A stretch of 64,000 bases of DNA, from NCBI GenBank assembly GCA_963697895.1, contig OY969100.1:1120001-1184000 (forward strand), in the 5' to 3' direction. Of the stretch, positions 1 to 64,000 are shown in pieces. Under the pieces are notes generated by a model. It was given only the letters and a program-made list of their open reading frames with translations, did not search any database and was not told the DNA's origin. The stretch's first letter is position 1. Each line of letters opens with the position of its first letter. Origin of the DNA: an uncultured Methanomicrobiales archaeon. Lineage in GTDB: Archaea > Halobacteriota > Methanomicrobia > Methanomicrobiales > Methanospirillaceae. The position numbers and the translations under genes are program-made.

Positions 1-98
1 TTGGTACCATCTGTCGGGGGATCCTCCCCCGTTGCCCTGTAAGCAATTCGTTCGGGCCTTTCCTGTCCTCATTGATGCGGGGGTCCTGGTTGTCTGTA

Positions 99-195
99 TT
101 GAAAAACCCCCGGACCCCTGATGTTACCGCTTGAAAAACCACCGGGACCCCTGATGTTCCCGCTTAAAAAACCCCCGGACCCCGGTGTCACCGGC
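99..195. repeat. imperfect tandem repeat, 3 x 32-33 bp
   Basis: Units ttgaaaaacccccggacccctgatgttaccgc (99-130), ttgaaaaaccaccgggacccctgatgttcccgc (131-163) and ttaaaaaacccccggaccccggtgtcaccggc (164-195). Confidence 0.85.
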
Positions 196-324
196 TTAAA
201 AGACTCCCGTCCAGAACTGGTACCGCCAGACTGCACCGCCGATTATCACCAACAGGATGAGTGCAAATAAGACTACCCACCAATACCATTTCATGCTCTT
301 CCCTCCCGGAAAAAAATAGATTTT

Positions 325-582
325 TCACATACCCAGCAGTTTCTTTTTCATGGCAGCAAATTCTTCATCCGTTAATGCACCGGATTTATGGAGATTGTTC
401 AGTTTTTCAAGCTCGGCAGTGACATCCTTGGTGGCTGGTGCCGCGGCCTGCGCCTGGGCTGCCCCCTCCTGCTTTGCCTGTTCTACCGCGGCCTGCTGCT
501 GGGACTGCGCCTGAGCCTGCTGCTGGGCTTTCTGTTCTCCCATCTTCATCCCTGCTACGAGCATTAATCCTCTTCCTCTCAT
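325..582 (-). CDS. SHOCT domain small protein
   Basis: Q/A-rich linker followed by a C-terminal 'ELEKLNNLHKSGALTDEEFAAMKKKLLG' SHOCT motif; directly downstream of the DUF6325-like gene. Confidence 0.85.
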   Translation of the reverse strand: MRGRGLMLVAGMKMGEQKAQQQAQAQSQQQAAVEQAKQEGAAQAQAAAPATKDVTAELEKLNNLHKSGALTDEEFAAMKKKLLGM

Positions 583-584
583 CT

Positions 585-1034
585 TCAGGCACCTCCTTGT
601 GCTTTTAAGTGTTTTTCCGCCTTCGCAATCGATTCCGGCGGGATCCGTCCCATGTCGATCAGTTCGGCATCGGATTCAAGCAATGCTTCCTTGAACTTGA
701 TCGCCCAGATGTTCTCGAAGAGAAGGAGGCCGGCAGAGGAGTTGTTCGGCAATGATGCCGCTATCGCCTCGATGTCCCCTTCGGAGAACCATTCCTCCGC
801 ATGCTTTGCCACCTCACGAAATGCCTTGCCCGCCTCTCCCTCCAGGTTCTTGGGCTCGACCATCATCAGTTTTCCTTTCGCATCCTTCATGACCAGGACC
901 ACATCGATCACCCGGATTATTCCCTGCTCCTCAAGGTTGTTCAGCTCGGGGGCAATCTTCCCGGAAAACTTGTTCCCCGGGAACCGGACCATCAGGTAGT
1001 CCACCGGGCCCATCACTTTGCCATGTTGTGCCAT
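585..1034 (-). CDS. DUF6325-like hypothetical protein
   Basis: 'MGPVDYLMVRFPG...IRVID...SAGLLLFENIWA...GRIP' pattern; start placed at ATG 1034. Confidence 0.75.
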   Translation of the reverse strand: MAQHGKVMGPVDYLMVRFPGNKFSGKIAPELNNLEEQGIIRVIDVVLVMKDAKGKLMMVEPKNLEGEAGKAFREVAKHAEEWFSEGDIEAIAASLPNNSSAGLLLFENIWAIKFKEALLESDAELIDMGRIPPESIAKAEKHLKAQGGA

Positions 1035-1234
1035 AAGTATCCCTCTATAAATTGTCCCGAAACTTCGGGCCTGATCAGGTAACATGCAGACTTAAATTAT
1101 AAAGGTTGCTGTCCCGCAGAGCGTGGTGGAAATAATGAAAACTTCCCTGGAACGCATTCCGTGACCTGAACGTCTGGACGTTTGGAGCTGAATGAGCGAA
1201 AGATATTTTAGGATATTCGTATACCTGACCTCCT

Positions 1235-1609
1235 ATGCCGAACCTTGCATATTTCGAAGTGCCGGCGGACGACCTGAAACGGGCAAAGAGGTTCTACAAG
1301 GACCTGCTCGGCTGGGAGTTCGCAAAGGCCGAAAACCCCGATATCAAGATGGAATACTGGATGATCACCACGGGACCTGCCGAAGAAGGAACCATCAACA
1401 TGGGAGGCATGTTCCAGAAACCGGTTCCGATGACCGGAATCGTCGCCTACGCCAGGGTCGAAGACCTCGACAGGCACCTCGCACGTGTGGAAAAACTGGG
1501 AGGAAAGATCGTCATGCCGAAGATGACCGTCAACATGGTCGGGAGCATGGCCCACATCCTCGATTCCGAAGGGAACGTGATCGCCCTCTGGGAACCGGAG
1601 AAGAGGTAG
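1235..1609 (+). CDS. VOC/glyoxalase family protein
   Basis: 'YFEVPADDLKRAKRFYKDLLGW...GGKIV...DSEGNVIALWE'. Confidence 0.9.
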   Translation: MPNLAYFEVPADDLKRAKRFYKDLLGWEFAKAENPDIKMEYWMITTGPAEEGTINMGGMFQKPVPMTGIVAYARVEDLDRHLARVEKLGGKIVMPKMTVNMVGSMAHILDSEGNVIALWEPEKR

Positions 1610-1624
1610 GGGAACGGGGGAAAC

Positions 1625-1648
1625 GGAGCCTTTACAGGTTCTTTTTTT
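1625..1648 (+). terminator. putative terminator (short hairpin plus T run)
   Basis: gagcc-tttaca-ggttc followed by a T run, between convergent genes. Confidence 0.4.
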
Positions 1649-1769
1649 AAATCAATGACATGATCTTTACTGCCACACGCACACGGGATTAGCATAATCC
1701 AGGCCATTCCGTTTACGATGGGTAAAGATGCCCGTCTTCTTAAAAAATGATCCGGACGGGAAAAAAAAT

Positions 1770-2636
1770 CTATGTGTTGTAGGGCGGGGACTCGGTATTG
1801 CCGAGGAATGCCAGTGCATTCTCCCCGTACTCGACGGGTGCCCACCGGGACCCGATATGGGGGAGGTCCTTGAACCGCACGAGCCACGATCCATTGATCT
1901 GCCCGGTCATCTGGACCGTAACCGACTCGGGAGTCAATACGTCTGCGGTACCCACGACGAGCATGACATCCTTATGGATACCGGAAAGATCGGCCCAGGT
2001 CCCGTTCCACGCGAGGTTCGCCGCTGCCTCCCGGTGAACGCCTTCAGTCTGGTTGGGATCGGCACCGGAGACTTCAATGATATCGAACAGGAGTTTTGTC
2101 TGGGGAATCCGGATGCTGTATGTTACGGAATCCAGGACCAGTTTTCGTACGCGTTCAGGGTGATCGATGACCAGCTGCTGAGAGACCGAAGAACCCATCG
2201 AGACTCCGTACACATTCATACTGTCATAGCCGAGAGCAGACATGAGCGCCGCGGCATCATCAGAGTACAGAGCAATAGAGGGGGTCGCATTATTGTCACT
2301 GCTATATCCCATTCCCCGGTGGTCATAGGTATAGACATGGTATTTCGATGCAAGGATACCGATAAAAGTCTCGTTCCACGCATTTATGGTCTGGGCGAAC
2401 CCCTCGACCATGAGGAGCGGTTCACCGGATCCGAATTCCCGGTATCCCAGGGTAACCCCGTTGACCTGGGCATACTGGACGGGTGTTGTGTTGAACGATA
2501 CGGGCTGCGGGGGGGCAACTGCCTGACCTCCCGGCGGGCAGGTGACGGGAGTACTGACGGTACTTATACACCCTGCCGTCGCGAGGAGGCATACCATGAC
2601 GGCGATCACCACGGTGACCATCTTTGTCTTGTGCAT
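1770..2636 (-). CDS. secreted/lipoprotein alpha/beta hydrolase
   Basis: Lipobox-like 'ATAGC', 'YDHRGMGYS', nucleophile motif 'GVSMG'. Confidence 0.85.
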   Translation of the reverse strand: MHKTKMVTVVIAVMVCLLATAGCISTVSTPVTCPPGGQAVAPPQPVSFNTTPVQYAQVNGVTLGYREFGSGEPLLMVEGFAQTINAWNETFIGILASKYHVYTYDHRGMGYSSDNNATPSIALYSDDAAALMSALGYDSMNVYGVSMGSSVSQQLVIDHPERVRKLVLDSVTYSIRIPQTKLLFDIIEVSGADPNQTEGVHREAAANLAWNGTWADLSGIHKDVMLVVGTADVLTPESVTVQMTGQINGSWLVRFKDLPHIGSRWAPVEYGENALAFLGNTESPPYNT

Positions 2637-2776
2637 TAAAATCCTCTCAATCCATGAGTCAACAGGTAGCACTCTTATATACACCAAAATTTCAATATTT
2701 CGGTTCTGCTTTTTGTTTTATGGGTAAACGATCATCCGTTCCATTTCTTTTTAAAAAAAATGAACCGGGTACCCGA

Positions 2777-3580
2777 TCATTCGGGAACTGCCGGTTCTCC
2801 CGCGGAATTGTAGAGGAGAGCGATATATCGTGAATAGAATACCGCGATGAACGGGGAGACAATGAGCTGGAGGATGCCGCCGATGTACGGAATAATCCCG
2901 ATGATGACCTCGACGATCACCACGATGACCACCACGACGATCAGGGCAAGGATATAGGAACCCCAGCCGATCCTGCGGATCGTATCCACGATGCCATGGA
3001 AATGGAATGCCTCGCCGGTACGTCCCGTCTTGGCAAACCGTACCACACCGATGATGGCAAAGAGGCCGATGATGAACCCCACGACCAGGGCGAGGAGAAT
3101 GCCGGCGAAGAGCCCGCCGAGGATCGGCACCAGCTCCTCAAAGCTGGGTTCTGCGGAGAAGAGTCCTTTGGACATTGCCGAGAAGAGCACGGACCCGATC
3201 GTCACGCCAATGATGATGATAACCGGGATCGAGTAGACAATCTGGATGGCGATATACCGGATTCCATTGGCAAACAATTTGCCGTATCCGGACACCGCCG
3301 GTAACGGCGTTTCTCCACCCAGGACCCGCACCTGGTACCCCGAGTAGAATGCGGCGAGGATGATGGCCGCGATGAACGCGATGACGAATACCCCCACCAT
3401 GGTCGGAATATCCGGGACCGCCCCCGTAATCAGGGAAGGCACAAAGACTGCCACGCCCACGAAGAAGGGGATCGCCGGTAAGAGGGTCAGGATGATCAAT
3501 ATAATCCATGTCACGGGTTTTCCAAAGAGACCGTCCTTCGTGTATGCAAAGGAATCCCCGAGTAGTTTGCCGATGTCCAT
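2777..3580 (-). CDS. DUF4013-type membrane protein
   Basis: 'MDIGKLLGDSFAYTK...W..LI', 'SGYQVRV', 'RFAKTG..GEAF'; multiple TM segments. Confidence 0.8.
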   Translation of the reverse strand: MDIGKLLGDSFAYTKDGLFGKPVTWIILIILTLLPAIPFFVGVAVFVPSLITGAVPDIPTMVGVFVIAFIAAIILAAFYSGYQVRVLGGETPLPAVSGYGKLFANGIRYIAIQIVYSIPVIIIIGVTIGSVLFSAMSKGLFSAEPSFEELVPILGGLFAGILLALVVGFIIGLFAIIGVVRFAKTGRTGEAFHFHGIVDTIRRIGWGSYILALIVVVVIVVIVEVIIGIIPYIGGILQLIVSPFIAVFYSRYIALLYNSAGEPAVPE

Positions 3581-3787
3581 TTTTTAACTCACCACTGATC
3601 TTGTATTTGATTCGGATGAACCGATAAAGGTATTTCGTGAACTCGCGATTCCCGGAAAGAGGGAACATGACGGATTAAATCCAAAAAGAGGTTTTTTTCC
3701 GAACAAGAGATCGGATGAATCCAAAAAACCAGGGAAAATCCAAAAAAAAAAATATTCCGAAAGGAACCGACTCTGCCCTTCCCGGTC

Positions 3788-4453
3788 CTATAGACGGCTG
3801 ACCGCCTTGGGCGATAACCCGTGGATCTCCCGGATCCTCAGGAATATCCCGATCGCGAAGACCTCTGTCCAGAGGAAGATGATCCCGACCAGGATCCGCT
3901 GCAGGAGCCCGGCGATATCCGGGAACGATAAGAATACCGGCAGCACTACCAGGGTCAGCACCGCGGTGGCCAGGGAGTACTGCCAGAATCCGCCCCATCC
4001 CCTCTCCCGGTGCATGACGTACGAAAAGGTCAGTGCGGCAAGCAAAGCCGCTACGATCGCAATGAGGCCGAGCAGGAGGTGCACGTTCCCGGACGTGGTC
4101 ACCGCTATGCATCCCTGGTCGCAGTGATAGAACCCCATCGCGATGAAAGACAGCCCGGCTCCTGCCACCATCACCGAACCGAAGATCACCCGCCGCAGGG
4201 GCCGGAATACCCGGAATGTCGCATAGCTGAACCCCACCAGGAGAATACCGACCAGGCCGAATCCCACGACATTCATGAGCTGGGCATACGGTTCGCCGGG
4301 TACCCCGAGCTCGCTCATCAGCTGGGTCACCGGGTCATATCCCGGGGTCAGGTACCCGGCGACGAGCACGGTTACGGCAAAGAGGGCGGGAGCGGCCATC
4401 CCGCAGAGGGCAGAAGCGGTGACGGGGGAGAGGGAGCGGATCGTGTTCATCAT
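3788..4453 (-). CDS. DUF998 family membrane protein
   Basis: 'PGYDPVTQLMSELG', 'CDQGC', 'GLLQRI'. Confidence 0.8.
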   Translation of the reverse strand: MMNTIRSLSPVTASALCGMAAPALFAVTVLVAGYLTPGYDPVTQLMSELGVPGEPYAQLMNVVGFGLVGILLVGFSYATFRVFRPLRRVIFGSVMVAGAGLSFIAMGFYHCDQGCIAVTTSGNVHLLLGLIAIVAALLAALTFSYVMHRERGWGGFWQYSLATAVLTLVVLPVFLSFPDIAGLLQRILVGIIFLWTEVFAIGIFLRIREIHGLSPKAVSRL

Positions 4454-4640
4454 TATCCTGAGACCTTCTGAAGGTTTGAAGATTTTCCCGGGGCGCATCC
4501 TCCCGGGAGAGAAAAATAATTGCGACCGTTCATTCCAAAAAGTCTCTTTCCCCAACCCGGGGTCTATTGTGACCCGGCCGGTATTCCGATAATTTTATAT
4601 TCCCAAATTATAATTCCCCAATATATATGGAGGGATAAAG

Positions 4641-5576
4641 ATGACAATGGATCGGCTCTCAAAGGCAGGGTATCAGGTTATCGCTGTTCCTGATACGGCA
4701 CTCACCCCCTGGACGATCATAGATGGGAATAAAGAAGAATTCAAGACCTTCGGTCCTATCTGGAAATTTACCAAAGAAAGTATACAGCCGGAGATAAACC
4801 AGGATATCATCGGACCTGATGTGTTACTGGAAGCATGCGACGACGTTATCGAAGCCAAAGCAGGATTTTCGATCCTGAACCGCCTGGGGCTGAAAGGTGC
4901 GGACCTTTCTTCAGAGTTTAAGAATGCCAATACCCTGCGCATCGTGTACTCGTCGATACTGAAAGATGCGATCGACCTGATCGACGTAAGCAGATATATT
5001 AAAACGCATCTTCCCGAGAAAGATTATTTTACAGAAGATTTTTTTGAAGCGCTGAATGACAAGGGTGATGCAGCCATCATCTTCGAGACATTGAAGTCCA
5101 ACGAGATCAACTTTGTCGCCTATAACGAGAAAGGGCTTGAAATCAAGGTAAACGCGGAGATGGAAGTGGCAACCGCGAAAGGAGAATTCAGGATATCGGC
5201 CACGAATGCGAACACGCTCTGTTACAAGGGCTCGAAACCGCTTGTTTTCGCGTACCAGGCATTACCGTTCTGGATTAATGAAAAAAATGCCGAATATCAG
5301 TTCAATTTCAGTGTAAACGAGAAGGTCGAAGCGACGATCGGGGGATACCCGACTATGGGAGGGGGAGGAGGACACGGAATGAAAGGAGACCGGCACTATA
5401 TGCGGGGAGGCGGGGGGACGCCTCGTACGGTATCCCGGAATCAAAAACGAATTATAACTCCGGAATATGTCAAATCTCTCGAAGACAAGGGGCTGCTTGA
5501 GAAACAGTTCAAGTCGGTTTTTAAGCCGGACTACAAGATCTATTCTCCAAACACCCTGCTAAAAAAAGTGGGGTGA
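4641..5576 (+). CDS. prokaryotic gasdermin-like pore-forming protein
   Basis: Motifs co-linear with bacterial gasdermins: 'L..AGYQVIAVPDTALTPW', 'AGFSIL..LG....SEFKNANTLRI', 'IIFETLKSNE', 'LCYKGSKPLVFAYQA'. RBS ggaggga upstream; visibly more AT-rich than the flanks. Confidence 0.8.
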   Translation: MTMDRLSKAGYQVIAVPDTALTPWTIIDGNKEEFKTFGPIWKFTKESIQPEINQDIIGPDVLLEACDDVIEAKAGFSILNRLGLKGADLSSEFKNANTLRIVYSSILKDAIDLIDVSRYIKTHLPEKDYFTEDFFEALNDKGDAAIIFETLKSNEINFVAYNEKGLEIKVNAEMEVATAKGEFRISATNANTLCYKGSKPLVFAYQALPFWINEKNAEYQFNFSVNEKVEATIGGYPTMGGGGGHGMKGDRHYMRGGGGTPRTVSRNQKRIITPEYVKSLEDKGLLEKQFKSVFKPDYKIYSPNTLLKKVG

Positions 5577-5752
5577 AAAAGGGGATTTATCCCTAATTTT
5601 TACTGAAAGCAATGATGGTAGGAATTCTCGGTGTTCCGGTTACTCCGGATCGAAATAATTTACAAGCATTCCGGGAACTCTACAGCGAAATACAGCCCCC
5701 ATACCATGCAGATTGTCGAATCGGCGGGCTGACAAAAAAATAAATTCTCCGC

Positions 5753-7177
5753 TCATCCCAGCGGGGACAGGAGGCGTGAGAACTGCTCCTTGGCACGGAT
5801 CCAGCGGGACCGCTTCGCGTAGGTCTCGGGGGTGATCTCCGTGCACCGGTGGAGGTCGTCCAAGAAGGCCTTCTTCAGCTGCCCGGCATACTCCGCACTG
5901 TACAGGAAGGCGTTCGCCTCGAAGTTGAGCCGGAATGACCGGATATCCCAGTTTGCGCTCCCGACCGAGGCCGCCTGCCCGTCGACCACGACGGTCTTTG
6001 CATGGATGAAACCGTTGTCGTAGGTGTACGCCTTCACCCCGGAATCGAGGAGATCCCCGATGAACGACAGCGTCGACCAGTACACGAACGGGTGATCGGG
6101 CTTGCAGGGGATCATGATCCGGACATCGACCCCGGTGAGGGCGGCAATACGTAAGGCGTCGCTGATGCTCTCGTCCGGGATGAAGTACGGGGTCTGGATG
6201 TAGATCGATTCGGTTGCACCGGTGACCAGTTTCAGGTATCCCTCCTTGATCTGGTTATAGCGGGCATCCGGGCCGCTCGAGACCGTCTGGACCGCACAGG
6301 TCCCGGTCCCCGGGATACGGGGGAAGTAAACCGGGTCCGGGGTGAGCTTGTCCTTTGCCGCGTAGTTCCAGTCGAGGATGAACCGGAGCTGCAGGCCGAG
6401 GACCCCCGGCCCGTCGATCTTCAGGGCGGCGTCCCGCCAGTCCCCGAGCGGTCCCTTGCCCAGGTATTCCTCGCCGATGTTGTACCCGCCGATATACCCG
6501 GTCTTCCCGTCGATGACCGCGATCTTCCGGTGGTTCCGGTAGTTGATCGTGTAGATCCGCGGGAAGAAGTCGGCATGTTTTCCCCCGGCCTCTTCGAGCT
6601 CGCGGAGCTGCTTCTTTTTGATCTTCATCCCGAGGTGATCGGAGAGGAGCCGGACCTCGACCCCTTCCCGTGCCTTCTCTGTAAGGAGGGCGATCACCTC
6701 CCGCCCGAGCGGGTCGTCCCGGATGATATAATACTGGAGATGGACGTGGTGGCGGGCGCCCCGGATCGCGTCCAGGAGTGACCGGAACTTCTCGGTCCCG
6801 TCCGTGAAGACTGTGATCCCGTTCTTCTCGGTCAGGATTGCCCGGTTGTTCTCCAAAAACATCCGGATGACCGGTTCGTACCGCCGGACCACCGGATCCT
6901 TCGAATCCGCAATCAGCCGGTCGAGATCCTCCACCTGGGCGGCGACGAGGTCCTGGATCCGGCGGTCATCCTCGGCTTTTAAGGTGAAGAGATGCCGCTT
7001 GGTCCAGTTCTGGCCAAAGAAGAGGTAGAGAAAGAACCCGACGACCGGGAGGAGCAGAAGGACGAGGATCCAGCCCAAAGCCGAGGACGGGCTCCTCCGC
7101 TCGAAGAATACGAGCATGAAGGCAAGGATGTACTGGACGATCAGGAATATTTCGACGATGGTCAGTCCGAGAGCCAT
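5753..7177 (-). CDS. cls: cardiolipin synthase (PLD superfamily)
   Basis: N-terminal PLDc_N TM pair ('W...LLLPVVGFFLYLFFG') and two HKD motifs, 'HRKIAVID' and 'HAKTVVVD'. Confidence 0.92.
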   Translation of the reverse strand: MALGLTIVEIFLIVQYILAFMLVFFERRSPSSALGWILVLLLLPVVGFFLYLFFGQNWTKRHLFTLKAEDDRRIQDLVAAQVEDLDRLIADSKDPVVRRYEPVIRMFLENNRAILTEKNGITVFTDGTEKFRSLLDAIRGARHHVHLQYYIIRDDPLGREVIALLTEKAREGVEVRLLSDHLGMKIKKKQLRELEEAGGKHADFFPRIYTINYRNHRKIAVIDGKTGYIGGYNIGEEYLGKGPLGDWRDAALKIDGPGVLGLQLRFILDWNYAAKDKLTPDPVYFPRIPGTGTCAVQTVSSGPDARYNQIKEGYLKLVTGATESIYIQTPYFIPDESISDALRIAALTGVDVRIMIPCKPDHPFVYWSTLSFIGDLLDSGVKAYTYDNGFIHAKTVVVDGQAASVGSANWDIRSFRLNFEANAFLYSAEYAGQLKKAFLDDLHRCTEITPETYAKRSRWIRAKEQFSRLLSPLG

Positions 7178-7564
7178 ACCTGATCCTGTTCTTCCCGATA
7201 TGATAAACTATCTTCGCGAAGAAGCGGATGAACGGTTTGCATCCTCCCCTGATTACTCCGAAAAGATCCCCTCTGTGAAGATTTTTTGAACCATTCCTGC
7301 CGGTATAAACGACAGATCGTTAACCCGGACCAGAATTTTTTTTTTTGACGTGTTATCGGCTGATTCGAGGAGATTCCTGTCCGTGATATCCGGAAGATCG
7401 TTGGACCTGACCAGAAAATACTTCTCTGTATTTCCGACAGATTTGAGGAAATTCATGCCCGATCTGATCATTGGGCCGCAGGATTTCTGCTCCCTCTCTC
7501 ACCCCGTGCATTCATATGGAAGCATGCCGAAGGCATGAGCTGGACAATCTGGGAGGAAAGACTG

Positions 7565-8707
7565 ATGTTGTACCGGAAGATGCAGAAGGCCGCCCCGGAA
7601 CTCTCGATCCTCGGGTTCGGGTGCATGCGCCTCCCCCTGCGGGAGAGCGGGCAGATCGACGAGGAACAGGCGACCGGCATGATCCGCTCCGCCATCGACC
7701 GGGGCGTGAACTATGTCGATACCGCGTACCCCTATCACAACGGCGAGAGCGAGCCGTTCGTGGGGAGGGCTCTGGCAGATGGGTACCGCGAGCGGGTGAA
7801 TCTCGCGACGAAGCTCCCGAGCTGGCTGATCAAGACCCGGGAGGACATGGACCGGTACCTCGACGAGCAGCTCGTGCGGCTGCAGACGGACCATATCGAT
7901 TTCTACCTCCTCCATGGCCTGGTACAGCCGTTCTGGGAGAACCTCTCGTCGCTCCGGGCCACGGAGTTCCTCGACGACGCGATCGCGGACGGCCGGATCC
8001 GGTATGCCGGGTTCTCGTTCCACGGCACCCTCCCCCTCTTCAAGGAGATCGTCGATGCGTACGACTGGACGTTTGCCCAGATCCAGTACAACTACATGGA
8101 TGAGCACTACCAGGCGGGTACGCCCGGGCTCCGGTACGCGGCGAAGAAGGGACTCGGGATCGTGATCATGGAACCGATCCGGGGCGGCCTCCTTGCAAAG
8201 GAGATCCCGGGGATAGCGGAGATCTGGGAGAGGGCCCCGGTCGAACGACCGCCCGCGGAGTGGGCGCTCCGCTGGGTCTGGAACCACCCCGAACCGACCG
8301 TCGTCCTCTCCGGCATGTCGACGCCGGAACAGGTCGATAAAAACATCGCGTGGGCGGAGAACGGCCTCCCCGGTTCACTGACGAAGAAAGAGCTCGGCCT
8401 GTACACCAAGGTCAGGAAGGAGTTCAAATCCCGGGCCGTCATCCCCTGCACCGGGTGCCAGTACTGCATGCCCTGTCCGCACGGGGTGAGCATCCCGGAG
8501 TGCTTCGAGTTCTTCAACCGCGGGCACATGTACGGGGATGCGGAGGATACCCGCCAGATCTATACGATGTTTCTCGGCGGGTTCTTCGACGGGATTCCCG
8601 GGTATGCATCGGTCTGCCAGGAGTGCGGCGATTGCGAGGAGAAGTGCCCGCAGGGCCTCCCCATCCGGGAGAACCTGAAGAAAGTGGCGGCATATTTCGG
8701 GAAATAA
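7565..8707 (+). CDS. aldo/keto reductase with C-terminal Fe-S domain
   Basis: 'LGFGCMRLP', 'DTAYPYH', 'CTGCQYCMPCP' and 'CQECGDCEEKCP'. Confidence 0.9.
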   Translation: MLYRKMQKAAPELSILGFGCMRLPLRESGQIDEEQATGMIRSAIDRGVNYVDTAYPYHNGESEPFVGRALADGYRERVNLATKLPSWLIKTREDMDRYLDEQLVRLQTDHIDFYLLHGLVQPFWENLSSLRATEFLDDAIADGRIRYAGFSFHGTLPLFKEIVDAYDWTFAQIQYNYMDEHYQAGTPGLRYAAKKGLGIVIMEPIRGGLLAKEIPGIAEIWERAPVERPPAEWALRWVWNHPEPTVVLSGMSTPEQVDKNIAWAENGLPGSLTKKELGLYTKVRKEFKSRAVIPCTGCQYCMPCPHGVSIPECFEFFNRGHMYGDAEDTRQIYTMFLGGFFDGIPGYASVCQECGDCEEKCPQGLPIRENLKKVAAYFGK

Positions 8708-8781
8708 CGAGGAGTGCTGTTGCAGATGCGAAGCCTGGATGCATGGGCAGTTCACGGAATGGAGGGTCTCTGGTGATCGGT

Positions 8782-9675
8782 ATGAAAGAACCGGAACATA
8801 AAACGAATCCGACCTTTGCGTTGGTCCTCGGCGGGGGCGGCCTGCTGGGGGCTGCTTGGGAGGCAGGATTGATTGCCGGCATCGCAGAAGAAGAAGCCGG
8901 AATTACCCGGGCGGACCGGCTCATCGGGACTTCCTCTGGTGCGATTATCGGGTTGCAGATAGCTCTCGGACGAGCACCAGGGGACATTTTCCAGGGCCAG
9001 ATCGCTATGGCGGAGGATTACATAAAACAAAATCCTGTCCGGCCGGAGAGCAGTCCGTCACCGGCCGGGCAACCTCCCATTATTCAGGAGATCCTGAAAG
9101 CGGCTCTCGAGGGTGATGTACCCCGGGAATTGCTGGCAAAGATCGGCAGGATAGCGCTCGAGGCTCCCGCACTCCCCGAAGAACCATTCGTTGCCCAATT
9201 TCAGCCGCTCCTCAAACCGGGCGAGAGGTGGCCCGATCGATTCGTCTGCATCGCACTCGATGTGGAGGACGGCACCCTCGCGGTCTGGGACAAAGATTCC
9301 CGGGTTGATCCGGTTCGTGCAATTGCGGCAAGTGCTGCCGCTCCGTTCGTGGTGACCCCGATTCAGATCCATGGTCACCGGTACATGGACGCCGGTCTCC
9401 GGTCAACGACAAACGCCGACATTGCAAAAGGATTTGACCGCGTTGTTATTGTGGCACCGTCTGCTGCGTTCATGCCTGAGTTGAAAATACCGGCAAAGCG
9501 GGAGGTTGCTATGATTGAACAGGCGGGAGGAAAGGCTATCCTGATCACGCCGGACAAATATTCAACGGAGGCGATGGGATTCAATCCCATGGATGCAGCG
9601 CGAAGCGGGGCAGTGGCAAGGACAGCGTTTAAACAGGGTAAAGAAGAATCGGGGGCGATAAAAGAGTTACTCTGA
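8782..9675 (+). CDS. patatin-like phospholipase
   Basis: 'LVLGGGG', 'GTSSG' and 'YMDAG'; start placed at ATG 8782. Confidence 0.88.
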   Translation: MKEPEHKTNPTFALVLGGGGLLGAAWEAGLIAGIAEEEAGITRADRLIGTSSGAIIGLQIALGRAPGDIFQGQIAMAEDYIKQNPVRPESSPSPAGQPPIIQEILKAALEGDVPRELLAKIGRIALEAPALPEEPFVAQFQPLLKPGERWPDRFVCIALDVEDGTLAVWDKDSRVDPVRAIAASAAAPFVVTPIQIHGHRYMDAGLRSTTNADIAKGFDRVVIVAPSAAFMPELKIPAKREVAMIEQAGGKAILITPDKYSTEAMGFNPMDAARSGAVARTAFKQGKEESGAIKELL

Positions 9676-10006
9676 AGGGTGGGCACCGTTCAGGTGTGTA
9701 TCGAAGAAGCCCGGATGTTCCAGGAGGTGACTCAGGCCCTCCTCACGTGAAATGCTATCCCTTTTATAATGTGGAGATCCTCAGGAACGAGAGCGGGAAG
9801 ATAATATAAGACAGAATATATGAAATTCCGGCATATCGTCAGATTTACGGTCACCCGGCAACGTGGCCGAAAAGATTATTGCCCCGGAACACTATCCACC
9901 CTCCAATGCCCTGCACCGGGAGGGTTTGGGAAGCCGCTGAGGTGGAGGCGTTCCCTGGCAGAACCTCCTGACGAACGGGCAGGTAATGAGAAGCGGAGGC
10001 GAAAAT

Positions 10007-10264
10007 ATGTTATTTTTCCTGAAGTTCACGTTCGACCCCGAGCATACCCAGCGGGTGATCGAACTCTGGAAGCACTTCACCTTCCCCAAAGAAGTGAAGA
10101 TGATCGGACGGTATTTACTTATCGGCAAGCACACGTCGGTGGCGATATTCGAAGCACCGGACGCGGAGACCCTGATAAAGATCGTCGGACCGTTTGCAGG
10201 CCTGGGGGTCGCCCATATAACCCCGGCGATGCCGCTCGAAGAGGCCCTGAAAGTCTGGTGGTAG
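10007..10264 (+). CDS. DUF3303-like small protein
   Basis: 'MLFFLKFTF...IGRY......VAIFEA.D...ITPAM'; ggagg upstream. Confidence 0.7.
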   Translation: MLFFLKFTFDPEHTQRVIELWKHFTFPKEVKMIGRYLLIGKHTSVAIFEAPDAETLIKIVGPFAGLGVAHITPAMPLEEALKVWW

Positions 10265-10455
10265 ATTCTCTCTCCCGCAAGGTCCTACCTATATCTTTCC
10301 TTTTTCCCGAAATTCTCCCTGCAACCGGTCCGGCCAGGGAACGACGATTCTTCCCGGACTGGCAATGTCACCGGTAAAAAATCCGGATTGTCCGGTAAAA
10401 TATTTATTTTCCTAAGGATTCAAAAAAAAAGAGGGGCGGGGGATAGGCGATAATT

Positions 10456-10914
10456 TCATTCGTGCATGATCTCATCGAGTTCGATCCGGAACCGGGTGAC
10501 CGTGTCCAGTTTCCGCTTATCCCTGCCGAACCATGCCAGGATTCCGGCGATAAATAAGATAAGCGCGTTCATGAGGAACAGGTACATGTTTACGGATATC
10601 GACAGGGTACTCTGGAAGGTCGGCGTTCCATAGGAGAGGGTATTGATCACCGTATTACGGAACAGGTACCCAAAGAGGATCAGCACTATTCCGGATATGA
10701 AAAAGAGAACCGGTCCGGCCGTCCGGCGCTTTGCGATGAAATATAACCCGACGATCTCGACGAAGACCAGGAGGAGGACCCCGTATATCAGGGAAGACAG
10801 GGGGGTAAGGAGGTACGGGCCGGTCGAACCCCAGAGCATGAACCCGATTATCAGGTTTACGATGATCCCGATCGCCCCGATAATTATCGCGATTCTGGTT
10901 ACCAGTGGCTGCAT
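10456..10914 (-). CDS. hypothetical membrane protein (about 4 TM)
   Basis: Hydrophobic 152-aa ORF occupying the gap between genes. Confidence 0.7.
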   Translation of the reverse strand: MQPLVTRIAIIIGAIGIIVNLIIGFMLWGSTGPYLLTPLSSLIYGVLLLVFVEIVGLYFIAKRRTAGPVLFFISGIVLILFGYLFRNTVINTLSYGTPTFQSTLSISVNMYLFLMNALILFIAGILAWFGRDKRKLDTVTRFRIELDEIMHE

Positions 10915-11202
10915 AGATCTCTCATAACACGCTGGGAGGTTATGAATTTTATTCTCCCTTTCCGGGTTGAACCGGGGAGCACGGCGGTGGAGGATCGACA
11001 GGGAGGAAGAGACAGAACATCGGCTAACGGGCGATCACGGTCGTGCACGGAATGAGAGCGATGAAAACGGGAGACGAAGCCCGAAGGGGAATTGATTCGG
11101 TGACAATGAACGGCAGGGCATTCCCACCCGAAATTAACAGGCTTCCGGGGTTTTAATTATCGTGCAGGTATACAGTAATCAGGTGAATCGAAGGAACAGG
11201 TC

Positions 11203-11925
11203 ATGAAAGAGATCAAATGGAGAAGCTGGGACCGTTCCACGTGGATACTGGTCATAATCGGCATTTTAGTTGCTGCATTTCTTATCCAGTACCTGTTCCT
11301 CTGGATATTCTGGGTATATGGCCCCATCAGTCATCCGGGAGCGTACGAATACGGGATAACGGTGACCGGGCTCTCCGGCTTCACCGGCGGCGATTCCACC
11401 CGGATTGATATTCCTTTTCCCGAGAAGATTGATAATACAACCGTATTCCGGCCGCAGGATATCGATAACCGGACATCCGGGATATGGACCTCGCGGCTGG
11501 TTTCGGGATCCGGAGGCCCGATGATCCGTTTCTCGACCAGTGAACAAAACCTGACCGATATTCATGCCGTGTTCTATCGCAAGGAGGAAGGCCACATGGA
11601 CCGGTACCGGGATCTTTCGGAAAAAATGAGTCCGTATATCGAAAATGCCACAACCCCCTATACCCGGTGGATCTATAATCAAAGTCCCGGGGAGGGTCCG
11701 GTTACCCGGGTGGCCGTCGATTCCGGACTCAAACCGCATGATGCATACTCGAACCTCACCTTCGACCTCGAATTTACTGCAGGAGGAGGCGTCGTCTCCA
11801 GCCAGCCGAGAGATTGGTACCGGTTGAGTGTTGTCGAGGATATCCCTGCCGGGGTCACGGGAAGTATACCCGTCAGGGTCCAGATCGGGAAACAGGTGAA
11901 CAACCGCTGGGTTCCTTTCCCGTGA
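11203..11925 (+). CDS. membrane-anchored hypothetical protein
   Basis: One N-terminal TM followed by a beta-rich soluble domain. Confidence 0.7.
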   Translation: MKEIKWRSWDRSTWILVIIGILVAAFLIQYLFLWIFWVYGPISHPGAYEYGITVTGLSGFTGGDSTRIDIPFPEKIDNTTVFRPQDIDNRTSGIWTSRLVSGSGGPMIRFSTSEQNLTDIHAVFYRKEEGHMDRYRDLSEKMSPYIENATTPYTRWIYNQSPGEGPVTRVAVDSGLKPHDAYSNLTFDLEFTAGGGVVSSQPRDWYRLSVVEDIPAGVTGSIPVRVQIGKQVNNRWVPFP

Positions 11926-12069
11926 GCAGATGAGGGTATGGACCTTCCTCTCGTTTTTTCGCGAAGGGATTCCTAACCGCACCACCGGGGCACGGGCGTC
12001 TGCGGTTCACCATGCCGGGACCAGCCGTATCCGCAGATTCTATACGCCTGCACGGTACAGATCTCCCTC

Positions 12070-12885
12070 TTGAAAGGAGGAGCTCCCACGCCGCTGATCG
12101 AATTCCCCCCGGATCAGGATTATCGCGGAGAGGGTATTTCGCAGGGACTTGCCCGGGGCATGCTTGTCTCTGCCGACGGGAGGAATATCACCGGGGAGGG
12201 GATGGGTATCGGCGCTGTCGCCCTGAAGGACGCCCGGTTCTCCTACTTCTCCCGGGAGTGCACCACGACGGTGCACGGGCCGGACCGTATGGAAAAGGCC
12301 TATCTCATCGATACCCGCATGCTCTGGGGCCGGAAGGATTCCCCCTCGGTCTCCCTGACCCGGTTCATGGAGCGGGTGAACAACGGGTACATGCGATGGC
12401 CCGTCCTCCAGTATCTCCTTCCCGTGGGATCTTCCGCGAAGAATCTCCTCGGCCTCCGGCCTGTCTTCGAACCCATCCCTCCGGTCGCCGAGGGACGGTT
12501 CATCTACCGCATAACGGGGAACCGGATCGAAGTCTCCTGCACGATCCGCCCCCTCGCCGGGCGTCTGCCATCCGTGTATATCCTCAGTGAACTTGCCGCA
12601 GATTCGTTCACCCATGCGTTCTCGGGGGGAACGGTGACGAAACCTCCTTCCGGGTGGGTCCGGCATGAACCCGGGAGCGACCTGTACGACCCGGTTCACC
12701 GGCTCCGGTTCACGTTCTCCCCGGGTTCATCAGGGGGATCGGCCCCTCCCACGGTCTGGTGGGGGCGGGAGCATACGAAGAACCTCCGGTGGGCGGGCTA
12801 TTCCCTGGAATTCCCCGAGGGGGAGGAGTCAGGAAAACCTGTTTCGTGCAACTACACGGTCTGTCTCCGGGAGGAATCCCCGTGA
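12070..12885 (+). CDS. hypothetical protein coupled to the radical SAM gene
   Basis: 271-aa ORF whose stop overlaps the next GTG (GTGA). The true start may be ATG 12012 with an indel near 12065. Confidence 0.65.
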   Translation: MKGGAPTPLIEFPPDQDYRGEGISQGLARGMLVSADGRNITGEGMGIGAVALKDARFSYFSRECTTTVHGPDRMEKAYLIDTRMLWGRKDSPSVSLTRFMERVNNGYMRWPVLQYLLPVGSSAKNLLGLRPVFEPIPPVAEGRFIYRITGNRIEVSCTIRPLAGRLPSVYILSELAADSFTHAFSGGTVTKPPSGWVRHEPGSDLYDPVHRLRFTFSPGSSGGSAPPTVWWGREHTKNLRWAGYSLEFPEGEESGKPVSCNYTVCLREESP

Positions 12886-14321
12886 AGGGCGTAGGAGGGC
12901 TCGCACTGGCACGGGTCGATGCGGCCCTGCCGGGAGAGATCCCGGAGCGTGACGGTGGCGTTGCGCTCATATTCCCGTATCTCCGCGAGGAAGATCCGGT
13001 CGAACCCGAAAAACTGTTTCCCCCCCTCTCCGTCGCGTATCTCTCCAGCCAGCTGAAGGAGCGGTCGGTGCCGGTATCGGTGTACGACGGGACCTTCCGC
13101 TCCCCCGATGAGATCATCCGGGACGTGGCCCGTGAAGAACCCGCGATCGTCAGCATCTACCTGATGATCACGATGGTCCGGAACGGATCGTACCTCCTTG
13201 ATTCCCTGAAAAGACTGCTACCCGACACGCTCTTTATCACCGGCGGGCCTCTCCCGACCCTCTACCCGGTGCGGTTTGCCAATACATTCGATATCGTCTT
13301 CCGGGGGGAGGGCGATCTCACCGTCGCCCGGTTCTGCGACGAGTACCGGACTGCCGGGTGCACCCCGGCCGACCTCTCCGCCCTGGACCTCTCTTCCTAC
13401 CGGGGCATCTACCGGCACCGGGGAGAGAAGATAGTCAGCGTGCCGCCGGTCCACCACCCGGTTTCCGTCATCGAAGCGCTCCCGCTCCCCGACCGGAGCG
13501 GCTTCGACCACCGCCGGTACCAGGAGTTCTGGGAACGCACCGCCGGGTGCCGGATGACGACGATCCTGATCACGCGGGGGTGCCCGTACTCCTGTGATTT
13601 CTGCTCGAAACCCGTCTGGGGAAATGATTACCGGAAACCCTCCCTGGACCGGGTGTTTGCCGAGATCCGGGAGATCCTCGCGCTCGGGTACAACCGGCTC
13701 TGGATCGCGGATGACTCGTTCACCCTCGATACCGGGTATCTCCGGGAGTTCTGCACGAGCAAGGTCCGGGAGGGGCTCCCGTTCACCTGGGTCTGCCTCT
13801 CGCGGGTCGACCGGCTCGATTCGGCGATCGTCGGTCTCATGCGGGATGCCGGGTGCGTGCGGGTCTACCTGGGGCTCGAGTCCGGAAACGATGCAACACT
13901 CCGGCTCATGGGCAAGCAGGCGACGGTTGCGGAGGGGATCGAGGCGGTCCGGCTCTTCCGGGAGGCAGGGATCGAGACCTCGGCCTTCTTCATCGTCGGG
14001 TACCCGGGCGAGACGGAGCAATCGGTGGATGACACCCTTGCACTTGCCTCCTCTCTCCCGCTCGACGAGATCTCGATCAACGTCCCCTTCCCTCTTCCGG
14101 GATCCCCGCTCTTTTCCCGGGTGGGCTCCGTCGACACCACGGCAGACTGGGACAAGGCCAACGATATCACCTTCATTTATCAATCCGAATTCGACGAATC
14201 CGTGTTACGGGAGAAGATCCAACGGGCCGGGGACCTGTTCCGGGAAAGAAAACGGGAACGGAAAGAGAGAGAAAAGCCGGGGGTGATCTTTCCGGGGAAT
14301 GCCGGGGACTTTGTCCGGTGA
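12882..14321 (+). CDS. B12-binding domain radical SAM protein
   Basis: 'PPLSVAYL', 'GGPLPT', 'RGEGD', 'TRGCPYSCDFC' and 'GLESG'. Confidence 0.9.
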   Translation: MKGVGGLALARVDAALPGEIPERDGGVALIFPYLREEDPVEPEKLFPPLSVAYLSSQLKERSVPVSVYDGTFRSPDEIIRDVAREEPAIVSIYLMITMVRNGSYLLDSLKRLLPDTLFITGGPLPTLYPVRFANTFDIVFRGEGDLTVARFCDEYRTAGCTPADLSALDLSSYRGIYRHRGEKIVSVPPVHHPVSVIEALPLPDRSGFDHRRYQEFWERTAGCRMTTILITRGCPYSCDFCSKPVWGNDYRKPSLDRVFAEIREILALGYNRLWIADDSFTLDTGYLREFCTSKVREGLPFTWVCLSRVDRLDSAIVGLMRDAGCVRVYLGLESGNDATLRLMGKQATVAEGIEAVRLFREAGIETSAFFIVGYPGETEQSVDDTLALASSLPLDEISINVPFPLPGSPLFSRVGSVDTTADWDKANDITFIYQSEFDESVLREKIQRAGDLFRERKRERKEREKPGVIFPGNAGDFVR

Positions 14322-14598
14322 CACGATTCACGAAGGAATGCAGGGTGATACGTAAATTGACACCGGACGAGGGACAGATGTCATCCATACGAAAACAGAA
14401 GGGAAGAGGGAAATTTTCCACACGCAGGGAAATTGGGGGATCCTTGTCAGCCGATACAGGGAAATTGCAGACATGTCTGGTTCATTTCAACAGGAAAACA
14501 TCCTGTGGCGAGAATACACCACTCCTGCCGGCTGATACCAGGTTCCCGAAAATCCATATCATTTTTTAATCTGTCTGCTTACATCTTCTGGAAACCAG

Positions 14599-15792
14599 AT
14601 GCCGTCCACCCAGCTTCCCGCTTTTCATCTCATGGCAAAACCCGGGGGATCCCGGTGCAACCTGGCCTGCCGGTATTGCTTCTACCTCGGTAAACGGGAG
14701 CTGTATCCGGGAAGCCGGTTCCACATGTCCGATGAAGTCCTTGAAGAGTACATACGGCAGACCATCGGGGCCCATCGCATCCCGGAAGTCACGTTTGCAT
14801 GGCAGGGTGGTGAGCCCACCGTTCTTGGTCCTGACTTCTTCAGAAAGGCGATTGAACTGCAGAAGAAGTATTGCAGACCCGGGATGGTGATCCATAACAC
14901 CCTCCAGACGAACGGTACCCTGCTCGACGACCAGTGGTGCGAATTTTTCCGGAAAAACGGGTTTCTCGTCGGTATCAGCATCGATGGACCAAAGGATCTG
15001 CACGACGCCTGCAGGACAGATGCACAGGGCAGGGGTACTTTTGAACGCGTGATGCAGGGGCTCTCTCTCCTGAAAGAGCATCATGTTGAGTTCAATATCC
15101 TGTGTACCGTCAATGCGGTGAACGGGGACCACCCTCTTCTCGTCTACCGCTTCTTCCGGGATGAGGCGAAGGTGCAGTTCATCCAGTTCATCCCGGTGGT
15201 GGAACGTGACCCTCAGACGGGTGAAATGGCACCCTGTTCCGTGAGGCCGGACCAGTTCGGGAAATTCCTGATCGGGGTCTTTGATGAATGGGTACGACAT
15301 GACGTGGGAGCGGTATATGTCCAGCAGTTCGATACCGCCCTTGCCTGCTGGTACGGCGAACCCCATGGAATTTGCGTTTTTTCGCCCACCTGCGGGCATG
15401 CGATGGTGATCGAGCACAACGGGGATATCTACTCGTGCGATCATTTCGTCAATCCTGAGCACCTGCTCGGGAATATCCTGGTCACTCCGCTGGCAGAGCT
15501 GGTCAACAGCGGGAGACAATCACAATTTGGCCGTGATAAACGCGAAACACTCCCGAAACACTGCCGGGACTGCCCGGTCCTCTTCGCATGTCAGGGTGAA
15601 TGCCCGAAGAACCGGTTCGCGATAGCACCCGGTGGGGAACCCGGCCTGAATTATCTCTGTGAAGGCTACCGGATGTTCTTCTCGCATATTACCGGACCGA
15701 TGAAGTTCATGGTACGCGAATTAACAGCCGGTCGGCCGCCGTCGAATATCATGAAGTTCGTTGCGAGCCGGAATATCTCTGATACTCAATGA
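14599..15792 (+). CDS. anaerobic sulfatase maturase-type radical SAM/SPASM protein
   Basis: 'CNLACRYCFY', 'WQGGEP', 'QTNG', 'YSCDHFV' and 'C..C......GECPKNRF'. Confidence 0.92.
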   Translation: MPSTQLPAFHLMAKPGGSRCNLACRYCFYLGKRELYPGSRFHMSDEVLEEYIRQTIGAHRIPEVTFAWQGGEPTVLGPDFFRKAIELQKKYCRPGMVIHNTLQTNGTLLDDQWCEFFRKNGFLVGISIDGPKDLHDACRTDAQGRGTFERVMQGLSLLKEHHVEFNILCTVNAVNGDHPLLVYRFFRDEAKVQFIQFIPVVERDPQTGEMAPCSVRPDQFGKFLIGVFDEWVRHDVGAVYVQQFDTALACWYGEPHGICVFSPTCGHAMVIEHNGDIYSCDHFVNPEHLLGNILVTPLAELVNSGRQSQFGRDKRETLPKHCRDCPVLFACQGECPKNRFAIAPGGEPGLNYLCEGYRMFFSHITGPMKFMVRELTAGRPPSNIMKFVASRNISDTQ

Positions 15793-16055
15793 GTCGAATA
15801 ACCCGGTAGGACATGAAGTTCATTGCGGGCCGGAATATCTCTGATACTCAATGAGTCGAATAACCCGGTAGGACATGAAGTTCATTGCGGGCCGGAATAT
15901 CTCTGATACTCAATGAGTCGAATAACCCGGTAGGACATGAAATGTATTGCGATCAGAATACACTGATACTTAATGAGTCGAATAACCCGGTAGGACATGA
16001 AGTGTATTGCGAGCCGGAATACCTCTGATACACAATCAGCCGGGAAACCCGGTCG
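15750..16055. repeat. tandem repeat, about 5 x 62 bp
   Basis: catgaa unit starts at 15750, 15812, 15874, 15936 and 15996; no spacers between units. Confidence 0.95.
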
Positions 16056-16116
16056 GAACGATCCGTTCCCGTGTGGAAGCGGGAAATAGTACAAGCATTG
16101 TTGTAGGGGAACGTGA
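15997..16116 (+). pseudogene. detached, degenerate SEC-C zinc-binding motif
   Basis: Translates as MKCIASRNTSDTQSAGKPGRNDPFPCGSGK*YKHCCRGT*; the canonical motif is GRNDPCPCGSGKKYK.CC. Confidence 0.85.
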
Positions 16117-16228
16117 ATGGCCTGAGCGTTCCAGCCTCCCTGCCCCCCGCTTTTTCGGAAAGATCAAAACCACTTATTTATATACGAACCCTGCACGAAC
16201 CTCAGGCAACAAACCGAGACGAGATACC

Positions 16229-17563
16229 ATGCCCGAGATCCAGGAACCTGCAGGCACCGCAGAACCCCCTCCGCTGGGGTCCAGCGAAGTTACTTCCATC
16301 CAGGGAACGAGTTCGCGGATCTGGCATATTGTTCTCATCGCGTTCATCGCGATCGCCTTTACCGCGGTCTACATGACCAGCTATCTCTGGTTAAACGATC
16401 AGATCTGGTTCGAGAACGATTTTGTCCTGAACAATCCCTGGACGATCCCCGCCCTGGTTTTGTTCTTCTCTCTGCTCGTCGGTCTCAGCCAGAGATACCT
16501 GCACGCACCGACGGTGATCAAAGGCGGGTTCGTGGAATCGATCAAAGGAGGTGGAGAACACGCGAATTACCGGACCTTTCCGGGCGCCCTGCTCTCCTCA
16601 TTCGCCTCGCTCCTCTCCGGGGCAAGTATCGGGCCTGAGGGTACGATCGCGATCCTGGTCGGGGATATCGCGGAATTCACCCGGGAGAAGTTGAAGATCG
16701 CCGTCGATTCTGCGAATGATGCCCTCGGGTTCGATGTCGCCGCCCTCGCCTCGGCGTTCAACGGCATCATCGGCAGTGTATTGTTCACCGGAGTGTTTGC
16801 CACCGAGTTCCAGGTCGGGGGGAAGAAAGACGCCCTCAGGTTCCTTATCTGGAACCTCCTTGCAGGCACCATCGGGTTCCTCTTTTATATCTCTCTGGGT
16901 CTTCCCGCATTTTTCCAGTCGATCGTGTTCACCCCGATCGACGAACTGAAGATTGAGTATATCGTGTACGCGATCCTGCTCGGCGTACTGGGGGCGGTGC
17001 TCGCACTCTTCTCCGGGCTGTCGATGCAGGGGATAGGGAGGATCATCGAGCGGACATTCGGGGACCGGGTGGTTACCCGTATCCTCGCCGCGGGAGTGAT
17101 AATCGCGATCATCGGGTATTTTATCCCGCAGCTGCTCTTCTCCGGGGAGGTACAGATCCACACGATCATCGAAAACCCCGCGGAGGTAGGAATCGCCCTG
17201 CTCCTCCTCATGGCGATACTGAAGATCCTCCTCCTCGCCCTTTCGTTCAAGAGCGGGTATCTCGGCGGTCCCATCTTCCCGATCCTCTTTTCCTGCACGA
17301 TGATCGCCCTCGCCCTGAACCTTGCCTTTCCCAGTGTCCCGCTCTCGATCCTGGTCCTCTGCATCGAGAGTGCCGCGATCACCCTGGCACTGGGTGCACC
17401 GCTGACGGCGATCCTCCTGGTCACTGTTGTCGGTACCGCAAGCCAGTACGAGATCGCTCTCCTCGCACTTTCCGCGGTTACTGCAATGGCCATCGCCCTG
17501 GCAGCCAGGGAGCTCCGGGAACGCCGGAATGCACAGAAATCTCCCCTGGTTGCCGCCGCCTGA
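16229..17563 (+). CDS. CLC-family chloride channel/transporter
   Basis: 'GASIGPEG', 'GYLGGPIFP', 'LLFSGE'; many TMs. Confidence 0.85.
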   Translation: MPEIQEPAGTAEPPPLGSSEVTSIQGTSSRIWHIVLIAFIAIAFTAVYMTSYLWLNDQIWFENDFVLNNPWTIPALVLFFSLLVGLSQRYLHAPTVIKGGFVESIKGGGEHANYRTFPGALLSSFASLLSGASIGPEGTIAILVGDIAEFTREKLKIAVDSANDALGFDVAALASAFNGIIGSVLFTGVFATEFQVGGKKDALRFLIWNLLAGTIGFLFYISLGLPAFFQSIVFTPIDELKIEYIVYAILLGVLGAVLALFSGLSMQGIGRIIERTFGDRVVTRILAAGVIIAIIGYFIPQLLFSGEVQIHTIIENPAEVGIALLLLMAILKILLLALSFKSGYLGGPIFPILFSCTMIALALNLAFPSVPLSILVLCIESAAITLALGAPLTAILLVTVVGTASQYEIALLALSAVTAMAIALAARELRERRNAQKSPLVAAA

Positions 17564-17721
17564 CCAGATCCTTTTATTTTTTAAAAATCAGAGAGTATTG
17601 GTGCGTTCTTCCTTTTTGACTTCTTCACCCTCGACGTATACTGGATGATGATTGTCATCAATTCATCTCAATGAACGGATATTTCGCGTGGAAATAGTGC
17701 ATATAAAAAGAAGGGGCGATT

Positions 17722-19869
17722 CTATTCTGCTATCCCCATGCCCTTCAGCGGCGGGGGATAATATATGTCCCCGACCCCGGGGAGCGGGATCGTGACGATC
17801 GTCGTATTGATATCGTCGAGGGAGTTCGCCTTGATCTGTTTTGCCGAGAGCGTGTAGAGGACGTTTCCGATATAGAGGGACCGTTTCACGTCGGATGCCG
17901 ACCCGCCGTAGTAGTAGTACCCGTTGTCGCCCGTCCCGTGCTGGACCGTTCCCCGGAGCGTAAACCCGGTCTCCGGCGTGAGGCCGAAGACGTACGCCCC
18001 GTACCATGCCTGCGGCTGGTAGTTGTAATAGTCCGGCTTCGTGACCGGGGCCATCGATACCGCCCGGACCGGGATCACGAGGAGGTTCTTCCCCTTGTCG
18101 AAGAGGAACGCGTGGTGGTCGGTAAGGGCCGCCGAGTCCGAGCCGGCATCCCCGATCTGGACCGTATCGATCTGCTTCGGGTTCGCCACGTCGGAGACAT
18201 CGAAGAGGGCGAGCTTCACCCCCGAGGTCGAGACCCCGCCCCAGTCGTTCGTCGTCGTCTCCTTGCCGATCCCGATGATATGCGTCGCGTCGTACGGGTG
18301 CAGGTAATCTGAGTAGCCCGGGATCTTGAGCTTCCCGAGGATCGCCGGGGCCTCCGGCTTCGAGAGGTCGATCACGAAGAACGGGTCGATCCGCTTGAAC
18401 GTCACCATGTAGAGCCGGTCGCCGATGAACCGGGTCGAATAGATCGATTCCTGCTCGGCGATATGAGTGAGGGAGCCTATCGTCTTCATCCCCCCGTCGA
18501 GGACATACACGTTGTTGTAGGTATACTGCCCCGCCCGGGTATAGACGCTGGAAGTCGTCGCCAGGCGGAGGTTGTTGTTGTACTCGTCCATCGAGAACTG
18601 GTTGTCGAGGACCCCCGGAACCTCGCCCTTCGCGGCGTACGTGATCTTCCCGTCCTGTATCGCGATCTTGTGGACCACGGTCGTCGTCTGGTCGGCTTCC
18701 TGCCGCCGGATCGCCTCCTCCTCACCGCTCCGGAGACTGCTGATGACAGACTGCCGCTGGTCCTCCGAGAGGGTGTTGAAGTCGGACGGGACCGCGGATG
18801 GTGAAGAGCCGGATGATATCCCCGTGGATCCGCCGGAACCCGCACCCCGGCTGACCGGCTGCGGCGGGAGGACCCCGCCATTCATCGGGTAGACGACCGG
18901 GTGGTACCGCGGGTAACTCACGTACATCGCGTCCGTCGAGACATAGATGACGTTCCCGCTCCCGAGCAGGTAGGTCTGGGCGTCTTTCTCGTTCCCTGTC
19001 CCGGCATCGATCGCGGTGATCGTGGTGAAGGTGTACTGCTGCTCCGGGTTGTCGAAGTACCAGACATCGGGCCGGACCACGGTCGTCGTCCCTTCCCGGA
19101 GGGCGGGGACGATGATCGGTTCGTTGTAATACGGGTAGATCTGCTCCCGGGTGACCATGTACACGGTGGAGCCGATCATCCGGGCATCGGCATAATCGCC
19201 GTCGATCGAGTAGTCCTTCAGCACCCGGGGGTTTGCCCGGTCGCTGATATCGTAGATGACCGCGTGAGTAACCGGCGTATACGGCTGGTACCGGGGCATG
19301 TACGCGAGCCCCGGTTCAGGGGACGAAGGGGTGCTCACGTCGGTTCCCCACCCGACTGAAAAAAGGACGAGCCGGTCCCCGGTGACGAAGAGGTCCTTCG
19401 GGGTATCGGCGATCTCCGTCTTTGAGATGACCGATGCGTTCGCGGCCGGGTAGGCATCGACGATCGTAAGCGTCGATCCCGAGATCGTGTAGATGTACCG
19501 GGCATCGTTCTTCACGATATCCGGTTCATCGACCCCGACGACCTGCACGTTCGTCTGCGAGTAGTCGACCGGGACTCCCAACGCCGGTGCCGGGATGACC
19601 AACCCGGTCCCTCCCGCTTCCTGGTTCTTTGTCGCCAGGGACGAGGCGGTGGACGGTACCGCCGTCATGGGGATGGTCCGGTAGTACCCGGTCTCCTGGT
19701 CTGTTGCGGTCGTGTTCCGGATATACTCCTCGATCTCGGCGGTCGAGGTGAACTTCTTCAGGCCCGATCCTTCGGGTGGCGTGGCGGTCGCGTTCATGCA
19801 CCCGGCGGCAAGGATGGCGATGAACGCGAGCGAGGCGAGCACGATCAGGATTGTTCTGGTATGCGTCAT
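17722..19869 (-). CDS. secreted beta-propeller domain protein (Beta_propel-like)
   Basis: Lipobox 'LAAGC', 'YSQTNVQVVGVDEPDIVKND', 'NQFSMDEY' and 'LKIPGYSDYLHP'. Confidence 0.88.
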   Translation of the reverse strand: MTHTRTILIVLASLAFIAILAAGCMNATATPPEGSGLKKFTSTAEIEEYIRNTTATDQETGYYRTIPMTAVPSTASSLATKNQEAGGTGLVIPAPALGVPVDYSQTNVQVVGVDEPDIVKNDARYIYTISGSTLTIVDAYPAANASVISKTEIADTPKDLFVTGDRLVLFSVGWGTDVSTPSSPEPGLAYMPRYQPYTPVTHAVIYDISDRANPRVLKDYSIDGDYADARMIGSTVYMVTREQIYPYYNEPIIVPALREGTTTVVRPDVWYFDNPEQQYTFTTITAIDAGTGNEKDAQTYLLGSGNVIYVSTDAMYVSYPRYHPVVYPMNGGVLPPQPVSRGAGSGGSTGISSGSSPSAVPSDFNTLSEDQRQSVISSLRSGEEEAIRRQEADQTTTVVHKIAIQDGKITYAAKGEVPGVLDNQFSMDEYNNNLRLATTSSVYTRAGQYTYNNVYVLDGGMKTIGSLTHIAEQESIYSTRFIGDRLYMVTFKRIDPFFVIDLSKPEAPAILGKLKIPGYSDYLHPYDATHIIGIGKETTTNDWGGVSTSGVKLALFDVSDVANPKQIDTVQIGDAGSDSAALTDHHAFLFDKGKNLLVIPVRAVSMAPVTKPDYYNYQPQAWYGAYVFGLTPETGFTLRGTVQHGTGDNGYYYYGGSASDVKRSLYIGNVLYTLSAKQIKANSLDDINTTIVTIPLPGVGDIYYPPPLKGMGIAE

Positions 19870-20308
19870 AATCAATAACGAGATCATGGGGGGTCAGGCA
19901 CATCAATCTGGCGTTAACTGCGAAAATTTTCATAGTTTGCGGGAACGGCAGATCCTTTTTGTTACATTCTCTCGATCTCCTCTTCCGGTTCGGAAGGAGA
20001 ATGCTCCCACATCTGGAAAAATAACAGCGCCCGATAGAGCCCCTGTCCATCTTGTCAGGAACCTGTGGTATCATGTACTCGACGAGATTACGGTTCCCGT
20101 AGATATGCCACATCACGGGCACCTTTCCGGTACCCGGATAAGATATGATTCCCCATATTCCTGTCACACGACGGGGATCGCGTTCTTTCAGAATACGCCT
20201 GTCAATGGTCGCCTTTATTTTGCGCCTGATCAAGGGATCCTGGATTATTCTGGTACCCTGGAATGCGTATCGCCATTTTTTGTGCCTCCTCAATATGACC
20301 GGTTGTCT

Positions 20309-21637
20309 TCAGCTACCCGAATCCCCCTCGTTTCCCCGTTTCTTCCGCTCCTCGATGATGCCATAGAAGATCACCCCGGTGAGGATGAAGATCGCTCCGA
20401 GGGAGAGCGCCTGGACCCCGAGGGAGACCATCACGACGATGGAGAGGACGAGCGAGACGACCTGGACCCACGGGTAGAGCGGCGACCGGAACTTACCCGG
20501 GACCGCCCGCTGGCGGAGGATGATCACCGCCGCCCCGGTCAGCGCGTACGAGAAGATCACCCCGAAGTTGGAGGCGAGCGCGATGAACTTCAGGTTCCCG
20601 AGGGAGAGCGAGGCGACGGTCCCGGCCCCGATGACGATCACCGCAATTTTGGGTGAATCCCCGGAGAATCCGCCGATCCATCGGGGGAACATCCCGTCCT
20701 CGCTCATCTGGAGGAGCGTCCGGGAGCCGGCGGTGATGAGGGAGATTGTCACCGAGATCGTCGCGACGATCGCCACGACGGCGACGATGGTGCTGATGAC
20801 GGGAGGGGCATTCGAGAAGTCGAGGGCATTCTGGAGAGGGTTTGCCGCAAGGGTGTACCCCGTCCAGGGCATGAGCGCGAGCAACCCGAGCACGACGAGG
20901 ATATAGAGGAGCATGCTCACCCCGAGCGAGATCAGGATCGCTTTCGGCACGTTCACCGGGCCGTCCTCTACCTCCGGGGTGAGGGTCGCGACCGTGTTGA
21001 ACCCCGAGTAGGCGAAGAAGGCGAGGGAGGCGGCCGTGATGATGCTGGCCGGGCCGAACGGGACGAGCGGGGTGAACCGGTCTGCGGTCCAGGAACCGTA
21101 CACGAGGGCCGCAGCAATGAAGATCGCGAGTCCCGCGACCGTGATGAAGACCAGGTATTTCTCTGTCCGGGCAACGAACCGCAGGCCGCGGTAGTTCAGG
21201 TAAGTGACGATCACGATCAACGCGATCGCGAGGACGAGGAGGAGCACCGGATCGGCGGGGAGCTTCACGAGCGAGGAGAGGTAAGAGGCAAACCCGAGTG
21301 CGACGGCGGAGGCGGCGATCGCGTAGGAGATCGCCCGCAGCCAGCCGACGAGGAACCCCGGTCCGTCCCCCATGCTCACCCGGACAAAGGAGTAGAGCCC
21401 GCCATGGGTGACGACCTTCGACGAGAGCTCGGCGCTGTTCAGCGCAACGGTGGTCGCGAGGACGGCGGTCAGCACAAAGGCGAGGATCGCCCCCGGCCCG
21501 GAGATATTGATGACCGTCCCGGCGAGGACGAAGATCCCGGCGCCGATGATGTTTCCGAGGCCGATGTATGCCGCCTGCCACATCGTGATCAGGGGTGGCT
21601 TCTTCGCTCCTTTTACCTGAACGGGCGCTGCGGGCAT
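20309..21637 (-). CDS. APC-family amino acid permease
   Basis: 'IIGAGIF', 'GGLYSF' and 'FFAYSGF'. Confidence 0.9.
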   Translation of the reverse strand: MPAAPVQVKGAKKPPLITMWQAAYIGLGNIIGAGIFVLAGTVINISGPGAILAFVLTAVLATTVALNSAELSSKVVTHGGLYSFVRVSMGDGPGFLVGWLRAISYAIAASAVALGFASYLSSLVKLPADPVLLLVLAIALIVIVTYLNYRGLRFVARTEKYLVFITVAGLAIFIAAALVYGSWTADRFTPLVPFGPASIITAASLAFFAYSGFNTVATLTPEVEDGPVNVPKAILISLGVSMLLYILVVLGLLALMPWTGYTLAANPLQNALDFSNAPPVISTIVAVVAIVATISVTISLITAGSRTLLQMSEDGMFPRWIGGFSGDSPKIAVIVIGAGTVASLSLGNLKFIALASNFGVIFSYALTGAAVIILRQRAVPGKFRSPLYPWVQVVSLVLSIVVMVSLGVQALSLGAIFILTGVIFYGIIEERKKRGNEGDSGS

Positions 21638-21744
21638 CGCTGACTCGATCGGTAGCGAAACTATTTAGAGTTGATGAAGATCATCCGTCTGCCATCAGGA
21701 CAAGGTCAGCTCTAGTGCTGGTGTAAAGGGGAATGCACCCCTCA

Positions 21745-22080
21745 CTATGCGACCGCTCCGCCAATCACTCCGCCGATCAGACCGAGGATCCCGCTGTAGA
21801 TGCCCAGGATCACGAGCAGCGCCGCTATTCCCAGTCCCCCGAGGAACCCGAGCAGGCCGAGGAAGATGGTCCCGCCGATGACCACGAGGATCCCGATGAC
21901 CAGCGCCCCGAATATCCCGGCCACGAACCCGGCCTTTGCCCCGTTCCAGGTACCGCCTTTGGCGACGATCCCGGCCACGAATCCCCCGATGAGGTGGTTG
22001 ATCACCGGAAGGAAGAAGAGCACGACCATCACGATGAACCCGAGCACGACCCCGAGCCAGAAATTGCCCTGCTTTGCCAT
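21745..22080 (-). CDS. DUF5518-like Gly-rich membrane protein
   Basis: 'IGGFVAG...GAKAGFVAG...GLIGGVIG'. Confidence 0.75.
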   Translation of the reverse strand: MAKQGNFWLGVVLGFIVMVVLFFLPVINHLIGGFVAGIVAKGGTWNGAKAGFVAGIFGALVIGILVVIGGTIFLGLLGFLGGLGIAALLVILGIYSGILGLIGGVIGGAVA

Positions 22081-22369
22081 CGGAAAATGATAGGTAGGAA
22101 GGGCGTTAAAGATTTCCGGAATACTCCGGGGAGAAACGGTCCGGGGAATACGATCTCCGGAACTCCGGTTTCACCGGTGAGGACCGTTCCCGGTCGTTCC
22201 GAGTTCCCGAACCCGGTTTGTTTCAGCGCTGAAGAACGATCCAGGTCTCCCTGGTATCAAAAAAACCCTGTTGGCCAGCGGAGAATGCTCCTCAAGACCA
22301 GGTATCCGTTGAATGCAGGAATTCCGCGGGAATAATCCGAAAAGGAAACGTTTATGCTTCCTTGTGCCG

Positions 22370-23194
22370 ATGGAGCCGGTCATGGTACCTACTATCCTGG
22401 TCACCGGATCCACGGACGGGATCGGGAGAGCGACGGCGGCCGAACTTACCCGGCAGGGAGCCAGGGTGATCATCCACGGCAGGAGCCGGGCAAAGGCACG
22501 GGTCGTCCAGCGGGAATTACAGGAGATCTCCAACGGGGAGAAGACGGATATGTTCATCGCCGATCTTTCCGACCCGGACGAGATCCGTGGGATGGCAGAA
22601 GAGATCTCCTCGGTATACACCCGTCTCGACGTCCTGGTTAATGACGCGGGGACCTACCAGGCGACCCGGAACCTGACCGCCGGAGGCGTGGAGATGACCT
22701 TCGCGGTGAACTACCTTGCCCCGTTCCTCCTTACCAACCTGCTCCTTCCCCTGCTCCGGGCGAGCACCCCGTCCCGGATCGTGACCGTCGCATCGAGCGC
22801 CCACGAGGATGTCCCCCGGATAGACTGGGAGAACCTCCCGGGGATGCCCCGCTACGACCCGTGGGAAGCGTACTGCCTCTCGAAGTTTGCGGACATCACG
22901 TTCACGTACCAGCTTGCCGGGCAGCTCGAAGGGACCGGCGTGACCGCGAACTGCCTCCATCCCGGCGTGGTCGATACCAAACTCCTCCGGACCGCGTTCC
23001 CGGGGATGCAGGGGATCTCCCCGGAAGACGGTGCACGCACTTCGGTTTACCTGGCCCTCTCGCCCGAAGTGGCCGGCATATCCGGGCAATATTTCGAGGA
23101 GATGCGGCCGGCAAAATCGACGGCACTGACCCACGACCGGACCGTGCAGAAGAGGCTGTGGGATATGGCAGAAGATCTGACCGGGTTGAAGTGA
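22370..23194 (+). CDS. short-chain dehydrogenase/reductase (retinol DH-like)
   Basis: 'TGSTDGIG', 'FAVNYLAPFLLT', 'YCLSK' and 'LHPGVV'. Confidence 0.9.
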   Translation: MEPVMVPTILVTGSTDGIGRATAAELTRQGARVIIHGRSRAKARVVQRELQEISNGEKTDMFIADLSDPDEIRGMAEEISSVYTRLDVLVNDAGTYQATRNLTAGGVEMTFAVNYLAPFLLTNLLLPLLRASTPSRIVTVASSAHEDVPRIDWENLPGMPRYDPWEAYCLSKFADITFTYQLAGQLEGTGVTANCLHPGVVDTKLLRTAFPGMQGISPEDGARTSVYLALSPEVAGISGQYFEEMRPAKSTALTHDRTVQKRLWDMAEDLTGLK

Positions 23195-23276
23195 ACGGGT
23201 ACTATCAGGAGTGCTTCGGGAATTCAAATTCTTATTGAAGCGTAACGTTGCATTCGTGACGTGTATCAGGTTCGCG

Positions 23277-23768
23277 TTAAAAATCCCCGCCTTTTTGAAT
23301 TTTGATAAAAACTCCGTCGTTGCGTTCTTCGATGATTATTCTGTTCATTATTTCACGCCTGATATGTTCCGGAAGACGCTGTGACTGCCAGTTCAGTTCC
23401 CTGGCAATTTCTTCCCCGGCATTCACTGGATTGGCCGCTGCGACCGCTTTAAGGGCGTAATGCGCACCCCCGTAGGCATGCTGGGGGACATGTGCCGTTG
23501 CCACCGCCTGGCCTGCTGCACGCGCTGCAAAACAGGCCGCCTTATTTTCTTTCGCTTCGCGGGCGGCAGCATGAGCGGCAAGAGCAGCTCCCCGTATCTC
23601 AGCAATACGAAACACCCCTGTACGGACCCATGCCCGACATGCTTCGATAGCTCTGCGTGGACGTTCGTCCTTCGGATATGCCTTCTCAAACAGGGGAAGT
23701 ACCCGCTCGGCACAGTCCGCAGCCCATGCTGCCATCAATCTCTGGTCTTGCGTGCTGTATTTTTTCAT
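23277..23768 (-). CDS. Imm5-like helical protein (putative immunity domain)
   Basis: 'WAADCAERVLPLFE..P.D.RPRRAI..RAW', 'AARAAGQAVATAHVP.HA'. Confidence 0.75.
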   Translation of the reverse strand: MKKYSTQDQRLMAAWAADCAERVLPLFEKAYPKDERPRRAIEACRAWVRTGVFRIAEIRGAALAAHAAAREAKENKAACFAARAAGQAVATAHVPQHAYGGAHYALKAVAAANPVNAGEEIARELNWQSQRLPEHIRREIMNRIIIEERNDGVFIKIQKGGDF

Positions 23769-23913
23769 GGATACCTAACAGGAAGATACCCGCGAGAACT
23801 CCCGCGTTTACAGAGCATTCACGCTCAGCATCTTCATCCTGTTCACATCCGGATACCTGTCCGGCGGGATCGGGAGTTCCCGACCCGGGAACGCCACCGG
23901 AATGAGATGCAAA

Positions 23914-25470
23914 TCATACCCCTCCGGTCCCGGGGATCCCCAGGTCCTTCCGGGCGAGCCCGCGTTTTATGAGGATTATCGCGAGGATCACGGCAGGAAT
24001 GAGGAATAATTCCGCGGCGAACAGGGCTGCATGGTACCCCTGGACGGTTATTACGCTCGTACTGCCGGTGGACCGGGCGATCCCGGTGAGGACCACGCTC
24101 GCAACACTTACCCCGATCGCCGCCCCGATCTGCTGGGCGGTGGTGAGCAGCCCGGCCGCGAGTCCCTGCCGCTCATGCACCACCCCGGTCGTCCCGGCGA
24201 TGTTTAAGGAAACGACGGTGGAAACAAGGCCGAGTGCCGTGGCATAATAGTACGCCATCAGGAGGATGATCGAGGAGCTGCTCCCGAGCGTTGCGAGAGC
24301 GAGCATGCCACTGGCGAAGAGGGAAAGCCCGATGATGATCATGAGCCGGTACCCGATACGCCGGATAATCCGGGGGGCCAGCGTCGCACCCGAAAGACCG
24401 CCGAGCCCCGCCGGGATGAATATCAGGCCGGTCTCCAGCGGCGAGAAACCCCGGACTTCCTGAAGGAAGAGCGTCATGACAAAAACGAGCGCTGCGTTGG
24501 CCGCGAACGTAAGGAACATGATCATGTCGGATATGGCGATCAGCCTCCGCCGGAAGATATCGAACGGCACGAGAGGGATAGCGGCACGCCGTTCCACGTA
24601 CACGAAACTGATCACGAGGGCTATCGACAGGGCAAGGAGGATCGCGAGGAAATAGGGTGATTCGCCGGGATAGGATGCCTCGGTGATGGCGTAGATGACG
24701 AGGAGGAGGGATGTGGTGATCAGCACGGCCCCCGTTATATCGAAGCCTCTCTTCTGTTGTTTCGCCCCGGATCCCGGGAGCACGAATATTCCCGCGATGA
24801 TGACAAACGCCCCGATGGGGACGTTGACAAAGAAGACCCAGTGCCAGGAGAGGGCGCTCGTCAGGATCCCCCCGAGGATCACGCCGACCGTAAAGCCGAT
24901 GGCGGCCATGGAACCGAAGATTCCGAGCGCCGCATTCCGCTCGTGGCCTTCCCGGAAGGTCGTGGTGACCAGGGAGAGCGCCGTCGGGGAGAGCATGGCC
25001 GCCCCGATCCCCTGTATCGCCCGCGAGATAAAGATCATCTCCGCGGAAAAGGCAAATCCCCCGAGCAGCGACGCCAGGGAAAAGACGGTCAGCCCCGCGA
25101 TGAAGACCGATTTCCGCCTGAAGATATCGGAAGCCCTACCCCCGAGGAGCAGGAACCCGCCGAAGGTCAGGGCATAGGCGCTGACGACCCACTGGAGTTC
25201 GATGGGTGCCAGCTGGAACTGGGCCTGGATGGACGGCAGGGCGACGTTCACGATCGAGAAGTCGAGGACTATCATCAGCTGGGCGAGGGAGAGGATCACC
25301 AGGATCAGGCGAAGCCGCTGCGGGCGGCCCGGTACTTCTTCGGGCACAGGATACCATGAGCGAGCGGGCGGTATATATTCTGCGAAAAACCGGCCGGCGT
25401 GGTGGGCGTCACCCGGAAATGGATGCGGACATCCCCACTGATCTGGTTCTTTTCCGCTAGCTCGTCCCAC
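23914..25470 (-). CDS. MFS transporter, DHA2 (EmrB/QacA-like)
   Basis: 'LDFSIVNVALPSI', 'GGRASD', 'WVFFVNVPIG'; the real start is probably further in. Confidence 0.9.
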   Translation of the reverse strand: MGRASGKEPDQWGCPHPFPGDAHHAGRFFAEYIPPARSWYPVPEEVPGRPQRLRLILVILSLAQLMIVLDFSIVNVALPSIQAQFQLAPIELQWVVSAYALTFGGFLLLGGRASDIFRRKSVFIAGLTVFSLASLLGGFAFSAEMIFISRAIQGIGAAMLSPTALSLVTTTFREGHERNAALGIFGSMAAIGFTVGVILGGILTSALSWHWVFFVNVPIGAFVIIAGIFVLPGSGAKQQKRGFDITGAVLITTSLLLVIYAITEASYPGESPYFLAILLALSIALVISFVYVERRAAIPLVPFDIFRRRLIAISDMIMFLTFAANAALVFVMTLFLQEVRGFSPLETGLIFIPAGLGGLSGATLAPRIIRRIGYRLMIIIGLSLFASGMLALATLGSSSSIILLMAYYYATALGLVSTVVSLNIAGTTGVVHERQGLAAGLLTTAQQIGAAIGVSVASVVLTGIARSTGSTSVITVQGYHAALFAAELFLIPAVILAIILIKRGLARKDLGIPGTGGV

Positions 25471-25555
25471 AACCAGGGTCCCTGTCTGGGTATGACAATC
25501 TGCCCGTACAAAAAGCCCATGATATTATCCGTCCACCGGAACCGGGCCTATTTCG

Positions 25556-25834
25556 CTATTTCTCCGGTTCCGTCCCGGTGGTCGCCAGGGTCCTGCCGAT
25601 GTTCCGGTAGAACCGCCAGTGGAGGGCGATGTGAAGTATGACGAGCAGAGCAAAGACGATGCTCGTAACATCGTGCATCCGGAGCCATTGCGCCCGGCTG
25701 ATCCCGGCAAACAGGGCCCGGCCCGGGGTCCCGGATGGCAGGGCCCGAAGGAGGACGGTACCGGAGACGAGGGACGGGATGAAGAAGATGAGTGCAGCAA
25801 GGTCGGTGATTGCGTTAACCTGGACTTTTTTCAT
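25556..25834 (-). CDS. DUF4405-like membrane protein
   Basis: 'SGTVL...W..MHD...LHIALHW'. Confidence 0.75.
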   Translation of the reverse strand: MKKVQVNAITDLAALIFFIPSLVSGTVLLRALPSGTPGRALFAGISRAQWLRMHDVTSIVFALLVILHIALHWRFYRNIGRTLATTGTEPEK

Positions 25835-26008
25835 ATATCCTGCTGTACCTGCACCACGATAAAAAGGAGGTGTTGATGAACAGAGGGTATGCCCGGAATG
25901 ATGGGGACGGACGAAAGGGGCTGTTTACCGTTTGTGTCCCGCACCATATCCGGATAAATCCGGGAAGAGCGGAACAAATAAATAGCAACTCAACGAAAAA
26001 GACCGGAT

Positions 26009-26179
26009 ATGGCAATGAGCTGGCTTTTGACACTGGGAATTATCTTCCTCGTCATCGCGATAATCCTGATCATCCTCGGGTTCCTGGGGAGAATTGCATG
26101 GACAATATTGAAGTGGGTGATAATCATCCTCATAATTCTCGCCATTCTCTCCTATTTCTTTAATATCACCTTCTTTTGA
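26009..26179 (+). CDS. 56-aa hydrophobic membrane microprotein (not in ORF track)
   Basis: MAMSWLLTLGIIFLVIAIILIILGFLGRIAWTILKWVIIILIILAILSYFFNITFF*, followed by a T run. Confidence 0.7.
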   Translation: MAMSWLLTLGIIFLVIAIILIILGFLGRIAWTILKWVIIILIILAILSYFFNITFF

Positions 26180-26298
26180 TCAATTTTTTTTACCGGATGT
26201 GAATAGTATTCCATGCTCGTCCCTGGGAATAGTCAGATCCCCCCCGGTTCCGGAACATCGCAAAAACTTTAATCCTCCCGCTGCCGCAGTATGACGGC

Positions 26299-26766
26299 AT
26301 GGGAATGAAGGAGAATTTTACCGCCGAAGAGTGGAAGAACCTGGTCGCCCTCCCGTATGCGGTCTCGATGACGATCATCGCCGCAGCACCGAACGTCATG
26401 GGGATCTGGAGCGAGACGAAGACCATGATGCAGGAACCGCCGGTCCTCGCATCTTCGAGCGGCAGCGATCTTGCCGGACTTATCGTCGCCGATGCACAGC
26501 CGATGCTCAAGGAACTGGTAAAAGAGCAGCAGAACCTGTGGAAACAGGACCAGGCAGGATACCGGACTAAGATCATTGCCGCCTGTACATCCGCTGCCTC
26601 TGCTCTCGCCAGGGTTCCCCCCGAGGAGGCGCTCGCCTACAAGAAATGGGTCCTTGCCATCGGCATGAAGGTCGCCGAGGCATCAAAGGAGCACGGGGTT
26701 GCGGTCAGCGACCCGGAGAAGGCGGCTCTTGCCGAGATCTCCGCGGCACTCGGCGTCAGTGGATAG
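26299..26766 (+). CDS. conserved hypothetical helical protein
   Basis: 'FTAEEW..L...P', 'YKKWVL.I...VAEASKE', 'VSDPEKAAL'. Confidence 0.75.
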   Translation: MGMKENFTAEEWKNLVALPYAVSMTIIAAAPNVMGIWSETKTMMQEPPVLASSSGSDLAGLIVADAQPMLKELVKEQQNLWKQDQAGYRTKIIAACTSAASALARVPPEEALAYKKWVLAIGMKVAEASKEHGVAVSDPEKAALAEISAALGVSG

Positions 26767-26869
26767 AGGAGACTCCTCCTTTTTTCAGGCGGTCCGTATT
26801 CATTTCTGCAGGATAATCCGCATCGGTGAGGGTCCGATCTCGTATCCCTTTTCGAAGTCCTGAAATCCC

Positions 26870-27238
26870 TTATCTGGCCTTGGGATCTTCTTCATAGAGC
26901 CCGAACCTGTTCCCCTCCGTGTCCTCGCAGTTGATAAGGAAACCCATCCCGGGAACCGCCATCTTTTCGGAGATTAAGCTTCCCCCAAGACTTTTCACCT
27001 TTTTCGCGGCGGCTTCGAGGGAAGATACCCCGAAGTAATTCATCATCCGCTGCGAAGGTTCCATACGCTTTCCCATTCCGCCTCCGACCCCCGGCGTTCC
27101 GTCCAGGTTCGTCGTGGTAATGAGGCTGTACTGCATATCAGGGAATAATTCGAATTTCCATCCGAACAGCCCGGTGTAGAATTTCTTCGCTCTCCCGGTA
27201 TCTTCTGCGGGTATGTCAAAATGGACGATTGCTGGCAT
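26870..27238 (-). CDS. VOC/glyoxalase family protein
   Basis: 'IVHFDIPAED..RAKKFY..LFGW', 'DTEGNRFGL'. Confidence 0.9.
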   Translation of the reverse strand: MPAIVHFDIPAEDTGRAKKFYTGLFGWKFELFPDMQYSLITTTNLDGTPGVGGGMGKRMEPSQRMMNYFGVSSLEAAAKKVKSLGGSLISEKMAVPGMGFLINCEDTEGNRFGLYEEDPKAR

Positions 27239-27427
27239 CAGACTTCACCACCCCTGATACGGATGATCTGAATAATATACATTTCCCTTCAAAACGCCTG
27301 GACTGAAAGCATAAATGGTCCTGCATTCTTGCTCAAACCCGACCGGGGAAGATTAAGTAGGCACGGGAATCGGAGTTCATCCGTGCAATAGAGGGCTTTT
27401 GGAACCCTCTTACGTTCGGGGAAAAAA

Positions 27428-28699
27428 TCATGCTTGTCGTTCCGGTGGCTTCATGAGAATATACGCGACGAAAAAGCCGATGATCGCCAGGACAAACACC
27501 CAGGGAAATACACCCGAATAGTTCCCCGTCGTGGTTTTGATGAACCCGGCAAGCTGCGGGCCGGCGATCGCCCCGGCACCGAATGCGAGGAAGACCAGGC
27601 CGTAACACCGCGGATAATCACCGGTCCCGAAATAGGTTGCCGTGGCCGTCGGCGCGATGGCGAGCCAGCCGCCGAGGCATCCCCAGAGCACTGCGAAGGC
27701 AATGATATACACCCCGACGCTCGGCACCTGCCACATTGCGAGGGAGGCCAGGGCGATCAGGACAAACGAGAGCATTGCGGTCTTGCCCGGGTTGAGCCGG
27801 TCGGTGAGGACCCCGAATACCAGCCTTCCCCCGCCGTTAAAGAGGGCAAAGAATCCCACGAGGGCTGTCGCGAGGCCGGTGGCGATCTGCAGCAGTTCGG
27901 TCCCGACCGGTTTCGAGATGGAAACGGCCATCAGCCCTGCGATACACCCGATGAAGTAACAGGTCCAGAGACCATAGAATGCAGGGGTCTTCACCATCTC
28001 TCTCCGGTTGCACTCGCAGGTCCCGTGCTCACCCTCTCCCGGGACCGGAGGGTTCCAGCCGGCAGGTTTCCACCCCGCTGGCGGGAAGACCAGCGGGAGG
28101 GCCAGGGGAATGGTGATGAGGATGATCCCGATCCCGAAGATACGGAAGGTGCTCATGACGCCATAAACGGCGATGAAGTACCCGGCGAGGTTTGCGGTGA
28201 TGAATGCCGAGAACCCGACCCCGAAGACGGTGAGCCCGACCGCAAGCCCCCTCCGGTCAGGGAACCACCGGGCCGCAACGGCAACCGTTGCACCGTATGC
28301 GATCCCGATGCCAATGCCCCCGATCACCCCGTACATGATGGAAAGCATGGCTATGGAGGAGACCGTCGATGCGAGCAGCCAGCCGAGGCCGGTCAGGATG
28401 CACCCGGCGATGGTGATCTTCCGGGGCCCATGGGTCTCGACGTACCTTCCGGTCAGGGCCATGGTGACCGCAAAGACGGCGAGGATTACCGAGTATGGCA
28501 GGAGCACTTCATTCGCGGTGACGGGCTGACCGAGATTTGTGGAAAAATAATCGGTGAGCGGATCGACGAAGACACTCCACGAATAGACCGTCCCGAGGCA
28601 GAGGTTGATGACCAGACCTACCGCAACGAGCACCCACCTTCCCTTCTCCGGGGGCATCCCTCGCAGCAAGGGAACTTCTCCGGCCTCACTATTCTGCAT
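27428..28699 (-). CDS. OFA (oxalate/formate antiporter) family MFS transporter
   Basis: 'LGTVYSWSVF', 'WFPDRRGLAVG' and 'FNGGGR'. Confidence 0.9.
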   Translation of the reverse strand: MQNSEAGEVPLLRGMPPEKGRWVLVAVGLVINLCLGTVYSWSVFVDPLTDYFSTNLGQPVTANEVLLPYSVILAVFAVTMALTGRYVETHGPRKITIAGCILTGLGWLLASTVSSIAMLSIMYGVIGGIGIGIAYGATVAVAARWFPDRRGLAVGLTVFGVGFSAFITANLAGYFIAVYGVMSTFRIFGIGIILITIPLALPLVFPPAGWKPAGWNPPVPGEGEHGTCECNRREMVKTPAFYGLWTCYFIGCIAGLMAVSISKPVGTELLQIATGLATALVGFFALFNGGGRLVFGVLTDRLNPGKTAMLSFVLIALASLAMWQVPSVGVYIIAFAVLWGCLGGWLAIAPTATATYFGTGDYPRCYGLVFLAFGAGAIAGPQLAGFIKTTTGNYSGVFPWVFVLAIIGFFVAYILMKPPERQA

Positions 28700-28927
28700 G
28701 AAATATGCTTCCCGACAGAGAGATTGTTATCCCGTACCATTCGCGACGGAAGGAAAAAGGATTTGGAAATGGGTTCGGTCAGATGTTCGTGTTGGGCTGG
28801 TTGTTTTTTTCAATCCGGGGGGAATCATCCATATTCCTCCGTGGATGCCGAGGATTCAAAACCCAATGAAGAAATGGGCGGCAATTCCATCTGTTGTCAT
28901 GAGGACTGTTTTAGTAAGAACGGGATC

Positions 28928-29095
28928 TCATTTTTCACGATATCCATGGGCGTGCGCCGCCCGTCCCTGGAGTCCTGCCTTCTCCTTTGCCTGGTCCTCG
29001 CTCTCAGGATCGTCGGGATCGAAGAAGTATTTCTTCCCGTGTTCACCCCACTGATAGTACCACCCTTCTGACGTGTGATGCTTTTCAACGGGCAT
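28928..29095 (-). CDS. 55-aa microprotein (not in ORF track)
   Basis: MPVEKHHTSEGWYYQWGEHGKKYFFDPDDPESEDQAKEKAGLQGRAAHAHGYREK*; protein-like composition. Confidence 0.7.
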   Translation of the reverse strand: MPVEKHHTSEGWYYQWGEHGKKYFFDPDDPESEDQAKEKAGLQGRAAHAHGYREK

Positions 29096-29236
29096 ACGTC
29101 ACCATCCGGCCTCTGGCACGTTCAATCCATCGATACCCCTGATACTGCAACAGACCTGAACCGATATCCGGTAAGATCCTTGCCATAATATCGGGTATAT
29201 CCCTCGCGGTTTGAACCATCCTCCCCATTTCCCCCC

Positions 29237-29569
29237 CTAGACCGGTCCGCCGATCGTAGGGAGGAACAGTCCCACGATGCTTGCCGCTATCCAGATGATC
29301 ACCGCAATAACCAGGGATTTGAGCCAGCCGATCTTGTAGAGGAACTGGAGTGCCAGCAGCCAGAAGATACCGGCGATAAACGCGGCAAGCAGCCCGGTAC
29401 CAAGGAAATAAGCGGCGATGGTATAGATGACCGAACCGATTACCGCCGCAAGAAGTGCCGTTAACAGGCCTTCCTTTTCACCGAATAATCTGGTTATGGC
29501 ATAAATGATCACCGTCGAGATGATCAAGGCAATTATGAATGATATGATCGGAGTAGCATACGAGACCAT
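29237..29569 (-). CDS. small membrane protein
   Basis: Hydrophobic ORF with about 4 TMs; ATG at 29569. Confidence 0.75.
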   Translation of the reverse strand: MVSYATPIISFIIALIISTVIIYAITRLFGEKEGLLTALLAAVIGSVIYTIAAYFLGTGLLAAFIAGIFWLLALQFLYKIGWLKSLVIAVIIWIAASIVGLFLPTIGGPV

Positions 29570-29730
29570 GAGGCTTCCCTTCCTTTTCAAAGGTATTAAT
29601 CTTATGCTGCAGGGGGTGACGCAGGGATCTGTTTTTCATCGACCTCTCTTTGCAGCTTCACACCTATGGCGGGCAGGGCAACCTATATCAGGATAAACGG
29701 CATCCTGCCCAGAAAGGAGGGTGAACCGAA

Positions 29731-30756
29731 ATGGCACCTGCCGTACACAAAAAAGAAGAACTGAAGATCACCCGCATCATCGATGCACCGCGTGAGCGGG
29801 TATGGAACGCATGGACCGACCCCGAACAGCTAAAAAAGTGGTGGGGACCAAAGGGTTTCACCGCACCGTTTGCCAGGATGGATGTCCGCGTGGGTGGAAC
29901 GTACCTCTCCTGCATGCGATCTCCGGACGGGAAGGACTACTGGTCCACCGGCGTCTTCCGCGAGGTTGTCCCGGGAACACGCCTGGTCATGACCGATTCC
30001 TTTGCCGACGAGAAGGGCAACGTGGTCCCGGGGTCGTACTACGGGATGGCCCCGGACTTCCCCCGGGAGATGCTGATCACCGTTACCTTCGAGGACGCAG
30101 ACGGCAGGACGAAACTCACCCTGAAACATTCCGGCGCCAGGAACATCACCGGAACGGATCTGGCCAACATGACGCAGGGATGGAACGAATCCCTGGACAA
30201 GCTTGCGGCATTCATCGAAAAGCCCAAAGGCGGAGGAGCCATGATGCCGGCATCGAAGAAGTACCGTGCCAGGCTCATCGCCGAGCCGGGAAAACAGGAG
30301 TTCGTCGTTATCCGTGAGTTCGACGCACCGCGGGAACTCGTCTTTACGGCCTTCACCGACCCTGACCTGTACGTCCGGTGGATCGGGCCGCGGAGACTCA
30401 CCACAAAGCTGGAGACGTTCGAGTCGCGATCCGGAGGCCGGTGGCGGTATATATCGAAGGACAAGGACGGGAACGAGTTCGCCTTCCACGGGGTGAACCA
30501 CGAGGTCTTACCGCCCGGGCGGATCATCGGCACCTTCGAGTTCGAAGGACTTCCTGAGACCGGGCATGTCCTCCTCCAGAAAGCGACATTCGAGGCGCTG
30601 CCCGGCAACCGGACACGGTTTACCGGCCAGTCCGTCTTCCTGTCGCTGGAAGATCGCGACGGGATGCTCGGGTCCGGCATGGAGGAGGGCATGAACGAAT
30701 CCTACGACCGTCTCGATGAACTGCTGGAGGAGCTGAAGAAAAAACAGGGAAAATAA
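29731..30756 (+). CDS. tandem SRPBCC/AHSA1 two-domain protein
   Basis: Two repeats of 'R.(I/F)DAPRE.V..A(W/F)TDP....W.GP'; ggaggg RBS. Confidence 0.88.
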
Positions 30757-30986
30757 CGGAAAGGGATTCATTGAAAACGATCTGCAGGATAGGAGGAGAT
30801 CGGTTCATATTCGCTTTGTAAAGGAAAGGACGATGATAGTCCCGTGATTACCGGTCTGGCAGATGAAAAGCAGGGCTGCCGGGAACATTCTCCCTTTACC
30901 ATTCTGATTGGGCGAGATAGAGCAAATATATTCCTTATCGGTTGGAAAAATTCATACGTTCAAAACGTTACTCTTCCTCCATTCGA

Positions 30987-31916
30987 GTGATTACCCTGAT
31001 CGATGCTGAGAACCTCACCAGGAAATTCGGCGATATTACCGCGGTCGACAACCTGACGTTTCATATCCCGGAAGGAGAGGTCTTCGGCCTCCTGGGGCCC
31101 AACGGTGCAGGGAAGACCACCACGGTGAGAATGCTCTGCTGTCTCATCGCGAAGACCAGCGGGGAAGGGAGGATCGCCGGGTACGATATCGGAGACGAAG
31201 CAGGTTCACTGAAGATACGCAAGATCATCGGCCTGATCCCTGAAAATGTCGGGCTTTACGGTCCACTGAGCGTATACCGGAACCTGGATTTTTACGCCCG
31301 GCTGTACGAGCGGACCGAACAGCAGAGGAAGGAGAGTATCGAGCGCCTGCTCAGACTGCTGGGGCTCTGGGAGCAGAGAGACCAGCCTGCGGACACGCTT
31401 TCCAAGGGGATGAAACAGAAAGTGGCCATCGCCCGGGCGCTGGTCCATGATCCGGAGATCCTTTTCCTCGACGAGCCCACCGCGAACCTGGACCCCGAGG
31501 CGGCAAAAACGGTCCGGGACTTCATCCTCGAACTGAAGAAGGAGGAGAAGACCATCTTCCTCAACACCCACAACCTGGACGAGGCCCAGAAGCTCTGCGA
31601 CCGCATCGGGATCCTGAAAACCCACCTGCTCCGAATCGGAACACCGGAGGAGCTGAAGGAATCGCTCTGGGGCAGTAAGACCGTCATCCAGCTGCAGGAA
31701 GTCAGCGACTCCATTGTTGAGGCGGTACGAAAGCAGACTCAAAACAAGGTGACAGTCGAGGATCACCGTCTGGTGATCGACGTGATGGACGCCGGGCAGG
31801 AAAATCCCGGCCTGGTGCAGGCCATCGTTGCCGCGGGGGGCCGTGTCCAGTACGTCCAGGAACTCGCTCCGACCCTGGAGGACGTATACCTGCAGATCGT
31901 GAGGGAGAACAAATGA
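30987..31916 (+). CDS. ABC-2 type transporter ATP-binding protein
   Basis: 'GPNGAGKTT', 'LSKGMKQK' and 'LFLDEPT'. Confidence 0.92.
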   Translation: MITLIDAENLTRKFGDITAVDNLTFHIPEGEVFGLLGPNGAGKTTTVRMLCCLIAKTSGEGRIAGYDIGDEAGSLKIRKIIGLIPENVGLYGPLSVYRNLDFYARLYERTEQQRKESIERLLRLLGLWEQRDQPADTLSKGMKQKVAIARALVHDPEILFLDEPTANLDPEAAKTVRDFILELKKEEKTIFLNTHNLDEAQKLCDRIGILKTHLLRIGTPEELKESLWGSKTVIQLQEVSDSIVEAVRKQTQNKVTVEDHRLVIDVMDAGQENPGLVQAIVAAGGRVQYVQELAPTLEDVYLQIVRENK

Positions 31917-32659
31917 GGCTCTCCATCGCATGGATCATCGCGTCGAAGGAGCTCTCCATCTTCCGGAAAAAGAAGAGCATCTTCTACAGCGTGATCATCT
32001 TTCCCCTCTTCGTTTCCATCGGCCTGCCTTATCTGATCCACTTTATCCTGACGAGGTCCGGAAGTATCACTCCTGATGTACTGGCAGGGCTGCTCATCGT
32101 GATAAACGCCTTCGGCTTTTTCTTCATCATCGGGGCGGCCACCCTTCCCACCGCGATCGCGTCCTATAGTATTGTCGGTGAGAAGCAGGAACAGAGCCTG
32201 GAGCCGCTGCTCGCCACACCCACAACCGACGGCGAGATCCTCCTGGGCAAGAGCATCGGGGCACTCCTTCCCCCCCTGATCGCCATCTGGATCGGTGCGG
32301 TCATCTTCATGGGTCTGATGGATTACTATCTCTTCGGCCTGCTCGGCTATCTCTACTACCCCAACGCGGTCATGGCGGTCATCATGCTGCTGCTGGTGCC
32401 CCTGTCGGCCATCACCGCGGTGGAGGTGAGCGTGATCATATCGGCCAGGGTCAACGATGTCCGGACCGCACAGCAGCTCGGGTCCCTGATCGTGATCCCC
32501 TTCGCCCTCATCTACGTGCTGGGCGAGATCAACGCGTTCCCGCTCACGGTGCTGTATCTCCTCGTCCTCTCGGCCGTCATCCTGGTCGTCGATATCGGAC
32601 TCTATTATCTGGCCGTGTCCACGTTCCAACGGGAAGAGATCCTCACCAGGTGGAAGTAG
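31913..32659 (+). CDS. ABC-2 type permease
   Basis: ATGA overlap with the ATPase; 'SIVGEK...LEPLLATP'. Confidence 0.9.
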   Translation: MRLSIAWIIASKELSIFRKKKSIFYSVIIFPLFVSIGLPYLIHFILTRSGSITPDVLAGLLIVINAFGFFFIIGAATLPTAIASYSIVGEKQEQSLEPLLATPTTDGEILLGKSIGALLPPLIAIWIGAVIFMGLMDYYLFGLLGYLYYPNAVMAVIMLLLVPLSAITAVEVSVIISARVNDVRTAQQLGSLIVIPFALIYVLGEINAFPLTVLYLLVLSAVILVVDIGLYYLAVSTFQREEILTRWK

Positions 32660-32673
32660 CACAGGGGTTCGAC

Positions 32674-32911
32674 GCGGTCTTTCGGGACCGGTTCAATTAT
32701 TCAGGACAGCTATTCACGGTTCCTGGCCCTGCACTCCAACACGGTCTCCTTCATCCAGGTGCCGCTCATCGTGCTGGTGGCTTTCTCTCTGAAGGGACTC
32801 GTCCTTCCACCACTGCTAACGTTTGTCCTGGTTTCGTTCGTCACGGTCCCGTTCTGTTTCGCCGTGGCATACCTGGTGCTGAAGATCCGGTACGCGGACA
32901 GGGTGCTGTGA
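32674..32911 (+). pseudogene. C-terminal remnant of an acyltransferase-3-like membrane protein
   Basis: AVFRDRFNYSGQL / frameshift / SRFLALHSNTVSFIQVPLIVLVAFSLKGLVLPPLLTFVLVSFVTVPFCFAVAYLVLKIRYADRVL*; no start codon. Confidence 0.6.
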
Positions 32912-32924
32912 CCACATCGGGCCT

Positions 32925-33212
32925 TTATCCCTTTTTCGGATCTTCTCTCATTCCCCAGACCACGAATACGATGGCGAAGACGATCAGGAACCAGATGATG
33001 AAGTCCACGGCCGCCATCGTCCAGTTCACGAACGGCGGTCCGGGGAATGTGACGACCCGGTGGAGGTAGGGGAACGGGGATCCCCACTGCAGTACGTCTA
33101 CGGTCATTTCCGGGAAGAGCGGCCGGAAAAATCCGGATACATACGTAATGACAACCCCTGCGATGACCGCGATGATGAGACTGATACCCAGACGCGTGGA
33201 ATTCAAAGCCAT
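32925..33212 (-). CDS. small membrane protein
   Basis: Two TMs with 'WGSPFPYL' between them. Confidence 0.7.
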   Translation of the reverse strand: MALNSTRLGISLIIAVIAGVVITYVSGFFRPLFPEMTVDVLQWGSPFPYLHRVVTFPGPPFVNWTMAAVDFIIWFLIVFAIVFVVWGMREDPKKG

Positions 33213-33444
33213 GACATTCTCCTGATCATGGCGATAGGCAGCCATAACCATTTAATGATGATCACCCGCTTCTTCCATTGCATTGATACAACCCGGTGCC
33301 GGTAATGCGGGACGTCTTGGATTATTCCGGATAAAAGAGAGGTCCCTCCGTGAATGAAACGGCGAGACGCATTCAGGTTATTCCCGGATCGGCTGCTGGG
33401 TATCCCATAGTAAATCCTTTGGGTTATCCTTCCGATTATCCCGA

Positions 33445-33909
33445 TTATTCCTCATCAAGCTGCCCGATGTCCTCGTACCAGAGTTCAGGGTTCTCCGCGA
33501 TGAACCGCTCCATCATCCGGATGCAGTCGTCGCGGGCGAGGTCGATGACCCGGACTCCCTGTGATTCGAGGAATTCCCGTGCACCGGTAAAATTCTTCGA
33601 TTCGCCCGCGACGACAACGGGGATCCGGAACTGCACGATCGCCCCTGCACAGAGAAAGCAGGGCATGAGCGTCGAGTACAGGACCGTGTTCCCGTAGTTC
33701 CCTATCCTCCCGGCCCTGCAGAGGCAGTCTATCTCGGCGTGCCGGATCGGGTCTTCCTCCTGGACCCTCCGGTTATGCCCCCGGCCGATGATCGTACCCT
33801 CCCGCACGAGCACGGACCCGATCGGGATCCCTCCCTCGGAGAGACCGATCTGTGCTTCCCGGACCGCCTCGTCCATGAACCGGTTATGGACGCTATCGTC
33901 TGTGTGCAT
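33445..33909 (-). CDS. cytosine/nucleoside deaminase
   Basis: 'GGIPIGSVL', 'HAE' and 'PCFLC'. Confidence 0.9.
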   Translation of the reverse strand: MHTDDSVHNRFMDEAVREAQIGLSEGGIPIGSVLVREGTIIGRGHNRRVQEEDPIRHAEIDCLCRAGRIGNYGNTVLYSTLMPCFLCAGAIVQFRIPVVVAGESKNFTGAREFLESQGVRVIDLARDDCIRMMERFIAENPELWYEDIGQLDEE

Positions 33910-33978
33910 AATACTCGCAGAGGGTATGTGTTGTACCAGAATAATAAAGGAAAGACCCTTCCCCAATCATCGGGCGGC

Positions 33979-34647
33979 TTACCTTCCCATCCTCCGGAAC
34001 AGGAGGTACGTCAGTGCCCCGAAGAGAATCACCGCGATGACCACCCCGACACCCAGGTACACGTTTTCGAGGATCAACCGGAAGATCAGTTCGGAGCCAA
34101 GGGCAAACATCAGGCTTTCTGCCGTACCCCCGATGCCGATCGCGAGGAGTATCTCCCCCGGCGTAAGGCCCATCATCATCCCGACGACCGTGGCCCCTAT
34201 CCCTCCGGTGCCCTGGAAGGGGAGGAAGACGAAGAAGGCGACCCCGAGCACCCTCCACCGGGCCAGCCAGGGCCGTTTCCGCATGAACTCGTCCCCCGAT
34301 GCGAGAAACCGGGAGATCCAGGGTCCGAGATACGGCAGGCGGAGGGCGATGCCGAAGTTGAGGATCATGAAGAGGCCGGTGAGGACATCCAGGAGGGAGA
34401 GCGCGATCACCATCAGCCACCAGGGAATTCCCAGGGCGATCCCCAGCGGAATGACAGACTCCTTGCCTGCCGGAGGGATGAAATAGACGATCATCAGCCC
34501 GCCGAGGATCGCGCTCAGTTCGGGGGGGAGAATGAGATAGCACCCAAGGTAGAAGGCCAGTGCCAGAGAAAACGGCAACAGCATCCGGCCTGCAAGGGAA
34601 GGAAGGGAGCACTCCTGATCCCCGCAGAAGACCCACTTCAGGCGCAT
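33979..34647 (-). CDS. small multidrug export-like membrane protein (COG2426-like)
   Basis: 'PPAGKESVIPLG', 'FVFLPFQGTGG'. Confidence 0.8.
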   Translation of the reverse strand: MRLKWVFCGDQECSLPSLAGRMLLPFSLALAFYLGCYLILPPELSAILGGLMIVYFIPPAGKESVIPLGIALGIPWWLMVIALSLLDVLTGLFMILNFGIALRLPYLGPWISRFLASGDEFMRKRPWLARWRVLGVAFFVFLPFQGTGGIGATVVGMMMGLTPGEILLAIGIGGTAESLMFALGSELIFRLILENVYLGVGVVIAVILFGALTYLLFRRMGR

Positions 34648-34883
34648 AATTCCCCGTAAGACATTATCGGTGAAGTGTGCGGGATCCGCTCATATCTCTA
34701 TCCATCTTTCCGCAGGAACAGAGTTATGAACCCGAAGCGGTCCGGTTCCGCTTCCCTGCCCTTCCCGTCTTTGAACGGGAAGTTGAGACCCGTATTCTCC
34801 CCCGGAATCAGGCATCCGGCTTCGAGGAGTGATGAATGCCGCTCAATACCTTTATCAGCCTTCCTGCTCCCTCTTTCTCCACA

Positions 34884-35732
34884 ATGGATGCACTCGTGGT
34901 GGCGACGTTTCTCATCGTCGCGGCACTGGAGATCGCGGTCCCGCTCATCGTCGGGTACCTCGTCATCCGGAGATTCTCCCTGTCCTGGAGGCTCTTCGGC
35001 CTCGGTGCCCTCTCGTTCATCATCGTGCAGGTCTTTCACACCCCCCTCGTGCTCCTCATCCAGCAGCCGCTCCTCGAGTCGCTTCAGGCAGCGTTCCCGA
35101 CCGGGGATACGGCACTGGCGCTCTTCTCTCTCACGCTCGGCTTCCTCGCCGGGATCTTCGAAGAGCCGGCACGGTACGCAGTCGTCCGGTGGATCTTCCC
35201 CCGCCTCAGTATCCCGCAGAAACGGGACCGGGGAGTCCTCTTCGGGGTGGGATGGGCTGGTGCAGAGAGCATCTTCATCGCCCTCCTCCTCCTCACCACG
35301 ATGATCTCCTACCTCTACGCGGCACCGCTCACGGAGCAGCAGATCCAGTCAATCAATGCCTCATCGGGAGGGAACCTCACCGAGCAGCAGATCCAGGCGA
35401 TCAATGCCCAGATGGAGGCACTCATCACCCTCACCCCGGCCGACATCCTCCCGGGGCTTGCCGAGCGAATGATGGTGATCGTCAACCAGGTCGCTTGGAC
35501 CCTGATGGTCCTTGCCGCGGTCGTCTTCAGCCGCTATATCTTCCTGGTCGTCGCGATCGCCTGGCATACCCTCCTCGACGCCGGCGCCGTGTTTGTGGCT
35601 CAGACGGGCGGAGTCCTCCCCGCCGAATCCCTGATCTTTATCTCCACGCTCATCGCGATCGCGTACATCATCTGGCAGTGGCGCCGGTTCGGGGAATTCG
35701 AGAACCGGTTCCCTGATGTGTGGGAGATCTGA
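34884..35732 (+). CDS. YhfC-family intramembrane glutamic protease
   Basis: 'AGIFEEPARY', 'GVGWAGAES', 'ER' and 'HTLLD'. Confidence 0.85.
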   Translation: MDALVVATFLIVAALEIAVPLIVGYLVIRRFSLSWRLFGLGALSFIIVQVFHTPLVLLIQQPLLESLQAAFPTGDTALALFSLTLGFLAGIFEEPARYAVVRWIFPRLSIPQKRDRGVLFGVGWAGAESIFIALLLLTTMISYLYAAPLTEQQIQSINASSGGNLTEQQIQAINAQMEALITLTPADILPGLAERMMVIVNQVAWTLMVLAAVVFSRYIFLVVAIAWHTLLDAGAVFVAQTGGVLPAESLIFISTLIAIAYIIWQWRRFGEFENRFPDVWEI

Positions 35733-35969
35733 GTTCCGCCCTTGTCGGGCGGGAAAACCGGATAATGCGCCTGGTCAGTCTCCCGTCTCTTTTAACCGGG
35801 GCCGGCCCCTGACCATGGCCTCCCGGAGTTCATACCTCTCCCGTTGTAGCGCGCTCCCGGACAAATACCCACGTAAGATGGCGGGATCATTTCGAAATAG
35901 TTGGGACCGGTGATGTATAGTATTGTTAACATCGTCGGTCCTTATACCCTCAGAGATAACCTGTACTGT

Positions 35970-36311
35970 ATGCCGGTAGTTATGTACCATGCACAACCCG
36001 GAATGTACGCCACGGGGCACCCTGCACTGGGGTTCCTCGGTATGCTCGTTCTGTGGCTTATCCAGCTGGTTATAGCATACTTCGTCTTCAAGGACGCAAA
36101 AGATCAGAAGATGAGTGCCCCGCTCTGGTTCATCCTCGTCATCATCCCGTTCTTCGGGTACCTGGCCGCGGTCCTCTACGTGATCATCCGTGAGGTCCGA
36201 AAGCCGCTCGAACCTGAGAAGACCCCCGTCGATACCTTAAAAGAGCGGTTCGCCCGGGGAGAGATCACCGCGGAAGAGTTCGAGAAGGCCAAAGAGATCC
36301 TGATGAAGTAA
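35970..36311 (+). CDS. membrane protein with C-terminal SHOCT domain
   Basis: 'LKERFARGEITAEEFEKAKEIL'; start uncertain. Confidence 0.75.
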   Translation: MPVVMYHAQPGMYATGHPALGFLGMLVLWLIQLVIAYFVFKDAKDQKMSAPLWFILVIIPFFGYLAAVLYVIIREVRKPLEPEKTPVDTLKERFARGEITAEEFEKAKEILMK

Positions 36312-36638
36312 CCGGGAGTCCGGAACCAGGCTCGTGCGGGATATCTCCGCCTCATGAATGGACGGGGGAAAATCTTCCGGGGTTATCCTCGTGGAGAAGA
36401 GGGGGAAAACCTTCCGGGGGATGTCTCCGGAGAAAGGAAAGAGGGGGTAACTCCCCTCCTGTTTTTAGGTTTCATCTTCCTAAAAAGATTTCAAAACCGG
36501 ATTAACCGGCGTATGAACAGTTCGGTTTTTCCCGGGTCTCCTGGCGTTCCCCATCGGATCATCCAGGTGTTTTAATTCCCTGAATATTTTCGGGGTTGGT
36601 TCGGAATCTTTCCAGATATCCCTTCGGGGGGGTCCGAT

Positions 36639-36737
36639 CGATTCAGACCGGGTCTACCCCGGGTGCACTGCTCTGTCGTCGCGATTCAGACCGGGTCCTC
36701 CCCGGGTGCACTCTCTGCCGTTCGCCTTCAGACGGGC
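36639..36737. repeat. tandem repeat, about 2.3 x 43 bp, overlapping the UbiA-family gene stop
   Basis: cgattcagaccgggtc...cccgggtgcact...gc at 36639 and 36682, with a partial third unit at 36725. Confidence 0.8.
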
Positions 36738-37699
36738 CAGATGAATTTTCCCGCGAGAAACACGAGCGAGACGATCATCGAGGCCTGCCCGACGATCGTG
36801 ATCCATCCGGGGCTCTGCCGGGCGATCTGCAGGATCTCGTCCTTTCCTGTCTCTTCCTCCCCTTGTTCCTGCCGTCTTGAAAGATCGATGAGCCTGATAA
36901 GTTTTCTCGCGACGATATAACTGCCACCGGCGATGAAGACGAGGAAGATATTCAGGTACGGATCGATCGCAGTCAACACCCATGCAAACGCGGCGATCAC
37001 GAGGATCCCGCCGGTGACGAGCAGCGCGAGGCTCCACCGCGAGGCACGGAGAAGCCCGAGCCGTACTGTCACCGTCCGGACACCCATCGCCTTATCCTCG
37101 TAATAATCGGGGATCTCGGTCGCGATGACGAGGCTGTAGGACGCGATCCCCTGCCCGACGAGGAAGAGGAGAAAGGCGGGGTCGAAGACCGAGCTGAAGG
37201 TGTAGTACACGAAGAGCACCGGGAAGACGCAGAGAACGAGGATGAGCGGCACGATCGAGAGGTACGACCGGGACTTTAACCTGAACGGGGGTGCGGAGAA
37301 GCCATACCCGAGGTAGATCCCGATAAACCAGAGGAGAAGGAGCCCGATCTTTCCCTGCAGGTTCGCCAGCACAAGGACCAGGGCGAACGTAAGGAAGAAT
37401 TCGAGGATGATCACCGATACCAGCCTCTTCTGCCCGACCGTCGCGAAGGCCGAGACCAGGTGGATCTTCCGGGGGTCTGCCTCATCCAGCCGGGAATCGG
37501 CGAGCGTATTCACCTGTGCCCCGATAATGGCGCTGAGAACGAGAACGGCGAGGGCGAGCACCGCGGGAACAAGCAGGGAAAGACCTGCAACCGGGGGAGC
37601 GACCCCCCAGCAGAACCCGATCAGGAACCACCCGATTCCCATTGCCGGAAGGAACTCCGGCCGGGAGACGACGGCGAGCGACCTGAGAAAGGATACCAT
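36728..37699 (-). CDS. UbiA-family prenyltransferase
   Basis: 'NTLADSRLD', 'FSAPPFRLKSR' and 'EIPDYYEDKAMGVRT'. Confidence 0.85.
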   Translation of the reverse strand: MVSFLRSLAVVSRPEFLPAMGIGWFLIGFCWGVAPPVAGLSLLVPAVLALAVLVLSAIIGAQVNTLADSRLDEADPRKIHLVSAFATVGQKRLVSVIILEFFLTFALVLVLANLQGKIGLLLLWFIGIYLGYGFSAPPFRLKSRSYLSIVPLILVLCVFPVLFVYYTFSSVFDPAFLLFLVGQGIASYSLVIATEIPDYYEDKAMGVRTVTVRLGLLRASRWSLALLVTGGILVIAAFAWVLTAIDPYLNIFLVFIAGGSYIVARKLIRLIDLSRRQEQGEEETGKDEILQIARQSPGWITIVGQASMIVSLVFLAGKFIWPV

Positions 37700-37796
37700 T
37701 GAACCTGAAGAACAGGTACGAACAGGATGTTCATACGCTTTGTGAAATGGCTCCCGGGAAGGTTACGCGATGGATCCTTCGAAAATCCGTAGTATT

Positions 37797-38642
37797 TCAG
37801 ATACCCTCGCGATAGTACGCGAGACGGGCTGCATCCGGCCGGACGGCCTCCACCAGCCGGGCCTGCTCCTCCTCGTCCATCCGAGGATGGAGGTTCCCCA
37901 GGCCGGCGAGGAGTCTCGCCTCACCCGGCGTCGAACACCCGACGATCACAAGGTCGACGTCCTGGGAGAGGGCGAACCGGATCAGCCGTTCCGGTGACAA
38001 CCCCGCTTCGGGGGAGAGGTGATACCCTGCGCCGAGCACCTTCATCCCGATCACGCCGATCCCCCGTTCCCGTGCCGCCGGGATCACCCGGTCGAGGAAT
38101 CCCCCGAGTGCCGATTCGACGGGGCTGACCGGCAGGAGTACCGAATCGACGTCCCAGTTCGTCACCGCATGGAGGAGGATCTCCGGGTCGGCGTGTCCGG
38201 TCACCCCGATACCCTTCACCATCCCCGTATCGCGGGCATGGGAAAATGCCTGGAGTGCCCCGCCTTCTCCCTCGACCCGCCGGATATCGTCCCGGTCCCG
38301 GAGGTCGTGGATCTGCCAGAGACCGAGATGGTCACGACCCATCCGGGAGAGCGTTCTCCCGAGGTCCGCGGTCGCCCCCGCGGCATCCCTCTTTGCGGAT
38401 TTGCTCGTCTGGAACGTGAGTCCTTTCCGGGCAGGATAGAGCGAGAAGAACTTTCCCAGGTAGCGCTCGCTGCCCGCATATGCCGGTGCGGAGTCGTAGT
38501 ACCGGATACCGCTCTCGTATGCCGCTTTGAGCATCGCCAGGGCTTCCTCTTCCCTTCCCTCCGTGCGAAGGATGCCTTCGCCCCCGAGACCGACCCGGAG
38601 CGGACTGCCGATGATCGCCCGGAGCCTGCTGTTCCCTGCCAT
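37797..38642 (-). CDS. aldo/keto reductase
   Basis: 'VGLGGEG', 'YDSAPAY', 'WQIHD', 'GVTGH' and 'GMKVLG'. Confidence 0.88.
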   Translation of the reverse strand: MAGNSRLRAIIGSPLRVGLGGEGILRTEGREEEALAMLKAAYESGIRYYDSAPAYAGSERYLGKFFSLYPARKGLTFQTSKSAKRDAAGATADLGRTLSRMGRDHLGLWQIHDLRDRDDIRRVEGEGGALQAFSHARDTGMVKGIGVTGHADPEILLHAVTNWDVDSVLLPVSPVESALGGFLDRVIPAARERGIGVIGMKVLGAGYHLSPEAGLSPERLIRFALSQDVDLVIVGCSTPGEARLLAGLGNLHPRMDEEEQARLVEAVRPDAARLAYYREGI

Positions 38643-38889
38643 AATGAGTACCGGAGCATGGCGAACGATAAACCCTGTGTATTACACAATTCTCCCTTAT
38701 GGCGATCGGAGTATAAACAGGCTTCACAGGAAAGGAAACACCCTTTTCCCTTCTTTTCTGCAGGAGAGGAACCAAAAGATCCCGCTACCGTTTCTCATGA
38801 GATTTATAAGCACGAGAACCAATCATCTGCATGGAACCGGGGAGGTATCACCATAGTATGAAACGACTGCCGGATGCGAGGGTACGGGA

Positions 38890-40296
38890 ATGACCGGGAA
38901 GAAGGTGCGGATGGAGTCCGACAGCATGGGGGGGATCGAGGTCCCTGCCGACCGGTACTGGGGAGCTGAGACGCAACGATCGCTGGTCCATTTTTCGATC
39001 GGGTCCGACCTGATCCCGGTCGAGATGATCCATGCGCTCGCCCTGATCAAGAAGGCCGCGGCACAGGCCAATCACGAACTGGGCACCCTTTCGGGAGAGA
39101 AAGCAGACCTGATCGCCCGGGCGGCCGACGAGGTGATCGGCGGGAAGCTCGACGACCATTTCCCGCTCCATGTCTGGATGACCGGGAGCGGTACCCAGTC
39201 GAACATGAACGTGAACGAGGTCATCTCCAACCGGGCGATCGAGCTCGCCGGCGGGGTGACGGGGAGCAAGAAACCGGTCCACCCGAACGACGACGTGAAT
39301 AAGTCGCAGTCGTCCAACGATGCGTTCCCGGCGGGGATGCACATCGCTACCGCCCTCCTCTTCAGGAACCGGCTGATCCCTGCCGTGAGATGCATGCGGG
39401 CCGACCTGGAGAAGAAAGCGAAAGCCTGGGATTCGATCGTCAAGATCGGCCGGACCCACCTGCAGGACGCGGTACCTCTCACCCTGGGGCAGGAGTTCTC
39501 GGGGTACGTGGCGATGCTCGACGAGGATATCGCACGCCTGGAGCGGTCCCTCGACGACCTGTACAAACTCGCGCTCGGCGGGACCGCGGTCGGGACCGGG
39601 TTGAACGCACCGGCCGGGTTCGACATACGGGTGGCAAAGAAGATCGCCCAGGAGACCGGGCTTCCGTTCGTCGCGGCACCGAACAAGTTTGCCCTGATCG
39701 GATCGCACGATGCGCTGGCCGCGGCCAGTGCGGCAGTGAAGGTCCTCGCGACGTCGCTCTACAAGATAGCGAACGATATCCGGCTCCTGGGCTGCGGGCC
39801 CCGGGCCGGCATTCACGAGCTGATCCTCCCGTCCAACGAGCCCGGCTCCTCGATCATGCCCGGCAAGGTGAACCCGACCCAGTGCGAGGCGATGGCGATG
39901 GTCGCCGTGCAGGTGATGGGGTACGATAGTGCCGTTTCCTTCGCCAACGCCGGCGGATATCTCGAGCTGAACGTGTACAAGCCGCTCATCATCTACAACA
40001 TCGTCCAGTCGGTCCGGATGATATCGGACAGCTGTGATGCCTTTACCAAGTACCTGCTGAAGGAGCTGCAGCCGGACAGGGAGCGGATCGATCGGTACCT
40101 GAAGGAATCCCTCATGCTCGTGACGGCGCTCTCCCCGGTGATCGGGTATGACAAGGCGTCAGAGCTGGCCCTCTATGCAGACAAGAATAACTGCACCCTG
40201 AAGGATGCAAATAACGCCCTGAAACTGGTCCCGGAGGAGGAATTCGACCGGATCGTGGATCCCTACAGGATGGCCTATCCCCATAAGGGGAAATAA
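38890..40296 (+). CDS. fumC: class II fumarate hydratase
   Basis: '[13 protein letters not shown]', '[10 protein letters not shown]' and '[15 protein letters not shown]'. Confidence 0.95.
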
Positions 40297-40433
40297 AATA
40301 TTTTACCGGGGAGAAATGCCGCAGTCCGGGCGGCGTGACGTTCCCCGCCCTGAAAAGATAAGAAAAGAAGTGTCACCGGGAGGAAAGGAAAAAGAATTAA
40401 TTCTCCCCATCGGTCCCGGTTTATTCAATCCGG

Positions 40434-40541
40434 TTATTTCTTTTCCTCAGGTTTCGCGGCTTCTTCTTCTTTTTTCTCTTCCTTGCCTTCTTTGCGTCCT
40501 TTCACGACTTTCACTGCAGCAACTTTACCTATTAGTCCCAT
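40434..40541 (-). CDS. 35-aa Lys/Glu-rich microprotein (not in ORF track)
   Basis: MGLIGKVAAVKVVKGRKEGKEEKKEEEAAKPEEKK*, preceded by the RBS caggagggaaactaa. Confidence 0.65.
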   Translation of the reverse strand: MGLIGKVAAVKVVKGRKEGKEEKKEEEAAKPEEKK

Positions 40542-40755
40542 TTAGTTTCCCTCCTGGCCCAATATCAGTTCGGGATCTGAATCCCGAAGTTGGCCTGTAG
40601 TGAAATACCTGTTTTCATTTATATACGTTTGGCACGGCGCAATCAATTGGTTCTGATCGGTAGATGCGTGGTACCACTCCACTCTAACCCGAACCGGGGA
40701 AGATTGATTAAAAAATTGAATGTATTCTGTAAGGGAGGGGCGTCCGGAATACCGG

Positions 40756-42379
40756 TCAAAACCCTTTTTCGAGCCCTTCGTCGATCGAAGACCTCTTCTC
40801 CCGGTTCAACGTCGCCACATAGTCCTCGAACTTGTGGATCCGGGTGCTCACCGGGAACGGGATGCCGATGGTGCTGATGATCGCCTCGCCCGCGGTCGAG
40901 GGTCTGGATCTCGATCTCCATCCGCGAGAGGTCCTGTTTTGCGCTCCCCATGATGATATCCCGGTCCCCGCGGTCCCCGAGGCCCATCACGACGAAGGTG
41001 TTGATCTGGGCGAGGACCTTCGGGTCGACGTTCTTCGGCTGCTGGGTGACGACGCAGAGCCCGACCCCGAACTTCCGCCCTTCCATGGCGCACTCCCGGA
41101 ATACCTGGGTGGAGGAGCCGCCGCTCGCGAGCACCCGCTGCGCCTCCTCGATCGTGATCAGCACCTGGTGAGATGCCTCCCGCCGGTCGTCGATCCCGAA
41201 GCCCCGTGCCTCGGACCGGTGTTTCTCCATGATCATGCGGGTGATGACCGAGAGGACGAAGAGTTCGCTCCGTTCGCTCATGTCCGGGATATCGATCAGG
41301 ACCACCCGGTTGTCGTGGAGGTTCGTGAGGATCTCGGGGACCGACGACCCCTGGGTCCGGAAGAAGGCCCGGTTTCCGTTGACGAGGTTCTCGATGTGGC
41401 TCTTGATGACCCGGACCGGCCCGCCCATGGAGTTCCGGATCTTCCAGGCGAGGCCGTCCTCCGTGATCCCGGCCGCTTCGGGATCCTTGATCGGGAATAT
41501 CTCGGGGTCGACCGTCTGGAAGAACTCGATGATCCTCTTCCCTTTCGTGCCGGAGAACGCCTCGACGATCTCGTGCTGGGCGGCAGAGAGGTCGTAGAGG
41601 ATCGAGAGGTCGCTGATCCTGAAGTCGTCGTACTCGAGGGAGAGCCGGTTCATCGCGTACTTCCGGCGGTCCTCCTCGCCCCGGATCGTAAAGATGGCGA
41701 GCCCGTCCTTTCCTTTCGTGTAGTGGACGAGGCCGTTCGTCGGCTCCCCCGTTGAGGACTTCCCGCCGCTCACGTATTCCCCGTGGGGATCGACGATCAG
41801 GAGCCCGAACTTCTGTTCCTTCATGCAGGACGCACAGAAGGTCTTCATGAAGTTGGACTTTCCCATCCCCGTCGTCGCAAAGACCCCCATGTGCTGGGGG
41901 AGGACCCGGCTCGGGATCCGGACCGCGACGTCCCGGATCACGTCCTGGCCGCTCCGCATCAGGCCGACCTCGATCTCGCCCATCTGCCGGGTCAGGAACC
42001 GGAAGTCCTCTGCCTCCGGGTCTTCGACGATCGAGAACTTCGAGGGGATCGTCCGGGGCTTGTGGAATGTCCCGTCCCCGTTGTCCACGAACCCCAGCGG
42101 GACCGCATCGACGGTGAAGAAGACGTCCTCGCCGAGGCCGTAGAACTCCTCCGCATACACCCGGGTGTCCCACCGGGTATCGGCGAAGTTGCTGTCGTGG
42201 GAGAGGTCGGTGATCTTTGCAAAGAACGTGACGTCCTTCGCCGGGTCTGTGATCTTCTTGATGTCCCCGATGTAGAGAGTGGCATCGTAGGGCGCAATGA
42301 ACCGGTACGCTAGCACGCTGCGCCCGATCAACCGGTACTTCGAAGGGTCCTTCCCGTCAATATCTTGCAAATTCATCAT
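40756..42379 (-). CDS. herA: HerA-family DNA translocase ATPase (frameshift near 40890)
   Basis: 'HMGVFATTGMGKS', 'DPHGEY', 'IEEAQR', 'EGRKFGVGL..TQQP'. The C-terminus EAIISTIGIPFPV...LEKGF* is in another frame. Confidence 0.88.
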
Positions 42380-43386
42380 GGTAATCTCCGAACAGGATAT
42401 CATAGGTCTGTCGTTCGATCCCCGTCCCGGCGATCCGCCGCATCAGGTCGGACCGGACCTGTTCCACGAGCTCCTCGGTGAGCACGACCGTGCGGTGGGC
42501 ATCGAAGAGGGGGAACGGGTACCCGGGGATCCGCCCGTCCCCGGAACAGGCCGCGAGACGGTCCATGATCCCCTGCACCCGTGCATCCGGTAGACCCGGG
42601 GGGAGTTCGATCTTCAGCGGGGACCGGGCACGCGGGTGCAGGCAGGCGATATACATCTGCCCGTGCTGCCACCGGGGGAACTGGGCGTGATCGAGGATGG
42701 CCGGGTCGATCCGGACCCACCAGGGGGCACGGATCTCCCGGGTGCTCTGCAAGCCCCTTGACGGAGGGGAGGACCGGGTGGCCGCCGCCCCAGGTCGCCG
42801 TCGTCCGCTTGCTCACCCCGGCGAGGTCGATGTCCCGGGCCCGGCAGGCCTCTTCGATCCGGACGAGCACCGGGTCGTGGCTCGCGTGGGAGACCCGCAA
42901 GGGACCGTCACGGAGGAGGAGGGCTCCCCGCTCGAGGTTTCCTGCCATCTGTTCGGCGATCCAGTACTCGAGCGTGTCCCGGAGGACCCCCGCCGTCCGG
43001 GTCCGGTCCTCGTTCCCGAGCGGGGTCCCCGGAGCCTCGCCGAAGCATTCACGGTACAGTTCGGGGAAGTCCCGGTTCTCCGCACCCGGGCCGATGATCG
43101 CGAACGTTAACGGCGAGAGAGACCTCCGGCCCCGTTTCCTCCCGTAAAAGGTGCTCTGGGCGGCCCGGAAGAGGACGAGTGCCATGCTCCCCGATTCGAT
43201 GAGGACGACGTTGGACCCGTCGACCGCACAGATCTCCCCGGACTCCTTCGGCGTGCAGGGGTGGAAATCTCCCGGGGATATCCCGCTCACGGCACCGAAC
43301 CGCTCGACCAGGTCCGCCGGGACCGTCTCCCGGATCCGGTTCGCAGCGGTGTCCACCGAACGGGCATAGTCCGGGTTATTTGGCAT
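42357..43386 (-). CDS. nurA: NurA nuclease (frameshift near 42745)
   Basis: 'AVDGS', 'LLRDGPL' and 'GVSKRT', then 'GYPFPLFDAH' in the second frame. Confidence 0.88.
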
Positions 43387-43514
43387 TTAAGCAACCTCCG
43401 TTATTCTGCAGGGGAGGGCGAAATCCGGGTCGTTAGTCATCACGCAACCTCCTTTACCCTGATTGCGGGGTCGTGACCCTGGTCTTCCGGCATCACGCAA
43501 CCTCCTTTACCCTG
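43387..43514 (-). repeat. triplicated rad50/nurA junction encoding two 17-aa micro-ORFs
   Basis: ggaggttgc(g/t)t(g/a)a..atg occurs three times with a 53-54 bp period; ORFs at 43440-43493 and 43387-43440. Confidence 0.8.
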
Positions 43515-45935
43515 CTTGCAAGGTCGCTCCCGATCTCGACCATGAGGGTGTTCGTGAACTCACCCTGCATCTCCGGGATGTGGGAGATCAGGACGATCTG
43601 GGGGAACCGGGACTCCTGTGTCCGCAGCGCGGTGAGGAGGTTTGTCCGCCGCTCCTCGTCCTGGCTCCCGAATATCTCGTCGAAGATGAGGAGCGTGCTC
43701 TCGTGCACCCGGTGGAGCTCCGCGAGGTACCGGGAGAGGGCGATCCGGAGGGCGACCGCGATATCGTCCTGTTCCCCGCCGCTGAACCGGTCGATCGGGT
43801 AGTCGTTGTCGATGTCCCGGACAAGGAGGTTGAAGTCCCCGTCGAGGAGGACCTGCTCGTACCGGCCCCCGGTGATCTCGCCGATGATCCGGCTCACTTC
43901 TCCCTCTATCCGGCTCCGGACGACCTGCATCAGGTAGAGCACGTACTCGCCGATGACCGTCCGGGTCAGCCGGAGGAGGTCGATCTCCTCTTTCAACGTC
44001 CCGACCTTCCGTTTCAGTCCGGCGATCTTTTCCTCGTCTCTCTCGTACTGGGCGATCTTCTCTCCGGTATGCCGGAGGCGTTCCGACGTCCTCGCGATCC
44101 CGGTCCCGACCGTACCGATGGCTGAATCTGTCTCCGCACGCAGTTGTTCGAGTCTCGCCCCGGCCTCCGGGTCGAAGGCGGACTGGTCGATCATGGCTTT
44201 GAGATGTACGAGTTCGCCCTGTTTCTCCGTTACCTGTCTGCCCAGGTCGGCGACCTGTGCCTTCAGCGCCGTACCGTGGGCGATCTGTTTCCCGAGCTCG
44301 ATGAAGCGTTTCTGGACCTTCTCCAGCCCGGCGACCTCCCGCTCTGTCTTCGTATACACCGCCTCGTCGTACCCGGTTTCGCGGATCCGGAGGCCGACGG
44401 ACTGCATCGCATCTTCCTTTGCCTGTAATTGTGCGAGCAGCTCCCGGAGATCGTCCTCAAGAACGGGCCTCGTCTTCAGCCTCTCGGAGATGCCCCGGAT
44501 CTCGTCGAGTGCCGGTTTCTGGTGGATAATCCGCTCCTTCTCGGCCGTCACAGCCTCCTGGTCCTCGAAGACCTGTAACCCCTCCTGCTCGATGCACTCG
44601 AGCCGGGAGGTAAACTCCTCCTCGATGCGGCCGAAATGGCTGCCGAGCGTCTGGCGGCAGAGGGGGCATACCCCGTCCTCCCCGGCGTCCTGTATCTTGT
44701 TCCAGTTGGCGAGCACCTTGTTCCTCTCGGAGACGAGCTGCTCCCGCCTTGCCGAGAGCGTCCCGATGGTGCCGAGGACCTCCGATTCCCTCGCCCGGAT
44801 CGCATGTTCCAGGCCGGTGTCCGGTACCCCGGGCCCGATCCCGAAGAGGCTCCTGATCCCCGCGAGCAGCGATGCGAGCCGTTCTTTGTCCCGGTCGAGG
44901 GCAGCGATCTTCGCCTTCTCCTTCTCCACCCTCGCGGTTAACGCGGCGCACTCCTGGCCGGCGAACCGCTGCTCGGCGGAGAGGCGCTCGAACTCCGCTT
45001 TTCGCCTCCGCAGTTCCTCGAGCGTCCGTTTCTTCTCTTCGCAGCCGGGAACTTCACGCTCGAGTTCCCGGTACTCCTGTTCCTTTCCGGCAAGGTCTGC
45101 CAGTTGTGCCGTAATCTGGTCCCGCTGCCGGACGAGTCCCCCGCTCTCGACCGTAACCGCCCGGTGCCATTCGACGAGACGGGTATACTCGGTCTTCTGC
45201 TCGAAGAACTGCTGCAGCCCGGCGGCGACCTGTTTTTTCTTCCCGTCGAGGGCTTCGTGCTGCTTCTCCAGCTCCCGGATCGCGGCCTGGTCCGTGGCGA
45301 CCGATGCCTGCAGGTTCTTCAGCACTTCGGGGTCCTGCCGCTCCGCGAGTCCTTTCAGTTCCCCTTCGAGGAGCTGGAGCTCCCGGTCCTTCGCATCGAC
45401 CCGCTCTTTCAGGAGCCTGTCACTCTCCGTCTTCAGGTAGTCGATACCGAGCGCCCGGAGGAACCATTCCTTCCGCTTTCCCGGGCGTGTTCTCGAGGAG
45501 GGTGAGGAGGTCTTTCTGGGCCGCATAGACCGTGTTCCGGAAATCGACCGGCCCCATCCCGAGCACCCGACGGACCTCGGTCTCCACCTGGCTCACCCCG
45601 GTCGCCCGGAGCTTCCCGCCCGCGTGAAACGTCGCGTCGTGCTGGGTCGCGGACTTCGTCTTCCGGAACGTCCGGAGGACCGTGTACTCGTCCCCGCCGA
45701 TCCGGAAGTCCAGCCGGACCTCGCACTTCTCCTTCGGGGACGCAAACGAGGAGACGATGTAATCCGAGGATATCCCCGTCGCCTGCACCCCATAGAGGGC
45801 AAAGAAGATCGCCTCCACGATACTGCTCTTCCCCGTCCCGTTATTCCCGAGGATTCCCGTGATCCCGTCCCTGAACCGGATCTCCTGGTCCCGGAACCGC
45901 TTGAAATTCTTGAGGCAGATCCGGTCGATGATCAT
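43493..45935 (-). CDS. rad50: Rad50/SbcC ATPase (frameshift near 45480)
   Basis: 'GNNGTGKSS', zinc hook 'CPLC', 'FSGGE' and 'LIFDEIFGSQD'; ATG overlaps the mre11 stop. Confidence 0.92.
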
Positions 45936-47107
45936 TCTGCATCCTCCCGGTGCTGGTCCATGACCGTCCGGAGCACGTCGAGGCCGCACCGTGCGACGTA
46001 CTCCTTCTGCTTCGCACTGATCTGCTGTTTCTCCAGGAAAGACGAGAACTCCTGCAGGTAATCGATCGCCCGCACGTCCTGCTGGAGCGGGACGACATCC
46101 CCGCCCTGATCCCGGGAAGGCTGACGGATCTTCAGGTCGAGGAGCTGTTCCCGCACGCAGGCAAGGTCCCGCATATCGATTCCCTTCCCGTGCTCCCGCG
46201 AGATCCCGTCGAGCGTCACCTGGGCCATCGCAAGCGGAGGCACTCTCTTTTCCGCGACCCGGGAGACGATCTCGGCGGTGATATCCTGCGGGTGCACCCC
46301 TTCGCAGGAGATCGTCCCCAGGTCGACCATCGGGGTCCGGGGGAGTTCGAGGGGGCGGACACCCGCAGGTCTCCGGCAGTTTTCACCCGGGGTGCACTTA
46401 TCCAGGTCGACGAGGAGACCGCCCTTCGCATCGGAGATCTCGCCGTAGGTCAGGTATTCCATCGACCCCGAGTACCAGGCATTGCCGGTGATCTGCGACT
46501 GCCGGTGGTAATGCCCGAGTGCGATATAGTCGAACCGGTCCGAGAGGATGGTATTGTCCAGCTCGTGCTCCGCCACCGTCGCGAGCCGCTTGTCCTTGAT
46601 CGCGGTCGCGAGCCCGTGCGTCACGAGCACGTTATGATGGTCCCGGGAGAGTTCGACCTGGTCGTACGCGGCCCGGTAATCCTCGGGCCGGAGCATGTTC
46701 GGGATCAGGTGGAAGACCGTATCCCCGATCTCCACGTTCTCGTACCGGAACGAGTAGGCCGCGGTGATATGCCCCGGATGATAGGTCAGCACGGCAAAGG
46801 GGGAGGTTGTGTACCGGGTCTTCACCATGCTGTGGTTCCCCGCGATGACCACGAACGGGATCCCCGCGTTATGGAGCCGTTCGAGCGCTTCGAGGACCGT
46901 CGTATATGCCCGGGTCTTCGGCTTCACCTGGTCGAAGAGGTCCCCTGCATGGACGAGCACGTCGGGTTTCTCTGCGATGATCCGCTCGATCGCCGAGAGA
47001 AAATTGTCATAGATCTGCTTCTCGCGGAGGTTCATCCCGGATTCCGGGTCGAGCCGGTTGAACTGCGAGAGGCCGAGGTGGGTATCGGCGATGTGGACGA
47101 CGTGCAT
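45932..47107 (-). CDS. mre11: Mre11/SbcD nuclease
   Basis: 'HIADTHLG', 'AGDLFD', 'IAGNH', 'THG' and 'YIALGHYH'. Confidence 0.93.
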   Translation of the reverse strand: MHVVHIADTHLGLSQFNRLDPESGMNLREKQIYDNFLSAIERIIAEKPDVLVHAGDLFDQVKPKTRAYTTVLEALERLHNAGIPFVVIAGNHSMVKTRYTTSPFAVLTYHPGHITAAYSFRYENVEIGDTVFHLIPNMLRPEDYRAAYDQVELSRDHHNVLVTHGLATAIKDKRLATVAEHELDNTILSDRFDYIALGHYHRQSQITGNAWYSGSMEYLTYGEISDAKGGLLVDLDKCTPGENCRRPAGVRPLELPRTPMVDLGTISCEGVHPQDITAEIVSRVAEKRVPPLAMAQVTLDGISREHGKGIDMRDLACVREQLLDLKIRQPSRDQGGDVVPLQQDVRAIDYLQEFSSFLEKQQISAKQKEYVARCGLDVLRTVMDQHREDAE

Positions 47108-47117
47108 CGGTAGTACT

Positions 47118-47165
47118 CTTGTATTGCTTTTGTCGGAGAGTGATATAAGCTGGGGTGGGTGGGGT
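47118..47165 (-). promoter_or_regulatory. putative mre11 promoter block
   Basis: TATA-like CTTATATC on the minus strand, about 35 nt upstream of the ATG; the block is duplicated at 59006-59052. Confidence 0.55.
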
Positions 47166-47312
47166 GAAACTGGTTCGCTGAAGAGGGTTTTTTTATTTCT
47201 TTACCATGAACAGACCCCATGCCAATTAAGACCGGATAACGGAGAAAGGACAGGATCATCCTCATCCCAATCGGGGAAAAAACTACTCTGTACACTCCGC
47301 AACTGAGTGCCT

Positions 47313-47422
47313 GATACACAGTTCGTTGTCGTGGAGGTCTCATCCCAGGTTTTCATCAGTCTCGTCCATCCTCATACCTCCTCCAGATAAACAGTTCTTT
47401 GTCGTGGAGGTCTCATTCCAGG
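47313..47422. repeat. two 37-bp direct repeats separated by 36 bp
   Basis: gatacacagttcgttgtcgtggaggtctcatcccagg (47313-47349) and gataaacagttctttgtcgtggaggtctcattccagg (47386-47422). Confidence 0.85.
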
Positions 47423-47638
47423 CCGTGCGCAGAATTCCATAAGGGTCACGTACCGCTCCTGGATCCCGGTCTCCCCCGGCGCTGTCACTGCTTTAATCCT
47501 GTTTCTTTGATTTTTGATCATTCCCTGCTTCACCGATAAGGCGGTAGATCATACCCGTCCCGGGCCGGAATTGCCCGGAACCGGTGGATCAATTTATGGG
47601 GAATTCACCCGAACACTCAGGAGATCGGGAGGGGATTC

Positions 47639-49072
47639 ATGGAACTGTATCCGGTCATCATCGGGGGATCCCGGACATACACCAAGGAGATCGCGGACGT
47701 GCGATTCCCGTTTACCGGTGAATTGTATGCCCGGGTCTGCCAGGCGGGTCCTGCCGAGCTGGACGAAGCGGTCGCGGCGGCGTGTCGGGGGTTTGAGAAA
47801 ACAAAGAGACTGTCATCATTCGAGCGTTCGCGGATCTTATCGAACCTTGCCGACGGGATTCGTGAGCGGTCCGATGAGTTGATCGACGTGATCGTGATGG
47901 AGGGGGGCAAGACCCGGAAATTTGCAGCAAGCGAGGTCACCCGGGCCGAGAGCACGGTCAGAATATCGGCCGAGGAGGCGAAACGGGTGACCGGGGAGAT
48001 CATCCCCCTCGACTGGACCGAGGATTCGCACGGTAAGGTGGGGTATCTTATGAGATTCCCGATCGGACCGGTACTCGGAATCGTTCCTTTCAATTACCCT
48101 CTTAACCTGGCCTGCCACAAGCTCGCCCCTGCGATCGCGGCAGGGAATTCCATCATTTTAAAGCCATCATCCGCCACCCCGGTTTCATGTCTCCTTCTGG
48201 GCGAGATGGCGCTCGCAGCGGGGGCGCCTCCGGAATCGATCAGCATCGTGCCCTGTATCGGCGAACGAGCCGAACGTCTTGCGGCTGATCCCCGGATTGC
48301 ATACCTCTCGTTCACCGGCAGCTGCGCGGTCGGCTGGCATTTACGGGAGATCGCAGGGAGGAAGAAGGTGGGCCTCGAGCTCGGCGGGAACGCGGCGGTG
48401 ATCGTGCACGAGGACGCCGACCTCGATCTCGCAGCGGGACGGATTGCAACGGGAGGATTCGCCAATGCCGGACAGGTCTGCATCTCGGTGCAGAGGGTAC
48501 TCATTCACCGCCCGGTGTACGAGTTCTTCGTCCTGAAGTGCCTTGAGGCGGTCAGGTCGCTCCGTACTGGCGACCCCCGGGACCCAGGATCCGATATCGG
48601 GCCGATGATCTCCCGGGAGAAGGCCAAAGAAGCACGGGAAAAGGTCGACGAGGCGGTCCGGCAGGGCGCCAGTCTCCTCGCGGGGGGGACGCGGGAAGGA
48701 AACCTCTTTGCGCCAACGGTCCTAGCCGGGACGACAGCGGAGATGCGGGTGAACCGAGAGGAGATCTTTGCTCCCGTCATTTCTCTCACCGTCTACGACG
48801 ACTTTTCCGAAGCACTCCGGATCGCGAATTCAGGAGACTATGGCCTCCAGGTCGGCATCTTCACGCAGAATATCGAACGGGTTATGCGTGCATTCGAGGG
48901 GATGGATGTCGGGGGTGTGATCGTGAACGATATCCCGACGTTCCGGGCCGATCACATGCCTTACGGCGGAGTCAAGGCCTCAGGCACCGGCCGGGAGGGG
49001 CCGCGGTACGCGATCGAGGAGATGACCGAGCCCCGGCTGATGGTGATAAACCGGGCCGGGTGCAGGGAGTGA
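47639..49072 (+). CDS. NAD(P)-dependent aldehyde dehydrogenase
   Basis: 'PFNYPL', 'SFTGS', 'LELGGNA', 'GQVCIS' and 'EEIFAP'. Confidence 0.93.
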   Translation: MELYPVIIGGSRTYTKEIADVRFPFTGELYARVCQAGPAELDEAVAAACRGFEKTKRLSSFERSRILSNLADGIRERSDELIDVIVMEGGKTRKFAASEVTRAESTVRISAEEAKRVTGEIIPLDWTEDSHGKVGYLMRFPIGPVLGIVPFNYPLNLACHKLAPAIAAGNSIILKPSSATPVSCLLLGEMALAAGAPPESISIVPCIGERAERLAADPRIAYLSFTGSCAVGWHLREIAGRKKVGLELGGNAAVIVHEDADLDLAAGRIATGGFANAGQVCISVQRVLIHRPVYEFFVLKCLEAVRSLRTGDPRDPGSDIGPMISREKAKEAREKVDEAVRQGASLLAGGTREGNLFAPTVLAGTTAEMRVNREEIFAPVISLTVYDDFSEALRIANSGDYGLQVGIFTQNIERVMRAFEGMDVGGVIVNDIPTFRADHMPYGGVKASGTGREGPRYAIEEMTEPRLMVINRAGCRE

Positions 49073-49299
49073 TCGCTCCGCCTCCGGATCATCGGAAGAA
49101 GGCAGGGACCATCCCGGGTCACCGGTGAAACAGGAAAGACCGGTGAGTGACAGAATGCAGGTAAGAGATATTCTGGCGCCTGATTTATATCCGGAAGGGT
49201 CCTCAAACAGAAAACATATATGTAAAGTCATGTAAAATATACTTTACATATTGTATGTTTCCGGGAGGATCCGATCCGGCGACAACAGGGTGTTTGGGT

Positions 49300-50671
49300 A
49301 TGAAAATCGCATCTTCTCTCATCTGTCTCGTGCTTCTCATCTCATGCGTGGCGTTCGCAACGGCAGCCGACACGACAGCGGGCACGAGTTCCAGTACCAG
49401 TACCACTTCCAGTACTGAAGCCGCCCTGGCAGCAGCATCCCAGGTATATGTCTCGGGGGTCGAACTCGATCCACCGGTATTCTACCCCGGTGAACCCGGC
49501 ACGATCACGGTCCACGTGACGAATGCCGGTACCCAGACCGTTACCCTCGGGGATCCGGCCATCATCGATCCGAACCTGAAGGTGTACACCAAAAATTCGT
49601 TCCAGGCCAAAACAAATATCGGACCGGGATCTACCGTGAATTTTATTTTTCTTGCCACCGTGAACGCAGGAGAGGGCAAGAACACCTATTTCCCGTTCTT
49701 TACCGTTTCCCCCACGGTCGGGGACTCCATTCACGCCTCATTCAAACTCGTGATCCGATTCCCGGGAGATCCAGGCGAGCATCTCGAGTAAACCGGATGC
49801 ATTTACCCTTTCAAATCCCGGGACGGTCAACCTGAGCATCGTGAATCCCCGTGACGGTGCGTTGAAGAACATCATGATCACCGCGGAAGGTCCCGGCCTC
49901 CAGGTATCCCCGTCGAAAAAATTTGTCAGTTCCCTGGATGCAAGTGAGGCCGTCGAACTGCCCTTCTCGGTCACTCCCGACCCAGGAATCGGATCTCACC
50001 TTCACGATAAGTTACCAGGGAGGCGATACGACCCATTCGACCGAGGTTGTCCTCCCCGATCACCCTCGGCGACGATAAAACGGCTGCGGTGCCGGTGATC
50101 AACAATGTCGCGCTCACCTCCCGGGGGACCTATTATGATATCACCGGGGACGTGACGAATGCCGGCATATCGGATGCAAAAGGCCTCGTCATCGTGGTCG
50201 GTTCTCCGGCCGAAGGAACGGGAAAATACCCGGAATATGCGATAGGCAGCCTTGCAGCGGATGACTCCTCCAGCTTCGAACTGACCTTCACGGCCCCGGA
50301 TCTCTCGCGGGTCCCGATCGTCCTCCACTGGAAGGATAGTTACGGGAATAACTATGCCGCGAACAAGACGCTCGACCTCCGATCGGATACCGCTTCGTCC
50401 GGCGCAACTGCCGGGACTTCGGTATCCTCCGGGAGGACTTCCGGGAATACGTCCGGTACATACTTATACCGGCCCCGGGGGAAATACGCCGGGAAGGGCC
50501 CCCGGGAGCGGAAGCATTCTCGGGATCGGCGGGAGCAGGGGGAACGGCATGAGCGCCTTTTACCCGGTCATTGCGGGAGGGGTCATCCTTGTCGTCGCGA
50601 TCGTCCTCTATGTGAAACGGAAACCGATCAAGGCAAAGATCGCCGGCATGAAACGGAAACCGAACCAGTGA
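49300..50671 (+). CDS. COG1361-like S-layer/surface protein (several frameshifts)
   Basis: Signal peptide, Ig-like repeats ('V.VTNAG', 'GDVTNAG', 'IGSL..DD.SSFELTF') and a C-terminal TM; split across four ORF-track frames. Confidence 0.75.
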
Positions 50672-50682
50672 CGGGTTTCAGA

Positions 50683-51363
50683 ATGAGTACCAGCCCCCTT
50701 ATCCGGCTTGACGACGTCAGCAAGATCTATCACCTCGAGAGCGGGGATGTCTTTGCGCTGGACCATGTCTCGCTCGAGATCGGAGAGAACGAATTCGTCG
50801 CGATCATGGGACCCTCGGGATCCGGGAAGTCCACGCTGATGAACCATCTCGGGATCCTGGACGTCCCGACGAGCGGGGTCGTGTCCATCGCGGGAAGGGA
50901 TGTCGCATCGATGACCACGCTCGAACGGACCCACATGCGGCGGGATATCATCGGCTACATCTTCCAGAAATTTTACTTAATCCCCCTCCTTTCGGCCTAC
51001 GAGAACGTGGAGTACCCGCTCATCCTGAAATACAAGAAGAGGGATACTTCGGGCAGGGCCAGGGAATTCCTCGATTCCGTGGGGATCGACGAGGCGATGA
51101 GCGCCCACCGCCCGAACCAGCTCTCCGGCGGGCAGCAGCAGCGGGTCGCGATCGCGAGGGCCCTCGTGAACGATCCGAAGATCCTCCTCTGCGACGAACC
51201 GACCGGGAACCTCGACCGGAAGACCGGCCGCCAGATCATGGATATCCTCGTGCACCTGCACGAGACGGGAAAGACGGTGATCCTCGTCACCCATGACCCG
51301 AAGCTGGCAGACTACGCCCAGCGGACGATCGAGCTCGAGGACGGGAGGATTGCCGCATCATGA
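50683..51363 (+). CDS. LolD/MacB-type ABC ATP-binding protein
   Basis: 'GPSGSGKST', 'LSGGQQQRVAIARAL' and 'DEPTGNLD'. Confidence 0.93.
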   Translation: MSTSPLIRLDDVSKIYHLESGDVFALDHVSLEIGENEFVAIMGPSGSGKSTLMNHLGILDVPTSGVVSIAGRDVASMTTLERTHMRRDIIGYIFQKFYLIPLLSAYENVEYPLILKYKKRDTSGRAREFLDSVGIDEAMSAHRPNQLSGGQQQRVAIARALVNDPKILLCDEPTGNLDRKTGRQIMDILVHLHETGKTVILVTHDPKLADYAQRTIELEDGRIAAS

Positions 51364-52562
51364 AGGACATCTTCCTCGACCTGTCGGTACGGAGCGTCCG
51401 GCGGAATTTCCTCCGGTCCGTCCTCGCATCGATCGGCATCGTGATCGGTGTCGTCGCGATATCGGCGATGGGGATGCTCGGGGCCAACATGCAGCTCCAG
51501 GTGAAGAGCGAGCTCTCCTCGAACGCGAACACGATCGTCATCTCGCCCGGACACCGTGCGGATGGGCCCGCCGGGCACGTTCATCTTCTCCCAGTCCTCC
51601 TCCGCGAACGGGATCACGAAGAGCCAGCTCACCCAGATCCGGAACGCGGTCGGGTCCGACGGTGCCGTGATCCCGATCATGTCGAACAGTACCCAGTACA
51701 TCATCAATTCGCTCCCGGGCAGGGGATCCCTCTATGCCCTGGACCCGAACGACATCCCGAAGTTCCTCACCGTCGCTGACGGGACGAACATCGTGAATGA
51801 CAACGATGCCCTCGTCGGGGCGACGATCGCAGCGAACTTCGACGTCAAACCGGGACGCGGATCCAGCTCGGGTCGTCTTCCGACTCCACCCTCCCGGTCC
51901 TCAGGGTTGCCGGGATCCTGGAAGCACGCGGTACCTCGTCGGACAACATCAACGCGGACAACGCGATCATCGTCTCCAAGAGCTGGTACACCGACCAGTT
52001 CAGCACGCCGGACTACTCCCAGGTGAACGTGATCGTGAACGACATCGACACCATCAACGCGACCGAGATGGCGATCGGTGCGAAGCTGAACACGAAGAAG
52101 GATGTCGTCCGGATCGCCGATGCGAGTTCCCGGCTCTCCTCCATAACCTCGACGATCGGCACGCTCTCGTCGATGATGATGGCGATCGGCGCGATATCCC
52201 TGGTCGTCGCGGCCGTGAGCATCTTCAACGTCATGATGATGTCGGTGAACGAACGCGTCCAGGAGATCGGCATCCTGCTCTCCATCGGGACAGAGAAGGG
52301 CGAGGTCCGCCGCATGTTCCTCTACGAGGCAGTCATTCTCGGCATCGTCGGGGGAGGCGTCGGGGCGATCGCGAGTTTCGCCATCGGCTTTTCCGTGGTG
52401 AGCGCCCTCCTCGGTACGACGGCATACTTCTTCCTCTGGGAAAACCTGATCTACCTCCCCATCGGGATGGTCGTGGGTATCGCGGTCTGCGTCCTCTCGG
52501 GGCTCTATCCGGCCTGGAGGGCATCGAACATGGACCCGATCGATGCGCTGAGGGCGGAATGA
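51360..52562 (+). CDS. FtsX/MacB-type ABC permease (two frameshifts)
   Basis: 'RSVLASIGIVIGV' ... 'MSVNERVQEIGIL' ... 'PAWRASNMDPIDALRAE'. Confidence 0.85.
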
Positions 52563-52608
52563 AACTCCACCCTTCTTTACCTTACGAATCTATTTTTCCA
52601 ATACTACA

Positions 52609-52998
52609 ATGAAATCCGGAACACCCGCTCATCCGATGATACTTTCAAGATCCGATATCCTGTACTCGGACCGCCTTGTCGAGATATTGGAAAAAGGGAT
52701 CCTGTTCCGGAAGTACTACCTCCCCATACTGTCCGCCAGGTTCGTCCCTTTTTCCGAGATCAACCATATAGATGTCAGGATGCCGATGATCACCACGGGA
52801 AAATGGCGGATCGGCGGGACGGGGTCCCCCTTTAGCATCTGGTTCCCGTTCGACTGGCACCGCCCATCTCGTGACCGGATCTTCCGGGCCGCCCTGAAAA
52901 ACGGGACGGCGATCGGCTTCACCGTCGAGGACTCTGCCAGGGTGATCGATATTCTCAGGAGGCTGGGTATGATCGGCATGGACGAGACGGCAATATGA
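52609..52998 (+). CDS. hypothetical protein
   Basis: 129-aa ORF, 'YSD..VEI...GI.F..YY.P', 'WRIGG', 'IGFTVED'. Confidence 0.7.
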   Translation: MKSGTPAHPMILSRSDILYSDRLVEILEKGILFRKYYLPILSARFVPFSEINHIDVRMPMITTGKWRIGGTGSPFSIWFPFDWHRPSRDRIFRAALKNGTAIGFTVEDSARVIDILRRLGMIGMDETAI

Positions 52999-53200
52999 TC
53001 TGGGATGAAAGAAGGGGTTTTCTGATCACCGCACGGTTTCGGGCCTGCGTTATTCAACATTTGGCAATGGCGGTTCCGGCAAGGCGAATATCCCGTAGTT
53101 TATAAAAGAAATAGCGTATCATTTTCATATCGCAACACAGCTCCGTGCTATTTATCTGTCACAGTCGTGAATGATTGAAATATCAAGAGGCCATAGAAAA

Positions 53201-56051
53201 ATGCCCGATCCAACCGAAGCACAGACCCGGCGGGAGAAGATCGATCCCCTCCTCAAAGAACAGGGATGGGACGTCAGGAACCGCTCCCAGGTTGTGCTTG
53301 AGGTCGATACCAGGCAGTCCGATTTTGTATCCCGTGATTACAAGACGGTGAAAGAGACTCTTAAAAACGATGAAGAAAGCAAATATGTCGATTATCTCCT
53401 CCTTGATTCTGCCGGTGCACCTTTGGCCATTGTCGAGGCAAAACGTACCTCGAAGGATTCTCACGTCGGGCAGAAGCAGGCCGAAGAATATACAGACGAT
53501 ATCAAACGACAGACCGGGAAGGAGGTTTTCATTTTTCTTACCAATGGCGACCAGATCATGTTCTGGGACCGGTCACGATATCCGCCCCGGTACGTAAAGG
53601 GTTTCTATTCCCGCCGGGACCTTGAACGGGTGAGGTTCCAGACATCGTTCGGCCAGATCCCAAAGGAGATTGAGATCGATCCCCACATCATCGACCGGGC
53701 GAGGGGTATCGAATGTGCAAAGAGAGTCGTTGAACATATTCACAAGGGGAACCGGAAAGGCCTGATCGTCATGGCAACCGGGACCGGGAAGACCCGGGTC
53801 GCCATGGCCATCATCGATGTCCTCATGAGAGAGAACCTTGTCCAGAAAGTCCTCTTTCTCACCGATCGGATCGCCCTCCGGGACCAGGCATTTGTCAAGG
53901 GGTTCAAGGCCTTTTTCCCGGAAGAATCAAAGGATAAAATCCTCTCCGGGATTTACAACCAGAATAAACGATTGTATGTCTCGACGATTCAGACTTTCCA
54001 GGAAATTTTTCTGGAAAAGACGAACGGAGTATATAACCTCTCGCCAGGTGAATTTGACCTGATCATCTCCGATGAGGCTCACCGGTCCATCTATCATAAG
54101 TGGCGTGATATCTTCACCTATTTTGACTCTATGCAGATCGGATTGACCGCAACTCCGGCAGACCTCATCGAGCGGGATACGTTCCGGTTCTTCGGATGCC
54201 AGGACCATTCCCCCACAGCTCTCTACACCTATGAGGAAGCAGTGGAGGACGGGGTTCTGGTTGATTTCCGGAAGGGTATCGTCAGTGCCCAGACCCATTT
54301 CAAGATACACGGGATTACTCCCCGCGACCTTACCGATGGAGAACGTCAGCGGCTCATCGATCAGGGAATCGATCCCGACGAAATCAATTTCGAGGGGAGC
54401 GATCTTGAGAAGAAAATCGCGGTGAAAGGAACTTCCGAAGCGATCGTGCGTGAGTTCATGGACAGTCTGTCTTCGTGACGAGTCCGGGATGCTTCCGGCA
54501 AAGTCGATCTTCTTTGCGATCTCGAAGAAGCATGCCTCCCGGCTGCAGGAGGCATTTGATTCGCTCTATCCGGAATACCGGGGCGATTTGGCAAGGACGA
54601 TCGTATCCGAAGATTCGCGGGCCTCTACCCTGATCAGAGAGTTTGAGGACAAGTCCCTACCGAGAGTTGCGATCTCAGTGGATATGCTCGATACGGGTAT
54701 CGATATTCCGGAGGTGAGCAACCTGGTCTTTGCAAAGCCGGTCTTCTCGAAGATCAAATTCTGGCAGATGATCGGGAGGGGCACCCGGTCGAACGCTGCC
54801 TGCACGCACTTTAACTGGTTGCCGAACGGGAAGAAAGAAAGGTTCCTGATCTTCGACTTCTGGAATAATTTCGAATACTGGGAGATGCATCCCGAGGGAG
54901 AGGTCCCGGCACAGGTCGAGGCGATGATGGGAAGGATCTTCCTGACCCGGCTGAAGCAGCTCGAATATGCGATGAACCGGGGGGATGAAGCCCTTGCCTC
55001 ATCAGTCCGTGAGAAGATCAGGGACGATATTCAGGCCCTGCCCATGGAATCGGTGACTGTCCGAGAACACAAGAAGGATGTGGAAAAAGCCCTCTCTCCG
55101 GATCTCTGGGACAATGTGGGCCTCGATCCTCTCTCGTTTCTCAGGGAACGGATCCTGTCGCTGATGCGGTTCCGGTCCGGAGGGAACCCTGAGACGGCCT
55201 CCTTCACCCTGAAGTGTGAGCAGCTGGGACTAGCCTCGCTCCAGCACAACGACCGGGAGATCGAACGGCTGAAGGGGGATATCGGCACCATGGTAGACTG
55301 TCTTCCGGAGACGATCAACGCAGTCCGTGAGATGGCCGATGTGAAACGGATGGTACTCTCCCATTCGTTCTGGGACACGCTCAGCTATGACGACAGCCAG
55401 AAAATGATGGCCGACCTCGGTCCCCTGATGCTCTATATGCAGAAGGAACCCACCCGTACGATCATTATCGACATGGCTGACCCGATCGAGAAAGTCCGGG
55501 TTCTATCGCTGCATGAAGAGAAGGAGGAGGAATACATCACCCACTACCGCGAGCAGGTCGAGGCCCGGATCAAGGCCCTTGCCGACCGTAACTTGGCGAT
55601 GAAGAAGATCCGGGAGAACACGCCGCTCACACATGACGACCTGGTATCTCTCGAAGAGACGCTGCTCGGACCGGAGTTCGGCGAAGAGGTCGAGCCTGGC
55701 GAGTATGGGGCCGGAGGGGTGACGGTACGGGATTCGGTCCTGGTCCGGTTCATCCGGCAGGTGCTCGGGCTCTATGAGCAGCCAGACCCCGAAACGTTGA
55801 TCCGGGACGCGTTCCAGACCTTCATGATCGAGCAGAACCGACAGTATTCCGCCGACCAGCTCACCTTTATTCGGATGATCCAATCGTTCTTTGCGAAGAA
55901 GCACCATATCGAGTTCCGAGATTTCTACGAGCCGCCGTTCATTATTCTTGGGTCGAGCGTGCCGATGCCGATGTTCTCGGAGGAGGACCTCAATACATTT
56001 GTGGGAATTTGTAATCGGGTTGAGCGGCAACTGGTCGGGGCGGAGGCGTGA
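53201..56051 (+). CDS. hsdR: type I restriction subunit R (frameshift near 54467)
   Basis: 'VDYLL...IVEAK', 'MATGTGKT', 'DEAHRS', 'GLTATP', then 'VDMLDTGID' and 'QMIGRGTR'. Confidence 0.92.
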
Positions 56052-56054
56052 GGG

Positions 56055-57224
56055 ATGGAAAAGAGGGAGCTGCCGGAGGGGTGGGAATGGAAGAAATTGC
56101 AGGAAGTCACTTTAAAATATATTAATGGTGGAACGCCTTCCACAGCAATACCAGAATATTGGGATGGTCCAATTCCTTGGACCACCAGTAAATCGATTAT
56201 ATCATGCACTATACACAATGGTGAAAAATTAATATCAGAAGAAGCAATTAAAAAAAGTTCATCAAATATCGTTCCAAAAAATAATGTTCTCATTGCGACA
56301 CGAGTTGGAATTGGAAAATCTGCGGTTAACTCAATAGATATTGCAATTAGTCAAGATTTAACGGGTGTTATCCTCGATAAAAAGATAATTTCACCTGAAT
56401 TTTTTGTCCATTATCTACACAATCAAAAGTTATTAAAGAAACTTGAATCAAGTGCCCGAGGTTCCACAATCAAAGGGCTTCAACGTTCGGATTTGGACCG
56501 AATAGAGATCCCCCTCCCACCTCTCCCCGTCCAGCGCCGCATCGTTGAGATCCTCGAACAGGCGGATGCCCTGCGACGACTCCGGACACAGGCCGATGCA
56601 GAGACGCAGAAACTGCTGCAGAGCGTATTCTATGAGATGTTCGGGGACCCGGTGAGGAATGAGAAGGGGTGGGAAGTTATTGAGCTTGGAGACATTGCTC
56701 TGTTTCAAATGGGTCAATCCCCCCCCGGAATAAGTTATAACAAGAAAGGTATTGGTTTGCCTTTATTGAATGGACCTGAAGAATTTGGGAATAAATATCC
56801 GAATCCAATACAATATACAACACAACCAAAGAAAGTTTGTAAAAAAGGCGATATTTTATTTTGCGTGCGAGGAGCGACAGCAGGAAGGATGAATTTTGCA
56901 GATAAAATATATTGTATAGGTCGGGGATTGGCATCCATAAGGGAAATTCCGAATAAATCAGTAAAACAATATTTATATCAATTTCTTGCATTAAATTATA
57001 ACAAATTTCAGAAAATAGGTCGAGGAAGTACTTTCATTAATATTTCACGTGCCGACTTAAGCACAATAAAAATACCTCTTCCACCCATCTCACTTCAAGA
57101 AAAGTTTTGCTTAGTTGTTGAGGAAACAGAATTGATCCGTGACTTTCAAGGAAGATCAAGCCAAGAAGCTGAGAATTTGTTCGAAGGATTAATGGCCAAA
57201 GTATTCAATGGAGAATTAAAATAA
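56055..57224 (+). CDS. hsdS: type I specificity subunit
   Basis: 'LPEGWEW', two 'IPLPP..Q' repeats, 'MFGDP..NEKGW' and two TRDs. Confidence 0.93.
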   Translation: MEKRELPEGWEWKKLQEVTLKYINGGTPSTAIPEYWDGPIPWTTSKSIISCTIHNGEKLISEEAIKKSSSNIVPKNNVLIATRVGIGKSAVNSIDIAISQDLTGVILDKKIISPEFFVHYLHNQKLLKKLESSARGSTIKGLQRSDLDRIEIPLPPLPVQRRIVEILEQADALRRLRTQADAETQKLLQSVFYEMFGDPVRNEKGWEVIELGDIALFQMGQSPPGISYNKKGIGLPLLNGPEEFGNKYPNPIQYTTQPKKVCKKGDILFCVRGATAGRMNFADKIYCIGRGLASIREIPNKSVKQYLYQFLALNYNKFQKIGRGSTFINISRADLSTIKIPLPPISLQEKFCLVVEETELIRDFQGRSSQEAENLFEGLMAKVFNGELK

Positions 57225-57225
57225 A

Positions 57226-58743
57226 ATGCGCCTCGCCCCCGAACTCAAGTCCAATATTGACATCCTCTGGGACCGCTTCTGGAGCGGAGGCATGTCGAAC
57301 CCTCTCCAGTCCATCGAGCAGATGTCTTACCTTATCTTCATGAAGCGGCTCGAAGACATGGACCTTCAGGAAGCGAACAGGGCGAGGGCAAACAAGATCC
57401 CCTTCACTTCGGCCTTTGCCGGCCACGAAAACTGCCGCTGGTCGGTGTGGAAACACTTCCCTGCCGATAAAATGCTGATCCATGTCCGGGACGTCGTATT
57501 CCCATTCATCAAGAATCTCCACAACGGTGAGAAATCGCTCTTCGCTCAGCATATGCAGGACGCCATCTTTATCATCCCCAAACCCTCCCTCCTCCAGGAA
57601 GCGGTGGCCATCCTTGACGATATGAACATCACCGCCCAGAACCGCGACACACAGGGGGATATCTACGAATACCTCCTCTCCCAGCTCAAGACCGCCGGGA
57701 AGAACGGCCAGTTCCGGACACCTCGTCATCTCATCAGGATGATCGTCGCCCTGGTCGATCCCGATATCAACGACCGGATCTGTGATCCTGCCTGCGGCAC
57801 GGCGGGGTTCCTGGTGAACGCCTACGAGCACATCATCCGGAAATACACGAGCAAAGACCTCCTACACGAAGACGAAGAAGGGGAGATATACAACCTGGTT
57901 GGGGATCGTATCACTAACCCCGAGCATTGGAAGAAGCTCTGGACCGACACCCTCTACGGCTATGACTTTGATGTGACCATGGTCCGTATCTCGCTCATGA
58001 ACATGGTGCTCCACGGGATTCGTGCACCGAAAGTCAATCTCATGGACACCCTCTCCAAGCGGTTCGAGGAGAGAAACCGCTACACTGTCGTCCTGGCCAA
58101 TCCGCCCTTCAAGGGGAGCATCGACAAGACGGATATCAACGACAAGCTCACCCTAGCGACCACCAAGACCGAACTGCTGTTCGTGGAACGGATGATGCAG
58201 CTCCTCCAGGTCGGCGGAAGGTGCGGGGTCATCGTGCCGGACGGCGTCCTGTTCGGGAGCTCGAAGGCTCACAAGAAATTGAGGCAGATGCTCATTGAGA
58301 CCTGTCAGGTCGAAGGTGTGGTGTCCATGCCTTCCGGCGTATTCCGACCGTATGCTGGGGTCTCCACCGCCGTTTTGGTCTTTACCAGGGGCGGGTGCAC
58401 CGACCGTGTGTGGTTCTATGACATGGATGCCGACGGGTACTCGCTTGATGACAAACGGACCTTCATTGACGGCAAAGGGGATATCCCGGATGTCATCGGA
58501 CACTTCAGAAACCGGCGGGAAGAGAACCCTGTCGACCGGAAAAAGAAATACTTCTTCGTCCCGGTAAAAGAGATCATCGAGAACGGGTACGACCTCACCG
58601 TGTCCCGGTACAAGGAGATCGAATACGAGGAGGTCGAGTACGAGAAGCCCGAGATCATCCTTCAGCGGATCGGTGAGCTGGAGGATGAAATTAGGAAAAA
58701 GGTTACTGAACTGGAAATTATTTTAAAAAAAATGAATAAGTGA
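57226..58743 (+). CDS. hsdM: type I N6-adenine methyltransferase
   Basis: 'GQFRTPRH', 'DPACGTAGFL' and 'LANPPF'. Confidence 0.95.
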   Translation: MRLAPELKSNIDILWDRFWSGGMSNPLQSIEQMSYLIFMKRLEDMDLQEANRARANKIPFTSAFAGHENCRWSVWKHFPADKMLIHVRDVVFPFIKNLHNGEKSLFAQHMQDAIFIIPKPSLLQEAVAILDDMNITAQNRDTQGDIYEYLLSQLKTAGKNGQFRTPRHLIRMIVALVDPDINDRICDPACGTAGFLVNAYEHIIRKYTSKDLLHEDEEGEIYNLVGDRITNPEHWKKLWTDTLYGYDFDVTMVRISLMNMVLHGIRAPKVNLMDTLSKRFEERNRYTVVLANPPFKGSIDKTDINDKLTLATTKTELLFVERMMQLLQVGGRCGVIVPDGVLFGSSKAHKKLRQMLIETCQVEGVVSMPSGVFRPYAGVSTAVLVFTRGGCTDRVWFYDMDADGYSLDDKRTFIDGKGDIPDVIGHFRNRREENPVDRKKKYFFVPVKEIIENGYDLTVSRYKEIEYEEVEYEKPEIILQRIGELEDEIRKKVTELEIILKKMNK

Positions 58744-58807
58744 TTCACTTTCTCCTCTATAATCAGGTTATTGAAGAATATCCAGGTGACACTCCCTATC
58801 CAAGTTA

Positions 58808-59052
58808 CCTCACCTATTCGAAGAAGTCGCCTGCATGCAGGAGCATGCTCGGATTTTTCTGCGTTGATCCGGTCGATCGCCGATAGAAAATTGTCATGGA
58901 CCTACTTCTCGCGAAGTTTCAATCCGGATTCCAGGTCGAGCCGATTGAACTACAAAAGGCCGGGGTGGGTATTGGCGATGTGGACGAGGTGCATTTTGTA
59001 TTACACTTGTATTGCTTTTGTGGAGAGTGATATAAGCTGGGGTGGGTGGGGT
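58808..59052 (-). pseudogene. degenerate copy of the mre11 5' end plus upstream block
   Basis: Aligns by eye to 46922-47165; translates MHLVHIANTHPGLL* versus Mre11 MHVVHIADTHLGLSQF. Confidence 0.9.
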
Positions 59053-59146
59053 TAAGGTGAAGCAAATCTTTTTTCCGTTAAATGTTAGAGGAAAATATAT
59101 TTGGATTGAAATAAATTGTTTTAATAGTAATGCTGGGGATGCATAG

Positions 59147-59938
59147 ATGCTCACAGGTTCAATTGAATATCGGATTGAAGATGGGCCTGTGTTAGGTTTG
59201 GGCATCTCCATCACAGAAGATGAACTTGAATCAGCACTTGATGGGCCAGTTGCTAAAATAATTTTTGACACCGAAGAAACAGCTCGTTTGACTTTACTTA
59301 TCGAAAGCATTCCTGATACAAATTTCACTTCTGTATCAATTCAAGGAGTATTCTCTTCACGGAGTATTCCAAAAAACTGGCGTGTAGGAGAGGCATTAGC
59401 AGAGGTATATTTAGTTTATAATCATGCTTGTCAATTTCCATGGCCGAATAGTAGAGATGAGAAAAAATCAGGTTCGAGTTTACCTGGGGCAGATCTTGTT
59501 GGTTTTCACAAACATGGTTCAACGTATCGATTTGCATTTGGGGAAGTAAAAACATCCTGTGAAAGCAGGTATCCCCCAGGAGTGATGTATGGAAGGTCCG
59601 GCTTTAAGCAGCAGCTTGAGGATCTAAAGGGAGACCAGACAATTCGTGACGATTTAGTAAAATATCTTGCACATAGGGCAGCAAATTCTACATGGTTAGA
59701 TCAGTTTATTGAAGCGGCTAAGCGTTATTTTTCCAACAGCGGTGACTGCCAAATTTTTGGAATTCTAATTCGTGATGTTCCCCCAAATGGAGATGACCTC
59801 CATTCTCGGACTAACAGACTGGGTCTAAATTGCGCAAACCCCATGTCGATACGTTTATTTGCTTTTTATCTACCTACAAATAGAATACCAACATTAAGTG
59901 AAAATGTCATGCGACGGATACAAGGGGGCAATACATGA
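59147..59938 (+). CDS. PD-(D/E)XK-like nuclease, HamA-like
   Basis: 'VGEALAE', 'GADLVGF' and 'FGEVKTS'; AT-rich; stop overlaps the helicase ATG. Confidence 0.65.
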   Translation: MLTGSIEYRIEDGPVLGLGISITEDELESALDGPVAKIIFDTEETARLTLLIESIPDTNFTSVSIQGVFSSRSIPKNWRVGEALAEVYLVYNHACQFPWPNSRDEKKSGSSLPGADLVGFHKHGSTYRFAFGEVKTSCESRYPPGVMYGRSGFKQQLEDLKGDQTIRDDLVKYLAHRAANSTWLDQFIEAAKRYFSNSGDCQIFGILIRDVPPNGDDLHSRTNRLGLNCANPMSIRLFAFYLPTNRIPTLSENVMRRIQGGNT

Positions 59939-62900
59939 ATATTACGCATGAATCTCTGAGAGATGTTGATTCTCATTGGGCTGTATTCAGCTGTAGGGGA
60001 AGTTGAAAGGGATCGAGGACTTGAGGTGGTTGATGCTCGGTTGGTTAATAAAGCAGTTGGGAGGTGGATAACCTTTGACTTTCATGAAACTGATTTTGAT
60101 GACGATATCTTAAAACGATTAGCAATGGCTTATGAAATAGCAGCAATAGAAGGGCTTTCCTCATTTACAAGTACGACTGCTGATTCAACGATTTTACGTA
60201 TGAAATGCGCCTCCGGTGCATATAGGGCTTTTGAAATTCGACGAATTTTCAACATTCCAGAAGGGAATGAAGAAAAAATCTATCACATTTTACATTTATC
60301 CGCTCTAGCTTATTGTGGGGATCGATGGTCAGATCTTCGACGTTGGTATAATGATAACCGTGAAGCAATTCATCTGTCTTTGCCTGAAAATCCGGCCTGG
60401 GATCATCGTGTATTATATCGTCTTTTTGATTGCTGGATACGGCTATTCCGGAAAGATGGATGGGATGACATAGACCAGATTAACCAAATTATCGCCGATT
60501 TACGAGAAGATCAAGCTTCTTTTGAAGCTGGCGTCCTAAATTCAGGATCTAAGACTAGAGACCAATTTATGGCCTTCAGATTAATTGGATTATATCATTG
60601 GGCAAAAGGGACAGAATTACTTTCAAACTACATGATACATGGGAGACCTTTAGACATCTCGACCCTTCTAGATAAACACTTTGAGACTGCAATAGAATCG
60701 GCAAAGTTAGGTTCTGATGCCCAACTGGAAATATTACTCAGGTGGCTCCATACTACATCGCGACAAATGGTAACCGGATCAATATGGTGGGTTGCAAGAG
60801 CTGAAAATTCGCGAGTTACAGCGTTTGTGAAAGAACTTACTGAAAAACAAGCGATGTTTGAATTATTACCACCCCAACGGGCAGCTTTACAAGAACAAGG
60901 GCTTCTGGATCAAGCAGCTACTGCCGTTGTGATTGATATGCCCACGTCTGGTGGGAAAACTTTGTTGGCCCAGTTCCGAATTTTACAGGCATTGAATACG
61001 TTTTCAGGAGATAATGGATGGGTCGCTTATGTTGCACCTACACGAGCTTTGACCTCTCAAATAACCAGAAGATTACGTCGAGATTTTGAACCAATTAATG
61101 TCCGTGTCGAGCAACTTACTGGCGCGATTGAAATTGATACATTTGAGAATGATTTACTTGCAAGGACGGATGCCTCTAAGTCATTCAATGTCCTCGTCGC
61201 AACCCCTGAGAAACTACAGCTCGTCATTCGAAATAGAAAGGTCCCAAGACCTTTAGCGCTTGTCGTGATGGATGAAGCCCATAATATTGAAAATGCAAAT
61301 CGAGGATTAAGGATTGAATTACTCCTTGCGACAATCAAGCGGGAATGTCGAACTGCCAAATTTCTTTTGTTGATGCCCTATGTCGAAAAAACCGAGACAC
61401 TTGCCAGATGGCTAGCTGACGATATTCATGCCGGACGTGCGATTAGTTTCGGCACAGGTATTTGGAAACCGAATGAGAGAATTGTTGGAATGTATCATGC
61501 TATTGAGGACGCATCTGTAAAGGCTGGGTGGCGCATATCATATAAAACTTTAACAACAACGCCAAAAACCATCACTTTAACTGGTGTTCATTCTGTTGGG
61601 GGTGTGAAACCTCTTCCTCTACCAAAAAGCAGAGTACTCCATAATCTAAGTATTCAAACTGCAGCGATTGCGTCAGTATTATCAGGGCGTGGGACAAGTA
61701 TCGCCGTTGCAAAAACAATTAGAGATACTTGGAGTATGGCTAGGCATCTCAACGCTGCATTCACTCCATTATCCCCAATTCCCCACGAGATCAATCTTGT
61801 TCAGAACTATTTGAAAACAGAAGTGAGTCCTGATTTCGAATTAATCGAGATGTTATCAAAAGGAATCGGCGTCCATCATGCAGGCCTCTCCGACGAAATC
61901 AGAGCATTAATTGAATGGTTAGCAGAGGAAGGCAAGCTGAAAGTATTATGCGCAACAACAACGATTGCTCAAGGTATTAATTTCCCTGTTACATCGGTAT
62001 TCCTTGCCTCCCGTTTTGTTTATAATGAACCTTACAGCGAAGAAATGCCGCCACGAGATTTTTGGAACCTTGCAGGACGAGCAGGTCGAATGAAACACGA
62101 TAGTGTTGGGGTTGTAGGCTTGGCGGGGGGGAATAATCCTGATGAAATTGTGGAATATGTTAAAAAAGCCACAGGGGAATTAGCTTCGCAATTAGTGGAT
62201 TTATTAAATGATTTGGAGAGGAATGGTCAGTTAAATAATCTTCAAGTTGTGATACAAGATAAACAATGGGAAGATTTCCGGTGTTATGTTGCCCATTTAT
62301 GGAATGAGGTAAGAAATTTAGAAAATGTTCTCTCAAATACCGAACAACTTTTACGTAATACATATGGATATAACATTCTTCGCGATTCCGAAAATGGACG
62401 AAGAAAAGCAGATAAACTTCTTGAAGTCACAAAAAATTACGCTAGGTGGTTATCAGACCATTCGGATTATGCAGAAATGGCAGATATGACAGGTTTTTCT
62501 CCTGAAGGAGTAGAGGAAGCGATTAATGGTTTAAACGGATTAGAACGACAACTAACACCTGATGATTGGACTCCAGAGAGTTTATTCGGTCAGGCCTCTG
62601 AGATGGCCCATCTTTATGGAATCATGCTCAATGTGCCAAAACTTGCTGAATCTCTAAAAAAGATAGGAGGCGAAGGAAGAGAATTTGAACACATCGCTGA
62701 TTTAACAAGTGATTGGGTGAACGGGAAAAGCATTCAGGAAATTGCGCGAGCATATTTTGGTGGAGACATTGATCAAACAAAAGCGATAACTCTTGCTAGT
62801 AAAGCAATCTATCAAAATCTAGTAAATTCAGGAACATGGGGCTTTTCAGACTTTAAGTCATCTCTCCGGGTTCGATTTTGAAAATTTATCTGAATCTATG

Positions 62901-63185
62901 CGTCGTCAAATAAATGCAATACCTGCTATGGTGTATTATGGTGTTAAAACCGAGGATGCGGTTTTGATGAGAATGAATTCAGTTCCAAGAAGTGTTGCGG
63001 AAAAACTTGGTCAAAAATATAGAGCATCATTTAGTGAACAATCCACAGACTTTGGGGTTCAAGAAGCTCGCTTTTTCCTTAAAAATCTTGATGAATCTGG
63101 CTGGGATCTAGTGCGTCCAGATAATGCCTTTTTGTCAGGAGCAGAATATAAAGGTATATGGAAAATTCTATCCGGTGAGGAATGA
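59935..63185 (+). CDS. Ski2-like SF2 helicase, HamB-like (frameshifts near 59985 and 62850)
   Basis: 'PTSGGKT', 'APTRAL', 'TPEK', 'DEAH', 'VHHAGL', 'TIAQGINFP' and 'NLAGRAGR'. ATG 59935 overlaps the upstream TGA; the 62898-63185 ORF ('YYGV') is the likely C-terminus. Confidence 0.8.
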
Positions 63186-63682
63186 TTTGTTATATACTAC
63201 AGGAAGTTAAACATAAAAATTTTTAAACCTATATTATCGTCCAACAAAAGAAGAATTTGAGTTTATTTATTGCATATTTCTGCAATATTGTTATATTTTG
63301 TTACAGACCATCAAGGTTTTATTGTAAGATTCTCCGTTTGGAGGAGAGTCCAAATAATTTCTTAGGTTTTATGCACATACTTGATATTATCAGGTCTATC
63401 AAATTCAAGCTGCGTTGTTTTGTCATATATACTTAGATAAGAATTACTCGTCGATCTCCTGTCTATACCCAACTCAATTAATCGGTAAATCTTATCCAAC
63501 AGAAGGATATATGCATGAGAAAATACGAGCACATGTTCGAAACACTTGAGAACTTCTACTTTGTCGGCTAACTATGACGTTTTTCGCCAGGTGATCGAAC
63601 GAGGACCCAATCCCTTCGATGAAAAATGAGCAAGGATTACTCACGTATATCTCCTTCCTTATCGACAATTAACCAGATCACC

Positions 63683-64000
63683 ATGACTCTCACAGACCTC
63701 CTCATCATCCTCTTAGCCTTCATCATCGGCCTCTTCGCGGCATATCTTTATTTCCGGCAGCGGATCTCCGTGATCGAAGAACGGGCGAGAAACGACCTCG
63801 AACGCTGGAAACTGGAATGCACGAGTGATATCCGGAAGGATTCCGTCAACCGCTCGCGTTCGACGCTCAAAGGAAAAATCTCCGAGCAGATGGCCCCGTT
63901 CCTGCCGGAGTTCCCGTTCTCCCCGGCCGATGCCCGGTTCATCGGCAACCCGATCGATTTTGTCGTCTTCGACGGGTACACGAAGGCAAAGGACGAGAAG
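63683..64000 (+). CDS. Holliday-junction-resolvase-like endonuclease (Endonuc_Holl-like), runs off the window
   Basis: N-terminal TM, then 'RSRSTLKGKISEQMAPFLPEF...DARFIGNPIDFVVFDG'. Confidence 0.85.
   Translation, partial: MTLTDLLIILLAFIIGLFAAYLYFRQRISVIEERARNDLERWKLECTSDIRKDSVNRSRSTLKGKISEQMAPFLPEFPFSPADARFIGNPIDFVVFDGYTKAKDEK

Follow-up and report, generated by a model that had tools for sequence, protein, structure and literature searches.

The window analysed here, a 64,000-nucleotide stretch of a genome assembled as one contig, holds a gasdermin gene with a DUF998 gene and a cardiolipin-synthase-like PLD gene as its neighbours; further along, past an aldo/keto reductase gene, lies a patatin-like phospholipase gene. 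The host is a methanogenic archaeon; its genome carries an archaeal SSU rRNA, McrA and PcrB/GGGPS. Gasdermins are the executioners of pyroptosis, and their bacterial members revealed the ancient origin of protease-triggered pore formation. Archaeal gasdermins have been detected by genomics and never functionally studied, according to a review (PMC10989679), and a census preprint counts gasdermin with the defence systems that occur in under 10 archaeal taxa (10.1101/2024.10.26.620412). Our literature searches found no paper on bGSDM in methanogens, and none on gasdermin in Methanomicrobia archaea among the matches listed; for protease-independent bacterial gasdermins as a topic they found only the 2021 Johnson preprint, and the supplementary tables of the Johnson papers may list archaeal or Cys-less members.

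Table 1. Features of the gasdermin gene and of its product, in window positions
Feature	Position	Strand	Basis or remark
A/T-rich TTTTATATT element	4593..4601	+	about 40 nt before the start codon; sequence reading
In-frame TAA closing the frame upstream of ATG 4641	4611..4613	+	
GGAGGG Shine-Dalgarno-like motif	4629-4634	+	7 nt 5' of ATG 4641
Gasdermin ORF	4641-5576	+	encodes 311 aa
Gasdermin pore-forming core, residues 1-233, with shortened Cys-less N-terminus	4641..5339	+	profile and predicted fold
Variable loop, residues 234-261	5340..5423	+	presumed cleavage/release loop
Clade-specific conserved module, residues 262-311	5424..5573	+	conservation and docking prediction; putative autoinhibitory plug
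P296-D-Y-K-I-Y-S302, the protein's most conserved motif	5526..5546	+	clade alignment
Terminator-like hairpin and T-run overlapping the gasdermin stop codon	5570..5603	+	consensus scan (candidate)

The gene looks monocistronic (Table 1), and the A/T-rich element in front of it is a possible archaeal TATA box. Its GC3 is 0.556, against 0.78-0.87 in the neighbouring genes, a difference that we count in favour of horizontal acquisition. A search for flanking direct repeats around the gene found none of note, and a scan of the DNA that encodes the Gly-rich loop found no tandem repeat.

Profile matches and structure prediction together confirm the ORF product as a prokaryotic gasdermin, modelled in an inactive-type fold, and so bear out the family assignment made in the earlier note on this DNA. 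The PADLOC profile for bGSDM (PDLC02986) matches residues 3-233 to its positions 7-237 of 257 (E 2.3e-33, 113.8 bits), and the precomputed database label of the product is PF26164; the NCBIfam prok_gasdermin score of 88.9 bits falls under the curated cut-off of 100, and a scan of the local Pfam copy with the ORF returned no match. Against the PDB, phmmer pairs residues 6-219 with residues 12-227 of the 7n51/8sl0 chains (E ~2e-11), and the profile match to the same entries reaches 1e-15, the match in sequence stopping at about residue 219. The best Foldseek matches of the AF2 model (pLDDT 81, pTM 0.78) are 7n51 (E 2e-12), 7n52 and 7n50. VIA-align places 239 residues of the model on 7n51, from model 1..305 to chain 7..260 (Z 18.0, rmsd 3.5), whereas with 8sl0 and 9a84, both pore forms, it aligns only as far as about residue 225. 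Because the alignment to 7n51 spans the tail and those to the pore forms stop near 225, the model represents the inactive state with the tail docked. An equivalent layout, with a low-confidence loop and a tail at pLDDT 81-89, comes out of an independent AF2 prediction for a homolog of only 39% identity (G639), 245 of whose 263 residues align with 7n51 (Z 19.3, model 2..312 to chain 4..266).

An N-terminal Cys at position 3-4 self-palmitoylates and is found in most, not all, bGSDM members. The N-terminus of the archaeal protein, MTMDRL, has no such residue, as had been read from the sequence: its only cysteines are C66 and C194, and the chain ends 3 residues short of the alignment position of Vitiosangium C4. 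Could a longer N-terminus supply the missing Cys? The frame before the ATG reads ...PKL-stop-FPNIYGGIK-MTMDRLS, with a further in-frame stop at 4590-4592, and the nine codons between the stop at 4611-4613 and the ATG (FPNIYGGIK) contain no ATG, GTG or TTG and no Cys. An upstream start, which was to have undone the claim, is thus ruled out by the two stops and the Cys-less stretch. The absence of the Cys means a gasdermin that presumably works without self-palmitoylation.

The loss had also been taken to suit a host with ether lipids, and this part of the earlier interpretation stands less firmly. All 10 archaeal gasdermins found in the host's order, counting this protein and G639, are Cys-less, as the idea would have it. 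However, the N-terminal Cys is also absent from 62 of 144 gasdermin-family rows (unfused, 235-330 aa), and the bacterial Gillisia bGSDM is a Cys-less case in print (figure legend, bioRxiv 10.1101/2021.06.07.447441). The archaeal-versus-bacterial comparison for the Cys has a published statement as its basis. On the gasdermin tree the presence or absence of the Cys changes state at least 20 times, and at least three Cys-less archaeal lineages have Cys-bearing nearest neighbours. Since Cys-less gasdermins are common overall and arise through so many changes, the lipid argument is plausible, not demonstrated. Docked on the core, the aromatic tail may stand in for the lipid as a stabiliser; an independent-pairs test of Cys loss against long tails gave p = 1.

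Window positions 5280-5576 encode residues 214-311 and the stop codon. After the motif PLVFAYQA (residues 200-207) 104 residues remain, close to the hundred or so first estimated, and the tail is atypically long, at about twice the usual length, as had been suspected: when 157 gasdermin-family proteins are aligned with MAFFT, the F-x-F/Y motif is in most of them followed by 45-60 residues, as against 105-111 in this clade, with one clade member at 80. The seven longest tails among the 144 unfused rows (235-330 aa) all belong to the clade. Loop 234-261 follows the last hairpin of the core and precedes the docking tail, as does the Runella cleavage loop, and its flanking strands, 218-233 and 262-272, form an antiparallel pair (contacts 223:272 and 225:270). 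It contains 13 Gly among its 28 residues, the Gly-rich string of the earlier note being residues 238-259, and its pLDDT of 45-57 in the AF2 model predicts disorder, which supports the description of this stretch as flexible and exposed. The loop evolves fast, with a mean pairwise identity of 0.30 against 0.64 for the core and a single invariant column (G243) out of 28. Its length ranges from 8 to 30 residues among homologs, and its Gly fraction drops from 0.46 to 0.17 within the clade; only the closest relatives are Gly-rich.

The constrained feature of the tail is the C-terminal module and not the Gly stretch. The module is basic (12 K/R against 5 D/E in residues 262-311) and is predicted to consist of a strand (262-272), two helices (274-282 and 286-292) and then the terminal motif; ITPEYVKSLEDKGLLEKQFKSVFKPDYKIY gives its residues 272-301. 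Sixteen of its 50 columns are invariant, and mean pairwise identity is 0.71 over residues 273-295 and 0.84 over 296-305. Within the terminal motif P296, Y298, K299, Y301 and S302 are unchanged in each of the nine clade members examined, G639 with its 39% identity included. The module appears restricted to this clade, having been found only there in profile, word-based and ESM Atlas searches, whose sensitivity for a module of 50 aa is limited. A profile search of 1.84 billion representatives gave 248 matches, and among the 150 listed only the representative of the clade covers positions beyond about 240; a word-based search with residues 255-311 recovered five clade members and no others among 8 candidates; the ESM Atlas search for the tail module gave no usable match. 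This conserved module had been overlooked in the earlier note.

The module is predicted to dock on the core in the manner of the known inhibitory peptide. In ESMFold2 complexes, tail 259-311 paired with core 1-235 reached ipSAE values of 0.80, 0.78 and 0.81, as against 0.00 for the best of 3 controls; of 157 solved complexes 116 attain the mark, and of 215 mismatched pairs 2 do so. This pass may partly mirror remembered structures, because the two chains come from a single protein, split in half, whose family has solved structures. At least 80% of the contacts agree between runs, and partner pLDDT is at least 78. Residues 298-299 touch core residues 206-207 in the predicted interface. The two predictors differ at the very end of the chain, where the AF2 pLDDT of residues 299-311 is under 50, though ESMFold2 sets them in the interface. 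No similarity in sequence between the tail and the solved inhibitory peptides was detected, the match ending near residue 219. The basic end, earlier described as possibly folded, is nevertheless predicted to fold and to dock by the AF2 alignment, in which the tail follows 7n51 through residue 260, by the complex and by the G639 model; inspection of the predicted structure for tail docking, which had been proposed as a check, gives the same answer.

No protease gene adjoins the gasdermin gene. Comparison of the 53 window ORFs with Pfam revealed no caspase-like C14/CHAT/C11, subtilase or trypsin-like partner protease, and the sole protease-family match in the window, a YhfC intramembrane metalloprotease, lies some 29 kb from the gene. 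The whole genome, with an estimated completeness of 93.85%, gave no match to CHAT, C14, C11, S8, Trypsin_2 or C13, with positive controls for each; for Peptidase_C25 the control itself was silent. Proteases of other families and ORFs without a Pfam family are possible partners. The absence of a partner protease, both beside the gene and, for the families tested, genome-wide, was not remarked on in the first reading of the locus. Around the gene there is no conserved synteny past the PLD gene, which is kept in two relatives. Some 48 kb from the gene there is a type I restriction-modification locus.

Relatives in the same order show how gasdermins of archaea may differ in their regulation. Two of them (G173 and G706) adjoin a Peptidase_C11 and a third (G014) adjoins CHAT, and beside five others (G008, G094, G070, G691 and G054) no canonical protease was seen; all are Cys-less, as here. 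The other archaeal gasdermins of the order share 17-27% core identity with this protein, and among the order's homologs only G639 has the clade's tail module, the remaining tails being unrelated in sequence. Short archaeal gasdermins stand beside clan-CD proteases in 3 of 3 cases. The longer-tailed ones (279-323 aa), which have a variable loop followed by an aromatic C-terminal strand, have an adjacent canonical protease in 0 of 7. This hints at two regulatory designs in one family. For further genomic context, a metagenome scan recovered only three short, near-identical contigs, all of one homolog, a search of genome contigs with one alignment found nothing, a narrower alignment gave one record identical to the contig of G008, and a search of viral contigs found nothing.

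The most likely reading of the protein is an autoinhibited pore-former released by cleavage of the loop or by displacement of the module. Core 1-233 would be the pore-forming domain, held inactive by module 262-311 folding back on it. The last hairpin of the core would have strand 262-272 as its pairing partner; from there two short helices and a closing P-x-Y-K-x-Y-S strand would cross the sheet toward the N-terminal strands, occupying the site that bacterial gasdermins fill with an inhibitory peptide of 20-30 aa. Release would happen at the loop, which is disordered by prediction and evolves fast: once it is cut, or the module displaced, the core would oligomerise and perforate the membrane, and the cell would die. 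The trigger, the weakest link in this scheme, is presumed to be supplied in trans, because the genome lacks the usual partner protease families of gasdermins, and could be an unlinked, non-canonical host protease or an invading virus. That it is proteolytic is an assumption taken over from bacterial systems, since no activating protease was identified; removal of the C-terminal peptide activates bacterial gasdermins, as the 2021 preprint states (bioRxiv 10.1101/2021.06.07.447441). The full proposal, a functional, horizontally acquired, stand-alone archaeal gasdermin, one of a small clade, with an enlarged autoinhibitory tail that is freed at the loop by a trigger in trans, seems to us to have a little better than an even chance of being right.

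Could the tail itself be the sensor? Release might be non-proteolytic: the C-terminal module, above all its P-x-Y-K-x-Y-S end, would sense a factor from a virus or from the host, or else some physical cue, and would thereby be displaced, the loop being a mere tether. The missing partner protease families are in line with this, as is the terminal motif, which as the most conserved part of the protein is perhaps kept beyond the needs of a simple plug. Because one homolog retains only 8 loop residues, no loop sequence appears to be kept as a cleavage site, and with a predicted interface as large as 147-158 contacts, one cut alone might leave the module in place. However, conservation of the motif is equally expected from its packing into a hydrophobic groove of the core, and all characterised bacterial gasdermins are cleavage-activated, according to the same preprint (bioRxiv 10.1101/2021.06.07.447441). 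Nor is a ligand or partner gene conserved: the three clade members with readable context have three unrelated gene neighbourhoods and share no candidate. We regard this alternative as unlikely.

A role outside suicide or defence is less probable again. The protein might serve another membrane function, such as controlled release or remodelling, or be a selfish hitch-hiker of mobile DNA, permanently inhibited by its tail. PADLOC, run on 16 ORFs within 20 kb, recognised no defence island, only generic PLD, patatin and radical-SAM similarities, and the gene adjoins a lipid-enzyme gene, has a phospholipase gene nearby and stands without a partner gene. The neighbours differ in every clade member, however, so these lipid-gene surroundings are not conserved; one homolog adjoins an MNT/HEPN toxin-antitoxin pair, and the low GC3 and patchy spread (7 of 228 genomes of the family assigned to the host, probably Methanoregulaceae) are typical of defence or mobile genes.

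The specific cleavage proposed in the earlier note, at R255|G256 (YMR|G) or K248|G249 (MK|G) of the Gly-rich bait and here taken as the work of a trypsin-like host or viral protease, fares worse, and we consider it very improbable. In its favour, the predictions show a disordered, exposed loop where Runella bGSDM has its cleavage loop, and basic residues stand in a Gly context here and in the three closest relatives. Neither site is conserved within the clade, though: homologs have R, R, T, M, K, K or nothing at the R255 position, and KG occurs at K248-G249 in five of 8 sequences, with EG, SG and SE in the rest, leaving G243 as the sole invariant loop residue. The genome also gave no Trypsin_2 or S8 match, and the site mapped in Runella has Leu at P1 (bioRxiv 10.1101/2021.06.07.447441). 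Least credible of all is a decaying orphan that has lost its protease partner, a reading in line with the failure to find a partner and with the C11 or CHAT proteases beside related short archaeal gasdermins, but opposed by a reading frame that none of the nine clade members has lost, even at 39% identity, by the strong, patterned conservation of core and tail, by the gene's own predicted ribosome-binding site and terminator-like signal, and by the absence of a protease from 3 of 3 readable clade contexts, which suggests that standing alone is the normal state of the clade.

To return to the autoinhibited pore-former, the locus makes testable how a gasdermin is triggered in a genome without a partner protease, whether it can function without palmitoylation and whether an enlarged tail compensates, and whether gasdermin pores form in an ether-lipid membrane. 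A bolder version, which we think improbable but worth stating, is that methanogen gasdermins dispense with both a dedicated protease and lipidation: an enlarged aromatic plug would replace the palmitoyl group in stabilising the inactive state, as an adaptation to isoprenoid ether lipids in place of acyl lipids, proteases of invading archaeal viruses would cut the hypervariable loop as bait, and one gene would combine sensor and executioner, perforating an ether-lipid membrane.

Set against known gasdermins, the protein is closest to the bacterial bGSDMs of Vitiosangium (7n51; pore forms 8sl0 and 9a84), Bradyrhizobium (7n50) and Runella (7n52), with which its model has the inactive fold in common (Z 18.0, 14.4 and 13.8). 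In all of them the chain passes through a flexible loop, and its C-terminal segment then wraps over the core, here by prediction. L82, I101, L201 and F203 align with V89, F111, L211 and F213, the palmitoyl-pocket residues of Vitiosangium, and are hydrophobic in both. The archaeal protein differs in having no N-terminal Cys. Past the core hairpin there are 78 residues here (234-311), whereas the CTD of Vitiosangium has 29 aa and the corresponding length in Runella is about 21 aa; the loop is 28 aa long instead of about 12, and the 50-aa module compares with, and is unrelated in sequence to, a bacterial inhibitory peptide of 20-30 aa. The host here is an archaeon, and of 50 bGSDMs in print 43 lie beside a protease (bioRxiv 10.1101/2021.06.07.447441), whereas none is adjacent here and none was found genome-wide among the families tested. 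Gillisia bGSDM is Cys-less as here, but has a bacterial host and sits in a bGSDM-protease operon, as its figure legend states (bioRxiv 10.1101/2021.06.07.447441). Mammalian GSDMD and GSDMA3 are more distant and have the N-terminal pore-forming fold in common with this protein (Z 9.7-11.1). They too are autoinhibited from the C-terminus through a cleavable linker, as is probably the case here; the mammalian inhibitory domain is helical and longer than 200 aa, whereas the archaeal protein would achieve its inhibition with a strand-helix-helix-strand module of 50 aa.

The gene under study (table) encodes a divergent gasdermin in a methanogen host, whose genome, a single 2.09-Mb contig, encodes an archaeal SSU rRNA (1571.9 bits), McrA and PcrB/GGGPS, an ether-lipid enzyme family. 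The PADLOC profile for prokaryotic gasdermins (bGSDM) matches residues 3-233 (E 2.3e-33), and the gasdermin of Vitiosangium, solved both inactive (7n51) and as a pore (8sl0), is matched by phmmer at E about 2e-11 and at 1e-15 by a profile of the clade, the close homologues that have a common tail module. The NCBIfam prok_gasdermin score of 88.9 bits lies below the cut-off of 100 and a local copy of Pfam gave no match, which marks the protein as a divergent member of the family. The best PDB matches of an AlphaFold2 (AF2) model built from 135 sequences (pLDDT 81, pTM 0.78) are three structures of bacterial gasdermins in the inactive state (Foldseek E 2e-12 to 3e-9; VIA-align Z 18.0, 14.4 and 13.8), and the core is modelled in the inactive fold. 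All strings quoted in the earlier note are present in this frame: PLVFAYQA occupies residues 200-207, with 104 residues thereafter, the Gly-rich string residues 238-259 and the basic end residues 272-301. A GGAGGG motif lies 7 nt 5' of the ATG and a terminator-like hairpin with a T-run marks the gene end; the gene looks monocistronic.

Features in the 64-kb window
Feature	Position	Strand	Remarks
In-frame stops upstream of gasdermin ATG 4641	4590-4592 and 4611-4613	+	frame closed
Gasdermin gene	4641-5576	+	encodes 311 aa
DUF998 membrane protein gene			gasdermin neighbour
Cardiolipin-synthase-like (PLD) gene	5753-7177	-	gasdermin neighbour, convergent to it; PLDc_N and two PLD domains
Patatin-like phospholipase gene	8350-9675	+	further out, past an aldo/keto reductase gene
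Two radical-SAM genes, close together	12759-15792	+	one with B12-binding, one with SPASM domain
HerA-like (DUF87), Rad50-like and Mre11-like (metallophosphoesterase) gene cluster	40646-47107	-
Split Rad50-like gene	45423-45989; 43496-45526		189-aa Walker-A piece; 677-aa rest; frames differ, overlapping
Type I restriction R subunit, two ORFs overlapping in different frames	53171-54475; 54450-56048	+	HSDR_N/ResIII; Helicase_C/EcoEI_R_C

The tail is what sets the clade apart. When 1.84 billion cluster representatives were searched with a profile, 248 matched at E up to 0.001, and one only, the clade's own representative, scored beyond 1e-30; among the 150 matches listed, no protein but that representative aligns past about position 240 of the profile. 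Family proteins usually have 45-60 residues between the F-x-F motif and the C-terminus, as judged from an alignment of 157 of them. Across 144 unfused rows, the median tail is 53 residues in rows bearing the N-terminal Cys (75 or more in 4/82) and 57 in Cys-less rows outside the clade (75 or more in 12/54), and the clade has the longest tails of all, at 105-111 residues with one member at 80. In a FastTree phylogeny, which gives local support only and in which long branches were flagged, the clade (support 100) nests among 31 rows whose grouping is weakly supported. These are almost all Cys-less, often long-tailed, and include three other archaeal sequences, so neither trait is unique to the clade. 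It is instead the extreme of the long-tailed, Cys-less gasdermins, and has its own tail module.

Two parts of this tail behave oppositely in an alignment of eight clade members from the protein database (51-88% identical) plus the homologue of a related genome, G639 (39% identical). The loop at residues 234-261 has a mean pairwise identity of 0.30 versus 0.64 in the core, with one invariant column in 28; its length runs from 8 to 30 residues and its Gly fraction falls from 0.46 here to 0.17 in another member. The module that follows (262-311) has 16 invariant columns in 50, and P296, Y298, K299, Y301 and S302 are invariant in all nine members. Gly-richness is thus a local trait of a loop that varies, and the emphasis that the earlier note had placed on it shifts to the end of the protein, where residues 296-305, at 0.84 identity, are the most conserved of all segments. 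The rest of that outline fared better: the AF2 model predicts an exposed, disordered loop (pLDDT 45-57, the lowest in the protein) and a basic folded end, with a strand at 262-272 and helices at 274-282 and 286-292 (pLDDT 78-86), and the Cys is indeed lost in an archaeal host.

Three lines of prediction agree that the conserved tail docks where inhibitory peptides dock, although it is unrelated to the solved peptides at the sequence level. On the inactive structure 7n51, model residues 1-305 superpose on chain residues 7-260, and the match therefore includes the inhibitory peptide of the crystal; with the pore structures 8sl0 and 9a84 the alignment ends near residue 225. A separate AF2 model of G639 shows the same layout, with residues 2..312 on chain residues 4..266 of 7n51 (Z 19.3, 245 residues aligned). 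Finally, the core (1-235) and tail (259-311) were predicted as a complex of two chains, with three controls. The pair scored 0.80, 0.78 and 0.81 versus 0.00 for the best control, against a mark that 116/157 solved complexes reach, as do 2/215 mismatched pairs; this score is the model's own confidence, for halves of one protein whose family has solved structures. The runs share at least 80% of contacts, with partner pLDDT of at least 78. The predicted interface takes in core residues 3-36, 112-121, 143-148, 206-210 and 220-235, and nearly all of tail residues 293-311, AF2 confidence being low for 299-311. Contact pairs 223:272 and 225:270 would set strand 262-272 antiparallel to the last core strand, which would make the loop an extended hairpin turn.

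The family N-terminus usually reads M-x-C-K-D-x-S-x-x-Y-L-N-x-x-G-Y. Here the chain begins three residues past the position aligned with Vitiosangium C4, a register given by query L6 on chain L12 of 7n51 (phmmer) and model residue 1 on chain residue 7 (VIA-align), and its only cysteines are C66 and C194. The missing N-terminal Cys cannot be supplied by an upstream start, since the frame is closed by two stops and the nine codons before the ATG contain neither a start nor a Cys. Clade members with longer N-termini have K, M, V or N around the C4 position. The PADLOC profile was run against genomes at three ranks (class, 301; phylum, 401; family, 228). Ten archaeal genomes, all of one order, carry a gasdermin, and in 10/10 no Cys precedes the G-Y motif, even when the ORF is taken at its greatest length. 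For three archaeal Cys-less lineages the nearest neighbours on the tree bear the Cys, and the lineages carry F, V or D at the position (e.g. MLFKDS, MLVKDS versus MLCKDDS). This pattern fits the idea that the Cys is dispensable in a host without acyl lipids, fatty-acyl lipid synthesis being largely missing in archaea. However, this case, raised in the earlier note, is not made, because Cys-less gasdermins are common family-wide: the Cys is missing in 62/144 rows, at least 20 changes of its state fall on the tree, and the gasdermin of Gillisia, a bacterium, is a published Cys-less case (available text of bioRxiv 10.1101/2021.06.07.447441).

No canonical partner protease is encoded in the 64-kb window, where the sole protease match, about 29 kb from the gasdermin, is to a YhfC intramembrane metalloprotease, and whole-genome searches for CHAT, Peptidase_C14, C11, S8, Trypsin_2 and C13 gave no match while their positive controls did. 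One other clade member adjoins an MNT/HEPN pair and another has a methionine sulfoxide reductase gene on one side and ORFs without known family on the other, with no protease in either context. The PLD and patatin genes are not conserved beside other clade members and are probably there by coincidence; the PLD gene has a second copy in the genome (61% identical). Among the ten archaeal gasdermins, the short ones (254-257 aa) adjoin Peptidase_C11 or CHAT genes in 3/3 cases, versus 0/7 of the longer ones (279-323 aa; 4.2-64 kb of DNA each, mostly 20 kb), a split that, in a small sample of related genomes, is a pattern to test. The short Cys-less proteins directly adjoin a Peptidase_C11 (clostripain-family) gene at L010 (G173) and L039 (G706), the latter with a TPR protein gene beside it, and a CHAT protease gene at L011 (G014); Peptidase_C11 is not among the partner types named in the available text of Johnson et al. 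(bioRxiv 10.1101/2021.06.07.447441). Four long-tailed gasdermins of 285-304 aa (L028, G094; L029, G070; L031, G008; L040, G691) are without a canonical protease and have, after a variable loop rich in Ser, Arg and Gly, an aromatic strand at the C-terminus (e.g. ...INFNAFEFI, ...MTFSPFRFI). They hint that stand-alone gasdermins with long tails and no Cys form a wider class. The 279-aa gasdermin of L030 (G054; about 4983-5810) has a gene GC of 0.27 versus 0.40 for the locus, amid many ORFs without a Pfam family and an ArdC-like/zincin metallopeptidase gene, surroundings that may be an integrated mobile element.

Base composition and distribution suggest that the gene under study was horizontally acquired: its GC3 is 0.556 versus 0.78-0.87 in neighbour genes, and gasdermins are patchy in the host's family (7/228 genomes). 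Clade members at two other loci also have GC below their flanks; no insertion scars or conserved synteny were shown around the gene. Elsewhere in the window, the apparently split type I R subunit, which is followed by HsdS and HsdM genes, could reflect a frameshift or sequencing error, and a weak PADLOC match of the second radical-SAM gene to prokaryotic viperins (E 2e-15) is probably generic radical-SAM similarity.

How might such an orphan be triggered? By analogy with the bacterial systems, the docked tail would keep the core inactive, and its release would let the core oligomerise into membrane pores, killing the cell. Release may come from a cut in the loop by a protease acting in trans, viral or from an unlinked host gene, and the aromatic terminal motif may replace the palmitoyl group as stabiliser. 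The main rival is release of the tail without proteolysis, with the conserved end serving as a sensor. Cleavage at the R|G (YMRG) and K|G (MKG) sites proposed in the earlier note is unlikely because neither is conserved in the clade alignment. With this clade, both the trigger of orphan gasdermins and the action of gasdermins on ether-lipid membranes become experimentally approachable. Of 50 published bacterial gasdermins, 43 adjoin a protease (available text of bioRxiv 10.1101/2021.06.07.447441); what is new here, in a known family, is an archaeal clade of protease-orphan gasdermins whose enlarged tail, predicted to be inhibitory, is specific to the clade.
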